A DNA stretch of 64,000 bases from positions 13,544 through 77,543 of the forward strand of contig JANYCI010000013.1 in the NCBI GenBank assembly GCA_025360325.1, given 5' to 3'. Below the pieces are notes generated by a model. It was not told the DNA's origin. It saw nothing but the letters and a program-made list of their open reading frames with translations, and ran no database searches. Within the stretch, counting starts at the first letter, position 1; each line of letters begins with the position of its first letter. Of the stretch, positions 1-64,000 are shown in pieces. The DNA comes from Limisphaerales bacterium (GTDB lineage Bacteria > Verrucomicrobiota > Verrucomicrobiia > Limisphaerales > UBA11358). The translations under genes were made by a program, and so were the position numbers.

Positions 1-1815
1 AGGAAAAATAAATTCGCCGCGCGAACTCAAGGCCGACGCCGTTTCGCTGCCGATGATCAGATTGGTCGGAAATTTTTCGTGGAATTCAGGATAACGCCCC
101 GGAGCTTTTCGCACGCCCGCACCTTGATAATTCAGGCCAATGACATCCACCGTCGCCGGCAAATCATTCGTCGCCTGCGCCCAATTCATCGCCGTCGTCG
201 TCGGGCGCGTCGGGTCTTCCTCGCGCACGATGTTGACGAGTTCTTTCGCCACCGCTGCGCCGCTCGCGCCGGTGTATTGCTCGCCGACTTCGTTGCCGAT
301 GCTCCACAGAATGACTGAAGGATGATTGCGATCTCGCCGCAACTCCGCGCGCAAATCCGGCTCGTGCCAGTCGGGAAAAATCAGGTGAAAATCCAGCGGC
401 GTTTTCTGGCGCAGCCACACGTCGAACGATTCGTCCATGACGAGGAAACCCAGCTTGTCCGTCAGCTCCAACAGCTCTGGTGCGGGCGGATTGTGGCTCA
501 TGCGAATGGCATTGCAGCCCATATCCATCAGCATTTCCAACTGCCGCTGCGCCGCGCGCTCGTTGAACGCCGTGCCCAGCGCACCGAGATCGTGATGATT
601 GCAAACGCCCTTCAATTCAATGCGCTCGCCGTTGACGAACACGCCTTTATCCGCATCAAATTTCAGCGAGCGAATGCCGAACGGTGTTTCGTAAACATCC
701 AAAACTTTTCCGTTTTGCGAAACCGTCGTGACTGCGACATGGCGGTTCGGCTGTTGCGTCGGCGGCGGCCCCCAAAGTTTTGGATTGGCGATGGAGGCGT
801 TGCCGGCTACGACCAAGCTTTGGCCGGGCGCAATCTGCAAATCCACCGGCGCAATTTTCGCAACCGCCGCACCAGGTTTTTTCCCATCCGCAGCCAGTGC
901 AAAAATTTCCGTTGCCACGCTGACGTTGACGTTCTGCTTGGAATCATTATCCACTGTCACTTTCAAATTCACCGTGGCGCGTTCGCGTAAAACTTCCGGC
1001 GTCGTAAGTTGCGTTCCCCACTGGCCCACATGGAGGGGCGAAGTTTTCACGAGCCAGACGTTGCGGTAAATTCCCGCGCCCGGATACCAGCGCGAGGAGT
1101 TGGGCGGATTATCGAGGCGGATCGCGAGTTTGTTTTCGCCGCCCGGTTTCACAAACGGCGTCAGGTCGAGCCGCCACGACGCGTAACCGAACGGCCAACC
1201 GCCGACAAATTGACCGTTCAGCCAAACCGCTGCGTAAGACATCGCGCCATCCACATCGAGAAAGATTTTTTTGTCCGCGGCGGCGGCGGGCAGGCTAAAA
1301 TTTTTTCGATACCAGCCAATGCCCGCGCTCGGCAATCGACCCATGCCACCGCCACCCGAATGTGTGAACGGCCCGGCGATGGCCCAGTCGTGCGGCAAAT
1401 TTATTTTTTGCCAAGCGCGGTCATCAAAATCCGGCTGCACATACGCCACGCCGTCGCCAAGATTTCCTTCCGGCCTGACAAATTTCTGCGCGGCATCTTT
1501 GATAAAATTATTTCCCGTCGGCAGAATCCATTGCTTGATAATTTTTACGCGCGCATTCGACGCAGCGGGCAAATTCGTCCCGGCATTGGTGGCCGCATTG
1601 CCATCCGCCTCGGCTTCCGCGAGCCGACGGATTTGTTTCTGCTCGCGCACATCGTAAAGCAAACTCACGACGCAGTTCGTCGGGTCGCCTTTCGTAAAAC
1701 GCCAGTCGTCATTGAGGGAAATCCGTTCGCGCGGCATATCCGCCACGGCCAATCCGGCGGTGATGGCGAGCAAAAAGATGAAACTAAAACGCAGCTTTGA
1801 AAATCGTGACGTCAT
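1..1815 (-). CDS. glycoside hydrolase family 2 (beta-galactosidase-like); C-terminal part lies beyond the window start
   Basis: Absent from the ORF track because there is no in-window stop. My reverse-strand translation from ATG 1815..1813 gives MTSRFSKLRFSFIFLLAITAGLAVA (signal-like). GH2 hallmarks follow: RAWQKINLPHDWA, GERIELKGVCNHHD, RRDRNHPSVILWS. I checked that these are in frame with the ATG. Confidence 0.85.
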   Translation of the reverse strand, partial: MTSRFSKLRFSFIFLLAITAGLAVADMPRERISLNDDWRFTKGDPTNCVVSLLYDVREQKQIRRLAEAEADGNAATNAGTNLPAASNARVKIIKQWILPTGNNFIKDAAQKFVRPEGNLGDGVAYVQPDFDDRAWQKINLPHDWAIAGPFTHSGGGGMGRLPSAGIGWYRKNFSLPAAAADKKIFLDVDGAMSYAAVWLNGQFVGGWPFGYASWRLDLTPFVKPGGENKLAIRLDNPPNSSRWYPGAGIYRNVWLVKTSPLHVGQWGTQLTTPEVLRERATVNLKVTVDNDSKQNVNVSVATEIFALAADGKKPGAAVAKIAPVDLQIAPGQSLVVAGNASIANPKLWGPPPTQQPNRHVAVTTVSQNGKVLDVYETPFGIRSLKFDADKGVFVNGERIELKGVCNHHDLGALGTAFNERAAQRQLEMLMDMGCNAIRMSHNPPAPELLELTDKLGFLVMDESFDVWLRQKTPLDFHLIFPDWHEPDLRAELRRDRNHPSVILWSIGNEVGEQYTGASGAAVAKELVNIVREEDPTRPTTTAMNWAQATNDLPATVDVIGLNYQGAGVRKAPGRYPEFHEKFPTNLIIGSETASALSSRGEFIFP

Positions 1816-1819
1816 TGGG

Positions 1820-3073
1820 TTAATGAGTGAACAGGTTCAGATCAATCGTATCCGCCATCGTTTTGTAACCAAGCGGGTTCAGGTGCAACCAATCGTTGGC
1901 ATTCACGCCGGGGTGAAACACTGCCTCGAACTTCGTCGCGTCCGCCGGGGCGCGCACAGCGGCATCGAAATCAATCACGCCATCGTAAAGTGAATTGGTG
2001 CGAGTCCACGCGTTGACCTGCTGCCGAATCACCTCGTGCTCGGGAGAAAAATATCCATTGCCGCCGAATGGCGTGATGGTTGCGCCATAGACGCGAATGT
2101 TCTTTGCGTGTGCCTTGACGGCGAACTGCGTGTAAGCCGCGATGAGATTCGTCGCGAGCGTCGCCGTGTTTTCGCCATGCGCGCCGCCGATGTCGTTGAC
2201 GCCCTCGAACACAATCAGCCAGCGCGCGCCGCTTTGTTTGAGCACGTCGCGGTCGAAACGTTTCACCGCCGCCGGGCCGAGGCCGCCAAAAATTCCGTTG
2301 CCGCCGATGCCCATATTGACCACGCCAACATTGGCGGTCGGCGCGTTCGTGTTCAGCCGTCGCGCCAGATTATCCGGCCAACGATTATTGCTGTCCGTGG
2401 TCGAGCCGCGTCCGTCGGTAATGGAATCGCCCAGCACAACAATCGTTTTGCTGGAACTGTCCGCCGACACCTCAATGCCCGTGACGAGATACCAGTGCGC
2501 CGTTTTTTTTGCGTCCGGCAAACTCGCCGCCGAAACAAAATTGCTCGCAACGATGAACGACGTGGTGCGCGAACCGGGATGGCCGGTGATGGTCGTGGCT
2601 GAAATGTCGCCGAAGTAAATACTCACCGCGACCTCGGCCAGCGCAGGTAAATCAAATTCCATCGGATCGGAAAAAATTGTTTCGCCGCGTGGGATGACCA
2701 CTTCGGAAGCGCCCTGAAACGTAAGTGCCTTGTCGGTGGCGAGCTTGATTTCACCGCTGCCCGCACTGCCCTTTTCAGCGGCGAGCGCGAGGTGCGCGGA
2801 GTGGATGGTCACGGAGTTCGTTCCAAAAATGTTGGCGAAACGGACGCGCAGATTTTTTCCGCCGAGGCTCACGCGGACAAATTGGCGCAGCGTGTTGTGA
2901 GCGAGCGACACGGGCGGCAAGTTGCCCGGCTCGGTCAGTTGCGGCGCGCAGCCCCACGTCGTGACCCAGTGATCTTCCGCTGCGAGAACGGTGGCTTGAG
3001 CGCTGGTGAAAATTGACGCGACCGCCAGCGTTTTCAACCATGTCATCATGGAACACGGCAGGTTTTTTTTCAT
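1820..3073 (-). CDS. SGNH/GDSL-family hydrolase (secreted esterase/lipase-like)
   Basis: ORF 1820..3115; the likely start is ATG 3073 (MKKNLPCSMMTWLKTLAVASIFTSAQA). It has the GDSL block VVLGDSITDG, plus GIGGNG, FEGVNDIG and C-terminal DWLHLNPLG. Confidence 0.85.
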   Translation of the reverse strand: MKKNLPCSMMTWLKTLAVASIFTSAQATVLAAEDHWVTTWGCAPQLTEPGNLPPVSLAHNTLRQFVRVSLGGKNLRVRFANIFGTNSVTIHSAHLALAAEKGSAGSGEIKLATDKALTFQGASEVVIPRGETIFSDPMEFDLPALAEVAVSIYFGDISATTITGHPGSRTTSFIVASNFVSAASLPDAKKTAHWYLVTGIEVSADSSSKTIVVLGDSITDGRGSTTDSNNRWPDNLARRLNTNAPTANVGVVNMGIGGNGIFGGLGPAAVKRFDRDVLKQSGARWLIVFEGVNDIGGAHGENTATLATNLIAAYTQFAVKAHAKNIRVYGATITPFGGNGYFSPEHEVIRQQVNAWTRTNSLYDGVIDFDAAVRAPADATKFEAVFHPGVNANDWLHLNPLGYKTMADTIDLNLFTH

Positions 3074-3205
3074 AAATGGGAGATACGATATTGACGTGCG
3101 ACGGTTGAATTTCAAAGGATGAATTGCATGGAATTGGGTATCAGGATCAGGCGGCTAACCGATGAATCATTAGTTAATTTTAGGATTGTATCTTTAACCG
3201 ACTTT

Positions 3206-3285
3206 GTCCGCAGATTCCGCAGATTTTCGCAGATGAGGCAAAACTTAATCGGCGTGAATCTACGGAATCAGCGGATGAAATGCGG
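3206..3285. repeat. imperfect palindromic intergenic element, CGCAGAT family
   Basis: ccgcagattccgcagattttcgcagat ... atcggcgtgaatctacggaatcagcgg are approximate reverse complements. It has the same core (atctgcg / cgcagat / aatctg) as the element at 7883..8006. It lies in the divergent region between the SGNH gene and tlyA. Confidence 0.7.
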
Positions 3286-3368
3286 TTCCGTTTGCAAGGT
3301 GTTTAATCCCTAGTAATTTCAAAAGCCAGATTGTCCCCTCCCAGAATTTGTCCTACACTGGCCGGACA

Positions 3369-4274
3369 ATGCCTGCGGCTCGACTCGATCAAACCCTCGT
3401 GGAACGCGGCCTGTGCGCCAGCCGCGAACAGGCCAAGCGGCTCATCCTCGCCGGCAAAGTCCGCGTCAACGGCCATCCCGCGCGCAAGGCCAGCGACTCC
3501 ACGAAACCCGGCGACGACCTCGCGGTGGACGTGCCCGAAAAATTTGTCAGTCGCGGTGGACACAAGCTCGAACACGCGCTGGAACATTTTCAACTCGCGG
3601 TAAAAAATCTCATCGCCATTGATCTCGGTGCCTCCACGGGCGGTTTCACGGATTGCTTGTTGCAACGCGGCGCGGAAAAAGTTTTTGCGGTGGATGTCGG
3701 CCAAGGCCAACTGGCGTGGAAATTGCGAAGCGACTCACGCGTGGTGGTAATGGAAAAAACTAACGCACGTTTTTTGAAGCCGGAGCATTTCGTGCCTTCT
3801 CCCTCGCTCCTCCTAGGGGAGAGGGCCGGGGTGAGGGGTCGGAGTGTGGTAGGACAATCAAATGACAACAGAACATCAAACCCGCCCGTTCACCCCTCAC
3901 CCTCAATCCCTCTCCCCTCCGAGGGGCGAGGGAAGTCCGTTGTGGACACAACGGTTGAACCGCCCGCAGATTTAATCGTCGTGGACTGCTCGTTCATCTC
4001 GCTGAAAAAAGTTTTACCACCAGCCGTGCCGCTGCTGAAGCTCGGCGGGAAAATTGTCGCGCTCATCAAACCGCAATTCGAGGCGGGCAAAGCGGAGGCG
4101 GACAAAGGACGCGGCGTCATCACCGATCCGACGGTCCACGCGCGCGTGATCGCGGAACTGGAAGAATTTGTCGCGGCGCAGGCTGGCCTTTGCTGGCGCG
4201 GTGTGGTTGAATCTCCGCTGCTCGGCCCTGCCGGGAACAAAGAATTTTTGACGCTGATTGAAAAAGTCCGCTGA
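3369..4274 (+). CDS. tlyA: TlyA-family rRNA 2'-O-methyltransferase (hemolysin A-like), carrying a 50-codon in-frame insertion
   Basis: S4-like N-terminus RLDQTLVERGLCASREQAKRLILAGKVRVNG. FtsJ-type SAM fold IAIDLGASTGGFTDCLLQRGAEKVFAVDVG and DLIVVDCSFISL. ATG at 3369 within ORF 3348..4274. Confidence 0.9.
   Translation: MPAARLDQTLVERGLCASREQAKRLILAGKVRVNGHPARKASDSTKPGDDLAVDVPEKFVSRGGHKLEHALEHFQLAVKNLIAIDLGASTGGFTDCLLQRGAEKVFAVDVGQGQLAWKLRSDSRVVVMEKTNARFLKPEHFVPSPSLLLGERAGVRGRSVVGQSNDNRTSNPPVHPSPSIPLPSEGRGKSVVDTTVEPPADLIVVDCSFISLKKVLPPAVPLLKLGGKIVALIKPQFEAGKAEADKGRGVITDPTVHARVIAELEEFVAAQAGLCWRGVVESPLLGPAGNKEFLTLIEKVR
3796..3945. mobile_element. 150-bp MITE/REP-like palindromic element inside the tlyA coding frame
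   Basis: Arm 3796..3838 (cttctccctcgctcctcctaggggagagggccggggtgagggg) is the near reverse complement of arm 3893..3945 (cccctcaccctcaatccctctcccctccgaggggcgagggaag). Length 150 = 50 codons with no stop in the gene frame. Confidence 0.75.
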
Positions 4275-5142
4275 ACCATTTCGTCGCATCGGCCTCGTGG
4301 GCAACCCGGAGAAAGCCGCTTGCGCGGAAATCGTCCGCCTCGCGGCGCGGCTCATCGCGCGCACCGGGCGGAAAATTTTTTGCGATCCGGCCACGGCGAA
4401 AATTGCCAATCTCAAATGCCCCGTGTTTCCTGACGCACCCGCGCTCGCGAGCAAAACGGATTTGATCATCGTCTTTGGCGGCGACGGCACGATGCTCCAC
4501 GCCGCGCGCGACATCGCCGGATTTCGCACCCCCATCCTCGGCGTGAACATCGGCGCGCTCGGTTTTCTCACGGCCGTTTCTTCGGACAAACTGGCCGACG
4601 CGCTGAAACTGATTTGGCGCGGCGAATTCAAATTTGAATCCCGCGCGCTCATCGAGGCGACCGGTAAGTGCCATGGAAAAAATGTCATCGCCCCGGCACT
4701 CAACGACATCGTCATCAGTCGCGGTGCGGTCTCGCGGCTGATCTCGCTCGACGTGAGCGTGAACGGCGAACCCATCACGCGCTACCGTTGCGACGGCCTC
4801 ATCGTGAGTTCGCCGACCGGCTCGACGGCCTATTCGCTCGCCGCTGGCGGCGCGATTGTTTTGCCGACGGCGGATGTTTTCACCCTCACGCCGATCTGTC
4901 CGCACGCGCTTTCCAACCGCTCCATCATTTTGCCGCTGTCCGCGACGTTGCAAGTGAAAGCCGTGGCCGCTGCGCCCGCCACGATTTTGAGCGCGGACGG
5001 CGAATTCGCGGGCGAACTCGATGCCGGCGATGAAATCACTATCCGCCGCAGCCGCCGCTCCGTGCGGATTTTGCAACTGGCCAACAGCTCCTTCCTCGAA
5101 GCGCTGCGCCGGAAATTGCACTGGCGCGGAACGTATCTCTGA
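4258..5142 (+). CDS. nadK: NAD+ kinase
   Basis: DLIIVFGGDGTML, GVNIGALGFL, NDIVISRG, CDGLIVSSPTGSTAYSLAAGG. The TTG start overlaps the tlyA end by 17 nt. Confidence 0.92.
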   Translation: MKKSAEPFRRIGLVGNPEKAACAEIVRLAARLIARTGRKIFCDPATAKIANLKCPVFPDAPALASKTDLIIVFGGDGTMLHAARDIAGFRTPILGVNIGALGFLTAVSSDKLADALKLIWRGEFKFESRALIEATGKCHGKNVIAPALNDIVISRGAVSRLISLDVSVNGEPITRYRCDGLIVSSPTGSTAYSLAAGGAIVLPTADVFTLTPICPHALSNRSIILPLSATLQVKAVAAAPATILSADGEFAGELDAGDEITIRRSRRSVRILQLANSSFLEALRRKLHWRGTYL

Positions 5143-5195
5143 AAGTGTGAAGGCAGAATTATGAATGATGAATTAAAACGCCGATGGACGCCGCG

Positions 5196-5235
5196 AATTT
5201 CATTTTCAACCTTCAACCTTCAACCTTCAACCTTC
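5196..5235. repeat. heptanucleotide tandem repeat (aatttca, then tcaacct x4)
   Basis: gaatttcattttcaaccttcaaccttcaaccttcaaccttct lies immediately upstream of the LacI-family start at 5241. Confidence 0.9.
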
Positions 5236-5240
5236 TAAAA

Positions 5241-6251
5241 ATGGTCCGCCTCAAAGACATTGCCCAGCTTGCCAACGTTTCCGTGATGACCATCTCCAAG
5301 GCGTTGCGTGACGCGCCAGATGTATCCGAGGCGACGCGCGCGAAAATAAAAAAACTCGCGCACGATCTCGGTTACACGCCCAACACCAGCGCGCAAGGTT
5401 TGCGGACGAACACCACGAAGCTGCTCGGCCTCGTCATCCCCTCCACGCTGAATCCGATTTACGCCCGCATCGTTTCTGCCATCGAGGAACGCACCCACGA
5501 TTTCGGCTACGACCTGCTCATCGCGCAGACGCAAAATAAATCCGAGCGCGAAGACGCCTGCCTGCGCCGCCTGCTCGCGCGCCGCGTGGACGGCTTACTC
5601 ATCACGCCGGTGTATCGTTTCGAGGCCGAGGCGCGCATCTATCAGGAAATAACCGCCCGGAAAATCCCGTCCGTGCTGCTCGGCCCGCCCGCGCCGTTCT
5701 GCAAAAATTTTCCCAGCATCGAGACGCAGGAACTCGCCGCGAGTTATTCGGCCACGAAACATTTGCTCGATCTCGGCCACAAAAAAATCGCCTATCTCAC
5801 TGGCCCGCCCGCTGCGCCATGGGCCCACGAACGCTTTGAAGGTTATCGCCGCGCACTGCGCGATGCCGGTTTGCAGCCGGATGATGAATTTGTTTTTCAA
5901 GCGGGCAGCACGATTGAAGACGGCGTCCGCGCCACGTTGCAGATGGTGAATGAAGGTTGTAATCCAACCGCCGTGCAAGCCGTGAGTGATCTCGTCGCCA
6001 TCGGCTGTGCGGAAACGTTGATGCAGCAAGGCGTGAAAATTCCCGAGGACATTTCGCTCGTCGGTTTCGGGAATGTGCTCGCGGCGGAATATTTTCGCGT
6101 GCCGCTCACCACCGTGCGCCAACCGAAGCATCGTCTGGGCGTCGCGGCGGTCGAAGCGTTGATGAAACTCATTCGCAAGGAACCGCTCGAACTCTCACCG
6201 CTCCCGGCGGAACTCGAAGTGCGGAAAAGTTCCGCGCTGCCGAAAAGTTAA
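5241..6251 (+). CDS. LacI-family transcriptional regulator
   Basis: N-terminal HTH MVRLKDIAQLANVSVMTISKALRD...ATRAKIKKLAHDLGYTPNTSAQGLR, then a periplasmic-binding-like sugar domain. The ORF-track start at 5184 reads through the heptamer repeat and is unlikely. Confidence 0.9.
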   Translation: MVRLKDIAQLANVSVMTISKALRDAPDVSEATRAKIKKLAHDLGYTPNTSAQGLRTNTTKLLGLVIPSTLNPIYARIVSAIEERTHDFGYDLLIAQTQNKSEREDACLRRLLARRVDGLLITPVYRFEAEARIYQEITARKIPSVLLGPPAPFCKNFPSIETQELAASYSATKHLLDLGHKKIAYLTGPPAAPWAHERFEGYRRALRDAGLQPDDEFVFQAGSTIEDGVRATLQMVNEGCNPTAVQAVSDLVAIGCAETLMQQGVKIPEDISLVGFGNVLAAEYFRVPLTTVRQPKHRLGVAAVEALMKLIRKEPLELSPLPAELEVRKSSALPKS

Positions 6252-6253
6252 GC

Positions 6254-6341
6254 GGAAGTTTGTTGGGGCAAGCGTCCTCGCGAGCCGCTTGGTCTGACGA
6301 CGCCCCGGCTCGCGAAGACGCTCGCCCCACCAGCAAACTTC
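6254..6341. repeat. 88-bp imperfect palindrome between convergent genes (terminator-like REP element)
   Basis: ggaagtttgttggggcaagcgtcctcgcgagccg (6254..6287) versus cggctcgcgaagacgctcgccccaccagcaaacttc (6306..6341), which are near reverse complements. Confidence 0.75.
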
Positions 6342-6759
6342 ACTTTTTCCCTTCACCAACCCGGCAGCTTCCGTTTTCACATTTTGATCCGCCAAACCAG
6401 CCACCGATTTTCACCCGGTTCCGCGCGAACCATTCGTAGAATTTATCCGTGAGCCAACGCAAGCCCGGCCAGCTCGTTGGCGCAACCAGCCAGCCGAGAC
6501 CAACCAACCGATACGCCGCGCGAAACGTCGCCACGCGCGTGACGACTCGGCCATCGGGGAAAATGCCGTGCATCACGCCTTCCACTTCCGTTTGCGTGAG
6601 GCCATAAATCGCCGCATCAAAACCGGGCGCGGAAATATCTTCGGTCGCCAATTTGCCTGCACGGTCACGACGCTTCAACCACGCGACTTCGCGGCAGCAA
6701 AATGGACATTGCCCATCAAACAATAATTTTAATTGCCAGTTGGTTTTAGTTTCCTTCAT
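6340..6759 (-). CDS. thiol-disulfide oxidoreductase DCC family (DUF393)
   Basis: LLFDGQCPFCCREVAWLKRRDRAGKL is the typical DCC/DUF393 N-terminal motif. Confidence 0.8.
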   Translation of the reverse strand: MKETKTNWQLKLLFDGQCPFCCREVAWLKRRDRAGKLATEDISAPGFDAAIYGLTQTEVEGVMHGIFPDGRVVTRVATFRAAYRLVGLGWLVAPTSWPGLRWLTDKFYEWFARNRVKIGGWFGGSKCENGSCRVGEGKK

Positions 6760-6841
6760 GCGTCGCTAATTTTCACCACACAGCAATGATTGACCTGAAC
6801 CTTGGCTTTGGCAACATAACGAAAATCTTTTTACAAAACTT

Positions 6842-7876
6842 ATGCCACGCACTGTCACTCTCTTCACCGGCCAATGGGCTGATCTCTCCCTCGCGCAACT
6901 CCTGCCGCTCGTCAAAAAAATGGGCTACGACGGCGTGGAACTCGCCTGCTGGGGCGACCACTTTGAAGTGGATCGCGCTTTGACCGAACCCGATTATTGC
7001 AAAAAGAAATGGGCGTTGCTCAAGAAATACGGACTCACCTGCCACGCGATTTCTTCCCACCTCGTCGGCCAGGCCGTGTGCGATTTGATTGACGAACGTC
7101 ATCAGGCGATTCTCCCCGCCGATGTCTGGGGCGACGGCAAACCTGAAAGCGTTCGCCAACGCGCCGCCGAAAAAATGAAAGCCGCCGCGCGTGCCGCCCG
7201 AAAATTTTTCGATGCGAAACCCGGCGCGAAGAAAGGTGAAGTAGCGGTCGTCAATGGTTTCACCGGTTCTTCCATTTGGCACGCGCTCTACGCGTTTCCG
7301 CCGACGAGCCAGAATTTTTTGAACAAAGGTTTTGCCGATTTCGCGAAACGCTGGACGCCGATTCTCGACGTGTTTGAAAAAGAAAACGTCAACTTCGCGC
7401 TCGAAGTGCATCCCACGGAAATCGCGTTTGACATCGCCTCCGCCAAACGCGCGCTCGAAGCGGTGAAACATCATCCGCGCTTCGGTTTCAATTACGATCC
7501 GTCGCACCTCGGTTATCAAGGCGTGAATTATGTGAAATTCATTCGCGAATTTTCCGACCGTATTTTCCACGCGCACATGAAAGACGTTTGGTGGGGCCAC
7601 GGCGATGGCAGCGTGGGCGTGTTCGGCGGCCACACGGATTTTACGGACGCGCGCCGCTTTTGGGATTTCCGCTCGCTCGGTCACGGCGACATCAACTTTG
7701 AGGAAATCATTGTCGCTCTGAACGACGTGGGCTATCGCGGCCCGCTCTCGGTGGAATGGGAAGATGGCCGGATGGATCGCATCCACGGCGCGACCGAAAG
7801 CTGCGCGTTCGTCCGCGAACTAGATTTCGCGCCCAACCAAGCGGCGTTTGACGCGGCATTTTCCAAGCAGAAATAA
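6842..7876 (+). CDS. sugar phosphate isomerase/epimerase (xylose isomerase-like TIM barrel)
   Basis: [40 protein letters not shown]: the typical AP-endonuclease-2 / TIM-barrel pattern. Confidence 0.8.
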
Positions 7877-7882
7877 TTCGGC

Positions 7883-8006
7883 CACAGATAGACACAGATA
7901 AGAAAAACATTTTATCCGCAGATGACACAGATTTTCGCAGATTAAGTTTTATCTGCGTGAATCTGTGTCATCTGCGAACACTTTTCTTATCTGTGTTTCA
8001 TCTGTG
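7883..8006. repeat. 124-bp imperfect palindrome, CGCAGAT family, between convergent genes
   Basis: cacagatagacacagataagaaaa...atccgcagatgacacagattttcgcagat | atctgcgtgaatctgtgtcatctgcg...ttttcttatctgtgtttcatctgtg. The two halves are reverse complements around ~7945. Confidence 0.85.
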
Positions 8007-8025
8007 CCCATCCGTGGCTAAAAAA

Positions 8026-8442
8026 TTATCTTTGCAACGCGAGCTGCGGAACCAGCGCGTTCGTCAACGGGTTGATGGTGAACTCATCTTTCTCCAGCCG
8101 CCACAGCCAGCCGGTGATGAGCTGCAGCACTGCGGCGAGGTTTAATTTTTCGTGCAGCGGCGGATACTTTTCCAAATTCGCCGCCGCGAGCTTGAATAGC
8201 GCGGCGGACGGGCGAAGCCGATTTTTTTGCAAATGCACGAACGCCCCCGCGAGTTGGATGAGGCCCTTGTAAAAATTGCCATTCGCACCATGTCGGTCGG
8301 GCAGCCAGAGGTCTTCGAGAATGTCGTGCGCCTCGTAAAATTTCTGCTGGTTGAACAGCGCAAAATAACCGGCGTAGCGGGCGTCCACACCGTCGCCCGC
8401 GAACTGTTGGGCGAAGGCGGCCATACGTTCATGTTTGCTCAC
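8026..8442 (-). CDS. DUF309 domain protein
   Basis: LFNQQKFYEAHDILEDLW...YKGLIQLAGAFVHLQKN matches the DUF309 signature as I recall it. Confidence 0.75.
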   Translation of the reverse strand: MSKHERMAAFAQQFAGDGVDARYAGYFALFNQQKFYEAHDILEDLWLPDRHGANGNFYKGLIQLAGAFVHLQKNRLRPSAALFKLAAANLEKYPPLHEKLNLAAVLQLITGWLWRLEKDEFTINPLTNALVPQLALQR

Positions 8443-8550
8443 AAAAATGAGTTTAGCGGGACGCAGGAAAATCTAAAGCAAAGTCTGGGGCGGACGATAA
8501 ATAAAATGTCCGGGAGCAATTCTGGATCATCGGTTGGTTTGAGTGCATCA

Positions 8551-8592
8551 GGCAAAAGAAAACGGTGCGGCTGGTTACCGCGCCGTTTTCAC
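8551..8592 (-). terminator. rho-independent terminator of the lipoprotein gene
   Basis: The minus strand reads aaaacggcgcggtaaccagccgcaccgttttcttttg. It is a GC stem with one mismatch followed by a T-rich tail, about 15 nt downstream of the stop at 8606. Confidence 0.65.
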
Positions 8593-8605
8593 TTTCTATT
8601 CGGCT

Positions 8606-8836
8606 TCATTTTTTCGGGCGCTTAAAAACGTATTGATACACAAAGTTCGTTCCCGTGGCGTCCTTGGGTCGGCTGGTGTAGCTCACGAGTTCCCAGCCAC
8701 CTTTGCCGTAGCCATCGAGCACAGATTTGCCTTTGGGATTATCCGTGGTGTCCCAAGAAGTTGTGGGCGTGGCGCAACCGGCCAGGAGCACGGCAGCGGC
8801 GCAGCCGACAAACATTTTGCGCGCGAGGGTTTTCAC
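8606..8836 (-). CDS. small lipoprotein (DUF4177-like C-terminus)
   Basis: Lipobox ...AAAVLLAGC|ATP. GTG 8836 gives MKTLARKMFVGCAAAVLLAGC; ATG 8815 is the alternative start. C-terminal GGWELVSY...YVFKRP. The ORF-track start at 8947 is unlikely. Confidence 0.7.
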   Translation of the reverse strand: MKTLARKMFVGCAAAVLLAGCATPTTSWDTTDNPKGKSVLDGYGKGGWELVSYTSRPKDATGTNFVYQYVFKRPKK

Positions 8837-8956
8837 AAGATGGAAGAAAAATTGATTTGGGGACGGACGAAAAATGAGGCAGTCGCAAACTCGTGGCAAG
8901 CATAAACCGGTTGGACTGAAATTGACTTTGACGCATCGCTGCGACAATCTGCGGCC

Positions 8957-9871
8957 ATGTCAAAACCTGCATTGGGACGTGGCCTCGGCGCACTTTTGGG
9001 CGGCAGTCCGCCCATGACAAATCTTGCGCCCGCGATCACCGTGGCCGCTACCCTGCCCGATTCGCGCGACCGCATCCAACGCGTTCCGCTCAATAAAATC
9101 AGGCCAACGGCGATGCAACCGCGCAAGGAATTTTCCGCCGAAGCGTTGCGAGAACTCGCTGATTCGATTCGCGAACAAGGCATTGTGCAGCCGCTCATCG
9201 TGCGCGAGCGCGACGGATTTTTTGAACTCATCGCGGGCGAACGGCGCTGGCGGGCGGCGCAGCTTTTGAATCTGCCGGAAGTCCCCGTCATCACGCGCGA
9301 GGCAGACGACCGCTCCGTTCTGGAACTGGCGCTCATCGAAAATTTGCAGCGCGAAAATCTGAATGCGCTGGAAGAGGCGCTCGGCTATTCGCAGCTCGCG
9401 GAACAATTTCAACTCACGCAAGAAGACATCGCCAAGAAAGTTGGCAAGAGCCGCGCGGCGGTGGCGAACGCGACACGGTTGCTGAAACTTCCGGCGGCGG
9501 TGCAAACATTTATCCGCGAAGGCCGGATTTCCGTGGGTCACGCGAAGGTGATTTTGGGATTGTCCGACGGCGCGCTGCAAGCGCTCGCCGCCGAACGCAT
9601 CATCAAGGAAGGTTTGAACGTGCGGCAAGCGGAAGGGCTGATTACCAAGCTGCAAACGCGTGGCGCAAAATCTTCTGGCGACGTTTCCAAGACGAAAGCC
9701 ATAGTGCCGATTGACGCGAACATTGGTCGGCTGGAAGAAAAAATGCGCGAGAAGTTTGGGACGAAGGTTCACTTGAAATACGCCCAGGGCAAAGGCGCGG
9801 TGGAGATTTCCTTTTTCAGTGACGACGAATTGCAGCGCGTGCTGGAAATTCTCGGCGTCAACGCAGATTGA
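8957..9871 (+). CDS. parB: chromosome partitioning protein ParB/Spo0J
   Basis: ALGRGLGALLG, IRPTAMQPRKEF, GIVQPLIVRE, ELIAGERRWRAA, ENLQRENLN, and HTH QEDIAKKVGKSRAAVANATRLL. Confidence 0.92.
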   Translation: MSKPALGRGLGALLGGSPPMTNLAPAITVAATLPDSRDRIQRVPLNKIRPTAMQPRKEFSAEALRELADSIREQGIVQPLIVRERDGFFELIAGERRWRAAQLLNLPEVPVITREADDRSVLELALIENLQRENLNALEEALGYSQLAEQFQLTQEDIAKKVGKSRAAVANATRLLKLPAAVQTFIREGRISVGHAKVILGLSDGALQALAAERIIKEGLNVRQAEGLITKLQTRGAKSSGDVSKTKAIVPIDANIGRLEEKMREKFGTKVHLKYAQGKGAVEISFFSDDELQRVLEILGVNAD

Positions 9872-9873
9872 TC

Positions 9874-9943
9874 CACCACCAAGGCACCAAGGCACAAAGT
9901 TTTTGTTTTGAATTTTCTTGGTGAGCTTTGTGTCTTGGTGGTT
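9874..9943. repeat. palindromic element (CACCAAGGCACAAAG family), terminator-like, after parB
   Basis: The reverse complement of caccaaggcacaaag (9885..9899) is ctttgtgccttggtg. This matches ctttgtgtcttggtg (9926..9940) with one mismatch. A partial duplication of ccaccaagg precedes it. Confidence 0.75.
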
Positions 9944-9960
9944 AATATATTTTTCAACCA

Positions 9961-10524
9961 ATGATTTTAGAAATTGTAAAATACGGCTCCCCAGTGCTTC
10001 GCAAAAAAGGCGAACGCATCGAAAGTGTCACGCCGGAAATCCGCAAGCTCATCACGGATATGTTCGAGACGATGGAGGAAAACCACGGCGTCGGTCTCGC
10101 GGCGCAGCAAGTGGGCGTGGCGAAATTACTCACGGTGATTGATGTGCGCGCGGTGACGGATCGGCCTTCCACGCTGGAACTCGACGGCGAGCCGGCAGAC
10201 GTGGCGAGCATCATGCCGTTGGTGTTGATCAATCCTGAAGTGACGCCGGTGGGTGAACGGGTGAAGGGCAGCGAGGGCTGCTTGAGTTTCCCGGAAATCT
10301 ACGCGGAGATTTCGCGGCCCGAATCGGTGGATGTGAAAGCGCTCGATGCGAAGGGAAAACCCATTTCATTTCGTTGCGGCGGTTTGCTGGCGCGCGCGGT
10401 GCAGCATGAGACGGATCATTTGAACGGGCTGCTGTTCATTGATCGCATGGAGAAAAAGGTGAAACAGAAATTACAGGCGGAGCTGGATGAATTGCAGGCG
10501 GAGACAAAGGCGGCGAAAAAATAG
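9961..10524 (+). CDS. def: peptide deformylase
   Basis: GVGLAAQQVG, EGCLSFP, QHETDHLNG: the three canonical PDF motifs. Confidence 0.95.
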   Translation: MILEIVKYGSPVLRKKGERIESVTPEIRKLITDMFETMEENHGVGLAAQQVGVAKLLTVIDVRAVTDRPSTLELDGEPADVASIMPLVLINPEVTPVGERVKGSEGCLSFPEIYAEISRPESVDVKALDAKGKPISFRCGGLLARAVQHETDHLNGLLFIDRMEKKVKQKLQAELDELQAETKAAKK

Positions 10525-10527
10525 TCG

Positions 10528-10652
10528 GTGGCGTTTGTCGCGCTGCGACAAACCCGCCGCGTGCAGCGGCGGAACACTTTCATTGTCTCGCGAATCTCCA
10601 AACGAATGGTTGCACCGCTGCACGCGGTGCTAATCGTCGCAGCGCGACGATT
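10528..10652. repeat. composite palindromic element with three nested hairpins
   Basis: H1 is gtttgtcgc-gct-gcgacaaac (10533..10553). A long-range 13-bp pair joins ccgcgtgcagcgg and ccgctgcacgcgg. H3 is atcgtcgc-agc-gcgacgat (10633..10651). H1 and the reverse complement of H3 share the core gtcgcgctgcgac. Confidence 0.7.
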
Positions 10653-10725
10653 TCTACCAAATTTCCATCCAAGTTCCACCGAAGTTCTGCTCGACGATTC
10701 TGCCATTCGCCGCTAATTTCCTGTC

Positions 10726-11967
10726 ATGTCGAATGAATTGCCTCCCGGCGAGCCGCGCAAAAAAATCAACCTCCGTCGTCCCGATGTGATGGAGGCGGTG
10801 CAAGCGCAGGTCTTGTCACATTACCGCAGTGAATTGGTCGAGAACATCCGCGCGAATGGCGGCGTGCTGGCGGCGGGCGATCTGACGGTGAAACTCGCGA
10901 AGGAATTTGGTTTCTGCTACGGCGTCGAACGGGCGATTGACCTGGCTTACGCGGCGCGAAAGTATTTTTCTGAAGTCTCTCCGCACACGCCGATTTATAT
11001 GCTCGGAGAAATTATTCATAACCCCGAAGTGAATGATCAAATTCGCAACATGGGCATTCAGATCATTGCGCACAAGCCGACGGATGAGGAACTGGAGCGG
11101 TTGCAAAAGGGCGATGTGGTAATTATTCCGGCATTCGGCACGGAGGTCGGCACGCGGAAAAAATTGGAATCCATCGGCTGCGAAATGGTGGATACCACCT
11201 GCGGCGACGTGATGAGCGTCTGGAAACGCGTGCGGCAATACTCGAAGGAGAATGTCACGAGCATCATTCACGGCAAGGCGAAGCACGAAGAAACGAAGGC
11301 GACGACCTCGCAGGCGCGGGCTTACGGCAGCGGACATTATCTCGTGGTGTTCAATCTTGGCGAGACGGATTACGTCTGTAATTATATTTTGCACGGCGGC
11401 GACAAGCATGAGTTTTTGAAAAAATTTGAGGGTGCGTATTCCGCCGGGTTCGATCCTGATTTGCATCTGCTCGCGGTGGGCGTGGCGAATCAGACCACGA
11501 TGTTGCGCGGTGAAACGGAAGAAGTTCAAAGACGTTTCAAGACGGCGATGCAAAACAAACACGGCGTGGAAAATGCGGAAAAACATTTCCGGTTTTTCGA
11601 CACCATTTGCGGCGCAACGCAGGATCGGCAGGATGCTTTGGAAAAAATGTTGGCGCAGCCGCCAGACCTTTTGCTCGTCATCGGCGGCTACAATTCTTCC
11701 AACACGTCGCACCTCGCGGAGATGGGCGAGGCGAAGCTGCCGACGTATTTCATCAAGAACGCGGCGAAGATGGAATCGGCAACGCTCATCGTTCACTACA
11801 ACCAGCACATCAAGGCCGAGGAAGAAACGCGCGATTGGCTCCCCGCCGGGAAACTTACCGTGGGCATCACTGCGGGCGCCAGTTGCCCGAACAACTTGAT
11901 CGAGGACACCATTCGCCGGTTGTTCGAGCTGCGCGGGATTTCGGTAGCCGATGTCATTAAAAAATAA
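10726..11967 (+). CDS. ispH: 4-hydroxy-3-methylbut-2-enyl diphosphate reductase (long, cyanobacterial/plant-like form)
   Basis: FGFCYGVERAI, GEIIHNPEVN, DTTCGDV, ANQTTML, DTICGATQDRQ, GGYNSSNTSHL, GITAGASCP. Confidence 0.9.
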   Translation: MSNELPPGEPRKKINLRRPDVMEAVQAQVLSHYRSELVENIRANGGVLAAGDLTVKLAKEFGFCYGVERAIDLAYAARKYFSEVSPHTPIYMLGEIIHNPEVNDQIRNMGIQIIAHKPTDEELERLQKGDVVIIPAFGTEVGTRKKLESIGCEMVDTTCGDVMSVWKRVRQYSKENVTSIIHGKAKHEETKATTSQARAYGSGHYLVVFNLGETDYVCNYILHGGDKHEFLKKFEGAYSAGFDPDLHLLAVGVANQTTMLRGETEEVQRRFKTAMQNKHGVENAEKHFRFFDTICGATQDRQDALEKMLAQPPDLLLVIGGYNSSNTSHLAEMGEAKLPTYFIKNAAKMESATLIVHYNQHIKAEEETRDWLPAGKLTVGITAGASCPNNLIEDTIRRLFELRGISVADVIKK

Positions 11968-12016
11968 AGATTCTTTTCGATTTGACGAATGATTCTTTTT
12001 GCATCATTTTAGGCAC

Positions 12017-12220
12017 ATGAGAATGACAGTGGATATAGACAAAAAAACCTTGGGTGAATTGTTGAAGGTCACTGGCCACTCGAAAAACAGTCCCGCCGTG
12101 GCCTTCGCCGTGCGGGATTTTCTCAACCGGAAAAAAGCAAAAAACTTTGGCCGGATGTTGCGGGAAGGCAAGTTTGATTATCCCGCCACGAACGACGAAA
12201 CCGAAACGCGGGACGTTTGA
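12017..12220 (+). CDS. vapB: type II antitoxin, VapB-like
   Basis: A small ORF (MRMTVDIDKKTLGELLKVTG...) ending 4 nt before the PIN-domain gene, which is the typical VapB arrangement. The start could be 12017 or 12023. Confidence 0.7.
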   Translation: MRMTVDIDKKTLGELLKVTGHSKNSPAVAFAVRDFLNRKKAKNFGRMLREGKFDYPATNDETETRDV

Positions 12221-12224
12221 GATT

Positions 12225-12644
12225 ATGGTGCTGGTAGATTCATCGGTGTGGATCGAGTCGTTGCGGCGCGACGGCAATGTTTACGTCAAGCTCGCGCTGG
12301 AGGCGTTGCTGGAAGAATACGAGGCCGCTTGGTGCGGGCCGGTGAAATTGGAAGTCCTTGGCGGTGCACGCGCGCAAGACCGCAAGGCGCTGGAGGAACA
12401 GTTCAGTTGCATCCCATATTTTCCGATGACGGATGCCGCGTGGGATTCCGCAAAAAATCTGGCGTGGCGGCTGCGCGACAATGGTTGCACAGTGCCGTGG
12501 AATGATATTTTAATCGCCACACTTTCGCGCCAGGCCGAGTGTCGCGTTTACAGCGTGGACAAGCATTTTAACCTCATGTATGAAAGCGGAGCGGGAATTG
12601 TGCTTTACGATCCTGGCTACGGCGGAAAATACAATCCAAATTAA
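12225..12644 (+). CDS. vapC: PIN-domain ribonuclease toxin VapC
   Basis: MVLVDSSVWIE... (N-terminal acidic D) and ...WNDILIATL...VYSVDKHF: the conserved PIN acidic pattern. The ORF-track start at 12147 overlaps vapB and is unlikely. Confidence 0.8.
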   Translation: MVLVDSSVWIESLRRDGNVYVKLALEALLEEYEAAWCGPVKLEVLGGARAQDRKALEEQFSCIPYFPMTDAAWDSAKNLAWRLRDNGCTVPWNDILIATLSRQAECRVYSVDKHFNLMYESGAGIVLYDPGYGGKYNPN

Positions 12645-12648
12645 TTTT

Positions 12649-13809
12649 ATGCCACGCAACCGGGAAGAACTCGAACAAATCGAACGGCAAACCCTCGCGC
12701 CCTTCGCGCAATTCAGCGGCGACACGCGCGGGCGCGAACACGCGGAAGCCCCGCCGGAAATGCGCACGCAGTATCAGCGCGACCGCGACCGCGTGATTCA
12801 TTCACGCGCTTTTCGTCGCCTCGAATACAAGACGCAAGTTTTCCTCAACGGCACGGGCGATCACCTTCGCACGCGGCTCACGCACACGATGGAAGTCGCG
12901 GCGATTTCACGCAACATCGCCAGCGCGCTGCGGCTCAACACCGATCTTGCCGAGACGATTGCGCTCGCACATGACCTCGGCCATTCGCCGTTCGGTCACA
13001 AAGGCGAAACCGTGCTCGCCCAATTGATGAAAGGGCGCGGCGGTTTTGAACACAACCAGCATAGCCTCCGCATCGTGGAATTTTTAGAACAGAAGTATCC
13101 GAATTTTTCCGGCCTCAATCTTTCGTGGGAAGTCCGGGAAGGTCTCGCGAAACATCACACCGCCTACGATCACCCCGGCAAGCGCAAAGATTTTGACGCA
13201 AAAAATTCTTCGCTCGAAGCGCAGATCGCGAATCTCGCGGATGAAATTACTTATTACAGCCACGACCTCGATGACGGCCTCGACTCCGGTTTGCTTGATG
13301 AAAAGGAATTGACCAAAAACATCCGCGTCTGGGCGCACGCGGAAAAATTGGTTCGCAAAGAATACGGCAAGTTGCCCGATGAATCCCGCCGCTACATCAT
13401 CATCCGCACAATCATTGATATGCAGATCAAGGACGTCGTCGAAAACAGCGAGCGGCTCATCGCGAAAGCCAAAGTGCAATCGGCCGATGACGTGCGCCTC
13501 TGTGCGAAGCCACTCGTGCAACACACGCCGGAGCGCAGCAAGCTGAATTTGGAAATGCGGAAGTATCTTTACAAAAATCTGTATTACAACCCGGTCGTCC
13601 ACGAGCCGAATTTGCGAGCGGTGAAATTACTTGGAAAGCTGTTCAATTATTTTCTCACGCACCCGAAAGAAATCGGCGAAAGCTCGCGGCGCCGTTTGAA
13701 GAAAGTCGGTTTGCACCGCACCGTTTGCGATTACATCGCCGGCATGACGGACCGCTATGTGATGCTTGAATGTGAGCGCATCTTCGGGAAAAAATTCGAG
13801 ATCAAGTAA
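12649..13809 (+). CDS. dgt: dGTPase-like HD-domain triphosphohydrolase
   Basis: YQRDRDRVIHSRAFRRLEYKTQVF, RTRLTHTMEV, LAHDLGHSPFGH, ADEITYYSHDLDD. ATG at 12649 lies 4 nt after the vapC stop. Confidence 0.88.
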   Translation: MPRNREELEQIERQTLAPFAQFSGDTRGREHAEAPPEMRTQYQRDRDRVIHSRAFRRLEYKTQVFLNGTGDHLRTRLTHTMEVAAISRNIASALRLNTDLAETIALAHDLGHSPFGHKGETVLAQLMKGRGGFEHNQHSLRIVEFLEQKYPNFSGLNLSWEVREGLAKHHTAYDHPGKRKDFDAKNSSLEAQIANLADEITYYSHDLDDGLDSGLLDEKELTKNIRVWAHAEKLVRKEYGKLPDESRRYIIIRTIIDMQIKDVVENSERLIAKAKVQSADDVRLCAKPLVQHTPERSKLNLEMRKYLYKNLYYNPVVHEPNLRAVKLLGKLFNYFLTHPKEIGESSRRRLKKVGLHRTVCDYIAGMTDRYVMLECERIFGKKFEIK

Positions 13810-14380
13810 GACGATTCCACGCGGCCAGTTCCGCGTGCAATTCCTCCACGGGCAAGCCGACGACATTGCTGAACGAGCCGGAAATTTCCGCGATGATGAG
13901 TTCGCCGTGTTGCTGCACCGCATAAGCCCCGGCCTTGTCGAGCGGATTTATTTTTGAAAGGTAACGGCGGATTTGCGCCGGATTCAAAGGGTGAAAACGC
14001 ACATCTGTGCTCACGGAAAAATTTCTTTCGCGCTGTCCACCCACATGAATCAAGCTCACCCCCGTCACGACTTGATGGATTTTCCCCTGCAACTGCGAAA
14101 GCATTTTCTCTGCGTCGGCGAGGTTGCGCGGCTTGCCAAAAATTTTCCGATCCAAAAAAACCAACGTGTCCGCGCCCAGCACCAGCGCGCCGGGATTTTT
14201 GGCGGCGACGGCGCGGGCTTTGCGGTGCGCGTTGAGCTGGCAAATTTCGTGTGGCGAAAGATGCGCGTGCGCGACTTCGGTGGCATCGCTGGCGACGATC
14301 TGAAATTTGAGCGGGAGCAGACCGAGCAGTTCCGCGCGGCGCGGCGAGGTGGAAGCGAGAATGAGCGGCGGCAGTTTCAT
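13802..14380 (-). CDS. maf: Maf-like nucleoside triphosphate pyrophosphatase
   Basis: LILASTSPRRAELL, GADTLV, KAGAYAVQ. Its 3' end overlaps the dgt-like 3' end by 8 nt (convergent genes). Confidence 0.9.
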   Translation of the reverse strand: MKLPPLILASTSPRRAELLGLLPLKFQIVASDATEVAHAHLSPHEICQLNAHRKARAVAAKNPGALVLGADTLVFLDRKIFGKPRNLADAEKMLSQLQGKIHQVVTGVSLIHVGGQRERNFSVSTDVRFHPLNPAQIRRYLSKINPLDKAGAYAVQQHGELIIAEISGSFSNVVGLPVEELHAELAAWNRLT

Positions 14381-14404
14381 ATTTTTTTAATTTAGCGCAA
14401 ATCG

Positions 14405-15085
14405 TCACACGCCGCTGGCGGGCGGCTGGGTGCGTTGAATGAGCGTGGTTTCCAAATTTCGCCGCAGACTGCGTTCCACCGCATGAGCGATCTCGGCCTC
14501 GGCACGCATGAGCTTGTGCAACGCGTGGCGCTCGAGCGCGAGATAGTGGATTTCGTTTTGAGCCGCAACCGTGGCGGTAGCGGGCTGACCGCTGGCGATG
14601 CTGATTTCACCGATCAAACTTTTGGGGGGACACGTTCCGACGGTCGCACCGTTCACCTGCACTTCAACGGAGCCGGTGTTCAGAAAACACAGGTGCGAAA
14701 CGACTTCGCCCTGCCGCGTCAGTTCGGTGCCCGCCGGGGCGGTGCGCCAATGACCGGTCTTGAGCAGCCGGCGCATCTGGTGAGGTTCGAGCTGGGGGAA
14801 AATCCGCTCATAAAAATCGCGGTCGTCCGGGCTGAAGCGGGCAGTGACGTTGCGATATTTAATGATGAGTATCTGCACGACGTTCACGAGCGTGAAGACG
14901 GTTTCCCAAAAAACCCCGACCGGATCGTGCAGCCACCAAGTGCTGTAAATAAATCCAGCCACGCCCGAAGCAATGGCGAGCAACCGCAGCCAGAGCATAT
15001 TCGTCATCATCATCGAGATGACCAGCAGGATGTATTCAATGTTGCCGACGAGCAGCCGGTTGAGCAGGGCAGAATCAATGTGCAT
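14405..15085 (-). CDS. membrane protein with C-terminal cyclic-nucleotide-binding-like domain
   Basis: The N-terminal ~90 aa are hydrophobic (ILLVISMMMTNMLWLRLLAIASGVAGFIY...). A cNMP-like beta-roll follows (LTRQGEVVSHLCFLNTGSVEV...IGEISI). The start is ATG 15085 or 15139. Confidence 0.65.
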   Translation of the reverse strand: MHIDSALLNRLLVGNIEYILLVISMMMTNMLWLRLLAIASGVAGFIYSTWWLHDPVGVFWETVFTLVNVVQILIIKYRNVTARFSPDDRDFYERIFPQLEPHQMRRLLKTGHWRTAPAGTELTRQGEVVSHLCFLNTGSVEVQVNGATVGTCPPKSLIGEISIASGQPATATVAAQNEIHYLALERHALHKLMRAEAEIAHAVERSLRRNLETTLIQRTQPPASGV

Positions 15086-15202
15086 GGCAGTGGGCAATCT
15101 GCCCGGGAGAAATTCAAACCGCAATCCAACGCTTTGCAATTAAAATCCCGCGCTGGAAAATTGAAGCGTGCGTCCGCGATTTTTTTTTTGCAGATTCACC
15201 CT

Positions 15203-15742
15203 ATGCAGAATGTCCGGCAACTCCAAAACCTTGCGCTCATCGGCTTCATGGGCACAGGCAAAACCTCCGTCGGGCGGCTGGTCGCGGATGTGCTGCATTT
15301 TGAGTTTGTGGACACGGACGAACTCATCGAGGAATACACCGGGCGCAGTATCGCGGACATCTTTGCGAAAGACGGCGAAGCGGCTTTTCGTTTGCTGGAA
15401 AAAAAAGTCGTCGAGGAACTGGCGAATAAAACTCAAACGGTCATTGCCACCGGCGGCGGCCTCCCGACCAATCCCGAAAATCTCGTCCGACTAAAATCCC
15501 ACGCGCTCGTTGTCTGCCTCTGGGCGTCCACGGAAAAAATCTGGGAACGCGTCCGGCACCAGTCGCACCGTCCCCTGCTCCACGATCCCGATCCGCAGAA
15601 AAAAATTCGCGACCTGCTCGCCGCCCGCGAACCTTTCTACCGTCAGGCGGACGTGCTGGTGAATACCGGCCTGCGTTCGCCGCGCGAAGTCGCCCAGCAA
15701 ATCGCCTTGCAGTTCAAGCTCGCCAAGCGCACGCGTCCATGA
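15203..15742 (+). CDS. aroK: shikimate kinase
   Basis: Walker A GFMGTGKTSVGR, DTDELIE, FRLLEKKVV, ATGGG. The ORF-track N-terminal extension to 14435 is antisense to the neighbouring gene. Confidence 0.9.
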   Translation: MQNVRQLQNLALIGFMGTGKTSVGRLVADVLHFEFVDTDELIEEYTGRSIADIFAKDGEAAFRLLEKKVVEELANKTQTVIATGGGLPTNPENLVRLKSHALVVCLWASTEKIWERVRHQSHRPLLHDPDPQKKIRDLLAAREPFYRQADVLVNTGLRSPREVAQQIALQFKLAKRTRP

Positions 15743-16782
15743 AGTCCGCGATCCGCCAGCGCGCGTTGGAACTCGGCTTTGACGTTTGCCGCTTCACCAC
15801 CGCCGCGCCGCCGGCCTCCACCGGAAAATTTCAGGACTGGCTCGCGCAAAAAAAACACGGCGAGATGCAATGGCTCGAACGCAACGCGGAGAAGCGCGTG
15901 GAACCACAGAAAGTTTTGGCGGACTCGAAAAGCGTTATCGTGCTGGCGGCGAGCTACGCGAATTTCAAATTTCAAATTTCAAATTTCAAATCCGCCACCG
16001 GCGTCGTCGCTCGCTACGCGCAATTTTCTGACTATCACAATATCCTCGGCGAAAAATTAAAACTGGTCGCAAAATTCCTCGACGAACTTGCCGGCGCGAA
16101 TTCCCGCTCCCTCTGGTATGTGGACACCGGGCCGATTTTGGAACGGGATCTCGCGCAACGCGCCGGCCTCGGCTTTGCCGGCAAGCACACCAACCTCATT
16201 AGCCGCGAACTCGGCAACTGGTTTTTTCTCGCGGAAATTTTAACCACCTTCGAACTAGCACCGGACGCACCGGAAAAAAATCACTGCGGCCAATGCACGC
16301 GCTGCCTCACCGCCTGTCCGACGAACGCCATCACCGCGCCATTTCAGCTCGATGCGCGCCGCTGTATTTCCTATCTCACGATTGAATTGAAAGGCGCGAT
16401 TCCAGAAGCGTTGCGCCCGCTCATCGGCAACCGCATCTACGGCTGCGACGATTGCCTCGCCGCGTGTCCGTGGAACCGGTTTGCCCGCGAAGGAAAATTG
16501 ATGGCGCCGCACGCACGGAAAGATTTGGCCGCGCCGGATTTAATCGAACTGCTTTCGCTCGACGCCGTGCAGTTCAAATCGCGCTTCGCCAACTCGCCCA
16601 TCTTGCGCACGAAGCGGCGCGGATTTCTGCGCAACGTTTGCGTCGCGCTCGGCAATGTCGGCGACCAGACCGCCCTGCCCGCGTTGCAAAAAGCCGCGAT
16701 TGACCCGGAGCCACTCATCGCCGAACACGCGCGCTGGGCCATAGAACAAATTCAACGCCGCACATTACTATTGCCAGACTAA
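15739..16782 (+). CDS. queG: epoxyqueuosine reductase
   Basis: Two 4Fe-4S motifs, CGQCTRCLTACPTNAI and CDDCLAACPWNRF, plus YVDTGPILERDLAQRAGLGFAGKHTNLI. ATGA overlap with aroK. It contains a heptamer-repeat insertion (NFKFQISNFKS). Confidence 0.9.
   Translation: MKSAIRQRALELGFDVCRFTTAAPPASTGKFQDWLAQKKHGEMQWLERNAEKRVEPQKVLADSKSVIVLAASYANFKFQISNFKSATGVVARYAQFSDYHNILGEKLKLVAKFLDELAGANSRSLWYVDTGPILERDLAQRAGLGFAGKHTNLISRELGNWFFLAEILTTFELAPDAPEKNHCGQCTRCLTACPTNAITAPFQLDARRCISYLTIELKGAIPEALRPLIGNRIYGCDDCLAACPWNRFAREGKLMAPHARKDLAAPDLIELLSLDAVQFKSRFANSPILRTKRRGFLRNVCVALGNVGDQTALPALQKAAIDPEPLIAEHARWAIEQIQRRTLLLPD
15961..15990. repeat. heptanucleotide tandem repeat (aatttca x4) inside queG
   Basis: aatttcaaatttcaaatttcaaatttcaaatcc read directly from the sequence. 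It is translated in-frame as NFKFQISNFKS. Confidence 0.9.
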
Positions 16783-16815
16783 TGCGGGCTGATAATTTTT
16801 ATTCGGATACTTGTT

Positions 16816-19800
16816 ATGAAAACAATCAATCGTTTAGTCATGTTGCTGCTAACGGTGCTGTCTGTGCCCGGCGTTCGCGCGCAAGCACCCGCTTCCCTCC
16901 ATGGCTCAACGCTGTTTCAAACGATCACCAGTGGCGACACCACAGTTTTTGACACTAGCGGCTACACGGTTGTTTTTATCGCCAACGCGGCCAACAGTTA
17001 CAGCCGGGTTGACCTACTTGGAACCCCAAACGCCAACGGCACTTTCACCTATGTTCAGTCGGGAGCGGATGCCGTGCTGACAATCACTGATACTCGCGCC
17101 GGAATTTTTACCGCCGACTACAATTTTAACGATTTGCTTTCAGGCGGATATTTATTCACGCAAGGCCCGTCGGCATTTCAAGACGGGTCGTTTATCATGT
17201 ATGCCGGGCAAGCGCCCGCTTCGCTTGCGGGCAAAACTGTTACTTTAGACATCAGCGATGGCGGCGGCGGGGCCGACGCTTCAGGAACTGAAACCATTTT
17301 ATTTACTAGTTCCGGCTACACGCTAACTGATAACTCTGGCATCCATACCGGAACTTATACTTATTCACTTGCTAATAGAAGCACTGGGAAGGTAACCGTT
17401 AGCAGCAGTAGTGGTAACGGTTTACTTTACCTATCTTTTACAGACTCGGCCAGTGGTGGATTTGCCGCCAGAAAAAGCAACGGCCACTGGCAGATCGGCA
17501 CTATCATCATCCCGGATACAACACCGCCGACCGTTACCTTCACTACGCCTACGCCCAACCAGCAATGGAGCAATGCGATGTTCACTGTGAACGGCAAGGC
17601 CAGCGATGATGTCGGCGTAACTTTCGTAGATGTTTCCTCGGATGGAAATACTTGGATTGATGGAGTGTCGTCAAACAGTTGGGTAAACTGGACGGCGGAT
17701 AATGTGCCGCTGACGCCCGGCACCAATACGATTTATGCGCGGGCGCTTGATGGCAACGGTAATTTCAAGACTAACACGGTGAAAATGATTTACATCTTGA
17801 GCACGCCATTGGCGGTGAGCATGAATGGTAAAGGCACCATCAGTCCGGCCTACAACAACGCGTTACTCCCAATCGGGAAAAACGTCACGCTGACCGCCAC
17901 ACCCGCCGTAGGTTATGCGTTTACGAACTGGACAGACGGCAGCAGTTTCATCATCACCAACAAACCGACGCTGACCTTCTTGATGGCGTCTAACTTATCA
18001 TTTATAGCTAACTTCATAGACATCGCCAAGCCGACCGTGGCGATCACGAACATTCCCGTGAGCGGAAACGTGAGTAATGCGGCGTTCACGGTCAAAGGCA
18101 AGGCGGGAGATAACTTATCAGTATCAAATGTGTTTTATAACTTGAACAACGGCGGTTGGCTCGGTGCGGATTTAGCGAATGGCTTCACTAACTGGTCAGC
18201 TTACTTGACGTTGACACCGGGAACGAACTTGCTCGCCACTTATGCCGTGGATACCACGGGCAACTTATCGCTGACTAATACGGTGAAGTTAGTTTATATC
18301 TTGAGCGCCCAATTGACGGTGAGCATGAATGGTAAAGGGAGTATCGCTCCCGCTTACAACAACGCGTTACTCCAGATCGGCAAGAACTACACGCTGACCG
18401 CCACGCCTGCCGTGGGTTTTGCGTTCACGAACTGGACGGACGGCAGCAGTTTCATCATCACCAACAAACCGACGCTGACCTTCTTGATGGCGTCTAACTT
18501 ATCATTTATAGCTAACTTCATAGACATCGCCAAGCCGACCGTGGCGATCACGAACATTCCCGTGAGCGGGAATGTGAGCAACGCGGCGTTCACGGTCAAA
18601 GGCAAGGCGGGAGATAACTTATCAGTATCAAATGTGTTTTATAACTTGAACAACGGCGGCTGGCTCGGGGTGGATTCAACTAATTACTTCAGCAACTGGT
18701 CAGCTTTACTCGACTTGACGCCGGGAACAAATGTTTTATCCACTTACGCTATAGACACCACGGGCAACTTATCGCTGACTAATACGGTGAAGTTAGTTTA
18801 TATCTTGAGCGCCCAATTGACGGTGAGCACGAATGGCAAAGGCAGCATTGCTCCGGCCTACAACAATGCGTTGTTGCAGATTGGGAAGAACTACACGTTG
18901 ACCGCCACACCCGCTGTCGGTTTTATCTTCACGAACTGGGCGGACGGCAGCGGTTTCATCATCACCAACAAACCGGCGCTGACTTTCTTGATGGCGTCCA
19001 ACCTATCGTTCATCGCGAACTTCGTGGACATCGCCAAGCCGGTTTTGACCGTGACGACGCCGACGGCGGCGACCAGCGCGGGAAATGATTTGTATCTTGC
19101 CAGCGGCAAAGCTTTGGACAATGCGGGCGTGACCAATGTGCTCTATAACTTGAATAGCATGGGCTGGTTCCCAGCGGGTCCTGCTAATAGTTGGACAAAC
19201 TGGACGACTACATTGGGATTGACACCCGGCACCAATTATTTTTCAGCCTATGCCGTGGATAGCAGCGGCAATTTATCTATTACTAATAACACTAAGTTCC
19301 TTTACACCACCGCCCCGGCAAGTTTGAGCGGACTGGCGGCGGCGATCACGCCGGACGACAGTGCAATCGCGCCGTTTGGCGTGGCATTTGGCGCGACAAC
19401 TTTCAGCCAGATAGCGACGGATACGAACAACGTGAACGGCCTAGGAAGCTATACTTATACCAAACAAACACCGAGCAGCGGGCTATTAAAACTGACTTAC
19501 ACCGCGCCACCCACCGCTACGAATGAAGGTTTGCAGACCATCAAGCTCGCATTCACCGCACCGAATATTGCACGCTACACAAATGGATTGGATACGGGCG
19601 GTATCATATTTACCTCTACGCCGACGCTTGTGCTGCCGGCCATCCTGAATCAAACCGTGGTAGCAGTGAACAATAACGGCGATGGTGAAAGCATTGTATT
19701 TACTGCGGGAAATTATATCAGAAGTAATTTGCTTACTCATGTATCAAACACCAACCTTAATTACACATATGCTGCCTACAGCCCACTCGGTGCGCTCTTA

Positions 19801-20238
19801 AAAAATTTAGATAGCAACGGTCAGGATTACACCGTAATCACTTTCGTCGGAACAAACTATGGCACTGCCTATTCAGAGAGTTATGATCGGACAGGCAATT
19901 TCACACAGACTAATCAAAGAGTATTTGGAGTAAAATCGCAGAAGTCTGGTGGCAATGCGCCGATAAATTTGGTTAACCACAGCACACTGGTTATCAACAA
20001 TAACTATCATTTCAAGCTGACTTTCGTGGACTCAACCAACTTTGTCACCACGCATGATGCAGACACTAATGGGATTGGCACATATGACTACACGCGGATT
20101 GGCACAAACTCCGGCAACATAGATTTGAATTATTCCACGTTACCTGGAGCGGCCTCGATTTACTTTCAGTTTGTCTCGCCCAATTTCGCCATTATCACCA
20201 ATAGTGATAACACCCTCGGCGCGGCTATCTGGAAATAA
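16816..20238 (+). CDS. large secreted repeat protein (Ig-like plus InlB-B-repeat-like modules flanked by five copies of an unassigned ~105-aa module)
   Basis: Signal peptide MKTINRLVMLLLTVLSVPGVRA|QAP. The internal period is 168 aa. B-units GKGxIxPAYNNALLxIGKNxTLTATPAVGxxFTNWxDGS resemble divergent InlB B-repeats. It is visibly lower in GC than its flanks. Confidence 0.85.
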   Translation: MKTINRLVMLLLTVLSVPGVRAQAPASLHGSTLFQTITSGDTTVFDTSGYTVVFIANAANSYSRVDLLGTPNANGTFTYVQSGADAVLTITDTRAGIFTADYNFNDLLSGGYLFTQGPSAFQDGSFIMYAGQAPASLAGKTVTLDISDGGGGADASGTETILFTSSGYTLTDNSGIHTGTYTYSLANRSTGKVTVSSSSGNGLLYLSFTDSASGGFAARKSNGHWQIGTIIIPDTTPPTVTFTTPTPNQQWSNAMFTVNGKASDDVGVTFVDVSSDGNTWIDGVSSNSWVNWTADNVPLTPGTNTIYARALDGNGNFKTNTVKMIYILSTPLAVSMNGKGTISPAYNNALLPIGKNVTLTATPAVGYAFTNWTDGSSFIITNKPTLTFLMASNLSFIANFIDIAKPTVAITNIPVSGNVSNAAFTVKGKAGDNLSVSNVFYNLNNGGWLGADLANGFTNWSAYLTLTPGTNLLATYAVDTTGNLSLTNTVKLVYILSAQLTVSMNGKGSIAPAYNNALLQIGKNYTLTATPAVGFAFTNWTDGSSFIITNKPTLTFLMASNLSFIANFIDIAKPTVAITNIPVSGNVSNAAFTVKGKAGDNLSVSNVFYNLNNGGWLGVDSTNYFSNWSALLDLTPGTNVLSTYAIDTTGNLSLTNTVKLVYILSAQLTVSTNGKGSIAPAYNNALLQIGKNYTLTATPAVGFIFTNWADGSGFIITNKPALTFLMASNLSFIANFVDIAKPVLTVTTPTAATSAGNDLYLASGKALDNAGVTNVLYNLNSMGWFPAGPANSWTNWTTTLGLTPGTNYFSAYAVDSSGNLSITNNTKFLYTTAPASLSGLAAAITPDDSAIAPFGVAFGATTFSQIATDTNNVNGLGSYTYTKQTPSSGLLKLTYTAPPTATNEGLQTIKLAFTAPNIARYTNGLDTGGIIFTSTPTLVLPAILNQTVVAVNNNGDGESIVFTAGNYIRSNLLTHVSNTNLNYTYAAYSPLGALLKNLDSNGQDYTVITFVGTNYGTAYSESYDRTGNFTQTNQRVFGVKSQKSGGNAPINLVNHSTLVINNNYHFKLTFVDSTNFVTTHDADTNGIGTYDYTRIGTNSGNIDLNYSTLPGAASIYFQFVSPNFAIITNSDNTLGAAIWK
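17524..19312 (+). repeat. 504-bp coding tandem repeat, ~3.5 units
   Basis: Unit boundaries (aag ccg ... = KP) fall at 18028, 18532 and 19036, each 504 nt apart. The 131-bp tract 17935..18065 is identical to 18439..18569 when compared base by base. Confidence 0.95.
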
Positions 20239-20255
20239 TCTGGCACTGGACAGAC

Positions 20256-21932
20256 TTATTTCAACAAGGCTTCGGCGTGTTTGCGAGCGGCGGTGCTTTG
20301 GCCACCGAGCATCCGCGCGAGTTCGGTGACGCGGTCTTTTTTTCCAAGTAAATGGATTTCCGAAATCGTCCGGCCAGCGGTCACCTGTTTGGTCACGACG
20401 TAATGGGCATCGGCGGGGGCGGCGACTTGCGGGAGATGGGTGATACACAAGACCTGACGTTTCGCCGCAATCTGTTTCATTTTTTCGCCCACCGTGTTCG
20501 CCGTTTCGCCGCCGACATTGGCGTCCACTTCGTCGAAAACCAAAACGGGAATTTCATCCTCGGCGGCCAGCACGGTTTTTAAGGCGAGCATCACCCGCGC
20601 CATTTCACCGGACGAGGCGATGGCGCGGAGCGGCTTGGCTGGCTCGCCGGGATTGGGCGCAAATTGAAATTCAATTTCATCCAGACCTGCCTGCGGAATT
20701 TGAGATTTGAAATTTGAGATTTCAGATTGGGAATTGATCGCCACATCAAACTGGCTTTGCTTGAAGCCAAGATCGTCAAGCTGTTGGGTGACGGCTTTGG
20801 CCAGCGGTGGGATAACTTTTTTGCGCGCAGCGGACAGTTTTTTACCGGCGCTCAAGATTTCGGAATCCAGTTTTGCCAACGCCGCATTGAGCCGCGCCAG
20901 TTCGGCGTCGCGCGATTCGAGCGTTTGTAATTTCGTTTTCGCCTCGTCCCCAAACGCACTGACTTCGGCGAGCGTCGCACCGTATTTGCGTTTGAGGGTT
21001 TGCAGCAAGTTCAATCGCTCTTCCAATTCCGCGAGGCGGGCGGGGTCAACATCTACTTTGTCGGCGTAGTGCGAGACGGCGGACTGGAGTTCGCGCAAGA
21101 TTTCGCTGGCCTGAACGTGCAACTCGACGAGACTTGCCGCGCCAATGTCCACGCGCTGAAGTTCCGCAAGCACGCGCCCGACCGCGCCGGACTGCGTGAG
21201 CAAGGAAGTATCGCTCTCGCTTAAAACATCCAGCGCAGCCTGGCTCAACTGCAACAGCTTGGCGGCGTTGTTGGCGCGATGAAATTCGGTTTCGACGGCT
21301 TCATCTTCGCCGGGTTGCAGCCGCGCGGTAGAAATTTCCTGCACTTGGAAACGCAATCGGTCGAGTTGCTGCGCGTAAGTTTTTTCATCCACGACGAGCG
21401 CGGATTTTTCATTTTCCAGAACGCTGCGGCGACGGACGAGTTCACCAAATTCGCCGCGCATTTTTTCCAGCCCGCCGAACGCATCGAGAATCGCGAGCTG
21501 TTTCGCCGCGTGCAGCAGGGACTGATGATCGTGCGGGCCGTGCATATCCACGAGCCATTCGCCAAGGCTGCCGAGCGTGGCGAGCGTGGTGGGCGAGCCG
21601 TTGATGAACTGGCGATTAGTGCCGGCACTCGTGAACGCGCGCTTGAGCACAAGCTGATTTTCCTCGCAGGGTTCGAGACCGTTTTCTTCGAGAAAACTTT
21701 TCAGCGGTGCCCGAAGTTTTTTCACATCGAACACGGCCTCAACCGAACAACTCTCCTCGCCGCTGCGGATGAGCGTGCGGTCGGCGCGCTCGCCCAAAAC
21801 GAGATTGAGTGCGCCGAGGATGATGGATTTACCCGCGCCGGTTTCGCCGGTGATGACGTTGCAACCGGGCTGAAGTTCCAACGTGAGGTCGCTCACGAGA
21901 GCAAGATTTTTGATACGCAGGGTCGTCAACAT
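20256..21932 (-). CDS. recN: DNA repair protein RecN
   Basis: Walker A GETGAGKSII, SMC-like coiled-coil middle, signature SSGEMARVMLALK, Walker B VLVFDEVDANVGG. It contains a heptamer-repeat insertion (SEISNFKSQIPQ). Confidence 0.93.
   Translation of the reverse strand: MLTTLRIKNLALVSDLTLELQPGCNVITGETGAGKSIILGALNLVLGERADRTLIRSGEESCSVEAVFDVKKLRAPLKSFLEENGLEPCEENQLVLKRAFTSAGTNRQFINGSPTTLATLGSLGEWLVDMHGPHDHQSLLHAAKQLAILDAFGGLEKMRGEFGELVRRRSVLENEKSALVVDEKTYAQQLDRLRFQVQEISTARLQPGEDEAVETEFHRANNAAKLLQLSQAALDVLSESDTSLLTQSGAVGRVLAELQRVDIGAASLVELHVQASEILRELQSAVSHYADKVDVDPARLAELEERLNLLQTLKRKYGATLAEVSAFGDEAKTKLQTLESRDAELARLNAALAKLDSEILSAGKKLSAARKKVIPPLAKAVTQQLDDLGFKQSQFDVAINSQSEISNFKSQIPQAGLDEIEFQFAPNPGEPAKPLRAIASSGEMARVMLALKTVLAAEDEIPVLVFDEVDANVGGETANTVGEKMKQIAAKRQVLCITHLPQVAAPADAHYVVTKQVTAGRTISEIHLLGKKDRVTELARMLGGQSTAARKHAEALLK
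20697..20738. repeat. degenerate heptanucleotide tandem repeat inside recN
   Basis: Plus strand aatttga gatttga aatttga gatttca gattggg aattgat. The minus strand has units tcaaaty, inverted relative to the queG copy. Confidence 0.85.
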
Positions 21933-22101
21933 TTGATTGAACGCAATAAATTTGCGGATTGACGCGGTTTGGGCAAACAGAAAAACAATTTATCGAGAGA
22001 TTTTGGGCCAGTCCATTTTAGCAGGTGGTCGCGCGGCGATACCTTTGCTCGTTCAGCAAAAAGGTTGCGGGCAGGCCCAAAAACTGCAAACGTCGAACAT
22101 T

Positions 22102-22932
22102 ATGAAATTCAAAAATCTATTGGCACTGTTCGCCGCTGCCACGCTTTCGTTAGAGGTGGCGTCCGCGCAGACCAGCACCAACACCACGCTCAATGAGCTG
22201 GTCCGCCAAGTGAGCGCCAAAATCAAAGACGGCAAAACGATCAACAGCGAAGCCGAGTTCGCAACCGAATTAGCGCAGTTTGATTTCCTCATTGCCGCGC
22301 AAAATGGCGCCAAGACCGACGAGGCCGCGCAGATCATTTACATGAAGGCGATGCTCTATCTCCAAGTTTTTGAAAACAATGAAAAAGCCGGGGAGATGAT
22401 GAAAAACCTCAAGGACAATTACGGCGACACCAAATACGGCAAGAGCGCGGGAAAAATCGTGGACAAGATCGCCCAGCGCGGCGAGTCGAAAAAATTACAA
22501 TCGGCGCTGACACCCGGCAAAGAATTCCCCGACTTTGCGGAAAAAGACCTGGACGGCAAGCCGCTCTCCGTGGGTGCGCTCAAAGGCAAAGTGGTGCTCG
22601 TGGATTTTTGGGCGACCTGGTGCGGCCCCTGCCGCGCGGAACTGCCGAACGTCATCGAAGCTTACAAAAAATATCATGCCCAAGGTTTTGAAATCATCGG
22701 CGTGAGCCTTGACTCCGACCGCACCAAGCTCCATGACTTTCTGAAAAAAACCGAGGGCATGACGTGGGCGCAGTATTTTGACGGCGAAGGCTGGAGCAAC
22801 AAGCTCGCGCAAAAATATGGCGTGGAATCCATCCCGTTCACCGTGCTGGTCGGGCCGGACGGAAAAATCATCGGCAAGGATTTGCGCGGCGAGATGCTCG
22901 CCACGGCGGTGGCCAAGGCGCTGGGGAAATAA
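22102..22932 (+). CDS. TlpA/ResA-like thiol:disulfide oxidoreductase (thioredoxin fold), secreted
   Basis: Signal MKFKNLLALFAAATLSLEVASA. Redoxin core GKVVLVDFWATWCGPCRAELP, GFEIIGVSLD, GVESIPFTVLVGPDGKI. Confidence 0.88.
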   Translation: MKFKNLLALFAAATLSLEVASAQTSTNTTLNELVRQVSAKIKDGKTINSEAEFATELAQFDFLIAAQNGAKTDEAAQIIYMKAMLYLQVFENNEKAGEMMKNLKDNYGDTKYGKSAGKIVDKIAQRGESKKLQSALTPGKEFPDFAEKDLDGKPLSVGALKGKVVLVDFWATWCGPCRAELPNVIEAYKKYHAQGFEIIGVSLDSDRTKLHDFLKKTEGMTWAQYFDGEGWSNKLAQKYGVESIPFTVLVGPDGKIIGKDLRGEMLATAVAKALGK

Positions 22933-22952
22933 TCTCCGCAAACGAAAATTTC

Positions 22953-22992
22953 AAAACGGCGGCGGGCAAATTGTCCGCCGCCGTTTTTGTAT
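22953..22992. terminator. bidirectional rho-independent terminator
   Basis: aaaacggcggcgg-gcaaattgt-ccgccgccgtttttgtattttt between convergent stops at 22932 (+) and 23000 (-). A perfect 10-bp GC stem is flanked by an A-run and a T-run. Confidence 0.85.
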
Positions 22993-22999
22993 TTTTCCG

Positions 23000-25477
23000 T
23001 CACGGCACGACTTCGATCTCGTAAAACTTTTGCGGCGCGGGCGGCGCGTTGGAGATGTCCGTGAACGAAGTCGTCAGGCTGTTGGCCGAAATGACGCCGC
23101 TGACCGGCGTGAACGGCTGCATCAGATTTGTCGTGGCCAGCACCAGATAATTTTGCCCCGGCGTGCTGCTCCACACCACTTGCTGCGCGTTGCTCGTCAG
23201 CCCGATGATGACCAGCGGTGGCGCGACGATGACCGTCCGCGCATCGGACAACACCGCGACGTTGTTGCTGAAAACAATTTGTAGAACATTGGTGCCGGGC
23301 GTCGTCACCGCCCAGTTGTAAAGCAGCGAACGAAAACCAGAACAGCCCGCGATCGCGCCAACGGGCCGCAAAATGTAATTAGCAGACGGCTGCAATATTC
23401 CATTGATCGTGAGTTGGAACAACGAGGCCGTGTTCGTGGTGAGCGTGGAGGTGAAACACACTTGCACGAGATAGGTGACGTTGTTGGAAATCACCGCGCC
23501 ATCAGCAGCGGGGCTGGAAAATAGCACGAGCGGAGGCGCAGCAGCGGTGCGAAACAGCAATGAATACGGCGCGTAAAGTGTTTTTCCCGAAGCGGTGGCG
23601 AAGGCAGAATTGCTCACGGTGATGGTGATGTTCGTCGCCGCCGCGAAGCCGCCGACGGCGGGCGTGAACGTCATCACATCGCGCGCAGGCGACCAACTGA
23701 ACGTGCCACTGACGGACGGCACGGCGCGGAACGCGGACTGCACGCTGTTGGTATTCATCGGCTGGCTGAATTGTAATACCACAGGCAGCAGCGGCGAAAT
23801 GTTCGTCGCGCTGTGCATCGGAAAATTGGTGACGACGACGGGATCAAGCGGGAGCAGTTGCGTTTGCGCGAGAAAAATTTTTGCGGTCATGGCCGGCACG
23901 GAAATGAGCGGTGTCTGCGGCCCGGCGAGGACAGAAATTATTTCGTTCGGGTTCAGCAAATTCACCAGCGCGGTGCCGGGCGCATAAATCGTCGGGCGGC
24001 TGGCGAGTGTTTGCGCGTTGCTCGCAGTGTTGAAGACGACAAAAACTTCCTGCGTGCCGAGCCGCCGCGAGTAGGCAAACAGACCAGCGGCGCTGGAATT
24101 GTTCCACTGGTTGACGTGTGAGCCGAGCGAGAGAGCGGGATAGAGGCGACGGAAATTATTCAACTTGGCGATCTGTAAAAAAAGCGGATGCGTCATATTA
24201 AAACTGTCCACGCCAGACTGACCGGCATCTTTGAACTGCCCGGCAAACATATCCTCGCGATTATTCGGATCGGTGCCGCCGTTGAACGCCTGCTCGGTTC
24301 CTTGATAGACGCAGGGAATGCCGCGCGAGGTGTGCAGGAACGTGAGCGCGATGGTGAGTTTGTTCGTGTCGCCATTGGCGTTGGCGGAATTAAGGAAACG
24401 CGTCGTGTCGTGATTGTCGAGAAAGGTGACGAGTTGGTTGAGCGTGGCGGCATCGTAGTTCGCGGCAAGGTTATTGAAATGATCTTCGATCTGTTTCGTG
24501 TTACCACCCCGCTCGAAAACATTTTGCGCGGCGAAGAAGAGCGGGTAGTCGAGCAACGAATCCAGCTTGAACGCGCCGCCGCCATTCGTGCCGGAATAGC
24601 TGCCGACTTTTGTATCCGAGCCGTCGAACACTTCACCGAACATGAAAAAATTCGGCTTGCCGTTAGTCGCGGCGGCGCTGTGGATGCGCGGACACCAGTC
24701 TTGCCAGAAACCCATTTCGGCGTGCTTCACCGTGTCCACGCGGAAGGCGTCGAAGCCCGCGTTCGTGATCCAATAATTATAGACCGCCGCTAGGTTCGTG
24801 CGGACGTAAGCGGACTCGGTGCGAAAATCATCAAGGCCGCTCAATTCGCCAAGCTCCAACTGTTGCGTGCTGCTGTAATCAATGATTGCGCCGAAGTTGT
24901 GAAAAAAATTCGTGAGCGATGGATTCAATGCGTTAGTGTTGAACGGCGCGGCGTATTTTTTGGACGAGTTCGCGTAAGTCAAATTGTAGCCGTTCGTGGT
25001 GAACGCGGTGTTACCATCAATGTTGTTGAGCGTGCTACCGTGATTCACCACCACGTCTTGAATGACGAGCAAACCCTTGGCGTGCGCGGCGTTCACCATC
25101 ACTTGCAGATTCGAGAGCGTGCCCCAGTGCGGATCTACGGAATAAAAATCCGCGCCGGAGTAGCCGTGGTATTCGCCGCTGCCGTTTTTGACGATGGGCG
25201 AACTCCAGATGGCAGTGAAGCCTAGTGCCTTGATGTAATCCAATTTCTGTTCGATGCCGCGAAAGTCGCCGCCGTGAACACTCGCGCCGTTGGCGGCATT
25301 GTAGGAACCAGAGGCGTTGTTGTTCGCGGCGTCGCCGTCAAAAAAACGGTCGGTAAAAATCTGGTAGATGCTTTGGGTCTGCCAGAATGTGTTGGGCGCG
25401 GATTGCGACCACCCCCGCAACGCCAGCAGTAAAAGCAGCAGCACGAGCGCGGAAAGTATTTTCGGAGGCACTTCCAA
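23000..25477 (-). CDS. GH13 alpha-amylase-family enzyme with C-terminal Ig-like domains and the shared C-terminal tail
   Basis: GH13 regions DVVVNHGS, FDAFRVDTVKH, FMFGEVFDG, FLDNHDTTRF. The signal peptide is leucine-rich. The start is TTG 25477 or in-frame GTG 25471. Confidence 0.9.
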   Translation of the reverse strand: MEVPPKILSALVLLLLLLALRGWSQSAPNTFWQTQSIYQIFTDRFFDGDAANNNASGSYNAANGASVHGGDFRGIEQKLDYIKALGFTAIWSSPIVKNGSGEYHGYSGADFYSVDPHWGTLSNLQVMVNAAHAKGLLVIQDVVVNHGSTLNNIDGNTAFTTNGYNLTYANSSKKYAAPFNTNALNPSLTNFFHNFGAIIDYSSTQQLELGELSGLDDFRTESAYVRTNLAAVYNYWITNAGFDAFRVDTVKHAEMGFWQDWCPRIHSAAATNGKPNFFMFGEVFDGSDTKVGSYSGTNGGGAFKLDSLLDYPLFFAAQNVFERGGNTKQIEDHFNNLAANYDAATLNQLVTFLDNHDTTRFLNSANANGDTNKLTIALTFLHTSRGIPCVYQGTEQAFNGGTDPNNREDMFAGQFKDAGQSGVDSFNMTHPLFLQIAKLNNFRRLYPALSLGSHVNQWNNSSAAGLFAYSRRLGTQEVFVVFNTASNAQTLASRPTIYAPGTALVNLLNPNEIISVLAGPQTPLISVPAMTAKIFLAQTQLLPLDPVVVTNFPMHSATNISPLLPVVLQFSQPMNTNSVQSAFRAVPSVSGTFSWSPARDVMTFTPAVGGFAAATNITITVSNSAFATASGKTLYAPYSLLFRTAAAPPLVLFSSPAADGAVISNNVTYLVQVCFTSTLTTNTASLFQLTINGILQPSANYILRPVGAIAGCSGFRSLLYNWAVTTPGTNVLQIVFSNNVAVLSDARTVIVAPPLVIIGLTSNAQQVVWSSTPGQNYLVLATTNLMQPFTPVSGVISANSLTTSFTDISNAPPAPQKFYEIEVVP

Positions 25478-25722
25478 GCTTAATCATTTTTTCCCAATCC
25501 TGCTTTCGCACAAAGATGCGATGGATAATTTGCGGAGCGCAGCTATGTTGTCCCGTGAACCCGAACGCTGTCTTGCGCCAAAATTATTTTTTGCCGTCGT
25601 CGGCAGGTTCAAAATTAAAATCCATCCTATGAATAAAAAACAAATCCTGCTGGGTCTGGGCGCAATGTTGGCCGCCGCGTTGACCGCCAGCGCGCAACCT
25701 TACTTATGTAGCCGGCAGCGGC

Positions 25723-27210
25723 GTGACTCCGTCGTGGACGCCCGGTGATGCCGGTCTGCAACTGCTCGGCTCGCCGTTTACCCTTACCACATCCACCGGC
25801 CCGGCGGACACCTATCACGAATTCAAAGTCACGGGTGCCACCTGGAGCGATCCCAACTATCCCGGCGTCAACAACGCCAAAATCAAAAGCAACGCAAACG
25901 GTTCCAACACATTTTATTTTTATCCCGGCGTCAATGCAGACGGCTGGAGCCCGTTGAACAACCGCGTGGGCTATGCCGACCCGGGCAACATGAGCTTTGA
26001 GATCATCGGCGGGTTCGCCGGCTGGAGCGCGGCAACGAACTTGAATCCAATCGGCAACGGAGTTTTCTCCAACAGCATCACCGGCATCGCGCCCGGCTCC
26101 TACGGCTTCAAGTTCCGCACGCCTGGCACCTGGGGCGAAGTAGCGTTTGGCGCAGACTTTCAAAATTTCGGCGCGGACGGCAGCTTCACCGTTTCCAGCA
26201 ATACGCAGGTGCTGCCCGTGGTGCTGGATCTGCCGAAAGGCCGCTGGCTCATTGGCACGCTGGCCCCGGCACCGGTGACCAATCATGTGGTGTTTGCGGT
26301 GGACATGACTTACCAGATTCAACTCAATTTATTTACCCCCGGCTCCTCGGTATTCGTTGCGGGCGCGTTCAACGGCTGGCCCGGAACCGGCCCCGCCGCG
26401 CTCGCGCTGACCAACTTTCCCGCCTACAACGGCGGCAGCAACACAAACATTTACTACGGCACGAACCTATTCGTCGGCGCACCCGGCGCGGTGGTGACGG
26501 CATTCAAATACACCCAGAACGATGTGAACGCGCAAAACGGCGGCTACGAAACTTCCAATGACCGTTCGTTGACGCTGACAGCGGCCAACGGCGCGGTGCT
26601 AAAGCTGCCCGTGGGTGTGTTCAGCGACCTTTATTCGATTGATGTTTTGAACGTGGACACCACGGTGACATTCCGTGTGAGCATGACCAACGCGGTGGGC
26701 ACAGACGCCCATGTGTTTGACTCGGCCAATGACTTGGTCAATATCAACGGTGATTTCATTCCTTGGGTCTCATGGGATCCGATTTCATTGAACAACTATC
26801 TGTTGGCAAATAACCCGCCGGGCACCTTGGTCTATACGTTCACCAAGACGTTTCTGGCCGGTCAGCCGCGCATCGTCACCTACAAATATGCAATCAATGG
26901 TCTGGATAACGAAGCTGGGTTTGCTCAAGACCATAAGCGCTACATCCGCAGCACCACCGGCACCTACATTTTGCCGCTGGACACGTTCGGCACCCAGACG
27001 GTGGAGCCGAAATTTGGCAACCTCGTCATCGCCAAGCCGACCGGCGGCGTATTGCCGGTGACGTGGACTGGCTATCCGGGCGTAAGCCTCCAGACCAGCA
27101 CGAGCCTCACCGGTTCGTGGAGCACCGTGGGAAACACCGACGGGCAGAGCAGCACCAACTGGCCCGCCACCGGCAACGGCAACCGTTACTTCCGCCTGAT
27201 TCAGCCGTGA
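25723..27210 (+). CDS. multi-domain carbohydrate-binding (starch-binding CBM-like) secreted protein; N-terminus apparently frameshifted
   Basis: Repeated beta-sandwich modules, e.g. [24 protein letters not shown]...KYTQND...[11 protein letters not shown] (CBM20-like by eye; the family call is tentative). A signal peptide MNKKQILLGLGAMLAAALTASAQ starts at 25629 but in a different frame. Confidence 0.75.
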
Positions 27211-27217
27211 TTCCAAC

Positions 27218-27251
27218 AGCCGGGCGGATGAGTGAAATCATCCGCCCGGCT
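27218..27251 (+). other. perfect 14-bp stem-loop between the CBM gene and the pseudopilin gene (possible attenuator/terminator)
   Basis: agccgggcggatga-gtgaaa-tcatccgcccggct, 8 nt after the stop at 27210. No T-run follows. Confidence 0.6.
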
Positions 27252-27263
27252 CCCAGCAAACGT

Positions 27264-28181
27264 ATGAACATTGCAGTCCACCCCCATAAAAACCGGCCGG
27301 CGGGTTTTACCCTCATTGAGCTGTTGGTAGTCATCGCCATCATCGCGATTCTGGCGGCGATGCTGTTGCCGGCACTGTCCAAGGCCAAAGAGCGGGCGCA
27401 GTTAATTTCATGCTTGAGCAACTACAAGCAATTGGGGCTGGCTTGGATCATGTATTCGGGCGACAACAATGAAAAGCTCGTCACCAATTCCGACCGCAAC
27501 GTGGGTGGTAACAAGGTGAACTGGATTTGTCCCTACGGCGTGACTATGGACGGAACCGCCAATATCAAGAATACTGAAACCCTCTACCTCACCGTGGATC
27601 AGCCGGTTCTGGGAACTGCTCTCATGGGTCAATACGTCGCCAAGTCGCTCAAAATTTTTGTCTGCCCTTCCGACCATTTCTTGAGCGCGAATCAAAGCGG
27701 CTTTGCCAACCGCATCCGCAGTTGCGCGATGAACGGAGCGATGGGCGATGGCGAAAAATGGTTCGGCCTCAAGGCCGACGGCTCGCCCAACGGTGGCCGC
27801 AGCCAGATGCCCACTTTTTTCAGCGCCAAAAAAAGCGGCGACCTGCACACGCCCGGCCCCAGTGATTGCTGGGTCATCACCGACGAGCACCCGAATAGCA
27901 ACGATGATGCGAGCCTCTACGTTGACCCTGCCGCGTCCAACGGGAACGGCACCACCTTCACCGAGCTTCCCGGCAGTATGCACGCCAGTTCCGCCGCGCT
28001 GGTGTTTGCCGATGGCCACTCGGAAACCAAGCGCTGGAAGGGTGCCGTCACGCTGACAAAATTTAACCCCAGCCTCACCGGTTGGATTAGTGGTTCAAGC
28101 TGGCTGTCAGGGATCAGCGGCTTGGATGCCGACAGTAAAAAAGACTTGCAGTGGCTGGCGGAACACACGCCAAAAAATTAA
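27264..28181 (+). CDS. prepilin-type N-terminal cleavage/methylation domain protein, H-X9-DG family (DUF1559-like pseudopilin)
   Basis: [29 protein letters not shown], and near the C-terminus [12 protein letters not shown] (exactly H-X9-DG). The ORF-track start at 27063 overlaps the upstream gene, so ATG 27264 is preferred. Confidence 0.88.
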
Positions 28182-28233
28182 AACACATTTTCGTGCGGTT
28201 GCGTTCACCGCGTGAATCGGGCATTTATTTTCC

Positions 28234-29616
28234 ATGAAATTTTCCGTCTCCTCCGGGCTGGTTCTGCTGCTTTCCATCACGGCTATTTTTCTTCCCACTG
28301 GTCTGCGGGCAGATTCGGATGCCGGTCACGCCCCCGCCCGCCCTTCCCCCGACTGGTTGCGCTCGGCTACGGTTTATGAAGTTTTTCCGCGCCACTTCTC
28401 ACCCGCCGGAAATCTCGTGGGCGTCACCGCGAAACTCGATGAGTTGAAAGAACTCGGCGTAACCGTGCTGTGGATGATGCCCATCCATCCCATCGGCGAG
28501 AAATTCCGCAAAGGCGATTTTGGCAGCCCCTATTCCATCAAGGATTATTACGCGATTGATCCGAACTACGGCACGCTCGACGATTTCAAAAAACTCGTGG
28601 ACGGCGCACATCAGCGCGGCATGAAAGTCATCATGGACATCGTGGCCAACCACACCGCGTGGGACAGCGTGATGATGACAAACAAAGATTTTTACAAACA
28701 GGACGCGCCCGGCCACGTCATCCCGCCCGTGCCGGATTGGACGGATGTTGCCGGCCTGAATTACACCAACGCCGCACTCCGCGAATACATGATTACCATG
28801 CTCAAATACTGGATCACGACGTGTGACGTGGACGGTTTCCGTTGCGACGTGGCCCACATGGTGCCGGTGGATTTTTGGGAACAAGTTCGCGACGCCCTCA
28901 TCCAAGTCAAACCCGACATCATGATGCTTGCCGAAGCCAGCAAGCCCGAATTGCTCACCAAGGCGTTTGACGTGGACTATTCTTGGCCGTTGCTCGCCAC
29001 CTTGAACGACGTGATGCTCCGCAACGCACCCGCCGTAAAAATCCGCCAGTCGTGGGAAGAAAGTTTGCAGCAGTTTCCGCAAGGCGCGCTGCACTTGCGA
29101 ATTTCCGACGACCACGACGAGGCTCGCGCCGTCGCTCGTTACGGCATCAACGGCGCGCTCGCCGCATCCGCATTGATGTTCATGCTCGACGGTGTTCCCC
29201 TGCTCTACAACGGCATGGAAGTCGGCGACGCCACCGAGTCCGGCGATCCCGCACTCTTTGATAAGCTCACCATTTGCTGGCATCCCAAGGACCGTCCCGA
29301 ACTTCGCAAAACTTACCAGCAGCTTATCCAATTGCGGAAAGACCACGCCGCCCTTCGCAGCGACCGCGTGACGTGGCTGGAAAATTCCGACGCGGATAAA
29401 ATCATTTCCTTCACGCGCACGGACGGCCATGAAGAATTTCTCGTGATGATCAATTTTTGCAACCGGCCCGTGAGCGGCTCGGTGAAGCTACTTAATGTGG
29501 CATCGTTTAAGCCTGTGAACATTTGCGGTGTCAATGACACCGCAACAGGAGACTTGCCGCGTTTCCAATTGAACGGTTTCGGCTGGCGCATCTATCACCG
29601 CGCAATTTCAAAATAA
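28234..29616 (+). CDS. GH13 alpha-amylase-family enzyme (secreted)
   Basis: VYEVFPRHFS, GVTVLWMMPIHP, DIVANHTAWDS, VDGFRCDVAHMVP, MMLAEA, plus a signal peptide. Confidence 0.9.
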   Translation: MKFSVSSGLVLLLSITAIFLPTGLRADSDAGHAPARPSPDWLRSATVYEVFPRHFSPAGNLVGVTAKLDELKELGVTVLWMMPIHPIGEKFRKGDFGSPYSIKDYYAIDPNYGTLDDFKKLVDGAHQRGMKVIMDIVANHTAWDSVMMTNKDFYKQDAPGHVIPPVPDWTDVAGLNYTNAALREYMITMLKYWITTCDVDGFRCDVAHMVPVDFWEQVRDALIQVKPDIMMLAEASKPELLTKAFDVDYSWPLLATLNDVMLRNAPAVKIRQSWEESLQQFPQGALHLRISDDHDEARAVARYGINGALAASALMFMLDGVPLLYNGMEVGDATESGDPALFDKLTICWHPKDRPELRKTYQQLIQLRKDHAALRSDRVTWLENSDADKIISFTRTDGHEEFLVMINFCNRPVSGSVKLLNVASFKPVNICGVNDTATGDLPRFQLNGFGWRIYHRAISK

Positions 29617-29629
29617 AAAACGTTTCCGT

Positions 29630-29827
29630 TCATTTGAATTTAATCTTGTTCGGCAGAAACAGAAGGCCGATGCCGCCAATAATCAACATCAGTCCCACCG
29701 GGCCGAGCTTGACCCACGGGATGCTGTTCACCGGCTTGCGTTGTGACCACAATGCGGTGACGGTCAGAAACAATCCCAGCGGAACCATCACGAATCCCAA
29801 CACGCGATACCACTTATTCTTTGTCAC
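29630..29827 (-). CDS. small two-TM membrane protein (hypothetical)
   Basis: 65 aa with two hydrophobic spans (VLGFVMVPLGLFLTVTALW and LGPVGLMLIIGGIGLLFL). It lies 15 nt downstream of lepA on the same strand. Confidence 0.55.
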   Translation of the reverse strand: MTKNKWYRVLGFVMVPLGLFLTVTALWSQRKPVNSIPWVKLGPVGLMLIIGGIGLLFLPNKIKFK

Positions 29828-29842
29828 GTTGATAAATTGGGT

Positions 29843-31633
29843 TCACGCCTTCAACACTTCAATGAACGCCTCTTGCGGGATGTTCACGTTGCCGATGGAT
29901 TTCATCCGCTTCTTGCCTTCCTTCTGCTTCTCCAACAGTTTGCGTTTGCGCGACACGTCGCCGCCGTAGCATTTCGCCGTCACATCTTTACGGAAGGCGG
30001 TGATGACTTCGGACGCCACAATTTTTCCGCCGATGGCCGCTTGAATCTTGATCTGAAATTGTTGGCGCGGGATGACTTCTTTTAATTTCTCCGCCAGCGA
30101 GCGTCCGCGCCCTTCGGCTTTCGTGCGATGCACGATGCACGAGAACGCATCCATCGCCTCGGTGTTCACGAGCAGATCGAGCTTCACCATGTCGCTCTCG
30201 CGATAATCCGCCGGTTCATAATCCATGCTGCCGAATCCGCGCGTGATGCTTTTGATGCGGTCGTGAAAATCAATCAGGATTTCATTCAATGGAATCAGGC
30301 TCGTGAGCATGACGCGCCGTTGATCGAGCGTCTCGGTGTGATCCACATTGCCCCGCTTGTCCGAAATCAGCGCCATCATGTCGCCGATGTTTTCGTTCGG
30401 ACAAATCACGAACGCCGTCACCATCGGCTCCTCAATCTTTTGGATGTAAGTCACGTCCGGCATGAACGCGGGGTTATCCACTTCCTTCACCTTGCCGTCA
30501 TTCATCGTGACTCTATAGACCACGCTCGGATACGTCGCGATGATGTCCATGTCGTATTCACGACGCAGCCGTTCCTGCACGATTTCCAAATGCAACAAGC
30601 CCAGGAAGCCGCAGCGAAAGCCGAAGCCCAACGCGACGGACGTTTCCGAGGAATAGGCGAACGCCGAGTCATTCAATTTCAATTTCCCCATCGCCTGTTT
30701 CAACTGCTCATAATCCGCCGTGTTGATCGGGTAAATACCACTGAACACCATCGGATGAATCTCTTTGAAGCCCGGCAACACCGACGAAGGATTCCGCGCG
30801 TCCGTGATCGTGTCGCCCATCTTCACGTCCGCCGCGCTCTTGATGTTCGCCGTCATGTAGCCTGTCTCGCCGACTTCGAGCTTCTCGCGGATATACGGCT
30901 TGGGATTAAAGCTGCCCACTTCCTTCACCTCGACGTTCCGGCCAGAGTGCAACAACTTCACCATCATGCCCGGCTTGATCTCGCCGTTGAACACGCGGAC
31001 GTGCGTCACGACGCCCTTGTAAGTATCGAAATACGAATCGAACGCCAGCGCCTGCAAACTCGGTTCGCCCGTCGGCTTCGGCGCTGGCACGCGTTCAACG
31101 ATGGCTTCGAGAATGTCCTGAATACCGATGCCTTGTTTCGCGCTGCACGGAATCGCCCATTCGCTGGGAATGGCCAGCACATCTTCGAGCTGCCGTTTCG
31201 CCTGCGGCACATCCGCGTGACCGAGGTCAATCTTGTTGATGACCGGAATGATCGTGAGATTCAACTTCGCTGCGAGATGATAATTCGCCACCGTCTGCGC
31301 CTCGACGCCTTGCGCGGCGTCAATGACGAGCAACGCACCTTCGCACGCGCTCAAACTGCGCGACACTTCATACGCAAAATCCACATGGCCGGGCGTATCA
31401 ATCAAGTTCAGCTCATACGTCTCGCCGTTCTTCGCCTTGTAAAGCATCGTCACCGGATGCGCCTTGATCGTGATGCCGCGCTCCTTCTCCAGATCCATCG
31501 CGTCGAGCAACTGCTCCGACATATCGCGTGTGGCGACAGTGCCGGTCATGTGGAGGAGACGGTCGGAAAGCGTCGTCTTGCCGTGGTCAATGTGGGCAAT
31601 GATGCTGAAATTTCGTATGTGTGCGGCGTCCAT
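29843..31633 (-). CDS. lepA: translation elongation factor 4
   Basis: IRNFSIIAHIDHGKTTLSDRLL, DTPGHVDF, and the LepA C-terminal domain ...RKRKLLEKQKEGKKRMK. Confidence 0.97.
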   Translation of the reverse strand: MDAAHIRNFSIIAHIDHGKTTLSDRLLHMTGTVATRDMSEQLLDAMDLEKERGITIKAHPVTMLYKAKNGETYELNLIDTPGHVDFAYEVSRSLSACEGALLVIDAAQGVEAQTVANYHLAAKLNLTIIPVINKIDLGHADVPQAKRQLEDVLAIPSEWAIPCSAKQGIGIQDILEAIVERVPAPKPTGEPSLQALAFDSYFDTYKGVVTHVRVFNGEIKPGMMVKLLHSGRNVEVKEVGSFNPKPYIREKLEVGETGYMTANIKSAADVKMGDTITDARNPSSVLPGFKEIHPMVFSGIYPINTADYEQLKQAMGKLKLNDSAFAYSSETSVALGFGFRCGFLGLLHLEIVQERLRREYDMDIIATYPSVVYRVTMNDGKVKEVDNPAFMPDVTYIQKIEEPMVTAFVICPNENIGDMMALISDKRGNVDHTETLDQRRVMLTSLIPLNEILIDFHDRIKSITRGFGSMDYEPADYRESDMVKLDLLVNTEAMDAFSCIVHRTKAEGRGRSLAEKLKEVIPRQQFQIKIQAAIGGKIVASEVITAFRKDVTAKCYGGDVSRKRKLLEKQKEGKKRMKSIGNVNIPQEAFIEVLKA

Positions 31634-31729
31634 TATGTCTCTAGTTTAGAGCACGACAGCATAACTGGAAAACACTTGATGAAAAGGAAATTTGACTGTC
31701 CTGTGCCAGCGGGGGCTGTCCGCAAAAAC

Positions 31730-32092
31730 TCATTGGTCTGACCACACGCCGAGTTCATTGCCCGATGGATCAACGTAATGAAAACGTCGTCCGCCGGGGA
31801 ACGGGAAAATATCCCGTGAGATTTTGCCGCCAGCTTTGAGGATGCGTTCCCGCACGGCTTCCAGATTTGAGGAAAACAAAACGACCAAAGGTTTGGCGGT
31901 CTGATGTTCGCCAGCGCCATTGAGGCCGGAACTGATGCCGCTGCTCTGGGTGTCGGAATAATCATCGCCCCAAGCTTGATACTTCCAGCCAAAGACGTCG
32001 CCGTAAAATTGTTTGGTGGCGAGATGAGCTTTGTTTGAGGCGGTGGGAAACTCGATGTAATCAATCCGATTTTCGCGCGATTCGTTTTTCAT
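31730..32092 (-). CDS. VOC (glyoxalase/bleomycin-resistance fold) family protein
   Basis: 120 aa; IDYIEFP...FYGDVFGW...GGRRFHYVDPSGNELGVWS is a typical VOC pattern. Confidence 0.75.
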   Translation of the reverse strand: MKNESRENRIDYIEFPTASNKAHLATKQFYGDVFGWKYQAWGDDYSDTQSSGISSGLNGAGEHQTAKPLVVLFSSNLEAVRERILKAGGKISRDIFPFPGGRRFHYVDPSGNELGVWSDQ

Positions 32093-32095
32093 AGT

Positions 32096-32485
32096 TTATT
32101 TTTTACCCGACGGCTGGTTGCCGGTCAGGAAACCGGCCTGCTTGAAAGCGGCGAATCCTCGCGCAGTCACCTGCTCCAGTTCCTGGAACAGCTTTTCATC
32201 AGCGGTCTTGAAATTGAAGCAGGACTTGCCCTGCATCCGCGCTTTCAGTTCTGCCGACATTTCATCGCGCAATTTCGGAAACGCATAGACGCCCATGTGA
32301 TGAAAGCTGACGTAGTTTTTGCCGATCTCGACCCACGCGACGGGCATGGCGGTTTTGTGCGTGGGATGCACGCCACCGGTCAGGCAATAACGCGCGGGCG
32401 TGTCCTGCGTCACGGCGAGCGTTTTGGCATACGGCACCAGAATTTGCCGCAGCCTCGCAAAGAGGGTTGGGAATTCAGCGGACAT
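32096..32485 (-). CDS. DUF1801 (YdhG-like) domain protein
   Basis: 129 aa; ...KNYVSFHHMGVY...KSCFNFK... is a DUF1801-like pattern, recognised by memory only. Confidence 0.6.
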   Translation of the reverse strand: MSAEFPTLFARLRQILVPYAKTLAVTQDTPARYCLTGGVHPTHKTAMPVAWVEIGKNYVSFHHMGVYAFPKLRDEMSAELKARMQGKSCFNFKTADEKLFQELEQVTARGFAAFKQAGFLTGNQPSGKK

Positions 32486-32553
32486 GATTGAAACAGTAAA
32501 ACTGAAATCCGTCGGACGGGAAGAAAATTAACCAACTGGGAAAATAATAAAAA

Positions 32554-32628
32554 TGGTGCGCGCTGCAGGTTTCGAACCTGCGACCCCTACCGTGTGAAGG
32601 TAATGCTCTACCACTGAGCTAAGCACGC
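32554..32628 (-). tRNA. tRNA-Val (anticodon CAC), CCA encoded
   Basis: Reverse complement GCGTGCTTAGCTCAGTGGTAGAGCATTACCTTCACACGGTAGGGGTCGCAGGTTCGAAACCTGCAGCGCGCACCA. I folded the cloverleaf by hand: 7-bp acceptor, D GCTC/GAGC, anticodon stem TTACC/GGTAG with loop TTCACAC, T-arm GCAGG-TTCGAAA-CCTGC. Confidence 0.95.
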
Positions 32629-32732
32629 AAAAAACTAATAAATACCGATTCAAAACTCGAACTTGATTCGAGCAGAAAAGCCGACTCGTCACCCAAACTT
32701 GTCACCCTATCCAAATTGTGCTGCTTTTTGCC

Positions 32733-32990
32733 ATGAAAACGACCGCGCAAAACAGCTTGAAACCGGCTAAACAACCGGTTTTTCACAAAGTGGCAGAGAA
32801 CCTATATCGGCTTGAATCATCGGGCGGCCATTATGCCCTCATTAAGAAAGGCGGCAAGCAATTTCGGCGCGCATTGAAAACCAAGGATCGGAAACTGGCC
32901 GAGTGCCGACTTAAAGAATTGAAGGGGCAGATTAGAAGTTTACCCCTGTCCGAAGATGCTAGGCTGGGTTTTGAGGCCGTGGCGAATCGC
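32733..32990 (+). pseudogene. tyrosine integrase, N-terminal fragment only (~86 aa)
   Basis: MKTTAQNSLKPAKQPVFHKVAENLYRLESSGGHYALIKKGGKQFRRALKTKDRKLAECRLKELKGQI... is a typical phage-integrase N-terminal arm/SAM-like region. The reading frame runs into antisense transposase sequence at ~32990. There is no catalytic domain. Confidence 0.7.
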
Positions 32991-33373
32991 TGGCTGTCGA
33001 GAATGGCAGCCGTGGGCCGTGCGTGTTTGTCCTCAGTTCTGCGGACGAGCGTGCGCAACGCGTCGTTGAGGGCGGCCCACAGGTGATTGAGCGTCCATTG
33101 CCGGAAGCTATGATAGACGGTTTGCCACGGCGGAAAGTCGCTCGGCTGATAACGCCACGGGCAGCCACACTTGACGACATACAAGATGGCATCGAGGATT
33201 CTCCGCCGATCCGTGGGTGGGCGTCCGCGTGAGGCAGGTTTGGGCAACATGGGTTCGAGGTAAGTCCATTGGGCGTCCGTGCGACTGGTGTCATAGATGG
33301 CGTTTTTCACGCCCCAACGGAAGCTGTGCTTAAAGTGAGCCGCCTCAACCCAAGGCCGATGCCAACGCATCAT
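32990..33373 (-). mobile_element. IS5-family transposase fragment (N-terminal DUF4096-type part only)
   Basis: DAQWTYLEPMLPKPASRGRPPTDRRRILDAILYVVKCGCPWRYQPSDFPPWQTVYHSFRQWTLNHLW...AAILDSQ, then homology stops. The DDE catalytic part is missing. Confidence 0.8.
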
Positions 33374-33577
33374 TGCACAATTTTCCCACTCACCAGCAAA
33401 CCGACAACTCAAACCTCAACCCGCAATCCAAACTTTTTGATGATTCAGACAGCCACTTAGATTTGAGCAGCACCCCAGAAAGAAACCCAACACCAGAGTA
33501 GCTTGCTGGATTTTACATAGTTTTATTCAAATGAGAAATGAGGGTTTCATTCCCGTTCAATAACAGCGATTGGAGCT

Positions 33578-34447
33578 TTATCTTATTATTTGGTTTTCCT
33601 CAAATTCAAGCGGCATTTTCGTGATGGACTGGATTTCCACGTTGCGAAAAAAACATTCGCCGCCTTCCGTTTGAAGACAGATTTTTCCGGAAGTGATCGC
33701 TGCCGGTGCGTCGCCATCGAGCCGCTGCGCGTGGTGCAGGCGCATAACGACCTGGCCGTTGACGACGTGGATGCTGTCGCCATTGAAGGTCATCAGGTCG
33801 AGCGTGTTCCATTCGCCCTTTGGCTTTTCGGCATCCACGCTGTGCGCGCAGTGATTGCCAATCGGTTTTTTCTGGAGAAAAAATGTGTTCGTGCCGGCGG
33901 GATCGTAGCGCCACAATTTTCCGTCCAATCGAGCGGGGACGGTGATTTGCGAGGCGAGCGCATAGAGGTCGCCGAACTCGTTCTGGCAGATTTGAAATTC
34001 AAACGAACGCGGCCACGTCTTGTCGGCCAGACCGGCATCGCTGTGGCAGAAATAAAGCAGGCCGGTGTCGAAGGGCTTGTTCGTTTTTTTGCTCCACTTC
34101 AAGTCGCCCCACTTGACTTGCAATCGCAGATGAATGTTGGTGAACGTCGCCGTGGTCATCATCATGCCAAAGCCCTGGCCGGAAATGTGGATCGTCGGCA
34201 CGCCGTCGAGGTTGGTCACGGTGAAGACGTGGAGCGGGTCGCGGTTTTTGCCGAGGGCTTCGAGATAGACGCCGTTCGTGCCGCGTGCGAGTCCCGGCAC
34301 GTCCCACGCGGGGTCGGGCAGATTCATCATTTCGGTGTCCCAACCAGCGAGGTCTTTGCCGTTGAACAATGCCTGCCATTCGGTGTCGGCGGCTAGGGCA
34401 ATGTCCGCCACAAACAATCCAGTGATCAGAAAAACGATGAGGCGCAT
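33578..34447 (-). CDS. DUF1080 (3-keto-disaccharide hydrolase-like) secreted protein
   Basis: WQALFNGKDLAGW..., KPKGEWNTLDLMTFNGDSIHVVNGQVV, ICLQTEGGECFFRNVEI. Signal peptide from MRLIVFLITG. Confidence 0.75.
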   Translation of the reverse strand: MRLIVFLITGLFVADIALAADTEWQALFNGKDLAGWDTEMMNLPDPAWDVPGLARGTNGVYLEALGKNRDPLHVFTVTNLDGVPTIHISGQGFGMMMTTATFTNIHLRLQVKWGDLKWSKKTNKPFDTGLLYFCHSDAGLADKTWPRSFEFQICQNEFGDLYALASQITVPARLDGKLWRYDPAGTNTFFLQKKPIGNHCAHSVDAEKPKGEWNTLDLMTFNGDSIHVVNGQVVMRLHHAQRLDGDAPAAITSGKICLQTEGGECFFRNVEIQSITKMPLEFEENQIIR

Positions 34448-34607
34448 GACGGATAAAAATGGAGGTCGCATTGATTAAACCAGATTCGCGCCACCGACAC
34501 ATCAGATGTTCGTCTGATGGCGGGCAAAGCTATTTAGTTTTTAATGTCACGAACGCCCAACTATCAAGACTTGTTTCGCTAACGCCGTCGTTGAAAAATC
34601 CCCCCCT

Positions 34608-35432
34608 ATGACCATCCGCCGATTCATTATTCTATGCGTGGCTACGCTGACCGCCGTAAAAATTTTCGCCCAGCAAAACCTCGGCTACACCAACACGCCG
34701 ATGATTCCCGACACGCCGTGGCACGTCCACGACGGCACGCGCCCGCAACCGCGCATCGTCACGCCGGGCGCGACGTTCAGCCTGCTCGCGCTCGCACCGT
34801 CGGATGCGACCGTTCTTTTTGACGGCAAAGATTTGTCGCAATGGCAGAGCAGCAGCAACGGTCCGGCGAAATGGAAAATTAAAAACGAATTTCTTGAAGT
34901 CGTGCCTTACGCGGGCGGCATCCGCACGACGAACAAGTTTGCCGATTTCCAACTGCATCTCGAATTCGCCGAACCCGCCGAGGTGAAAGGCAGCGGACAG
35001 GGACGCGGCAACAGCGGCGTGCTGATCAACGGAATATACGAAGTGCAGATTTTGGATTCTTACCACAATCCCACCTATCCCGACGGACAGGCCGGCGCGC
35101 TTTACGGCCAGTCACCGCCGCTCGTCAACGCCAGCAAGCCGCCCGGCGAGTGGCAGAGCTACGACCTCATTTTTGAATCGCCGCGATGGGACGTGAACAC
35201 CAACCTTGTTAAAAAAGCGAGCGTGACCGTCATCCACAATGGCATCGCAGTGCAAAACCGGCGCAAATTTTTCGGATCGACCGACGGCATTGGCGGCGTG
35301 CCGCACAAATCGCTCGGCGCGTATCTCAAGCCGCATCCGCCGGAAGTGTTCATCGAATTGCAGGATCACCACAATCCAGTTCGCTTCCGAAATATTTGGA
35401 TTCGTGCGCTCGGTGAATACGACCAGACCTAA
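34608..35432 (+). CDS. DUF1080 (3-keto-disaccharide hydrolase-like) secreted protein
   Basis: LFDGKDLSQWQ, FADFQLHLEF, GNSGVLINGIYEVQILDS, GALYGQSPP, KPPGEWQSYDLIF, VRFRNIWIR. Confidence 0.8.
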   Translation: MTIRRFIILCVATLTAVKIFAQQNLGYTNTPMIPDTPWHVHDGTRPQPRIVTPGATFSLLALAPSDATVLFDGKDLSQWQSSSNGPAKWKIKNEFLEVVPYAGGIRTTNKFADFQLHLEFAEPAEVKGSGQGRGNSGVLINGIYEVQILDSYHNPTYPDGQAGALYGQSPPLVNASKPPGEWQSYDLIFESPRWDVNTNLVKKASVTVIHNGIAVQNRRKFFGSTDGIGGVPHKSLGAYLKPHPPEVFIELQDHHNPVRFRNIWIRALGEYDQT

Positions 35433-35589
35433 ACTTTTTTGTGAAGCTAAATAAAAAGTTTGCGAAATCAACTGAGGTAATCAGACGAACATCTGGTGCA
35501 TTTTCGAGGTCGCTATGATTTAATATCGGCACGACCCCATGTGCATCCAAATTAATGGACAAAAGATTTGTTCGCGCTTCGCCGCGAAG

Positions 35590-36540
35590 ATGGGTTTTTA
35601 CGGGCTCGTGCTGATCTCGGTATTTGCTCTGCCGGCACAGGCGCAATTACTTTCCTTCCCCGGCGCGCAGGGCTTTGGTCGCTTCGCCACGGGCGCGCGC
35701 GGCGGCACGGTTTATCACGTCACGAACGCGAACGACACCGGCGCGGGTTCGTTCCGCGATGCGGTGAGCGTGGCGAATCGCACCGTGGTCTTCGATATCA
35801 GCGGCGTCATCCGCATCAACAGCCTGATCAGCGTGGCGAACAATGTGACCATCGCCGGTCAGACTGCGCCGGGCGGCGGCGTGACGATTTACGGCCACCG
35901 GCTTTCTTACACGGACGCGAACAATTCCATCACGCGCTTCCTCCGCGTCCGCATGGGCATCAACGGCGACGGCAACGACACCATCACGATCTCCAGCGAA
36001 CACGACATGATTTTCGATCATCTCTCCGTCTCGTGGGGACAGGACGAAACTTTTTCCATCAGCGGCAGCGATCCCTCGAACATCTCGATCCAGAGCACGA
36101 TGATTTCGCAGGGCTTGCAGACACATTCGGCGGGCGGTTTGATCCAGACGGTCGGCGGCGTGAGCATTCTCCGCAGCTTTTACATTGATAACCACACGCG
36201 CAATCCGAAGGTCAAGGGCGTCAACGAATACGTCAACAACGTCGTGTATAACTGGGAATCCGACGCCTACATCCAGGGAGATTCCACCAGCCCGTCCTAC
36301 GCCAACGCCATCAATAATTATTTCATCAACGGCCCGTTGAATCAAAGCCTCGTGACCGTGCGCAGCGGCGGCCCGACGAATGTTTCCTACTATGTGCTGA
36401 CGACAACAAACCTCGCGCTGCCCGCCGCCAACTGGACGCGGCTGGCGACGAACCAGTTCGACAACAGCGGCGGTTTCAAACTCACCAACGCGGTCTTGGC
36501 CGGGATGCCGCAGACATTTTATCGGTTACAACTGCCATGA
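35590..36540 (+). CDS. pectate lyase (PL1-like) with the shared C-terminal tail
   Basis: FPGAQGFGRFATGARGGTVYHVTNANDTGAGSFRDAV, TIAGQTAPGGG, DHLSVSWGQDE, NHTRNPKV, NNVVYNW. The start at ATG 35590 gives signal MGFYGLVLISVFALPAQA. Confidence 0.85.
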   Translation: MGFYGLVLISVFALPAQAQLLSFPGAQGFGRFATGARGGTVYHVTNANDTGAGSFRDAVSVANRTVVFDISGVIRINSLISVANNVTIAGQTAPGGGVTIYGHRLSYTDANNSITRFLRVRMGINGDGNDTITISSEHDMIFDHLSVSWGQDETFSISGSDPSNISIQSTMISQGLQTHSAGGLIQTVGGVSILRSFYIDNHTRNPKVKGVNEYVNNVVYNWESDAYIQGDSTSPSYANAINNYFINGPLNQSLVTVRSGGPTNVSYYVLTTTNLALPAANWTRLATNQFDNSGGFKLTNAVLAGMPQTFYRLQLP

Positions 36541-36625
36541 ACCGGAGCAACCTATTTTTAATTCAAACGCGGAAACCCCAAAGCCCGGCATCTCCGCGAT
36601 TCAAAATAATTTGCACACCACGCTT

Positions 36626-38248
36626 ATGAAAAATAAATTCTCCCGCCGTAAATTTCTCAAATCATCCGCGCTCGCCACCGGCGCCAGTATGACCGCGCCG
36701 ATGTGGTTGCCCCGTGCATTGGCCGCTGGTGAATCGCCTGCCGCCACTTACGCGATTGCGCCCGGGCCGTTCAAGCCGACGTGGGAATCGCTGGAGCAAA
36801 ATTACCAGCTGCCCGACTGGTATCGCGACGCGAAGTTCGGCATCTGGGCGCATTGGGGGCCGCAATGCCAGCCGCAGCAGGGCGACTGGTATGCGCAGCG
36901 GATGTATGTGCAGGGCCATGCGCAGAATAAATTTCACGTCGAGCATTACGGACCGCCGTCACAATTTGGTTTCAAGGATGTCATTCACGAATGGAAGGCG
37001 GATAAATGGAATCCCGAAGAACTTTTCAAGCGCTACCAGCGCGCGGGCGCAAAATTTTTTGTCGCGATGGCGAATCACCACGACAACCTCGACATGTATG
37101 ATTCGCAATTTCAACCGTGGAATTCCGTCAACGTCGGTCCCAAGCGCGACATCGTCGGCACCTGGGCGAAGCTCGCGCACGCAGCGGGAATGCCATTCGG
37201 TGTGAGCGTGCATTCCGCGCGCGCATGGAACTGGTATGAAGTCGCGCAAGGCGCGGACACCAACGGCCCGCTCGCAGGAATTCCTTACGATGGAAAATTG
37301 ACGAAGGCCGACGGCAAAGGTCTTTGGTGGGACGGCCTCGATCCGCAGGATTTGTATGCGCAAAATCATAAACCCGGCGTGCCGCCGGACGCTGCGTATG
37401 TGACCAAGTGGTTCAACCGCACCAAAGACCTGCTCGATAAATATCATCCCGACCTGCTGTATTTCGACGATTCCAAACTGCCGCTCGGCGACGCCGGACT
37501 GAACATCGCCGCGCATTATTTCAACGCGAACAAACAGTGGCACGACGGCAAACTTGAAGGCGTCATCACCTCCAAAGAACTCACCACGGACGAGCAAAGA
37601 GCCGTCGTCAACGACCTCGAACGCAATCTCACGGAAGATTTATTGATGACGCCGTGGCAAAAAGATTTGTGCATCGGCGCGTGGCATTACGACGACAACC
37701 GCTACAAAACCGGCTACCGCTCCGCGCGCTCAATGGTGAATCTCCTCGTGGATGTCGTCAGCAAGAACGGCACTTTTCTCCTGAACATCCCGCTGCGCGG
37801 CGACGGCAGCATAGACGACAAGGCGATTGCTTTTCTTGACGACTTCACGAAATGGATGGACGTGAACAGCGACTGCATCTACGGCACGCGCCCGTGGACA
37901 ATTTACGGCGAAGGCCCGTCCGTGAAACATGACGCCACCGCGCAAGCCAGCGTCAAGAACGCGCCGCGCGGCATCGGCCCGGAACACAGCGCGGCGGACA
38001 TCCGCTTCACCACGAAGGCTGGCGCGCTCTTCGCCATCGCGCTTGGCTGGCCGGCGGACGGCAAGCTCGTCATCAAATCGCTCGCGGCCAATTCGCCGCT
38101 CTACAAAGATGAAATCGGGAATATAGAACTGCTCGGCTCAACCGAGAAAATAATTTTCACGCGCGATGACACCGGCCTGACCGTGGCCATTCCCGGTGAA
38201 CGCGCAGGGAACTATGCAATTGCATTGAAGATTGTGCCGAAGAAATGA
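36626..38248 (+). CDS. alpha-L-fucosidase (GH29), Tat-signal-like N-terminus
   Basis: MKNKFSRRKFLKSSALATGA (twin-arginine-like), DAKFGIWAHWGPQ, AGAKFFVAMANHHDNLDMYDS, GPKRDIVG. Confidence 0.85.
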   Translation: MKNKFSRRKFLKSSALATGASMTAPMWLPRALAAGESPAATYAIAPGPFKPTWESLEQNYQLPDWYRDAKFGIWAHWGPQCQPQQGDWYAQRMYVQGHAQNKFHVEHYGPPSQFGFKDVIHEWKADKWNPEELFKRYQRAGAKFFVAMANHHDNLDMYDSQFQPWNSVNVGPKRDIVGTWAKLAHAAGMPFGVSVHSARAWNWYEVAQGADTNGPLAGIPYDGKLTKADGKGLWWDGLDPQDLYAQNHKPGVPPDAAYVTKWFNRTKDLLDKYHPDLLYFDDSKLPLGDAGLNIAAHYFNANKQWHDGKLEGVITSKELTTDEQRAVVNDLERNLTEDLLMTPWQKDLCIGAWHYDDNRYKTGYRSARSMVNLLVDVVSKNGTFLLNIPLRGDGSIDDKAIAFLDDFTKWMDVNSDCIYGTRPWTIYGEGPSVKHDATAQASVKNAPRGIGPEHSAADIRFTTKAGALFAIALGWPADGKLVIKSLAANSPLYKDEIGNIELLGSTEKIIFTRDDTGLTVAIPGERAGNYAIALKIVPKK

Positions 38249-38267
38249 CCGGCGATACCGAAACAAA

Positions 38268-40802
38268 ATGACAAAAAGATTTCTTCCGTATCTGATCCTG
38301 TTGCTGCTGCCGGGCGTGCTGCTTGGCGCGCAACCTTTGCCGTCGGCAACCGGTCTTCACCGCGAACGACTGCTCATGAATTTCGGCTGGCAGTTTTATC
38401 TTGGCGACGCGCCGGATGCGGGGGCGCAATTTGATTATCCTGAATTTGCGCGGCTCGATAAAAATCGTCCCGATGACGATGCGCAGGAAGCCAAAAATGC
38501 TCCGCTACGTGTGGATGCCGCCGCCGTAAATCTCGGCAAAAATGTTTCCTTTGTGCAGCCCAGCTACGACACCGCCAACTGGCGCACGCTCGATTTGCCG
38601 CATGATTGGCTGGTGGAACTACCATTCGAACATCGCGGCGACAAGGATCACGGATTCAAGCCGGCGGGGAAACATTTCGAGACCAACAGCATCGGCTGGT
38701 ATCGGCGCACGTTTGAATTGCCGGCGGGCGATAAAGGCCGCGCGTTGTGGATTGAATTCGATGGCGTGTTTCGCAATTGCCTCGTCTGGCTCAACGGCGT
38801 CTGTCTTGGCCGCAATGTCAGCGGCTACGGCAGTTTTTATTATGACATCAGCCGTGCGGCCAATTACGGTGGCACGAACACGCTCGTCGTGCGGGTGGAC
38901 GCGAGCCGTTTTGAAGGCTGGTTTTACGAGGGTGCGGGCATTTATCGTCACGTCTGGCTGGTGAAAACCGGCGCGGCACATGTCGCGCATTGGGGAACTT
39001 TCGTGACCAGCACGGTCATCAATCAAGACGCGGAAGTTTCGGCGGAGACAACTTTGCGAAATGATTTGAGCACGCCGGTGACGGCACGGATTGTTTCCAC
39101 CGTCGTGGATTCCACTGGTCTTGAAGTCGCCACCGTCACGCAAGCCGCAATGAAAATTGAAGGCGGCGCGGAAAAAATCGTGTCGCAGAAAGTAAAAGTT
39201 TCCGGCGCAAAACTTTGGTCATTGGAAAATCCTTATCTCTACAAACTTGTTTTACGCGTCGAAGTGGACGGTAAGGCATCCGACGTTTTTGAAACGCCCT
39301 TCGGCATTCGCACCATCAAGTGGGATGTGAATGAGGGTTTTCTCTTGAACGGCAAACGCGTTTTCCTCAAAGGCACCGCCAATCATCAAGATGCGGCGGG
39401 CGTGGGCATCGCCGTGCCGGACGCGCTCAATGAATGGCGGTTGTTGCAGTTGAAAAAATTCGGCGTCAACGCCTATCGCACCGCGCATGGCCCGGCTACG
39501 CCCGAACTCCTCGACGCCTGCGACCGCCTCGGCATTCTGGTTTATACCGAGCAACGTCGTCTCGGACACACACCTCAATCGTTCGGCGATTTTGAGAATC
39601 TCATCCGCCGTGACCGCAATCATCCCAGCATCATTGCGTGGGGCATTGCCAACGAAGAGCTGACCGCGCAGGGCAAAGAAGAACCCACGAAAACCCTGGC
39701 GGTGCCTAATCAAGACCTCGTGCATCGTCTTGACCCGACGCGACCCGCGACATGCGCGATGAATTGGGACTGGGGAAACGGATTTTCCAAGGTTCTCGAC
39801 GTGCAGGGTTTTAATTATTGGTGGCAAAGCACGCATTCAAAAAATCGCGGCAAGTTTCTCGACCTGGATGAATTTCACGTCGCATTTACGAACACGCCGG
39901 GCTTTGGTTCGGAAGAAGCCAGCACCGTCAGCACCCGCGGCATCTACGAAAACGACAAGACGCGTGGCTACGTTTCCGCCTACGACCGCAACCTCCCGCG
40001 CGGCGGCGACGCGGCGCGCGAATGGGGTTCGACCGCCGAGGCGTGGATGAAACATTACGCCGCGCGTCCGTGGCTCGCCGGTGCGTTCGTGTGGACCGGC
40101 TTTGATTATCGCGGTGAGCCGACGCCATATTCGTGGCCGAACGTCAGTTCGCATTTTGGCATCCTCGACACCTGCGGTTTTCCGAAGGATAATTTTTTTT
40201 ATTATCAGGCGTGGTGGACGGATGAGCCCGTGTTGCACATCCTCCCGCACTGGAATTGGCCGGGCAAAGAAGGCCGGGAGATTGAAGTCTGGGTTCACAG
40301 CAATTTCGAGGCGGTCGAACTTTTTCTGAACGGCCAGAGCCTCGGTAAAAAGAATATGCCACGCCTTTCGCATCTCGAATGGAAGGTCGCGTATCAGCCC
40401 GGTAAACTAGAAGCGCGCGGCTATAAGAACGGAAAGGTGGCCGCGAAGACAATTGTCGAAACTACCGGCGAGCCCGACAAACTCGTGCTGACTACGGATC
40501 GCAAAAGCATCAACGCCGACGGCCAAGATGTCGCCGTCATCAATGTTTCTGCGATTGATGCACAAGGCCGTGAAGTTCCCACGGCGAATAATCTAGTGAA
40601 GTTTGAAATCACCGGGGCAAAAATCCTAGGTGTCGGCAACGGCGACCCAAGCTGCCATGAATCCGACAAAGGCAGCGAGCGCAGCCTGTTCAACGGTCTT
40701 GCCCAAGTTATCGTTCAAACCAAAACCCCCGGCCAATTGAAACTTGTCGCCCAAGCCGACGGGCTGAAATCTGCCACGGCCACGCTCACCTCAAAAAAAT
40801 AG
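38268..40802 (+). CDS. glycoside hydrolase family 2 (beta-galactosidase/glucuronidase-like)
   Basis: LDLPHDWLVE, IGWYRRTF, FDGVFRNCLVWLNG, KGTANHQDAAGVG, NAYRTAHGPATPELL, RDRNHPSIIAWGIANEE. Signal from ATG 38268. Confidence 0.9.
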   Translation: MTKRFLPYLILLLLPGVLLGAQPLPSATGLHRERLLMNFGWQFYLGDAPDAGAQFDYPEFARLDKNRPDDDAQEAKNAPLRVDAAAVNLGKNVSFVQPSYDTANWRTLDLPHDWLVELPFEHRGDKDHGFKPAGKHFETNSIGWYRRTFELPAGDKGRALWIEFDGVFRNCLVWLNGVCLGRNVSGYGSFYYDISRAANYGGTNTLVVRVDASRFEGWFYEGAGIYRHVWLVKTGAAHVAHWGTFVTSTVINQDAEVSAETTLRNDLSTPVTARIVSTVVDSTGLEVATVTQAAMKIEGGAEKIVSQKVKVSGAKLWSLENPYLYKLVLRVEVDGKASDVFETPFGIRTIKWDVNEGFLLNGKRVFLKGTANHQDAAGVGIAVPDALNEWRLLQLKKFGVNAYRTAHGPATPELLDACDRLGILVYTEQRRLGHTPQSFGDFENLIRRDRNHPSIIAWGIANEELTAQGKEEPTKTLAVPNQDLVHRLDPTRPATCAMNWDWGNGFSKVLDVQGFNYWWQSTHSKNRGKFLDLDEFHVAFTNTPGFGSEEASTVSTRGIYENDKTRGYVSAYDRNLPRGGDAAREWGSTAEAWMKHYAARPWLAGAFVWTGFDYRGEPTPYSWPNVSSHFGILDTCGFPKDNFFYYQAWWTDEPVLHILPHWNWPGKEGREIEVWVHSNFEAVELFLNGQSLGKKNMPRLSHLEWKVAYQPGKLEARGYKNGKVAAKTIVETTGEPDKLVLTTDRKSINADGQDVAVINVSAIDAQGREVPTANNLVKFEITGAKILGVGNGDPSCHESDKGSERSLFNGLAQVIVQTKTPGQLKLVAQADGLKSATATLTSKK

Positions 40803-40835
40803 GATCTCGGAGTGATTCGGCGATTCAATAAATCC

Positions 40836-42461
40836 ATGAAATCAAAACTCATTCTCGGCCTCTTGCTGGTAGGCATCTCCGCAAAATTGTCGGCACAAAA
40901 TGCCGCGACAAATTCGGACGCTCCGGCAGCCGCAAAAACTCCGCCAGCCGGCCGCGTGACCGACCCGACGCTGCGCCCGCGCGCCGCCGACCGGAAGGAA
41001 TTGATTGACGCCGCCGCCGCGAAGCTGCCCGCGATTCCGCCCGGCCCGGTGCAGCCGAACTGGGAATCCATCCGCGCGAATTACCAGGACCCCGAATGGT
41101 TTCGCGACGCGAAGTTCGGCATCATGATGCACTGGGGAATTTATTCCGTTCCGGCGCACGGCAGCGAATGGTATGAACGCTATATGTATGGCGGCAACAA
41201 AGGCATGATGCAGTGGCACACGGAGCATTTCGGCCCGCCGGAAAAATTCGGCTACAAGGATTTCTTTCCGCTGTTCACCGCCGCGAAATGGGATCCCGAT
41301 GCGTGGGCGCAATTGTTCAAAGATGCCGGCGCGAAATATGTCATCGCCAGCGGCGAACATCACGACGGCTTTTCCAATTGGAAAAGTGACATCAATAAAT
41401 TCAACGCGTTCAACTACGGCCCGCATCGCGATCTCGTCGGCGACCTCACCGTCGCCCTGCGGAAAAAAGGTTTGAAGGCCGGCATCGCCAACCACAGCAA
41501 CAATCATTTCAACTGGGTCACGCCGATGCCCGGCACCGACCAGTTCGATCCGCAGTGGGCGGATTTTTACAGCGTCGCCGACCGCAGCGACACGGCGCAC
41601 GCGAAATTTTTTGAAACCTGGACGACCAAAAACATGGAGCTGATTGACAAATATCAGCCCGATATGCTGTGGTTCGACATGAACGGCGGCGACCGCAGTT
41701 GGGATCCGCTCAAGGTGCGGCTGCTCGCATATTACTACAACCGCGCGGCGACGTGGGGGAAACAAGTGGCTGTTAGCGCAAAGGGTGAATCGTTTCTCGC
41801 GGGCATGGTCATGGACTATGAGCGTCAGGGCCGCGCGCCGAAGCAGATCACGGATTTTGTCTGGCAGCCGGACGACCCCATCGCCGACAAGTTTGGTTAC
41901 GTTGAAGTTCCGGACGCGGACGGAAAAATGGTTGGCCTGCCGTTGAAATCGCCCGCCGGCCTTGTGCGCAATCTCGTCATGAACGTGAGCCGCAACGGAA
42001 ATTTGTTGCTGAACATTTCGCCCAAAGCCGACGGCACCATTCCCGACGCGCAGCAGCAGGTTCTGCACGCCATCGGCAAATGGCTCGGCGTGAATGGCGA
42101 GGCGATCTACGGAACGCGTCCGTGGAAAATGTCAGAGGAAGGTCGCGTGCATTTCACTACGAAGGGCCAGACCCTTTACGCCATCAGCCTCGTGTGGCCG
42201 ACGAATGAGCTGGTGATTCCTGCGCTCGGTGGCGACAAAGGACTTAATGGAAAAATCAGCAAGGTGGAGTTGCTCGGTCACGCAGGCGTGCTTGAGTTCA
42301 CGCAGAATGCCGCTGGACTCAAAGTAAAATTTCCTGCGGAGAAGCCGTGCGAGTTTTGTTATACGTTGAAAATTTCCGGGCTGAAACTTCCGCCGCCCGC
42401 CACATCTGTTCCTCCACATCCAACGGGTTCATCCGCGCCCATGGGAGAAATTCCACAATGA
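40836..42461 (+). CDS. alpha-L-fucosidase (GH29)
   Basis: DAKFGIMMHWGIYSVPAHGSEWY, AGAKYVIASGEHHDGFSNW, GPHRDLVGDL. Signal MKSKLILGLLLVGISAKLSA. Confidence 0.85.
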   Translation: MKSKLILGLLLVGISAKLSAQNAATNSDAPAAAKTPPAGRVTDPTLRPRAADRKELIDAAAAKLPAIPPGPVQPNWESIRANYQDPEWFRDAKFGIMMHWGIYSVPAHGSEWYERYMYGGNKGMMQWHTEHFGPPEKFGYKDFFPLFTAAKWDPDAWAQLFKDAGAKYVIASGEHHDGFSNWKSDINKFNAFNYGPHRDLVGDLTVALRKKGLKAGIANHSNNHFNWVTPMPGTDQFDPQWADFYSVADRSDTAHAKFFETWTTKNMELIDKYQPDMLWFDMNGGDRSWDPLKVRLLAYYYNRAATWGKQVAVSAKGESFLAGMVMDYERQGRAPKQITDFVWQPDDPIADKFGYVEVPDADGKMVGLPLKSPAGLVRNLVMNVSRNGNLLLNISPKADGTIPDAQQQVLHAIGKWLGVNGEAIYGTRPWKMSEEGRVHFTTKGQTLYAISLVWPTNELVIPALGGDKGLNGKISKVELLGHAGVLEFTQNAAGLKVKFPAEKPCEFCYTLKISGLKLPPPATSVPPHPTGSSAPMGEIPQ

Positions 42462-45400
42462 AATTCAAATCGCAAAAACTTGCTCAATTAACCCTGTTGG
42501 GTTCGCTGCTGATTTCAACCGCCCCGGCTGGCGCGCAGACGAACCGCGTCGTCGTGCCCGACCGCCCGGAGTTGATTTACCAGCCGCGCGGGAATTTTTC
42601 CAACAACGTCGCGCGTCCACTGCGTTACTGGCCGGTTGGCGGCGATTTTGTCATCACGAACGGCGGGGAATTTTTTAACCGTCCGCTCTACTGCCTGAAT
42701 TCCGGCTTCCGCATCGACGGCGGCGACCGTCCGGAATTTTCGCTCTACCTGCCCGGGCGCGGCGGTAATCTGCGACTCGGCATCAAGACCACCGCCGGCG
42801 TGAAATGGCTGAACGACGCGGACAAAATCGTCGCGCGTTATCGGCCCGGTTCGATGGTTTATGAAATCAAGGACTCGCTGCTGATGGACACCCGCCAGTT
42901 GCGCCTGACGGTTTTGCCGTCGAGTAAAATCAAGGGAGTTATTGTTCGTGCCGAATTGGATTATCCGTGGTTGCCGGTCGAATTAGTCTGGGCTTTTGGC
43001 GGTGCGAACGGCATGCGCGGTCAACGCGGCGGTGACATCGGCTGCGAACGCGAGCCGGTCGGGAAATTTTTCCAGCTCCACCCGGAACAATGCGCGGGCA
43101 ACGAAATTTCACTGGCGACAAATGCGTTCACCCTGCGCGGCAAAGGCGCGGAGATTGCGGGCGTGGCCTCGGCAGGCGCGCAACTTGCCATCGGCGATGC
43201 GAACTTATGGGCGCAACCAGACAAGCTGTTCGGGGCGGCCCTCGAAAGTCTCCCAGCATCCCAGCCGGATGCGGCCGAGCCAGTGGTCATTGGTCAGAAC
43301 ATGCTTGCGCCTAGTCAGCCGTTTTATCTCGTGGTGCAACCAGCCGGCGAGGATTTCCAAAAAATCACCGCCGAAGATTTGCCCAAACTTTTTGACGCCG
43401 CCGAGGAACATCGCCGCACAATTGCGGAGCGCGTCGCCGTCGAGACGCCCGATCCGTTCATCAATGCTGCTGCCGCTGCGCTGAATATCGCCGCCGACGC
43501 GGTTTGGGATGACAAGCAACAGTCTTATATGCACGGAGCGGTTGCGTGGCGGACGCGGTTGCTCGGCTGGCGCGGGCAATACGCGGGCGACGCGCTGGGC
43601 TGGCACGAACGCACGGCCACGCACTTCGCAGGCTTTGCAAAAAATCAAAACACGAGTCCGATTCCCGAAAACATTCCGCCCGCCGACGAACAGTTCAATC
43701 TCGCGCGCAGCGAGGCTGCTATTCACTCGAACGGCGATATGTCGAAGAATCATTACGACATGAACCTCGTCGCCGTGGACGCATTCTTCCGGCATCTGCT
43801 CTGGACGGGCGACACGAATTACGCGCGCGCAATGTGGCCGGTCATCGAGCGGCATCTCGCGTGGGAACGCCGCTTGTTCCGCCGCGAATTTGGTGACGAC
43901 AAGCTGCCGCTTTACGAAGCCTATTGCGCGATTTGGGCAAGCGATGATTTGAATTACAATGGTGGCGGCACAGCGCACGCCAGCGCCTACAATTATTTTG
44001 CGAACACCATGGCCGCGCGCGTCGCAAAAATTCTTGGCAAGGACTCGACCGTTTACGAACACGAGGCGGATTTGATTTTGCGCGGCATGAACAAATATCT
44101 CTGGCTCGCGGGCGAAAGGAATTTTGCCGAGTCGAAAGATTTGCTCGGCCTGCAACTCGTTCATCCGAACTCCGGGCTATGGACGTTTTATCACACGATT
44201 GATTCCGAAGTGCCGACGCCCACACAGGCATGGTGGATGTCCCGCTGGATTGACGACCACATCGCGCACATTCCGATTCGCGGCGCGAATGTGCCGGACG
44301 AAAATCTTTTCACGCTGCCGGAGACGAGCTGGATGCCCTATCAATGGTCGCTCAACAACGTCGTCATGGCCGAGGCTGCGCACACCGCGCTCGGCTTCTG
44401 GCAGGCCAACCGGCCGGAAACCGCGTTCCAGCTTTTCAAAGGCGAGTTGCTCGACTCGATGTTCCTCGGTTTGTGTCCGGGAAATCTCGGCTGCATGACC
44501 TCGCACGACATGGCGCGTGGCGAGGCGCAGCGGGATTTTTGCGACCCGACCGGCGTCAATTCCCGTGCGCTGGTCGAAGGGCTTTTCGGCGTGAAGCCGG
44601 ACGCGCTTGCGGGCGAACTAAAAATTGTTCCCGGCTTTCCGGCGAAATGGGATCACGCGGGCATCCGCCATCCTGATTTTAATTTTGAATTCCGGCGCGA
44701 CGGTTTGACGGAAAAATATATGGTCGAATCGAAATTTCCGAATCCGATGGAACTGAACCTGCAAATTGCCGCGCTGCGAACCGAACCGGAAGTCACCGTC
44801 AATGGCCGGCCCGCGAAATGGAATTGGGTTGAAGATTTGTTCGGCGTGCGGCGGATTCAAATTGAAAGTCCGCCTGCGGAAAAATTTGAAGTCGTCATAA
44901 ATTGGAAAGGAGAAGTTCCTGTCGCATTGATGTTGATGGAGGTTCTGCCCGACGCTCCTAAAAAAATCGAAGCGTTTGACTGGAATAAACAAATTTCCGC
45001 CGCTGCTAAATTTGAAACCGTTAATCTCACGTCATTTTTCAACGACAAGGTCACACAGATTTTCCGCAATGAATACCGCACGCCGCGCTCGCCGTTCGCG
45101 TCGCTGGCGCAGCCCAAGCAGGGTATCGGCGGCTGGTGTGAACCGAACGCAAATTTTGAAGTGGATGATTCCGGCCTACGCGAACTCGCAGCAAAAAACG
45201 GCGGCAAAATTGTTTTGCCAGACGGAATTTCGTTTGCCGCGCCTGGCGAGAGTGGCGCGAAAAATATTATTTTCACTTCGCAATGGGACAATCATCCGCG
45301 CGAAGTTTCCGTGCCGCTGTCGGGAAAATCGTCGCACGCATTTTTGCTGATGGCGGGTTCGACAGACGCGCTGAAAAGCCGTTTTGACAATGGCGAAGTC

Positions 45401-45724
45401 ATCGCGACTTACGCCGACGGCACGACCGCACGGCTCGCTTTGAACAATCCGGTGAACTGGTGGCCGATTGACCAGGATTATTTCATTGATGACTACGCAT
45501 TCCGCCGCGATGAGCCGATTCCGCCGCGCGTGGATTTGCGGACGGGAAACATCCGCCTTCTTGACATGGACAGTTTCAAAGGTCGCGGCGGAAAGATTCG
45601 CGGCGGTGCGGCGACGGTTCTGGACTTGCCGCTGGATGCGACGAAGGAATTGAAATCGCTCACCGTTCGCGCGCTGGCGAATGAAGTGGTCATCGGCCTT
45701 ATGAGCGTGACGCTAGAGCGATGA
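42458..45724 (+). CDS. large secreted protein, probable glycoside hydrolase-like, family not assigned
   Basis: Signal MKFKSQKLAQLTLLGSLLISTAPAGA. 1088 aa. ATGA overlap with the upstream GH29, so co-transcription is implied. I recognise no catalytic motif with confidence. Confidence 0.8.
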   Translation: MKFKSQKLAQLTLLGSLLISTAPAGAQTNRVVVPDRPELIYQPRGNFSNNVARPLRYWPVGGDFVITNGGEFFNRPLYCLNSGFRIDGGDRPEFSLYLPGRGGNLRLGIKTTAGVKWLNDADKIVARYRPGSMVYEIKDSLLMDTRQLRLTVLPSSKIKGVIVRAELDYPWLPVELVWAFGGANGMRGQRGGDIGCEREPVGKFFQLHPEQCAGNEISLATNAFTLRGKGAEIAGVASAGAQLAIGDANLWAQPDKLFGAALESLPASQPDAAEPVVIGQNMLAPSQPFYLVVQPAGEDFQKITAEDLPKLFDAAEEHRRTIAERVAVETPDPFINAAAAALNIAADAVWDDKQQSYMHGAVAWRTRLLGWRGQYAGDALGWHERTATHFAGFAKNQNTSPIPENIPPADEQFNLARSEAAIHSNGDMSKNHYDMNLVAVDAFFRHLLWTGDTNYARAMWPVIERHLAWERRLFRREFGDDKLPLYEAYCAIWASDDLNYNGGGTAHASAYNYFANTMAARVAKILGKDSTVYEHEADLILRGMNKYLWLAGERNFAESKDLLGLQLVHPNSGLWTFYHTIDSEVPTPTQAWWMSRWIDDHIAHIPIRGANVPDENLFTLPETSWMPYQWSLNNVVMAEAAHTALGFWQANRPETAFQLFKGELLDSMFLGLCPGNLGCMTSHDMARGEAQRDFCDPTGVNSRALVEGLFGVKPDALAGELKIVPGFPAKWDHAGIRHPDFNFEFRRDGLTEKYMVESKFPNPMELNLQIAALRTEPEVTVNGRPAKWNWVEDLFGVRRIQIESPPAEKFEVVINWKGEVPVALMLMEVLPDAPKKIEAFDWNKQISAAAKFETVNLTSFFNDKVTQIFRNEYRTPRSPFASLAQPKQGIGGWCEPNANFEVDDSGLRELAAKNGGKIVLPDGISFAAPGESGAKNIIFTSQWDNHPREVSVPLSGKSSHAFLLMAGSTDALKSRFDNGEVIATYADGTTARLALNNPVNWWPIDQDYFIDDYAFRRDEPIPPRVDLRTGNIRLLDMDSFKGRGGKIRGGAATVLDLPLDATKELKSLTVRALANEVVIGLMSVTLER

Positions 45725-45740
45725 ACGCAGCCGGCGGTTC

Positions 45741-48700
45741 TTGCCGCGCGCGGCCTTGTTTTTACCTTTGTTGGCAGACATGAGCGCGGCTTCGCAAGAT
45801 TTCACGCTCAACAACAGCAACATTCTTGGTGCCAATCAAATTTGGAATGTGGCCGCCGGTCGAATCCTTTCCGTTGCCAACGCCGGTCATCCGGGATTGA
45901 TCAAAGGCACGGCGAGCCTGACGAAAAATGGCAACGGCACTTTGTTATTGCGCGGGTTGAACAGCTATAGTGGCGGAACGATTGTGAACGGCGGCATTTT
46001 GCAGATTAACAACGGAACGACCGGCACGGGCACCAGCGGCACCAACAGCGCCGGCATCGGCGGCATGACCCTCAACAACGGCACCACGCTGCAATATGTC
46101 GCCGCCGTGAACATGGGCAATACGCTCACGGTCAATGGCACCGTATTCGTGGATATGAATTTAATTGGCGGCAGCACGCTGGCGAATGGGTCATGGATTA
46201 GCAGCGGCGGCACGGTGATCATCACGAACGCCATTTCCGGCACCACCTTCACCATCGGCGGCAACGGTGTCGGCGGTGGAAACATGAACAACTTTACTGG
46301 CGCAGTCGTGATGGCCAGCGTGACCAGTCAAGGGGTTCCGCTGACAAACAGTTTGCGGCTCAATGATAGCGGCGGAAACAACAACGTCGGCAATGCCAAT
46401 GCCTCCTTTGATCTTGGAAACGGCGTGGTCAACCTGACCGCGCGAAATCGCTCCGGCAGCACGATCAGTTTGGGCGCATTGAGCGGCGGTTCGAGCACTC
46501 TCGTGAAAATTGGCAGCAGCGGCAGTGCCGGCACCACTTACTCGGTTGGCGGACTGAATACCTCAACCACCTTCAACGGAATTTTTGATGGCACGGGAAC
46601 GACCGCCGGAATGTTTCTGGCGCTGACCAAAGTCGGCAGTGGTGTTTTCACGCTTACCGGAACCAATACCTATAATGGGACGACGGCGATCAACGCGGGG
46701 GCGTTGCAGGTTGGCAATGGCGGCACTTCCGGCCAGCTGGGAACTGGCGGCGTGGTCAATAATGCAACGTTGATCTTCAACCGCGCCGATGATGCTGCGG
46801 TCGGAAATGCCATCAGCGGTTCGGGAACCGTAATCAAAACTAACGTGAATACTTTGACCTTGAATGGCACCAACAGCTCCTCGGGCGCGACAGTCATCAG
46901 CCAAGGCACTTTAGCTCTTGGGGTTTCTGGGTTGATGTCTTGCCCGGTCTTCGTCGCCAGTGGTGCGAGGTTTGACATCTCGCAAAATCCCGCCTTCACC
47001 TTGAATCAGATTTTATCCGGCTTCGGCACGGTGACGGGATTGGTGACAGCGGTGGGCGGAACCATCAGTCCCGGAGGCAGCGGTGCGGCGGGCACGCTGA
47101 ATTTTTCAAACAACGTTACGGAAACGGGCAACGTCAATCATCAATTTGAATTGTCCAGCGTCGGCGGCACTAACGATCTCATCAACATCGTCGGCGACCT
47201 CACCGTTACGGGCACAAATATCATCAGCTTGAGTCATTTTGGCGGCGGAACGATTCCGAACGGCACTTACACGTTGTTCACCTACAGCGGCAATCTCAAT
47301 GGCGGCGTCACTAACTTTTCGGCCAGCGGCGTCGGCAACATCGCAGTGGTGACCAATGATGTGGCGAATCAAATCCGCGTGGTCATCACCCAGACTCCGC
47401 GTGGGGCAACAAATTTATCCTGGGTGGGTGATGGCGGCGCGAATAACTGGGCGGTTGGTGTCAGCAACTGGATCAGTGGAGCGACCTCCTTTGCCTTTCA
47501 GACCGGCGACAGCGTGCGCTTCGATGCAGCCGGCGTCGCGAATCCAACGGTGAATTTGAACGTCTCGGTCTCGCCGACCGCAGTGGTGGTGAGCAATACG
47601 ACGGCCTACACCATCACTGGTGGCGGCAACATTGCCGGGTTGACTGGATTGATTAAAACCAACTCCGGAACTTTAACCGTGCTGACAACCAACAGTTACT
47701 CCGGCCCGACGATCATTGGCGGCGGAACGCTCGTGGTCTCATCGGTCGCCAATGCCGGTTCGCCTTCGGGAATCGGTGCGGCCAGCAGCAACCCGACCAA
47801 TCTGGTGTTCTTTGGAACGACCTTGAACTACAACGGCGCAGACAGCGCCACTGACCGGGGTGCAACTTTGAATGGAACCGGCGGCATTATTGGCGTAGTG
47901 CCGGGAGTCACGCTTGAGCTGGACGGTGCCCTTACCGGTCTCGGTGCGCTGATAAAATCGGATACCGGCAATTTGACCATCAATAACAGCGTGCTTCCAA
48001 ACACCTACAGTGGCGGCACGATTATCAGCAACGGCGTGCTCGTGCTCGGCGGCAACAATGCCAACAGTTCCGGGCTGGGCACTAACTCGGTGACTTTCTA
48101 TGGCGGCACGCTCCAATTGTTTGGCTATAATGGCAGCACCGCCAACAACTACCTTTCGCCGCAAAACCTTTTGGTGGTGCCAGCGGGCCAATCGGGAACC
48201 GTGCAGATGTTTCCGCGCGGGCCTAATAACGCTTCCGGGCTGGCCAGCAAACTGGTTGGCGCAGGCACCATGAACTTGGTGGTGAATTATGTTCGCGATA
48301 ACATGGGCGGTGACTGGTCCGCCTTCACCGGCTTGATCAACGTGACCGGAAAAAATATTTCCGGTGATGAATTCCGCATTGATAATGCCGCTGGTTTCTC
48401 GAATGCCGTCATCTACCTGAACAGCGGTGTGATAATGGATCGCGCCAATACGGCGAATGCCACGATTGATATCGGCGAGCTGGCCGGGATCAATGGAGCC
48501 ATCATCGGACCAGGCACCGGCAGTGCCGCCAATCCCACCTGGCGCGTGGGCTGGAAGAACACCACCAGCTCCTTCGCTGGAACCATTGCCAATGATGGGA
48601 CGGCTTCTTCTATCACCAAAGTCGGCACTGGCAAATGGATTTTGTCGGGACAAAATACTTACAGCGGTTCCACCATCGTGAGCAATGGGGTGCTGGCGCT

Positions 48701-49448
48701 CGTGAATGATCCGGTGTCGTTGACGGATGGTTCCATCGGAAGCAGCGCGAACATCTTGATCAAATCCGGGGCGTTCTTGGATGTCATTGGCCGCAGCAAC
48801 GGGACGATGCCGCTGAATTCCGGTCAAGTCATCGGCGGCGAGGGAACCCTTCGCGGCATTCTTGACACCACAGCGGGTGGCACGGTTTCGCCCGGCGGCG
48901 GCATCAGTGGTGCGGTTGGCACATTGACGGTAACTAATTCCGTCAATCTCGGCGGCACGGCGTGGATGAAACTGAATCGTGGTGCCAGCCCGAACAGTGA
49001 CAAACTGTCCGCTCCACACATCGCCCTCGGCGGCGCGCTGTTGGTGACAAACATTGGTGCGGCGCTGCACGTCGGCGACAGTTTCACCCTGTTCAATGGC
49101 ACTTTGTCAGGAACGTTCAATGGCAATGTGACGTTGCCCAACGGTTACACTTGGAATACCAACTCGCTCGAAACGAGTGGAACTATTTCCGTGACCGCCG
49201 TCGCCGCCCCGCCGGTCATCAGCAGTGTGGACTATAGCCAATTGTCCAGCGGTATGCTGGCGTTCAATGCCACCGGCGGCGCACCGGGCGGCGCGTTTTC
49301 CATCCTGACCAGCACGAACCTCTCGTTGCCGCTGTCAAGTTGGACCACGGCGGCGACCGGTAATTTTGATGGCAGCGGCAATCTCACCGCCTTTTCCGTG
49401 ACGGTGAATCCGGCATTGCCGCAAAGTTTCTTCATACTAGCTCAATGA
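45741..49448 (+). CDS. autotransporter-associated beta-strand repeat (PATR) giant protein with the shared C-terminal tail
   Basis: Dozens of ~30-aa units, e.g. [30 protein letters not shown] and [33 protein letters not shown] start 45741. The signal peptide is weak ([18 protein letters not shown]). Confidence 0.85.
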
Positions 49449-49456
49449 TGCGGGAG

Positions 49457-49490
49457 AAAAAAACGCCCCGCGCACACCGGGGCGTTTTTA
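49457..49490 (+). terminator. rho-independent terminator after the PATR gene
   Basis: aaaaacgccccg-cgcacac-cggggcgttttt: a perfect stem followed by a T-run, 10 nt after the stop at 49448. Confidence 0.85.
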
Positions 49491-49527
49491 CTGTCAGATA
49501 ACATTCAATCGCGAAAAAGCAGTTGCC

Positions 49528-50307
49528 ATGAAAACAAAAAAACCGGCGGGATTCACGTTGATTGAATTGCTTGTGGTGATCGCCATCATTGCGATTCTTG
49601 CGGCCATGCTTTTGCCTGCGTTGTCGAAAGCCAAGAGCAAGGCATTGCAAACATCCTGCCTAAGCAACCTGAAGCAGATGCAGCTCTGCTGGCACATGTA
49701 TGCGGATGACTACAACGATGTCATGGCGTTGAATCCTAAAAATTCCACGACGAATGCGTGGATTTTGGGAAGTATGCAGAATGCTGCGGACGCGGTGAAT
49801 CTCACGCTGCTGCAAAACGGACAATTATATTCCTACAACAAAAGCACGGGCATTTATCGCTGCCCGGCAGACATCAAGGCTGCGCCGGGAGGCATAGCAT
49901 TTCGCGTCCGCAGTTATGCTATGAATTGCTACATGAGCGGAGAGGATGTCGGCGGGACTCACTACAGTTTGACCGGTTATCATGTGAACAAAAAAACGTC
50001 CCAAATCACCACGCCCAAACCGTCCCAGGCGTTTGTGTTTGTTGAGGAGGCGGAATTTTCCATTGATGACGGACACTTTGGTTTTACTCCCGATGGTTCG
50101 CCCGGACAGGGACCGATCAATGTCTGGCTGAACATTCCCGGGCTCTGGCATCACGGCGCGAATTTTTCCTTCGCGGATGGCCATGTGGCTTTCACCAAAT
50201 GGGTCGAAGGTTCAACGCTGGCGCTCAACACCATCACGTCGTCAGACCAATCAACCGCCCACACGGACTTGCGCAATGTGCAATCCATTCTCGCGACGAA
50301 AAATTGA
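49528..50307 (+). CDS. prepilin-type N-terminal methylation domain protein, H-X9-DG-like pseudopilin
   Basis: [31 protein letters not shown]-terminal [13 protein letters not shown] (H-X8/9-DG). Confidence 0.88.
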
Positions 50308-50316
50308 CAGTGACGT

Positions 50317-51177
50317 ATGAAAAGTAAAAAGCCGGAGGCATTCACCCTGATCGAACTCCTCGTCGTCATCGCCATCATCGCGATTCTGGCGGCGATGCTG
50401 CTGCCGGCATTGGCGCGTGCCAAGAGCCGCGCCATCACCGCCCGCTGCATCGGCAACATGCACCAGATTTCTACTGGCTGCGCGATTTACTCGACGGATT
50501 ACAACGACTGGTATCCAGTGTGGTCGGATCATCTGTCCAATCCCGGCGGCCATCCGCTGAATGAAATTCACAGTCAAGGCTACGCCTACTGGCTGGTCGG
50601 CCCCAAGACTGTTCCGACCGGCGTTACGATTTCGCAAAACGCGGACAAGAGCGTTTATGATTTCCAAAACCTCGGTCTGCTCTATTCCGGGAATCTGGCG
50701 GGCGACGGCCACATTCTTTACGACCCGGCTTTTAATGCAGCCAATTCCACGAGCCTGCCGGACATCAACACCTACTCGAAGCCATCTTTTCTTTCGCCGG
50801 ATGCTGGCGGCCAGGTTTATTCCAGCTACCTGTTCAATCCGCGTATCGTGAATGCCGCCGGTTATCTGGCCGGCAATCCAAAAGATCCCGCCACGCTGCG
50901 GCTTATGCCCAAGCAAAGCAAGGCGCAGCACAAACTGTTCATGGTGGATTATGTGCAAACGCCCGATCTCGGCGTGCCGCCAACCTTCAGCGCCACATCT
51001 TTTGCCCATCATCCATCCAAGGGCTTCAGTGTTCTCTTTGGTGATGGCGCGGCCAAATTTATTTCCAGCCAGTCCGCTTTGAAGATAGTTCTCTCCGGCA
51101 CCTTCACCACTGTCCAAACGGTTCAGTCTTGCACGGATTATGACAAGCTGTTCGACGCGCTTGAAGCCAGCGAGTGA
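50317..51177 (+). CDS. prepilin-type N-terminal methylation domain protein (divergent H-X9-DG-like pseudopilin)
   Basis: [31 protein letters not shown]-terminal [14 protein letters not shown]. It starts 9 nt after the previous pseudopilin gene. Confidence 0.85.
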
Positions 51178-51295
51178 TGTAGGGAGACGAACGGTTTCAG
51201 GATTTTGGAAGCCACATCTGGGCATACACGGATTAGCGGTGAAAGTGCATCACCGATTTCGGTATCTATGAATCCGAGGCGTATCTTGCGGGCAG

Positions 51296-52155
51296 CATCA
51301 CGGATTACGAGCGCCGCAGCCGCGTGCCAAAGGCTTTGACGACTCCGCTTGGAAGCAGGTCAATCTGCCGCACGACTGGGCGGTGGAGCAGCCGTTCGAT
51401 GAGAAGGCGAAACATCTCTCAAGGCTATCGCGCGCATTGCACGGTCTGGGTCAACAGCCTCCTCGCGGCGCGCAACTGGTGCGGCTACACGGCGGTCTAT
51501 ATGGACATCACGCCGTTCGCCAAGTTTAGTTCGGACGTGAATGTCATCGCCGTGCAAGTGGATGCCGTCGCGCAGGAAGGTTGGTGGTATGAAGGCGCGG
51601 GTCTTTACCGCCACACTTGGCTGGTGAAACAAAATCTCATCCACATCGCGACCGACGGCGTGTTCGCCAATCCCGTCCACAATGCCGACGGCCAGTGGAC
51701 AATTCCCGTCGAAGTCACGCTCAACGGCAGCGACAAAGCGCCGGTGATTGTCGAAGTGGAATCTACGCTGATTGATCCGGCGGGCAAAACGGTTGTCAGT
51801 GCCACGACCAAGGCCACCGTTGCTCCGTTAAAACAATCCGTCGCCAAACTCACGCTCGCGGTGGCGTCGCCGAAACTATGGTCAGTGGATGAACCGACGC
51901 TGTATTCCCTCCGCACCGTCGTTAAGCGTGATGGCGCAGTCGCGAATGAAGTCACCACGCGCTGCGGCTTCCTCACGATTCGCTTTGACACTGACAAAGG
52001 ATTTCTCCTCAACGACCAGCCGCTCATGCTGCTGGGCACTTGCAATAATCCGCAATGTCACCGGCAAGGCGCAGGTCTGGGTTGACGGCAAGTTCGCCGG
52101 TGACCGGAGCACACCGGCACGCCACGACTTGATGCTTTACGAAATCGGTCTTTGA
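51296..52155 (+). pseudogene. decayed GH2 gene (frameshift, internal deletion, catalytic domain missing)
   Basis: Frame 1 reads KGFDDSAWKQVNLPHDWAVEQPFDEKA. The frame then changes to NISQGYRA|HCTVWVNS...GWWYEGAGLYRHTWLV...FLLNDQPLMLLGTCN, followed by a stop. Compared with the intact GH2 at 38268, the GWYR...FDGV block and the entire TIM-barrel are absent. Confidence 0.8.
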
Positions 52156-52187
52156 GCGCTGCGGTATAGGCTGACTGGAAATGATTC

Positions 52188-52847
52188 TTAACTTTGCGCG
52201 CTGCCGACATGGCGCAAATGAACCGTCACAGCTTCCGTGCGGGAGCGGACGTGTAATTTTTCATAAATGTGGCGGATGTGTGTGTGAACGGTGGCGTAGC
52301 TGATTTTTAGGGCGTCGGCGATCTCCTGGTAAGTGTGACCTTGAGCCAGCCAGTCAATCACCTGCTGCTCGCGCAGCGAAAGTTTCTGGTAATCCTGCGA
52401 TGGGTTGATGATTTTTTGGAAGGAGGCAACGACTTTGCGGGCGATGTGGCTGGTCATGGGCGAGCCGCCAGCGTGAACTTCGCGGATGGCTTCGATAATC
52501 TGTTCGGGTGAACTTTGCTTCAACAGGTAGCCGCTCGCGCCGGACGAGAGCGCGCTGAAAATGATGTTGGTGTTTTCATAAACGGTGAGCATCACGACTT
52601 GAATTTTCGGCAAAATTTCTTTAAGCCGGCGCACGCAATCCACGCCGTTCATGCCGGGGAGATTGATGTCCATCAGCACGACTTCCGGCTGGGAGACAGG
52701 AATCTCCTTCAGCGCATTTTCTGCGTCGGGATGCTGGCTCACACAGACAAAACCGGCCGCGGAATCCACCATCCGCGCGAGGCTGCCGCGGACTTTCACG
52801 TCGTCCTCGACGATGGAAACTTTTATGGCGTTTTTTTCATTCTTCAT
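52188..52847 (-). CDS. NarL/FixJ-type response regulator (REC + LuxR HTH)
   Basis: VSIVEDD, VVLMDINLPGMNG, LSLREQQVIDWLAQGHTYQEIADALKISYATVHTHIRHIYEKLHV. Confidence 0.92.
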   Translation of the reverse strand: MKNEKNAIKVSIVEDDVKVRGSLARMVDSAAGFVCVSQHPDAENALKEIPVSQPEVVLMDINLPGMNGVDCVRRLKEILPKIQVVMLTVYENTNIIFSALSSGASGYLLKQSSPEQIIEAIREVHAGGSPMTSHIARKVVASFQKIINPSQDYQKLSLREQQVIDWLAQGHTYQEIADALKISYATVHTHIRHIYEKLHVRSRTEAVTVHLRHVGSAQS

Positions 52848-52869
52848 AAATCTTTTATCTGTTCGGAAA

Positions 52870-55800
52870 TTATTTCAATTCCATCTGCCGGTGGCTGCCG
52901 GTCGGCACGGTCAGTTCCACCTGCGTGCCTTGGCCGGGCGCGCTGGTGATGACGAAGCTGCCGCCGATTTCTTCGAGCCGGCGGGCGAGGTTGCGCAGGC
53001 CGTGGCCGGAAGAAAGACGTTCCTGGTCCGGCGCGCTGCCATTGGAACGGCCGGGCGTGAAGCCGACGCCGTTGTCCTTGATAACGAAGACGAACGCGCC
53101 CGGCGGCAGCTTGAGTTGAAACGAAACCTCCGTCGCGCGCGAATGTTTCACGACGTTGTTCAACGTCTCCTTCACGGCGAGAAAAAGACTGTGGCGTGTC
53201 TCGGCGGACAAAGCGACGGCGGGCGGCTGCGGCGGCAAATCCAGCCGGCAGCGCAGGTTCGCCGCCGTGGAAAATTCCTGGAAAAATTTTCCCGCGTAGG
53301 TCACGAGGCCGTCCAGCGAGTCATTCTCCGGGTTGATGGCCCAGACGATTTCATCCATCGCGCGGACGAGAGTGCGCGCGGTTTCGGAAACCTGCGTCAA
53401 ATCCGTCTGCATTTGCTCCGGCGATTCGCGGCGCGCGAGCGAGCTTTGGAGCATGATTTGTGTCAGCCCCGCGCCGAGGTCGTCGTGGATGTCCTGGGCG
53501 ATGCGCTCGCGTTCACGTTCGATGGCGCGCTGCTGTTTGAGCCGCTCAAGTTTCCGGCGCAGGCTGCGCGTCGCCGCCTGCCGCACGCCGACGGCGACCG
53601 CGATGATGACGGCGACACCCGCGAGTGTGGCAAACCACCACGTCTGCCAGAAGAACGGCAGTTGTTTGAGGGCGAGGGTTGCGCCTTGCTCGTTCCACAC
53701 ACCGTCGTTGTTGCAGGCGATGACTTGAAATTGGTATTGGCCCGGCGGCAGCGGACCGTAGTGCGCGGCGCGTTTTGTGCCGGCCTCAACCCACGTGTTG
53801 TCAAAGCCTGCGAGCCGGTAGCGGAAGCGCACCTTGTCCGGCGCGGTAAAGCTCAAGGCGGTGAAAATGAAATCAAATTGATGGCCGCCCGGCGGAATTT
53901 TCACCGCGCCGACAGTCGGAACTTTTTTCCCGTCCACCAAAAGATTTTCCAGCGCGACCGGCGGCGGCAGGTGGTTGGGCCGCACTTCATCCGGGCTGAC
54001 GGCGACGACGCCCTTGGACGTGGCGAACCAAAGTTTGCCGTCGTGTGCGCGCCAGGCGGACGGCTGGTAGTTGCCGGAACATTCCAGTGTCGGCAGGCCG
54101 TCATACAAACCATAGGCGGTGCAGGGCAGCGATGGGATTTTCCCGCTGTCAAGCGCGGTGAACGAGTCTTTTGGCAGATAAAAAATTCCCTTGTGCGAGC
54201 CGAACCATAATTTGCCGAGGCCGTCGTCAAGAATCTGGCAGATGACATCGCTGGGCAGCCCGTCGCGTGAACTGTAGCGGGTGAATTTTCCGTCCTTGAA
54301 ACGCAACAGCCCGCCGCGAAAAGTTCCGGCCCAAATCGCCCCGTCGTCGTCCGGTAGCAGCGACCAGATGGCTTGGTTCTCCGCGACGCTGTCCGGCTTG
54401 AAGGCGGTGAAATTTCCGTCAGCGAATTTGTAAAGCACGCCGCCGCCCGTGCCGATCCAAAGGTTGCCCTGCCGGTCTTCGGTGAGCGCGCGAACATCCG
54501 TGCGTGCGAAGCCGTTCCACTGGCCGTAATTCACCGCGACGCCGTTGGTCAGGCAGGTCAGTTGCGTCTGCCGTCCGAACCAGCTGCGGCCACGGCTGCC
54601 GGCGAGGATGGATTTGATGCCGTGAATTGCATTTGTGCTGCGGACGATTCCATTGTTTTCCAAAACAAATAAATCCTCATGGTCGGCGCTCAACCACAGC
54701 CGGCCCTGCGCGTCCGGGCTGGCGGAAAAAAACGCGTCGCGGTTCGTCGCGGCGGGCAGCGCGAAATGTTCAAGCACGCCGTCGCGCCAGCGGTCGAGGC
54801 CGGCGCTGAGAGTTCCAATCCAGATGTTGCTGCGGGCGTCCTCGCAGACGGTGGCGACGGCGGAACCGGCGGCGAGGATTTGAAATTGTTTTTTCCGCAG
54901 GCGCACAAGACCGCCCCGGTCAATGCCCGCCCAGATGTTGCCTTCGCGGTCTTCAAACCAGCAGTTGACGCGGTTGCCGGGCAGCCCGTTGGCGGCGGAA
55001 ATTCTTTCAGTTTTTCCACCCGCGCTGGCATGAAACAATCCTTGCCCGAAACCGCGAATCCAAACATCGCCAGCGCGTTCCTGATAAGTGCCGATGTAAA
55101 TCGAGGCGGCTTGGAGCAGGTCGCTCCACGAATCCACCGTGGCAATCCACCGCCGGTTGACCGCGTGGCGAACTGTCCCGTTGGCGAACGCCCAGAAATC
55201 TTTTCCGGTCGTGCAAAGGAGCAGTGTGGTGTTGACCGCCGGTTCACCGTTCGTCGGGCTTTCGTCCTCAAAAAAATTTCCGTTCCAACGCGCGATTTTT
55301 TTTTTCCGTTCCGACCCACACTTGGCCGTCGCGGTCGGTGGCGAGGTAGTTCGCTTTCTCGCCGTCCAGCCCGGAGTGGTCGGGGATGGTGACGGCGTTA
55401 GTGCCAAGGATGCGGCCGACGGTGCCGCCGCGATATAGAAACCATGGCGTGCCACCCGCGTCCTGGCGGAAAGAGTTGCCCGTGATTTTTCCGTTCAGGC
55501 TGACGGACTGCCAATCGCCGGGCGGATTGGAATTTTCCGCACGATACAGGATGTTGCCACCCAGCGTCGCAAAAAAAACCTGGTTCGATCTGGAAAACAG
55601 CGCAGACACCTGGCCGCCCTGCCATTCGTGGGTGAAGACACCGTTCCGCAGCGCCGTCAGCGATCCGTCGTAGTCGTTGATCCAGAGCGTGCCGTGTGCG
55701 TCGGTGAAGAGGGCCACGATGCGCGCGTGCTTGAGCGCGGGCGTGTTGAGCGGATCAAAGGTGACGAACCGCACACCGTCGAACCGCACCAAGCCGTTGT

Positions 55801-56005
55801 AAGTGCCGATCCAAAGATAGCCGTCCGGCGTCTGCGTGATGGCGCTCACGGAACTGTCCGGGAGGTCGTTGTCGCTCGTCCAGAGATCAATCAAGTAGTC
55901 GGATGACTCCGCGCCCGCGCCGCGCCATCCGGCCAGCAACATCAAGGCGATGATGACGGGCGAGAAAATTTTTCGGCGCAGCGGGAACACGCAGTGAAAT
56001 TGCAT
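52870..56005 (-). CDS. beta-propeller (Reg_prop/Y_Y_Y-type) sensor histidine kinase, HisKA_3 class; reading frame broken at a 10-nt homopolymer
   Basis: Two ORFs (55268..56077 and 52870..55455) overlap at T10 55296..55305. There are repeated LWIGT/IWAGT propeller motifs, a TM segment WWFATLAGVAVIIAVAVGV, H-box IAQDIHDDLG, and HATPase GHGLRNLARRLEEIGG. Confidence 0.85.
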
Positions 56006-56289
56006 CACGCAAAATTCAAAGACAAGATTCAATGCGCCGCACGCGCAAAAGTTTTTACGGCTCGTCGCCATCAACACAATTGGCGATGCCCCCGCTGGAA
56101 GTAACCATCACTGGCGATTTTCAATCCTGCGTCCGCTGGTAAGTTGATCGGCATAAACACCCGTTCAATCAGCCATGCTGTCATCCAGCCGCTTGTGCCA
56201 GCCGCACGCGGTTTGTCTTGCACGGGCTGATTAACGCCTGTCGCAAAGCATCATCAACCCCGTCACAAAACCAACCGACCCATACAAAA

Positions 56290-59200
56290 ATGAAACCCAA
56301 CACATCCATTTGCATTCGAAATATTTTACTGATGAGCGGTCTGCTTTTGCTGGCGGGCGTAGCCAATCTTGAGGCGGCTACTTTCACCACGGTGGCGGGC
56401 GCCAGCGGCAACTGGAGTTCCGGTGCCGTATGGGCTGGCGGTGGGGTGGCTGGCGGGGTCGGCAACATTGCGCAGTTGGGAGCGGGCGGCAGCACGTTCA
56501 CGCTGGATATTGCCACGAACATCGGAGTGATCAATGACGGTCAAGCATCGGCGCGCGCTTGGGCCATCAATGCCAGCGGCTCAATTGCAATAACGATGGA
56601 CAACACCGGCAACGCCGTGAACAACCCGGCCGGAACCCTCAACGCCTACATCGGCGAGTCCTCCAGCGGCACGATGACTTTCAACCCAAACATCATCATC
56701 CAAAACACGGATCTGGATTTTGCCAATACCGGGTCCACCACCCCCACTTTGGCCATTGGCGTTTTGGGGACGTCCACCATCACCGCCACGAGCGCGCGGA
56801 ATCTTTTCATCCGGCAAAATCAAGCCACCACCACCAAAGCCATCAACATCAACAGCAGCATCGGCGGCAGCGGCAGCAGCGTCATCACCATTCAAAACGT
56901 CGGCACTGGCGGCGGCGTTTCAGCCATGAACCTGAACGGCGTGGTCGGGCCAAATGCAGGCGTCGTCCAGAACAGTGCCAATTCGATTCTGTCGTTGAAT
57001 AACGCGGCGAACAACTACACGAACAGCACGATCATCACGCTGGGCACCTTGAGATTGGGCGCGGCCAATGCCGTTCCGAGCGCTAGCAGCGTGGATGTCA
57101 CTGGCACATTCAATTTGGTCAGCTTCAGTGACACCATCGGCGCCCTGACCGGTGCTGGCACGGTAAACGCATCGAGCGGCACGCCCACCCTGACAGTCGG
57201 TGGTGGCGATGCCAGCGGCACGTTTAGCGGCATCATCCAAAATTCTGGCGGCACAATGTCTGTGGCCAAGACCGGCAACGGCACGCAGGTTTTGAGTGGC
57301 GTGAATACTTACGGTGGCACCACGACCATCAACGGCGGTTTCCTCAACGCTGGTGTGGCGGATGCCGGCACCGGCCCGTTCGGCAGCGGCGGCAGCATCG
57401 CGTTCGGTGGCGGCACGTTGCAATACTCCGGCGCAAATAATTTCGATTACTCCGCCCGCTTCAGCACGGCAGCGAACAATGCCATCAGCATTGACACCGC
57501 CGGACAGGCCGTGACTTTTGCCACCGCGCTCACCAGCAGCGGCGGCAGTTTGAAACTCACCAACTCGACCGGCACCGGCACGCTGACGCTCACGGCGGCG
57601 GCAACTTACAGCGGCAACACCGCCATTAATGGTGGCACGTTGAGCTTGAGCGGCAGCGGCGCGCTGGCGAGCAACTCCACGGTGAGCATCGGTGCCGGAG
57701 GCACGTTTGATGTCTCTGCGCTGGCGAGTCCCTACACGCTCGGCAGCAGCGCAACTTTGCGCGGTAGTGGCTTCGGCACTTTGGTCGGCACCAACGCGGC
57801 CCGCATCGTCGCCGCTTCCGGTGGGATTTTTGACGCGGGTTCGCAACCGATTTCTCTGACGTGGAACGGCGCATCATCCGGCACGGACAACACGCACCCG
57901 TCGCTCCTCGTTTCGCAAGGCACGCTGAACTTGAACACCAATCCGATCACGGTCGTAGTGCCGGGAACGGCGTTGGATGTCGGCGTTTACACTTTGATTT
58001 CCGCCCCGGCTATCAGCGGAGTTGCGCCCAATCCCACGCCGTCCTACACCGGCGGCAACGGCGTTGGTCTTGGAAAAGTCGGCGTGATTTCTGTCAGCGG
58101 CTCCACCGTGATCCTAACAGTTAGCGCGGCTGGAGGAACGGTTGGCACCTGGGCCAACGATGTTGACGGCAACTGGACGGACGGAACCAAATGGAGCAGC
58201 AACCCTAACGTGCCGCATCTGGCGGGCGACGCCGCCACGCTAGGTATCGGCTCGGCTTTACGCACAGTCACGCTGAACGCGAATCAAACCGTCAGCACTT
58301 TGTCTCTGACCAATGCGAACTCATTCGTCATCGCAAACAGCGGCAAAGCGCTGACGCTCGACAACACCGGCTCCGGCGCGTCGGTCAATGTCATTGGCGG
58401 CACGGCGAACAACATCCAAACCGCCGTGGCCTTGAAGGACAACGCCGTGGTCACTGTCGGCAGCGGCAAGTCGCTGGCATTTTCTGGAACCGTCAGCAAC
58501 ACCGCCGCCGCCAAAACCATTTTGTTCAACGGTGCTGGCACGAACATTCTTTCCGGCGCCAACAGCTACGGTCCGGCGGCTGGCACCGTGGGCACCACCG
58601 TCAACGCCGGTGGCACGTTGCGCTTGGGCCACAGCAGCGCGCTCGGCGCGGGTGATTTGAGCGTGTCCGGCAACAGCACATTGCAGGCGGGCGCGGCGGT
58701 GAGCGTCGGCAATAACATCACCATCGCTGACACGACTACGGTGGACAGCAGCGGAAATAATTTTGCTTTGGGCGGCGTCATCAGCAGCGCGGGCGGCCTT
58801 ACAAAAACCGGCAACGGCACGCTCGCGTTGAACGGCAATAATACTTACACCGGCAACACGACGGTGAACGGGGGCACGTTGAGCCTTTCATCGCCGAACA
58901 ATTTTCTGAACAGTCCGAGCATCATCCTCAACGGCGGCGGACTGCTCGGCACCGCAACTTTCACCGCCGCCAACAACATCGGCATCGGCGCAGCCTCCGG
59001 CGCAGTCGGCACGAATGCGTTGATTGACGCGGCCAGCGGACAGGTCGTCACGTTGAGCGGCGTCATCGGCACGGCGGGCAACGGCGGTGGGAACGGACTC
59101 ATCGTCAACAGCGGCGCGGGCAACAACGGCACGCTGGTTCTCAGCGGAGCGAATACATTCAACAGCACGACGGTCATCTCGAACGGCACATTGCAAGTTG

Positions 59201-60855
59201 CGAACTCGCTTGCGTTGCAAAACAGCGGGTTAAATTACAATACGGGCACGCTGATCTTCGATGGCAGCATCACGGCGGCCACGCTTGCTGGAATAAACTC
59301 CACTAACAGTTTGAGAACTTTGGCGCTGACCAACACTGCAGGCGGCGCGGTGGCATTGACGGTGGGCGGAAATAATGCGCCTGTCGTTTTCACCGGCAAT
59401 TTGAGCGACGCTGGTTCGCTCATCAAAGCTGGCAGCGGCACACTGACGCTCAACAATCCCACTTACACCGGCAGCACCACGATCTTCGGCGGCTCGGGCG
59501 CGACGACCATCAGCGGCGGAAATTTCGGTTCGCTCGCAAGCGCGATTACGATTGGTGCCAACTTCTTCCTGACCGGCGGCACGGCCACGGCCTCCGCGTT
59601 CAACCTGGCCACCGCTGGCGGGCAGACCGGCGTGGGCGCAACCATCAACGGCACGGCGAATCTCACAAACACGGCGACAACCATCGGCAGCGGCGGCAAC
59701 ACGGCAGGAGCCATGACCCTCAACTCTGCTGGCAACGTGAATCTGGGAGATGTGAAGGTCAACAAGGATCAGGGTGGCACCACCAGCGGCCTGATCATCG
59801 CAAGCGGAAATGTTTTCGCGACCAGCGTCAACGTCGGCCAAAGCGGCACCGCTGCGAGGGCGTCCGACATGACCATTACCGGCGGAACGTTGACGGTTGC
59901 TGATGTGACGCAGACCGGCAAGTTTGCCGTCCACTGCGGCGCGGGCAATGGCACCCTGACGGTGAGCGGCGGCGCGCTGAATTATCTGGGAACAGATGGA
60001 TTGCAAATGTCCATCGGTGCCGGTCCCAGCATCGCTGCCATCATCGGCGGCACGGCTACGCTCTCCGGCGTCACGCTTAATTCTGGCAGCACCGCTACCA
60101 CATCCACTCTGACGGTGGCCGGCACGAACAATCCGACCCTTTATTTGGGTAGCGTGGGGCTGATCATCAATCTGCCAAGTCCCACCGTGGCAGCTACATT
60201 TGGTAACGGCACCATCGGTGCCTTGGCCGACTGGGCGTCTGAGGCGCCGATCACGCTCACAAATAATCCTATCTTCAAAGCCGCCGATGCCGCGAACGTG
60301 CCGCATAGCATCACGTTGAGCAATGTTCTGTCCGGCACGGGTAATCTCACCAAAACCGGCAATGGCACTTTGATCTTGATGGGTGCGAACACTTACACCG
60401 GCAACACCATCGTCAGCGCGGGCACGCTGGATTTGTTGCAGGCATCGCTCTTCACCAATTCCACCGTCTCGGTTTCCAACAGCGCGACCTTACGGCTGGA
60501 TTTCTCCGGCACAAACATCGTGGCCGGTTTGATTCTGAATGGCGTCAGCAAGGCGGCAGGCGTTTATTATAACGGCACCGATCCGACGTTCCTGACCGGC
60601 ACTGGATACATTCAAGTTCAGCCGCTTGTTTCTCTAGTGCCGACAAACATCACCACGACAGTTTCTGGCAGCACCCTCACGTTGTCATGGCCAGCGGATC
60701 ACCTCGGCTGGCATCTGCAAATCCAGACCAACTCGCTTGCTGATGGCTTCGGCACGAATTGGGTCACGCTGCCCGGTTCGGACACTGTGACTTCAACGAA
60801 CATGACTATTGATCCCGCCAATGGCAGCGTGTTTTACCGCATGGTGTATCCGTAA
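56290..60855 (+). CDS. autotransporter-associated beta-strand repeat (PATR) giant protein with the shared C-terminal tail
   Basis: Signal MKPNTSICIRNILLMSGLLLLAGVANLEA. Many PATR units (VAKTGNGTQVLSGVNTYGGTTTINGGFL, LTKTGNGTLALNGNNTYTGNTTVNGGTLSL). It ends ...GSVFYRMVYP. Confidence 0.9.
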   Translation: MKPNTSICIRNILLMSGLLLLAGVANLEAATFTTVAGASGNWSSGAVWAGGGVAGGVGNIAQLGAGGSTFTLDIATNIGVINDGQASARAWAINASGSIAITMDNTGNAVNNPAGTLNAYIGESSSGTMTFNPNIIIQNTDLDFANTGSTTPTLAIGVLGTSTITATSARNLFIRQNQATTTKAININSSIGGSGSSVITIQNVGTGGGVSAMNLNGVVGPNAGVVQNSANSILSLNNAANNYTNSTIITLGTLRLGAANAVPSASSVDVTGTFNLVSFSDTIGALTGAGTVNASSGTPTLTVGGGDASGTFSGIIQNSGGTMSVAKTGNGTQVLSGVNTYGGTTTINGGFLNAGVADAGTGPFGSGGSIAFGGGTLQYSGANNFDYSARFSTAANNAISIDTAGQAVTFATALTSSGGSLKLTNSTGTGTLTLTAAATYSGNTAINGGTLSLSGSGALASNSTVSIGAGGTFDVSALASPYTLGSSATLRGSGFGTLVGTNAARIVAASGGIFDAGSQPISLTWNGASSGTDNTHPSLLVSQGTLNLNTNPITVVVPGTALDVGVYTLISAPAISGVAPNPTPSYTGGNGVGLGKVGVISVSGSTVILTVSAAGGTVGTWANDVDGNWTDGTKWSSNPNVPHLAGDAATLGIGSALRTVTLNANQTVSTLSLTNANSFVIANSGKALTLDNTGSGASVNVIGGTANNIQTAVALKDNAVVTVGSGKSLAFSGTVSNTAAAKTILFNGAGTNILSGANSYGPAAGTVGTTVNAGGTLRLGHSSALGAGDLSVSGNSTLQAGAAVSVGNNITIADTTTVDSSGNNFALGGVISSAGGLTKTGNGTLALNGNNTYTGNTTVNGGTLSLSSPNNFLNSPSIILNGGGLLGTATFTAANNIGIGAASGAVGTNALIDAASGQVVTLSGVIGTAGNGGGNGLIVNSGAGNNGTLVLSGANTFNSTTVISNGTLQVANSLALQNSGLNYNTGTLIFDGSITAATLAGINSTNSLRTLALTNTAGGAVALTVGGNNAPVVFTGNLSDAGSLIKAGSGTLTLNNPTYTGSTTIFGGSGATTISGGNFGSLASAITIGANFFLTGGTATASAFNLATAGGQTGVGATINGTANLTNTATTIGSGGNTAGAMTLNSAGNVNLGDVKVNKDQGGTTSGLIIASGNVFATSVNVGQSGTAARASDMTITGGTLTVADVTQTGKFAVHCGAGNGTLTVSGGALNYLGTDGLQMSIGAGPSIAAIIGGTATLSGVTLNSGSTATTSTLTVAGTNNPTLYLGSVGLIINLPSPTVAATFGNGTIGALADWASEAPITLTNNPIFKAADAANVPHSITLSNVLSGTGNLTKTGNGTLILMGANTYTGNTIVSAGTLDLLQASLFTNSTVSVSNSATLRLDFSGTNIVAGLILNGVSKAAGVYYNGTDPTFLTGTGYIQVQPLVSLVPTNITTTVSGSTLTLSWPADHLGWHLQIQTNSLADGFGTNWVTLPGSDTVTSTNMTIDPANGSVFYRMVYP

Positions 60856-60893
60856 AAATTTCGGTCGGGGTTGATCGAAAAATGGGTTAGGTT

Positions 60894-60920
60894 CCGGCTG
60901 GGGCGTCAGGCTCCAGCCGG
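60894..60920 (+). other. stem-loop between the PATR gene and the pseudopilin gene
   Basis: ccggctgg-ggcgtcaggct-ccagccgg (8-bp stem), 39 nt after the stop at 60855. The T-tail is weak. Confidence 0.45.
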
Positions 60921-60951
60921 CTTTGAATAACACACGGCTAAAACCACTCTG

Positions 60952-61743
60952 ATGAAAAATTATCAAAAAAATATTCCGTCTCGTGCGGCATCCGGCTTCA
61001 CGCTGATTGAACTGCTCGTCGTCATCGCTATTATCGCCATTCTCGCCGCGATGCTGCTGCCCGCGCTGGCCAAGGCGAAAGCCAAGGCGCAACAGACCTA
61101 TTGTCTCAACAACATCAAACAGCTCAATCTGGGCACGACGATTTATGTGGGCGACTATGCGGACACTTATCCCGGTTCTGGCTCCCGCAGTGCCGCCGTG
61201 GCCAATGGCGGGGTGAATCTTCCGTCGGACTGGATTTATTTCATGAACGCACCCTCGGCACCGCTGGCCAAAAGTCCGGTTTTGGTTACGATCGGGGTCG
61301 GGGCAAACACAAATTTTTTCCGTTGTCCCATGGATCTGGACAGCCCGACGCGCACCGCCGGCTACCCGGCCAGCTATTCTATGACCAGTTTTGATGCGCC
61401 CACGACCGACCCGTCCAATCCGCATGGCATTACCTCATCCTTTTCCCTGACGGGTCCTCAATATCCTTTCAAGCAAACCCGCGTGCGGAATCCAGTCAAC
61501 AAAATTCTCGTGGCCGAGGAGGTGGCTTCCCTCACAGCCGCTGACAACCCGGTGGCCAGCAATACTCAAGTCATTGATGACGGACGTTTCGTGCCGACTT
61601 CCCGCAACGCCTACACCAACGCCAAAGATTTGCTCACCAGCCGACACAGCAAAAGGGCTGATGTCGGATTTTGTGATGGTCACGTCGAGCCGGTTTTTTG
61701 GATGATTGGCACCAATCAGGCGAACACGTTTGCCGATTATTAA
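60952..61743 (+). CDS. prepilin-type N-terminal methylation domain protein, H-X9-DG family pseudopilin
   Basis: [31 protein letters not shown]-terminal [12 protein letters not shown] (exactly H-X9-DG). Confidence 0.88.
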
Positions 61744-61762
61744 ATGGCACATCGTTTCCGTG

Positions 61763-62506
61763 ATGAACTGCCTCTGGCCATTCCGTTTGAGCACTGCCAT
61801 TTTTCTACTCGCGCCCTGCGCTTGGGCGCATGGCCCGTTTGATAGCAGCACGCGGGCAATCGTGATGGAGGCGACGGTGGAAGTCGTGTTGACCGTTGGC
61901 ATGGAAGGCGGCAAGACGCTGCTGGCGGGCGCGCCGCCGGAAGTTTTCCGCGTGCGCACCGTCGGGCCTGCCGCTGAATTGCCGAAGGAATTTGCAACGC
62001 GGTTTTATGAAGTTTCCATCGGCGACAAAACGCTGGCGCCGGACACGATTGCGGTGAGGTCGGATGGTTTGGAGTTCGCCGTGCTGCTGAAGTTCCCGCG
62101 TCCGGCGGGCAATGCGCTGGCAGTGCGCGCGGTTTTTCTGGATAAGTTGCCGTCGAAGTTGACTTCTTCTTTTGTGATGACGGATGAAGTTGGAAACATT
62201 TTCGCCGGGAAAGTTTTGTCGCGCGGGGACGCAGCCATCGGATTGACATTGCCGACGGTAGTGACGGCAGAAACGGCAGTAGTAGAAAGTGCGCCGTCCG
62301 TCCCGGCAAAAAACCCGGTGGCGACAGCGCAACCGGTTTTGCAGCCTAGCGTCGCACCCACCGTTGCTTCTGCCGACAATTCTGTGCTGCCAGACAAGCA
62401 GTCCGGAATCAAACCAGGCTATAATCGCTGGTTGGTTTTAGCCGGACTGCTGGCGGTTGTGCTGGGCAGCTTTGTGCTGAAGCGCAGAAATTATTTTAAC
62501 CGGTGA
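61763..62506 (+). CDS. hypothetical secreted protein with Pro/Val/Ala-rich linker and C-terminal TM anchor
   Basis: Signal MNCLWPFRLSTAIFLLAPCAWA|HGP. C-terminus ...KPGYNRW-LVLAGLLAVVLGSFVL-KRRNYFNR (motif, TM, then basic tail). I recognise no family. Confidence 0.65.
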   Translation: MNCLWPFRLSTAIFLLAPCAWAHGPFDSSTRAIVMEATVEVVLTVGMEGGKTLLAGAPPEVFRVRTVGPAAELPKEFATRFYEVSIGDKTLAPDTIAVRSDGLEFAVLLKFPRPAGNALAVRAVFLDKLPSKLTSSFVMTDEVGNIFAGKVLSRGDAAIGLTLPTVVTAETAVVESAPSVPAKNPVATAQPVLQPSVAPTVASADNSVLPDKQSGIKPGYNRWLVLAGLLAVVLGSFVLKRRNYFNR

Positions 62507-62651
62507 TTTTGGTTTGTATTAAATCGAAGCCGCCAATTGGTTGGATGCCGAAGTAGCATCAAGCCCTCGTTTCGGGGAGCACGGCGCTCACGCCGCTGCC
62601 ACGTCCAAACCGGGGAGTCATCGTGAAATTTATTTTGAGAAACGGTGTAAC

Positions 62652-64000
62652 GTGAATGTTAAACTAAAAATTGTGAACCCGAAAAGCATTAAAGCCATCG
62701 GCCTGCTGCTGCTGGCCGCAGTGTTGTTCAGCGCGACGACGGCCAGCGCCCAGCGTCAGATGGAACGCCTGGGTCGCGGCATGATTGCGCTGCGCAACAC
62801 GACCACGCAGGTTTATGTCGGTTGGCGGTTGCTGGGGAATGATCCCAGTGACATCGGTTTCAATCTTTACCGTTCTGCCAATGGCGGTGCCGCCATAAAG
62901 ATCAACACTGCGCCGTTGACCAACACCACCGATTATGTGGACGCGCCGACGAACCTCGCCACCACCAGTTACACCTATTCCGTGAAACCAGTGCTCAATG
63001 GCATCGAGGTGCCGGATGTCTGGGCCAATCCGCTCGCGCCTCCCGCCACGCTCCCGGCCAATGCGTCCGTGCAAGCCAGTCTTTACCTGCGCGTGCCCCT
63101 CCAGACCACGCCCGATGGTGATCTCGATGTGAAGTTCTGCTGGGTCGGCGATCTCGATGGCGATGGCGAGTTTGATTTTGTTGTGGACCGCCAGCCGCCG
63201 GGCGAGACCAGTCAGTATGTGGAGGCCTACAAGCGAGATGGCACCCTGCTTTGGCGAATCAATCTGGGGCCGAACAGCACCAACCATTACAACATCGAAC
63301 CCGGCGCTTCCACCGTCAGCATGGGGCATGGCGATAACATGACGGTGTTTGACATGGACGGCGACGGCAAGGCCGAGGTGATTCTGCGCACCGCAAATGG
63401 CGTGGTCTTCGGCAACGGCGCAACGCTCACCGCTCCGAACAACAACGTCCAGTTCCTCTCCATAATCAACGGCCTGACCGGCGCGGAAATGGCCCGCGCG
63501 ACTTTGCCCAATCTCAACTTGTCCGACGGGCCGATGAACGGTCACATGGGAATTTTTTATCCCGACGGCCAGCGTCCCTCTGTGCTGTGGGCCGCCAAGA
63601 ATCGCGCGGCGGACAACAGTTTTCACGGCAACATGACGGTATGGGATTATCGCAACGGCCAGCTCACGCAGCGGTTTTTTTACGCCTCGGATTTGACCGG
63701 TGATTACACAGCGGAAGCCCACCAGATCCGGCTCGGCGATCCCGACAATGACGGCAAGGACGAGTTTGTGGACATCGGTTTCACCCTCGACGACAACGGC
63801 ACGCAGCTTTTCAACGTTCCCGAAGTTCAGCACGGCGACCGTTTCCACATGGGCGACCTCGATCCCGATCGTCCCGGCCTGGAGACATTTGTCATCCAGC
63901 AAAACAATGCCAGCGGCCTGGCCACCGCGCTTTACGATGCGGGCAACGGCAAGATGATCAAGAAATGGTATGCCGGCAGCGTCGTGGACGTAGGCCGTGG
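62652..64000 (+). CDS. rhamnogalacturonan lyase (PL11, YesW-like); 3' end beyond the window
   Basis: Absent from the ORF track because it is open at the window end. My translation gives VNVKLKIVNPKSIKAIGLLLLAAVLFSATTASAQRQMERLGRGMIALRNTTTQVYVGWRLLGNDP...GDLDGDGEFDFVVD...FDMDGDGKAEVILRT...GDPDNDGKDEF. The start is GTG 62652 or 62673. Confidence 0.8.
   Translation, partial: MNVKLKIVNPKSIKAIGLLLLAAVLFSATTASAQRQMERLGRGMIALRNTTTQVYVGWRLLGNDPSDIGFNLYRSANGGAAIKINTAPLTNTTDYVDAPTNLATTSYTYSVKPVLNGIEVPDVWANPLAPPATLPANASVQASLYLRVPLQTTPDGDLDVKFCWVGDLDGDGEFDFVVDRQPPGETSQYVEAYKRDGTLLWRINLGPNSTNHYNIEPGASTVSMGHGDNMTVFDMDGDGKAEVILRTANGVVFGNGATLTAPNNNVQFLSIINGLTGAEMARATLPNLNLSDGPMNGHMGIFYPDGQRPSVLWAAKNRAADNSFHGNMTVWDYRNGQLTQRFFYASDLTGDYTAEAHQIRLGDPDNDGKDEFVDIGFTLDDNGTQLFNVPEVQHGDRFHMGDLDPDRPGLETFVIQQNNASGLATALYDAGNGKMIKKWYAGSVVDVGR

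Follow-up and report, generated by a model that had tools for sequence, protein, structure and literature searches.

The sensor histidine kinase gene in the window, the whole 64,000-nt stretch of DNA analysed here, is broken by a run of ten A's in its coding strand. The explanation we favour, and consider probable, is a genuine one-base expansion from A9 to A10 within the periplasmic sensor domain, segregating in nature as a loss-of-function allele of an uncultured Limisphaerales-like verrucomicrobium. Both lengths occur in public data: the window and four other near-identical contigs have A10, one contig has A9, and the backgrounds of the two alleles are otherwise at least 99.95% identical. 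The extra A would have come from slipped-strand mispairing in replication.

The interrupted reading frame

The junction between the two called fragments of the kinase (245 aa and 755 aa) coincides exactly with the tract, which is T10 on the plus strand and A10 on the minus (coding) strand at 55296-55305 (Table 1). Past the tract the N-terminal frame continues as ...VWVGTEKKNRALERKFF*, its stop ending at 55268, 28 nt beyond the run, and the +1 frame reads ...ERKKKIARWNGNFFEDES... and is open as far as 52870; WNGNFFEDESPTNGEPAVNTTLLLCTTGK is an example of a peptide encoded beyond the tract in the kinase frame. Removal of one A yields a single ORF, of 1068 codons if the first GTG is taken as the start and of 1044 aa if the ATG at 56005 is. 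An A12 version also gives a single ORF, and A8, A10 and A11 are out of frame. A preliminary description of this DNA had claimed that a minus-strand A10 tract breaks the kinase frame, that the N-terminal ORF stops 28 nt past it with a long ORF in the adjacent frame, and that A9 or A12 would give one continuous kinase of 1040 or more residues, all of which translation of both frames bears out. Its further claim that A9 restores a propeller-blade motif holds in part: the Pfam Reg_prop repeat at the junction (profile positions 1-23 of 24) ends ...WVGTE and is unbroken in either frame, and the part that A9 brings back starts at the following beta-strand (IARW) and includes all that lies downstream.

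Table 1. Features at and around the kinase tract, in window coordinates.
Feature	Position	Strand	Remarks
GH2 remnant	51399..52085	+	truncated, no TIM barrel; convergent with the response regulator; context only
NarL/LuxR-type response regulator	52188..52847	-	Response_reg PF00072 and GerE PF00196; intact, cognate; 22 nt downstream of the kinase stop
Rest of kinase, +1 frame	52870..55296	-	I237 to K1044; remainder of propeller 1, propeller 2, Y_Y_Y, TM helix ~787-812, HisKA_3, HATPase_c
A10 homopolymer, frameshift site	55296..55305	-	codons GAA AAA AAA A(A)TC for E234-K235-K236-I237; in-frame allele A9
N-terminal kinase fragment (P0121)	55268..56005	-	245 aa; signal-peptide-like N-terminus, ~4.5 propeller blades, out-of-frame 9-residue tail NRALERKFF, then stop
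Giant PATR-repeat protein	56218..60855	+	PF12951, five repeats; autotransporter-passenger-like; divergent from the kinase

In the A9 reading, the extracytoplasmic part consists of Reg_prop repeats followed by Y_Y_Y (PF07494, E 4.6e-39; PF07495, E 4.3e-16), and a hydrophobic segment at ~787-812 precedes the HisKA_3 dimerisation domain with its phospho-acceptor His (PF07730 at 831-893, including ...RIAQDIHDDLG...) and HATPase_c (PF02518 at 939-1035). The kinase part matches DesK in the PDB, and the sensor region matches BT4663 (phmmer E 3e-42; Foldseek E 1e-44, TM 0.71 on target). These matches identify the predicted product as a Reg_prop/Y_Y_Y periplasmic-sensor histidine kinase of the HisKA_3 (NarX/DesK) type with a NarL-family partner. 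Like the Bacteroides thetaiotaomicron hybrid sensors BT4663 (PDB 4A2L/4A2M) and BT3049 (3V9F), it would carry two periplasmic seven-bladed Reg_prop propellers and a Y_Y_Y domain; unlike those fusions of kinase, receiver and AraC domains, to which its identity is ~20%, it combines a DesK/NarX-like HisKA_3 kinase with a separate NarL-type regulator. The single uninterrupted frame expected of such kinases is absent from the window and the four other A10 contigs and present only in the A9 allele, which aligns over the junction to full-length orthologues with no gap. Gene callers give just a 755-aa piece (P0004) for the +1-frame part, with an internal GTG at 55137 as its start, and one protein cluster includes the 245-aa, 755-aa and 1044-aa forms.

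On the A10 allele, only 236 native residues would be translated, and the break would fall midway through blade 5 of the first seven-bladed propeller (blade position in the N-terminal fragment was taken from a model of the orthologue P0001). In a confident model of a 77%-identical orthologue, strands 219-223 and 227-230 of a single blade are joined by a turn that contains the D/E-K-K residues. Given a break in mid blade, we infer that the exported sensor would be unable to fold; and since the 808 downstream codons are predicted to have neither a signal peptide nor a good start codon, the response regulator would be uncoupled from its signal. This loss may be incomplete. In many bacteria, transcriptional slippage and hypermutability become evident once an A/T run reaches nine (PMC1088944). 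Because both alleles carry nine A's or more, a minority of full-length product is probably made from A10, either through RNA polymerase slipping by -1 or +2 or through tRNA-Lys slipping by +1 on the run. The site resembles the 9A/9T slippage sites of Thermus dnaX, IS elements and endosymbiont genes (PMC1088944, PMC5574713) in having a sense-strand A run of at least nine within an ORF and a shifted-frame stop close by, for which the expected product is a mixture of truncated and full-length protein. In the transcriptomes of E. coli and Buchnera, insertions predominate at A/T runs (PMC5574713); rescue of A10, for which -1 or +2 is required, may be inefficient. With a minority of full-length product, the difference between the alleles may be better pictured as strong dimming than as a clean OFF.

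Tract length among near-identical contigs

The comparison of strains and metagenomes that the preliminary description had proposed recovered both lengths. Besides the window, A10 is present in SRR20627842 (L001, a contig found in two samples), SRR20627849 (L002) and GCA_043762705.1 (L004/L168); A9 is present in one Logan contig from SRR23617308 (L003), which encodes an intact kinase. The existence of this allele rules out a fixed pseudogene at the species level. Relative to the window these loci differ only by single synonymous SNPs (54031 T/C; 52293 C/T). Three SNP haplotypes carry A10, from which it follows that A10 has persisted. We note separately that the A10 allele has acquired no second disabling mutation and that both SNPs on A10 backgrounds are synonymous, two SNPs having no statistical weight; a lesion-free A10 allele would also be expected of a gene that is still useful, whether switchable or rescued by slippage.

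Of the four possible combinations of tract length with SNP 54031, three are present, so a single A9-to-A10 event suffices for all haplotypes. The nearest orthologue has C at this position (CTC), which fits the order C-A9, then C-A10, then T-A10, and the next has CTT, leaving the polarity ambiguous. In a comparison with SNP 54031 in the style of the four-gamete test, these three combinations do not call for recurrent mutation of the tract.

Further searches added no other tract length. Exact look-ups in a protein collection of the proteins predicted for A7, A8, A11, A12 and A13 found none, a weak negative because gene callers may choose other starts. An exact DNA scan for the pattern TGGGTCGGAACGG-N6-14-TCGCGCGTTGGAA gave 0 matches in each of a genome-contig and a metagenome-contig collection, indicating that the species is absent from those collections. 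Contigs reached by way of the response regulator add the samples SRR20627847, SRR22198310 and SRR23617210, and none of them extends to the tract. A literature search by run and assembly accessions returned no match.

Origin of the tract and alternative explanations

The in-frame A9 form of the run follows from ordinary codon choice. Among about 56 other homologues (55 tabulated loci and one orthologue looked up separately), the longest run at the site is at most A7, and orthologues encode it as GAG AAA AAA ATT, GAT AAA AAA ATT, GAA AAG CAG ATT or GAG AAT AAA ATC. The window uses AAA for lysine 520 times vs 247 for AAG and GAA for glutamate 464 times vs 274 for GAG, and 40 of its 52 Lys-Lys pairs are written AAAAAA. 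The run is specific to this lineage, and preferred codons (GAA AAA AAA ATC) produce it at the conserved E-K-K-I beta-turn. Ten-nucleotide A/T runs also occur in the window in a number that chance can give: two are observed vs 1.17 expected from dinucleotide-preserving shuffles, 30 of 100 of which have at least two. Shorter A8/T8 runs are present as well, for example at 55571-55578 and 40193-40200. Their number is at chance level, and the non-random part is the position of one of them at the frame break. With relatives at seven or fewer, preferred codons alone giving A9 and the 10-mer count at chance, the tract is neither kept nor over-represented beyond composition. A scan of every homopolymer of at least 5-6 nt in the window for ORFs that would fuse on a change of plus or minus one base flagged the kinase tract and three other sites. 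One of these is an A6 at 10003-10008; the remaining two (15534-15539 and 15599-15605) proved to be the ATGA junction of aroK and queG, an ordinary overlap of stop and start.

The preliminary description had raised a slipped-strand ON/OFF switch. In its full form this is the strongest competitor to a slippage-born loss-of-function allele: a true contingency locus, in which selected, reversible, high-frequency phase variation toggles the kinase and so brings stochastic bet-hedging to a regulon that might include the giant PATR surface protein and glycan genes nearby. Several properties of the site suit such a switch: the run lies within an ORF and is at least as long as the usual threshold for A/T tracts, a change in its length toggles the frame, natural samples hold ON (A9) and OFF (A10) forms on near-identical backgrounds, and the OFF allele carries no other lesion. 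There is also precedent for two-component genes switched by homopolymers. In Bordetella pertussis bvgS, a C6/C7 frameshift (Stibitz et al. 1989; PMC1891110) was found by experiment to switch reversibly and frequently; as here, a one-base homopolymer expansion within the sensor kinase ORF truncates the kinase and both lengths occur in populations, those of bvgS being natural or laboratory ones in which truncation silences the regulon. Unlike that poly-C tract of a host-restricted pathogen, ours is a poly-A tract of an uncultured environmental verrucomicrobium. In Campylobacter jejuni flgR/flgS (PMC3930126) and Staphylococcus aureus agrA (PMC6686034), a one-base A/T change likewise shifts the frame, leaving an off state that is free of lesions and open to repair in the same tract, and agrA reverts at a frequency of ~0.1% vs a background mutation rate of ~7e-9 (PMC6686034). 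For those genes, however, revertants were isolated and sequenced, whereas our comparison is between contigs.

A high switching rate and reversibility are the 'twin traits' that define phase variation (PMC11868660), and a contingency locus would be predicted to have both. A slippage-prone tract in an ORF and length polymorphism among near-identical genomes are both found. However, only two lengths are seen, the look-ups of other lengths being empty; one event accounts for every haplotype; and A10 backgrounds later gained SNPs, which points to a long-lived OFF state. The tract is also not conserved, being absent at this length from all 56 other homologues examined, and codon preference yields it by default among 10-nt runs of chance frequency. 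Of the phase-switch claim, the natural A9/A10 polymorphism at a slippage-prone site therefore stands, but a dedicated switch is unlikely, if worth keeping in view. On the favoured reading of a loss-of-function allele, the tract could in principle flip back, and the site looks like an accidental mutational hot spot rather than a selected switch.

An artefact of sequencing or assembly, with one true length and a homopolymer miscall in one data set, is much less probable. Runs of 9-10 nt are a classic site of indel errors, and A9 is seen in one contig only, where low coverage might in principle have led to a wrong consensus. Yet A10 is repeated in at least four assemblies besides the window on three SNP haplotypes, and across ~36 kb of aligned near-identical contigs the tract is the sole indel, which together make it unlikely that A10 is an assembly error. 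The lack of any other indel despite A7, A8 and T7 runs in the same ~36 kb argues against an error-prone platform, and window ORFs of 1125-1545 aa are unbroken. The second 10-nt run, intergenic at 15180-15189, is likewise read as T10 by each of the three assemblies covering it, although this control does not settle platform error in the A9 sample, which is not among them. Were the A9 contig wrong, A10 would still stand, and the result would be a fixed frameshift and not an artefact of the window.

Least probable is programmed recoding. A10 would then be the functional form, and transcriptional slippage or +1 ribosomal frameshifting would set a fixed proportion between full kinase and a short propeller fragment that is secreted, as with the A9 of Thermus dnaX. 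In its favour, no allele is commoner than A10, the run is longer than the 9 nt at which slippage sets in (PMC1088944), and the exact wild-type sequence would result if tRNA-Lys re-paired by +1 on AAA AAA A. Against it, an intact A9 allele exists and the two-ORF layout is not conserved, close orthologues all being single ORFs lacking the run, unlike recoding sites in use, which are conserved among homologues (a comparison made here at the DNA level). A -1 ribosomal frameshift is ruled out, since the usual -1 heptamer shift enters the wrong frame (that of A8/A11), and no stimulatory RNA structure was found downstream of the tract, where the fold is weaker than that of shuffled sequence (z = +1.55).

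Genomic context and implications

The preliminary description had called the kinase the 'sensor of the glycan locus', a label drawn from its fold family that the neighbourhood does not uphold. In 147 of 163 related loci the homologue of the kinase has a response regulator gene beside it, and the PATR protein is kept in the three closest orthologous loci (L005, L006 and L007), where it is 61-85% identical; these three loci keep the regulator and the PATR gene and not glycan genes. The adjacent GH2 ORF is truncated: its alignment to the intact 856-aa GH2 (38232-40802) is confined to residues 182-392 of that protein. The functional context is corrected accordingly: the conserved partner of the sensor is the giant PATR-repeat protein, a candidate target of the two-component system, and not the glycoside hydrolase cluster at 36.6-45.7 kb. 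Three assemblies break at 56672, and a blastn search for a DNA repeat common to two PATR genes that might account for this found no match.

For genome annotation, the 'pseudogene' in this metagenome-assembled genome corresponds to a genuine allele rather than to a fault of assembly, and an intact allele exists that is the proper basis for functional inference. The strong preference for AAA and GAA in a genome of 56% GC places slippage-prone runs inside coding sequence. That a free-living, uncultured environmental verrucomicrobium uses a coding poly(A) as a reversible stochastic switch of a sensor that governs a giant PATR surface protein, and perhaps also the use of glycans, is more doubtful than a switch as such. 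If true, it would extend contingency-locus bet-hedging beyond host-adapted pathogens and make it visible as A9/A10 mixtures in metagenomes. If the tract flips both ways, it would join the few documented examples in which a free-living environmental bacterium phase-varies a regulator through a repeat, and it could be tracked in metagenomes.

Frame break in the sensor kinase gene

On the minus strand the kinase sequence reads ...gtg tgg gtc gga acg gaa aaa aaa aat cgc gcg ttg gaa cgg aaa ttt ttt tga, and re-reading both frames confirmed, coordinates included, the frame break at a homopolymer that the preliminary description had reported. The ORF of the upstream frame spans 55268-56077, with a called gene at 55268-56005 (245 aa) whose C-terminal end is ...VWVGTEKKNRALERKFF*, while the +1 frame contains no stop between 55455 and 52870 and translates as ...ERKKKIARWNGNFFEDES... 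Removal of one A or gain of two yields a single 1044-aa ORF from the ATG at 56005, as had been predicted for A9 or A12. The further claim that A9 restores a propeller-blade motif holds for the full-length reading but not for the motif itself, because the Pfam Reg_prop repeat ends ...WVGTE and is the same in either frame. A T7 run and the GA behind it (TTT TTT TGA), 19 nt past the A10, make up the stop of the N-terminal fragment; in the correct frame this second, shorter homopolymer of the same blade is read as N-F-F-E. The mere presence of a 10-nt A/T run is nothing out of the ordinary here (2 in the window vs 1.17 expected from dinucleotide-preserving shuffles); the significant point is its position, exactly where the frame breaks in a gene that keeps both halves collinear with full-length orthologues.

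Features at and around the kinase tract, with the control homopolymer (window coordinates)
Feature	Position	Strand	Remarks
T10 run	15180-15189	+	intergenic, 13 nt upstream of aroK (shikimate kinase) ATG at 15203
GH2, 856 aa, intact	38232-40802	+	glycan-degradation cluster
alpha-L-fucosidase, 549 aa	40812-42461	+	glycan-degradation cluster
DUF4450 protein, 1125 aa	42347-45724	+	glycan-degradation cluster
GH2 remnant, 228-253 aa	51399-52085	+	aligns to residues 182-392 only of the 856-aa GH2 paralogue (38232-40802), 37% identity
NarL/LuxR response regulator, intact	52188-52847		22 nt downstream of kinase
T7 homopolymer	55270-55276	A7 on +, T7 on coding strand	identical in all contigs
A10 run	55296-55305	minus (coding)	at the frame break
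giant PATR-repeat protein	56218-60855		divergent from kinase; 61-85% identical in three closest orthologous loci

The A9 reading carries Reg_prop repeats, a Y_Y_Y domain, HisKA_3 and HATPase_c, with a signal-peptide-like N-terminus and a single strong hydrophobic helix at about 787-812. The kinase has more than 7000 homologues and, among the matches listed, almost all are single proteins of about 1000-1130 aa. By sequence, the kinase part resembles DesK and the sensor part resembles the periplasmic domains of BT4663 and BT3049, Bacteroides hybrid two-component sensors whose likeness is confined to that part. Structure was taken from an AlphaFold model of an orthologue with 77% identity (P0001). 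This model, graded confident (mean pLDDT 81.6, about 90 in the periplasmic part), has a pair of seven-bladed propellers and an Ig-like domain, together with a TM helix and the kinase; structurally it matches BT4663 best (E 1e-44; TM 0.71 on target). The run-encoded E234-K235-K236 (D224-K225-K226 in P0001) is modelled as a turn joining strands 219-223 and 227-230 in about the fifth blade of the first propeller, which would place the end of the A10 product mid-propeller.

Length alleles and the origin of the tract

The 90% protein cluster of the kinase consists of three sequences, the 755-aa downstream piece (P0004), the 245-aa N-terminal piece (P0121) and a full-length 1044-aa protein (P0122). 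Comparison of strains and metagenomes, which the preliminary description had proposed, recovered four near-identical public contigs (identity to the window at least 99.95%), three with A10 and one, L003, with A9 and an intact kinase; besides the tract only two SNPs differ, both synonymous. The species is polymorphic at the tract, and a fixed pseudogene is ruled out by the intact allele in L003.

Tract length and SNP states in near-identical assemblies
Sequence	Source	Length (nt)	54031	52293	Tract
window			T	C	A10
L001	Logan SRR20627842 (one contig, present in two samples)	7421	T	T	A10
L002	Logan SRR20627849	4244	C	not covered	A10
L003	Logan SRR23617308	4243	C	not covered	A9
L004/L168	NCBI MAG GCA_043762705.1, contig JAYUML010000442.1	10,021	C	C	A10

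Three of the four combinations of tract and SNP 54031 are present (C-A9, C-A10, T-A10). Because the nearest outgroup has C at 54031, the series C-A9 to C-A10 to T-A10, followed by 52293 T in L001, takes one insertion. Two synonymous SNPs have been gained since on the A10 lineage, which shows that the frameshifted state is not short-lived.

The orthologous site was taken from 55 other related loci (genomes and metagenomes) and one separately looked-up orthologue. Among the four closest orthologues it reads GAG AAA AAA ATT in the closest (84% identity), GAT AAA AAA ATT in the next (77%), and GAA AAG CAG ATT and GAG AAT AAA ATC in two at 75%; across the loci the longest A run is 7 in three loci and at most 5 in the remainder. 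A9 was therefore gained in the present lineage via a synonymous or conservative GAG/GAT to GAA change. Window genes prefer AAA to AAG (520 vs 247) and GAA to GAG (464 vs 274), and 40 of their 52 Lys-Lys pairs are written AAAAAA. Preferred codons for E-K-K-I automatically give G-A9-TC, so selection for a repeat need not be assumed.

A-rich codons are strongly favoured across 39 long ORFs despite 56% GC (Lys AAA 68%, Glu GAA 63%), and the sense strands of window genes hold 41 A6, 17 A7 and 4 A8 runs as a result, which supplies slippage sites of near-threshold length throughout the genome. In the closest orthologous locus (L005; ENA ERZ26871208, contig_62092_np1212, 4001-6972; 84% identity) the tract site is A7 and in frame. 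The kinase there is split elsewhere than in the window (648 + 353 aa), as is the neighbouring PATR gene (1-3548; 709 + 567 aa), probably through assembly indels, the contig name suggesting a long-read assembly. Four further loci (L010, L011, L017 and L045, genome_contigs from binchicken or SRP co-assemblies) are labelled 'uncultured Bifidobacteriaceae' or 'Bifidobacterium sp.'; their kinases are of verrucomicrobial Reg_prop/Y_Y_Y type (38-52% identity to the window kinase along its full length), and the labels look wrong.

We classify the kinase A10 as a slippage-generated, naturally segregating frameshift allele, and an accidental, possibly leaky loss-of-function polymorphism is its probable nature. 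A real phase switch, which is defined by a high switching rate and reversibility (PMC11868660), would fit the length of the tract, its place within the ORF, the way it toggles the frame and its natural variation in length, but seems unlikely: the tract is neither conserved nor over-represented, codon preference alone gives A9, and one insertion explains the haplotypes. When the proteins expected from A7, A8, A11, A12 and A13 were looked up by exact sequence, none was present, leaving A9 and A10 as the lengths on record, and we found no signs of recurrent or reversible switching among recorded tract lengths and haplotypes.

There is still less reason to regard the A9/A10 difference as an artefact. 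The tract is the sole indel across about 36 kb aligned (including three more contigs confined to the 3' end of the locus), despite A7, A8 and T7 runs therein, long window ORFs of 1125-1545 aa are unbroken, and the control T10 run was called T10 in every covering assembly (n=3). A +/-1-base ORF-fusion scan of all window homopolymers found no other clearly broken gene, flagging besides only an ordinary overlapping stop/start junction and one A6 site (10003-10008). Taken together with the recurrence of A10, these observations render both an error-prone platform and an isolated assembly error behind A10 very unlikely. The T10, flanked by aroK and a divergent cNMP-binding gene (14405-15139, minus strand), offers a possible internal check on homopolymer error, or may itself be a promoter/5'-UTR tract; in L176 a SNP lies 2 nt ahead of the aroK ATG.

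Predicted consequences of the A10 allele

Intact and frameshifted alleles are one base of poly(A) length apart. In many bacteria, A/T runs that reach about 9 nt are hot spots of slippage, both in replication and by RNA polymerase (PMC1088944), so the extra A would most simply have been gained by slipped-strand insertion. The A10 allele would give an exported 245-aa fragment of 4.5 blades. The other 808 codons would lack a signal peptide and have as first usable start an internal GTG 131 nt past the stop; the sensor would thus be lost, and the kinase and regulator uncoupled from the signal. From A10, the exact wild-type protein could arise via minority -1 or +2 A transcripts, or a +1 tRNA-Lys slip on AAA-AAA-A. 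Since both alleles have at least nine A's and slippage can restore the frame, expression may leak in the OFF state. Rescue of A10 may be weak, because most of the transcriptional indels that E. coli and Buchnera show at A/T runs are insertions (PMC5574713). Programmed recoding at the run is hardly credible, because we found no RNA structure 3' of it (fold z = +1.55) and a -1 shift there enters the wrong frame, both of which count against programmed ribosomal frameshifting.

Locus context and known systems

The host is a verrucomicrobium; best genome matches are Limisphaerales, Verrucomicrobiia and 'subdivision 3' MAGs, and the window encodes typical PATR and N-methyl/DUF1559 proteins. The kinase keeps the response regulator and the divergent giant PATR-repeat protein as neighbours in the three closest orthologous loci, and genes past the regulator vary by species, with transposases there in two relatives. 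In this species the closest 'glycan' gene is the GH2 remnant, which lacks the catalytic TIM barrel; the intact ones (GH2, fucosidase, DUF4450) are 7-16 kb away. Of the proposed role as sensor of a glycan locus, glycan sensing is plausible by analogy with the BT4663-like fold, but the link to the locus is not borne out by these neighbours. The same GH2 remnant occurs in L001, L168 and L169, so local gene decay adjoins the two-component system. Behind the glycan cluster come a PATR protein and a pair of N-methyl/DUF1559 pseudopilin-like genes.

The independent short-read contigs L002, L003 and L004/L168 all stop at 56672, inside the giant PATR gene, and the other end of L168, at 46652, lies inside a second (45741-49448). 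Blastn found no DNA repeat common to the two PATR genes behind these break points; a repeat at some other genomic position, or differences between strains, may be the cause.

In type of lesion the kinase A10 locus resembles two-component genes switched by homopolymer frameshift: bvgS C6/C7 in Bordetella (PMC1891110), flgR/flgS A/T tracts in Campylobacter (PMC3930126) and the agrA poly(A) tract in S. aureus (PMC6686034). The A10 allele is real and cleanly documented, and would not surprise a specialist unless reversibility were demonstrated. Homopolymer frameshift switching of two-component genes is already well known, and this kinase locus adds another case at the level of the lesion.

What the first reader, a model, noticed from the sequence alone, without database searches (positions are those of the whole stretch)
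60676..60852. Shared ~50-aa extreme C-terminal module on five otherwise unrelated secreted proteins (candidate sorting signal)
The five tails are:
- PATR-2 ends ...LTLSWPADHLGWHLQIQTNSLADGFGTNWVTLPGSDTVTSTNMTIDPANGSVFYRMVYP.
- PATR-1 (49275..49445) ends ...[51 protein letters not shown].
- The pectate lyase (36382..36537) ends ...YYVLTTTNLALPAANWTRLATNQFDNSGGFKLTNAVLAGMPQTFYRLQLP.
- The CBM protein (27052..27207) ends ...[42 protein letters not shown].
- GH13 (23003..23179, minus strand) ends ...YLVLATTNLMQPFTPVSGVISANSLTTSFTDISNAPPAPQKFYEIEVVP.

The common pattern is hydrophobic-x-L/I-x-(S/T)-T-(N/S)-L, then a W about 8-10 residues later, then a short variable segment, then F/Y-Y/F-(R/E/I)-hydrophobic within 6 residues of the stop.

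Its position at the very C-terminus of enzymes, binding proteins and PATR giants alike mirrors known C-terminal sorting domains such as the T9SS CTD and PEP-CTERM. It does not match either as far as I can tell. It has no TM segment, no PEP motif and no basic tail.
Basis: partly seen in the sequence, partly recalled or inferred. Interest (0 to 1): 0.65.

Follow-up and report, generated by a model that had tools for sequence, protein, structure and literature searches.

The report
Unmodelled C-terminal FN3-like tail, Verrucomicrobia
Five proteins in this Verrucomicrobial window end in the same ~73-residue fibronectin-III-like domain, which in this lineage sits at the very C-terminus of many unrelated signal-peptide-bearing enzymes and adhesin-like giants, has no Pfam or NCBIfam model, and probably acts as a surface-sorting or docking tag, although that function is unproven.

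Summary
All five tails exist as written and each ends at a stop codon. Inside the window only the PL and PATR-1 tails are significantly similar. Database-derived profiles add GH13 to that pair, join CBM to PATR-2, and bridge the two clusters through intermediate sequences at 95-98% hhalign probability. The five tails therefore belong to one family.

The module is about 73 aa, not 50. AlphaFold2 models it confidently as a small FN3-like beta-sandwich that ends 4-5 residues after a conserved F-Y-R strand, usually in Pro. In every set examined, at least 97% of copies lie within 3 residues of the C-terminus. Rare tandem arrays exist, and they too end in a terminal copy.

Hosts carry Sec signal peptides and are diverse: GH13, GH28, pectate lyase, GH95, CBM and lectin proteins, and PATR repeat proteins. 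The family is concentrated in Verrucomicrobiota subdivision 3 (Limisphaerales/Pedosphaera). Pfam, NCBIfam and PDB sequence profiles do not cover it, and it is not a T9SS CTD or PEP-CTERM signal by sequence.

Tail-bearing genes are about 5-fold enriched for a prepilin-type (H-X9-DG class) gene immediately downstream, and that pairing is conserved in a Sus-like starch locus.

A sorting or anchoring role is the best reading (about 0.5) but remains an inference.

The parts
60634..60852 (+). C-terminal module of PATR-2 (73 aa, PATR2-type: ..LTLSWPADHLGWHLQIQTNSL..NWVTLPGS..VFYRMVYP-stop)
   Evidence: Translation. AF2 model pLDDT >90 across the domain. Deep HMM 128 bits. More than 200 close relatives, all terminal.
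49209..49445 (+). C-terminal module of PATR-1 (79 aa, PL/PATR1/GH13 cluster)
   Evidence: Translation. Leave-one-out 21.4 bits. hhalign 99.6% to PL-type. Deep HMM 79.9 bits.
36340..36537 (+). C-terminal module of the pectate-lyase-like protein (66 aa)
   Evidence: Translation. Leave-one-out 26.3 bits. AF2 pLDDT 90.7 with five strands. PelZ-like catalytic part at residues 28-238.
27007..27207 (+). C-terminal module of the starch-binding (CBM/X25-like) protein (67 aa, CBM-type)
   Evidence: Translation. 114/120 orthologs end in the same motif. hhalign 93% to PATR2-type. Deep HMM 83.9 bits.
23003..23221 (-). C-terminal module of the large GH13 alpha-amylase (73 aa, GH13 sub-type, lacks the central Trp)
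   Evidence: Translation. hhalign 95% to PL-type. Deep HMM 84.5 bits.
56290..60855 (+). PATR-2 host gene (signal peptide MKPNTSICIRNILLMSGLLLLAGVANLEA; autotransporter-associated beta-strand repeats; no beta-barrel domain)
45741..49448 (+). PATR-1 host gene (TIGR02601 repeats; start and signal peptide uncertain)
35539..36540 (+). Pectate-lyase-like host gene with signal peptide
25629..27210 (+). CBM host gene. The signal-peptide segment (ATG 25629) is in a different frame from the body (25723-27210) because of one extra T near 25700-25710.
   Evidence: Orthologs have an in-frame signal peptide.
23000..25477 (-). GH13 + Big_5 host gene with signal peptide
27264..28181 (+). Prepilin-type (N_methyl/DUF1559) gene immediately downstream of the CBM gene. 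The pairing is conserved in 4 distant genomes.
49528..51177 (+). Two prepilin-type genes (49528-50307, which carries the H-X9-DG motif, and 50317-51177), starting 79 nt downstream of PATR-1
60952..61743 (+). Prepilin-type gene 96 nt downstream of PATR-2

Best explanation
The tail is a lineage-specific, autonomously folding C-terminal domain of about 73 residues. It is an FN3-like six-strand beta-sandwich that ends right after the 'F-Y-R-x-x-x-P' strand. I propose that it works as a localisation tag on Sec-exported proteins of Verrucomicrobiota subdivision 3.

Proposed mechanism:
1. The N-terminal signal peptide takes the protein into the periplasm.
2. The folded C-terminal domain, on a flexible linker, is recognised by a shared partner.
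3. That partner delivers the cargo across the outer membrane and/or holds it on the outer surface.
4. The most likely partner is a type-IV-filament (T2SS-like) system, or the prepilin-type H-X9-DG proteins that are so often encoded immediately downstream.

Shown here: homology, fold class, terminal position, signal peptides, cargo diversity, taxonomic restriction, absence from domain libraries, and the enrichment and synteny with prepilin-type genes.

Inferred, not shown: that the domain is a recognition or anchoring element, and which machinery reads it.
For: 1. Terminal position is extreme. In 868 kb of related genomes, 106/108 copies end within 3 residues of the stop and none is internal. 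Other sets give 88/89, 136/136 and 96/99.
2. The end itself is constrained. Exactly 4 residues follow F-Y-R in 81% of PATR2-type tails, and the last residue is Pro in 87%.
3. One tail, many cargoes. Among 40 hosts: PATR 17, GH28 10, LamG 6, F5/8C 6, DUF5010 5, CBM35 5, plus pectate lyase, GH95, BNR and tectonin. GH28 also occurs without the tail, so the tail is an add-on that is independent of catalysis and of substrate.
4. Hosts have Sec signal peptides.
5. Copy number is high: 5 in this 64-kb window, more than 583 confirmed stretches in species-representative genomes, and thousands of 50%-identity clusters.
6. In a conserved Sus-like starch locus, the large amylase and the non-catalytic starch-binding protein carry the tail and the small amylase does not. 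A non-catalytic binder is only useful if it is retained on the cell.
7. PATR proteins here lack an autotransporter beta-barrel and end in the tail instead. A 'choice-of-anchor' GloVer protein has the module in its anchor slot.
8. 19/95 tail genes versus 13/301 other genes are followed within 600 nt by a prepilin-type gene (odds ratio 5.5, P=8e-6). This holds for 3 of the 5 tail genes in the window. The pair is syntenic across orthologs of about 45-50% identity.
9. There is experimental precedent for FN3 domains as export determinants of T2SS-secreted CAZymes: Pel3/PelI (PMC7949064) and Xoo CbsA with a C-terminal FnIII domain (PMC9190976).
Against: - There is no experimental or genomic identification of any machinery. 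I could not scan whole genomes for T2SS or T9SS components or run phylogenetic profiling.
- FN3-like domains are common passive spacers in bacterial CAZymes.
- The module can occur internally in tandem arrays (P0094 with 8 copies, P0170 with 6), so a free C-terminus is not required for folding.
- Several divergent sub-types coexist in one genome, which is less simple than a single signal read by a single receptor.
- In the related loci the prepilin adjacency holds for only about 20% of tail genes, and for none of the 12 PL/PATR1/GH13-type copies.
- The adjacency could reflect shared membership of polysaccharide-utilisation operons and not physical interaction.
Confidence: 0.5

Rival explanations
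1. The tail is a passive structural or adhesive FN3-like end domain. It might act as a stabilising cap, a spacer, or a low-specificity binder of polysaccharide or of the cell's own envelope glycans. It would have no role in sorting or secretion, and its terminal position would simply reflect how the domain was acquired and inherited.
For: - The closest folds are ordinary FN3 domains.
- FN3 modules are frequent in bacterial CAZymes without a known function (PMC7949064).
- The module forms tandem spacer-like arrays in P0094 and P0170.
- Tail sub-types are inherited vertically with their cargo; for example, all CBM orthologs keep the CBM-type tail.
Against: - A spacer at the extreme C-terminus has nothing to space unless its far end is attached to something.
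- A terminal rate above 97%, a fixed 4-residue ending and a terminal Pro are not expected of a generic spacer.
- The same tail sits on starch-, pectin- and fucoside-active enzymes and on PATR giants, which argues against substrate binding.
- The strongly conserved loop 'WPADHxGW' across unrelated cargoes suggests a common partner.
Confidence: 0.27
2. The tail is an export-assisting or intramolecular-chaperone domain that acts before or during inner-membrane transport and is removed afterwards, as reported for the C-terminal FnIII of Xanthomonas CbsA. It might work through SecB binding or by inhibiting the enzyme until release.
For: - In PMC9190976 a C-terminal FnIII domain is required for SecB interaction and efficient export, is absent from the secreted enzyme, and inhibits activity.
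- The tail here is attached through a low-confidence, linker-like segment.
Against: - The tail is also present on non-enzymatic binders and on 1200-1900-aa PATR proteins.
- This does not explain the fixed C-terminal ending or the prepilin-gene association.
Confidence: 0.1
3. The tail is a highly divergent type IX secretion C-terminal domain (T9SS CTD).
For: - Same logic: an all-beta C-terminal domain of about 70-90 aa on signal-peptide proteins of many functions, with no TM segment.
- The RgpB CTD (7pq4) appears in the Foldseek list.
Against: - No hit to Por_Secre_tail or any T9SS CTD model, even at E<=1.
- The RgpB CTD is only rank 47, with TM 0.31 and rmsd 11.7.
- The models show 5-6 strands ending after strand F, not a 7-strand CTD.
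- The organisms are Verrucomicrobiota, outside the Bacteroidota/FCB range of T9SS. That range is stated from my own knowledge; T9SS gene content was not tested here.
Confidence: 0.03
4. The resemblance is chance or compositional: Ser/Thr/Asn-rich beta-strand sequence at gene ends.
For: - Inside the window, three of the five tails are not individually significant in the leave-one-out test.
- The sequences are rich in T, S and N.
Against: - Profile-profile probabilities of 93-99.6%, including through independent intermediates.
- Hundreds of database relatives with the same register.
- Two independent confident AF2 models with the same strand order.
Confidence: 0.01

Closest known systems
Type IX secretion C-terminal domains (type A, TIGR04183/PF18962; type B, TIGR04131)
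   Same: An all-beta C-terminal domain of similar size on Sec-dependent proteins of many unrelated functions (CAZymes, adhesins). There is no TM segment, many cargoes exist per genome, and the domain is restricted to a lineage.
   Different: There is no sequence-model match. The structural match is poor. The fold is FN3-like and ends after strand F. The host phylum is Verrucomicrobiota. Machinery and cleavage are unknown.
FN3 domains that act as type II secretion/export determinants in CAZymes (Pel3/PelI N-terminal Fn3, PMC7949064; Xanthomonas CbsA C-terminal FnIII, PMC9190976)
   Same: An FN3-type fold attached to secreted polysaccharide-degrading enzymes, including a pectate lyase, and dispensable for catalysis. 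PelI (3b4n) and Pel3 (4u4b) appear in the Foldseek list for the PL-type model. The association with pilin-like genes points to type-IV-filament machinery.
   Different: Those are single-protein cases with 7-strand Fn3 domains and composite, protein-specific signals. Here one conserved family, strictly C-terminal, is shared by very many cargoes, which is how a modular tag behaves.
Fibronectin type III domain (Pfam fn3, PF00041)
   Same: The best Foldseek matches are FN3 domains (Tencon, integrin beta4, LAR, neogenin). The module has a Trp in the 'LSW' strand and a Tyr in the 'FYR' strand, at positions where FN3 domains carry a core Trp and a Tyr (my reading from general knowledge of the fold).
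   Different: There is no fn3 HMM hit at E<=1. Foldseek E-values are only 7e-3 or weaker. The models have 5-6 strands and the protein ends where a G strand would begin. Ordinary FN3 domains show no such terminal bias.
PEP-CTERM/exosortase, LPXTG/sortase and other 'xxx-CTERM' signals
   Same: They are C-terminal, occur on many cargoes, and are lineage-specific. A 'choice-of-anchor' GloVer protein carries this module where such signals normally sit (the meaning of the name is from my own knowledge).
   Different: Those are short tripartite signals (motif, TM helix, basic tail). This is a folded 73-aa domain with no hydrophobic helix.
Dockerin modules of cellulosomal enzymes
   Same: A small non-catalytic module, typically at the C-terminus of many different CAZymes, that docks them to a common partner.
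   Different: A dockerin is a Ca-binding helical duplicate, not a beta-sandwich. No cohesin-like partner has been identified here.

Membership tests
T9SS C-terminal domain (type A/B) | Match to Por_Secre_tail / TIGR04183 / TIGR04131 profiles | tested here: not met
   No Pfam or NCBIfam hit on any tail at E<=1, nor on proteins with 6-8 tandem copies at E<=0.1.
T9SS C-terminal domain (type A/B) | Seven-strand Ig-like sandwich resembling solved CTDs (e.g. RgpB) | tested here: not met
   The models have 5-6 strands. RgpB CTD 7pq4 is rank 47 with E 0.23, TM 0.31 and rmsd 11.7, and is absent from the top 50 for the other model.
T9SS C-terminal domain (type A/B) | Genome encodes T9SS machinery (PorV, Sov/SprA, PorU, GldKLMN) | not testable with these tools
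T9SS C-terminal domain (type A/B) | C-terminal position on signal-peptide proteins of diverse function | tested here: met
PEP-CTERM / other TM-type C-terminal sorting signals | Short motif, then a hydrophobic TM helix, then a basic tail; TIGR02595-type profile match | tested here: not met
   The sequences show no hydrophobic helix or basic tail, and NCBIfam gives no hit.
Pfam fn3 (PF00041) | Profile match | tested here: not met
   No hit at E<=1 on the tails. PDB sequence-profile hits to FN3 proteins are only at E about 1.
FN3 fold class | Two-sheet sandwich with FN3 topology and structural similarity to solved FN3 domains | tested here: inconclusive
Classical autotransporter (for the PATR hosts) | C-terminal beta-barrel translocator domain | tested here: not met
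   NCBIfam finds the TIGR02601 repeats in PATR-1 and PATR-2, plus one weak sub-threshold autotransporter-peptidase hit in PATR-2 (21 bits against a cut-off of 1700). It finds no beta-barrel translocator domain. The proteins end in the 73-79-aa tail.
T2SS-dependent Fn3 secretion determinant (Pel3/PelI type) | Secretion depends on the T2SS and on Fn3 loops contacting T2SS components | not testable with these tools
   There is only indirect support: enrichment and synteny of prepilin-type genes next to tail genes.

The most novel reading that the evidence does not exclude
The tail is the cargo-side docking domain of an undescribed Verrucomicrobial surface-display or secretion route. In this route the hugely expanded prepilin-type H-X9-DG/DUF1559 proteins, whose function is currently unknown, are the partners. 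Each cargo's FN3-like C-terminal domain would bind a cognate pilin-like protein encoded just downstream, so that enzymes, binders and PATR adhesins are exported by, or displayed on, type-IV-filament-like structures.
Probability: 0.15. Interest if true: 0.85.

Novelty: new variant of a known kind. Interest (0 to 1): 0.6.

Why it matters
How PVC bacteria get their very large repertoires of polysaccharide-degrading enzymes and giant PATR proteins across or onto the outer membrane is poorly understood. T9SS is not expected in this phylum, and these PATR proteins lack autotransporter barrels.

A conserved, abundant, strictly C-terminal domain shared by such cargoes gives a concrete handle:
- It defines a predicted surface or secreted proteome for subdivision-3 Verrucomicrobia, which are abundant in soils, peat and lakes.
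- It deserves a domain model in Pfam or NCBIfam, since thousands of proteins are currently unannotated over this region.
- It points to a testable link with the unexplained expansion of H-X9-DG/DUF1559 prepilin-type proteins.
- It provides a candidate tag for heterologous surface display in these organisms.

Tried and rejected
- **Contaminated profile (A2).** About 45 upstream columns leaked into the alignment. The top multi-stretch hits were giant repeat proteins of other lineages, several ending in T9SS-type CTDs. A trimmed profile showed that 11 of 147 representatives lack the module. The family counts of 9820 and 3996 clusters are therefore upper-bound estimates.
- **Source contig.** An exact lookup of LepA with the stop codon included found nothing. 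The source was identified through the CBM protein and cluster lookup instead.
- **Direct link between the two tail clusters.** hhalign stayed at 67-74% even with deeper profiles. The question was resolved only through the tandem-copy intermediates.
- **'Tail marks polymer-active families, periplasmic families lack it'.** The control set of 68 tail-less signal-peptide proteins also contains GH28. Family names do not discriminate, and the idea survives only as the starch-locus anecdote.
- **'FN3 missing its G strand, needs donor-strand complementation'.** I considered this. Internal tandem copies have the same 72-73-aa period with no extra strand, so the six-strand unit is self-sufficient. The idea was dropped as a necessity.
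- **Literature.** Eight full-text searches found no description of this module or of a tail-prepilin link. The freshwater Verrucomicrobia MAG paper and the Kiritimatiella paper contain nothing relevant.
Full report
**1. What is in the sequence**

The host ORFs are:
- PATR-2, 56290-60855.
- PATR-1, 45741-49448.
- A PelZ-like pectate lyase, 35539-36540.
- A CBM/X25-like starch-binding protein, 25723-27210.
- A GH13+Big_5 alpha-amylase, 23000-25477 on the minus strand.

Pfam and NCBIfam recognise the catalytic and repeat parts of these proteins but nothing in the last 70-100 residues, even at E<=1.

**2. Is the resemblance more than chance?**

A profile built from the five tails trivially recovers them, so I used leave-one-out profiles scored against all 871 six-frame ORFs and 1000 shuffles.
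- PL scores 26.3 bits and PATR-1 21.4 bits, clearly significant against shuffle maxima of about 13.
- GH13 (10.2 bits) and CBM (6.7 bits) rank first but are not individually significant.
- PATR-2 is not recovered.

Within the window alone, then, the claim holds for one pair only. External sequences settle the question.
- A search of 5.8 billion proteins with the five-tail alignment gave 89 relatives falling into three visible sub-types.
- Profile-profile comparison gives PL-PATR1 99.6%, PL-GH13 95% and PATR1-GH13 86%.
- The full CBM protein has at least 120 orthologs, and 114 of them end in the same motif. Their tail profile matches the PATR2-type profile at 93% over 58 columns.
- The direct link between the two clusters stayed at 67-74% even with a deeper profile.
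- Tandem copies of the module in two database proteins (P0094, P0170), used in no training set, are hit by both cluster HMMs. Their profile matches PATR2-type at 97.8%, PL/PATR1/GH13-type at 96.8% and CBM-type at 94.6%, each over 67-70 columns.

All five tails therefore belong to one family with at least three sub-families. Deep profiles find no sixth copy in the window.

**3. Anatomy**

The conserved unit is about 73 aa, not about 50. AlphaFold2 gives confident models for the PL-type tail (pLDDT 90.7) and the PATR2-type tail (domain residues above 90, preceded by a 22-residue low-confidence linker).

Both models show the same order of strands:
- A hairpin ending in 'L.LSW' (PATR2 and CBM types) or 'L.F.G' (PL type).
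- A strand ending in 'TN(S)L'.
- A short strand after the conserved Trp.
- A fourth main strand.
- A last strand carrying 'F-Y-R'.

The protein ends 4 residues after the Arg in 81% of PATR2-type tails, and the last residue is Pro in 87%.

Foldseek against the PDB gives no hit at E<=1e-3. For the PATR2-type model the best hits are fibronectin type III domains (Tencon 4lpw at E 7e-3, integrin beta4, LAR, neogenin; TM 0.41-0.47). The T9SS RgpB CTD is rank 47 (TM 0.31). The PL-type model hits only generic Ig/FN3-like sandwiches, among them the Fn3-bearing pectate lyases PelI and Pel3. Sequence profiles find no solved relative.

Proteins with 6-8 tandem copies are also invisible to Pfam and NCBIfam. 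The family is genuinely unmodelled.

**4. Terminal bias**

- 88/89 hits of the first search end within 2 residues of the C-terminus.
- 96/99 new hits of the third search end within 3 residues.
- The exhaustive search of 1.84 billion cluster representatives returned 9820 hits at E<=1e-3 and 3996 at E<=1e-10. That profile carried about 45 contaminating upstream columns.
- With a trimmed profile, 136 of the 147 retrieved representatives contain the module, and all 136 have a terminal copy. The other 11 are module-less repeat proteins.
- Only four proteins have additional internal copies: P0094 (8 tandem copies), P0170 (6), P0098 (2) and P0099. The extra copy in P0099 looks like a read-through fusion with an upstream paralog.

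The least biased test used 79 genomic loci (868 kb) fetched from species-representative genomes. Scanning every six-frame ORF found 110 copies. All of those followed by a stop in the locus lie within 10 residues of it, 106/108 lie within 3 residues, and none is internal.

**5. Who carries it, and where**

The loci come almost entirely from MAGs labelled Verrucomicrobia subdivision 3, Limisphaerales, Pedosphaera or Verrucomicrobiia. A few discordant labels are probably binning or labelling errors.

Of 74 hosts whose ORF is bounded by an upstream stop within the locus, my crude heuristic flags a Sec signal peptide in 58. Most of the remaining full-length hosts show an obvious one on inspection, and the six shortest ORFs look like fragments. 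All CBM orthologs inspected have one.

Pfam content of 40 hosts: PATR 17, GH28 10, Laminin_G_3 6, F5/8 type C 6, DUF5010 5, CBM35 5, CBM6 4, plus pectate lyase, GH95, BNR_4, tectonin and alpha-1,3-glucanase. A control set of 68 tail-less signal-peptide proteins from the same loci also contains GH28. The tail is therefore an add-on that is independent of catalytic family.

**6. Context that bears on mechanism**

(a) Prepilin-type genes.
- In the window, three of the five tail genes are followed at about 50-100 nt by genes beginning '[25 protein letters not shown]'.
- TIGR02532 scores above its cut-off in all four of these genes, and one also passes the H-X9-DG model.
- In the 79 loci, 19/95 tail genes versus 13/301 other genes are followed within 600 nt by such a gene on the same strand (Fisher odds ratio 5.5, P=8e-6).
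- The association also holds for hosts without detectable PATR repeats (14/82). In the loci it was not seen for the 12 PL/PATR1/GH13-type copies.

(b) Conserved starch locus.
- Four CBM orthologs at about 45-50% identity, on long contigs, all show the order CBM-tail protein, then N_methyl protein (277-290 aa), then a tail-less alpha-amylase of about 460-500 aa. An MFS transporter follows in three of the four.
- One of them also has the divergent GH13+Big_5 gene upstream, as in the window.
- This looks like a Sus-like alpha-glucan locus. The two components expected at the cell surface (the large amylase and the non-catalytic starch binder) carry the tail, and the small amylase does not.

(c) Anchor slot.
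- PATR-1 and PATR-2 have autotransporter-associated repeats but no beta-barrel, and they end in the tail.
- P0094 is a 'choice-of-anchor' GloVer-repeat protein whose anchor position is filled by the module. The interpretation of that name comes from my own knowledge of NCBIfam naming.

**7. Interpretation**

The most economical reading is a modular C-terminal localisation domain for Sec-exported proteins. Its logic is analogous to the T9SS CTD, but it differs in sequence, fold details and phylum. It may be read by a type-IV-filament or T2SS-like system, or by the adjacent prepilin-type proteins.

There is experimental precedent for FN3 domains as export determinants of T2SS substrates:
- In Pel3/PelI, loops 3 and 5 of the Fn3 domain form a secretion signal, and the domain is cleaved off after secretion (PMC7949064).
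- In Xoo CbsA, a C-terminal FnIII domain is needed for efficient export and is absent from the secreted enzyme (PMC9190976).

What is shown here is the family, its fold class, position, cargoes, taxonomy and gene neighbourhood. What is inferred is the function. I put the sorting or anchoring reading at about 0.5, a passive structural or adhesive FN3-like end domain at about 0.27, a CbsA-like export-assisting domain at about 0.1, a divergent T9SS CTD at about 0.03, and chance at about 0.01.

**8. Novelty**

The literature library, Pfam (2025) and NCBIfam (2026) contain no description of this domain. The kind of thing it appears to be, a folded C-terminal tag on secreted proteins, is known. This family, its FN3-like form, its lineage and its link to prepilin-type genes are not. 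I therefore rate it a new variant of a known kind, of moderate to high interest.

Noticed in passing
window 25629-25746 versus 25723-27210: The CBM gene's signal peptide (MNKKQILLGLGAMLAAALTASAQPY, ATG at 25629) is in a different frame from the body. One extra T in CCTTACT[T]ATGTAGCC breaks the conserved 'AQPYYVAGSG' junction seen in orthologs. The same extra T occurs in three independent assemblies from different sequencing runs. It is therefore a real frameshift (a pseudogene, or a gene that needs recoding) and not an assembly error.
   Followed up: yes
window 27264-28181, 49528-50307, 50317-51177, 60952-61743: Four prepilin-type N-terminal cleavage/methylation genes (DUF1559/H-X9-DG class). 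All four lie directly downstream of tail-bearing genes. The enrichment is confirmed in 79 related loci (odds ratio 5.5, P=8e-6).
   Followed up: yes
window 23000-29616; loci L083, L084, L085: A conserved Sus-like alpha-glucan utilisation locus: a divergent large GH13+Big_5 amylase, a CBM/X25-like starch binder, a prepilin-type protein and a small GH13 amylase. An MFS transporter follows in other genomes. The order is conserved at about 45-50% protein identity.
   Followed up: partly
window 45741-49448: PATR-1 has no convincing signal peptide at its called TTG start ([19 protein letters not shown]...). It begins 17 nt after the stop of the 1125-aa DUF4450 protein (42347-45724), in another frame. 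The true start, or the integrity of the gene, is uncertain.
   Followed up: no
window 36611-42461: A cluster of GH29 fucosidase, GH2 and a second GH29 fucosidase. The first has a Tat-like signal (SRRKFLKSSALATGA). None carries the tail, which fits periplasmic exo-glycosidases, but this was not tested.
   Followed up: no
window 52188-55455 (minus strand): A LuxR/GerE-type response regulator (52188-52847) and a large histidine kinase (52870-55455), read from their sequences, lie upstream of PATR-2. Orthologous CBM loci elsewhere have a Y_Y_Y/HisKA_3 kinase plus a GerE regulator directly upstream. This suggests a PUL-style hybrid regulator.
   Followed up: no
database proteins P0094 (960 aa) and P0170 (511 aa): Proteins made largely of the module itself. 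P0094 has GloVer 'choice-of-anchor' repeats followed by 8 tandem copies joined by 'LLPPPPL' linkers. P0170 has a signal peptide followed by 6 copies. They are sequence intermediates that bridge the two tail clusters, and they might be scaffolds.
   Followed up: partly
database proteins P0091, P0093, P0097, P0108: The top multi-stretch hits of the exhaustive search are giant repeat proteins from other lineages that end in typical T9SS-type CTDs (...GIYFIRMQT...KAILMK). They were caught by contaminating upstream profile columns, not by the module.
   Followed up: yes
loci L004, L012, L025, L051, L055-L057, L070, L075: Several genomes that carry the tail are labelled Bifidobacteriaceae, Acidiferrales or Sulfotelmatobacter. 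Their tail, PATR and prepilin content is like that of subdivision-3 Verrucomicrobia, so they are probably mis-binned or mislabelled MAGs.
   Followed up: no
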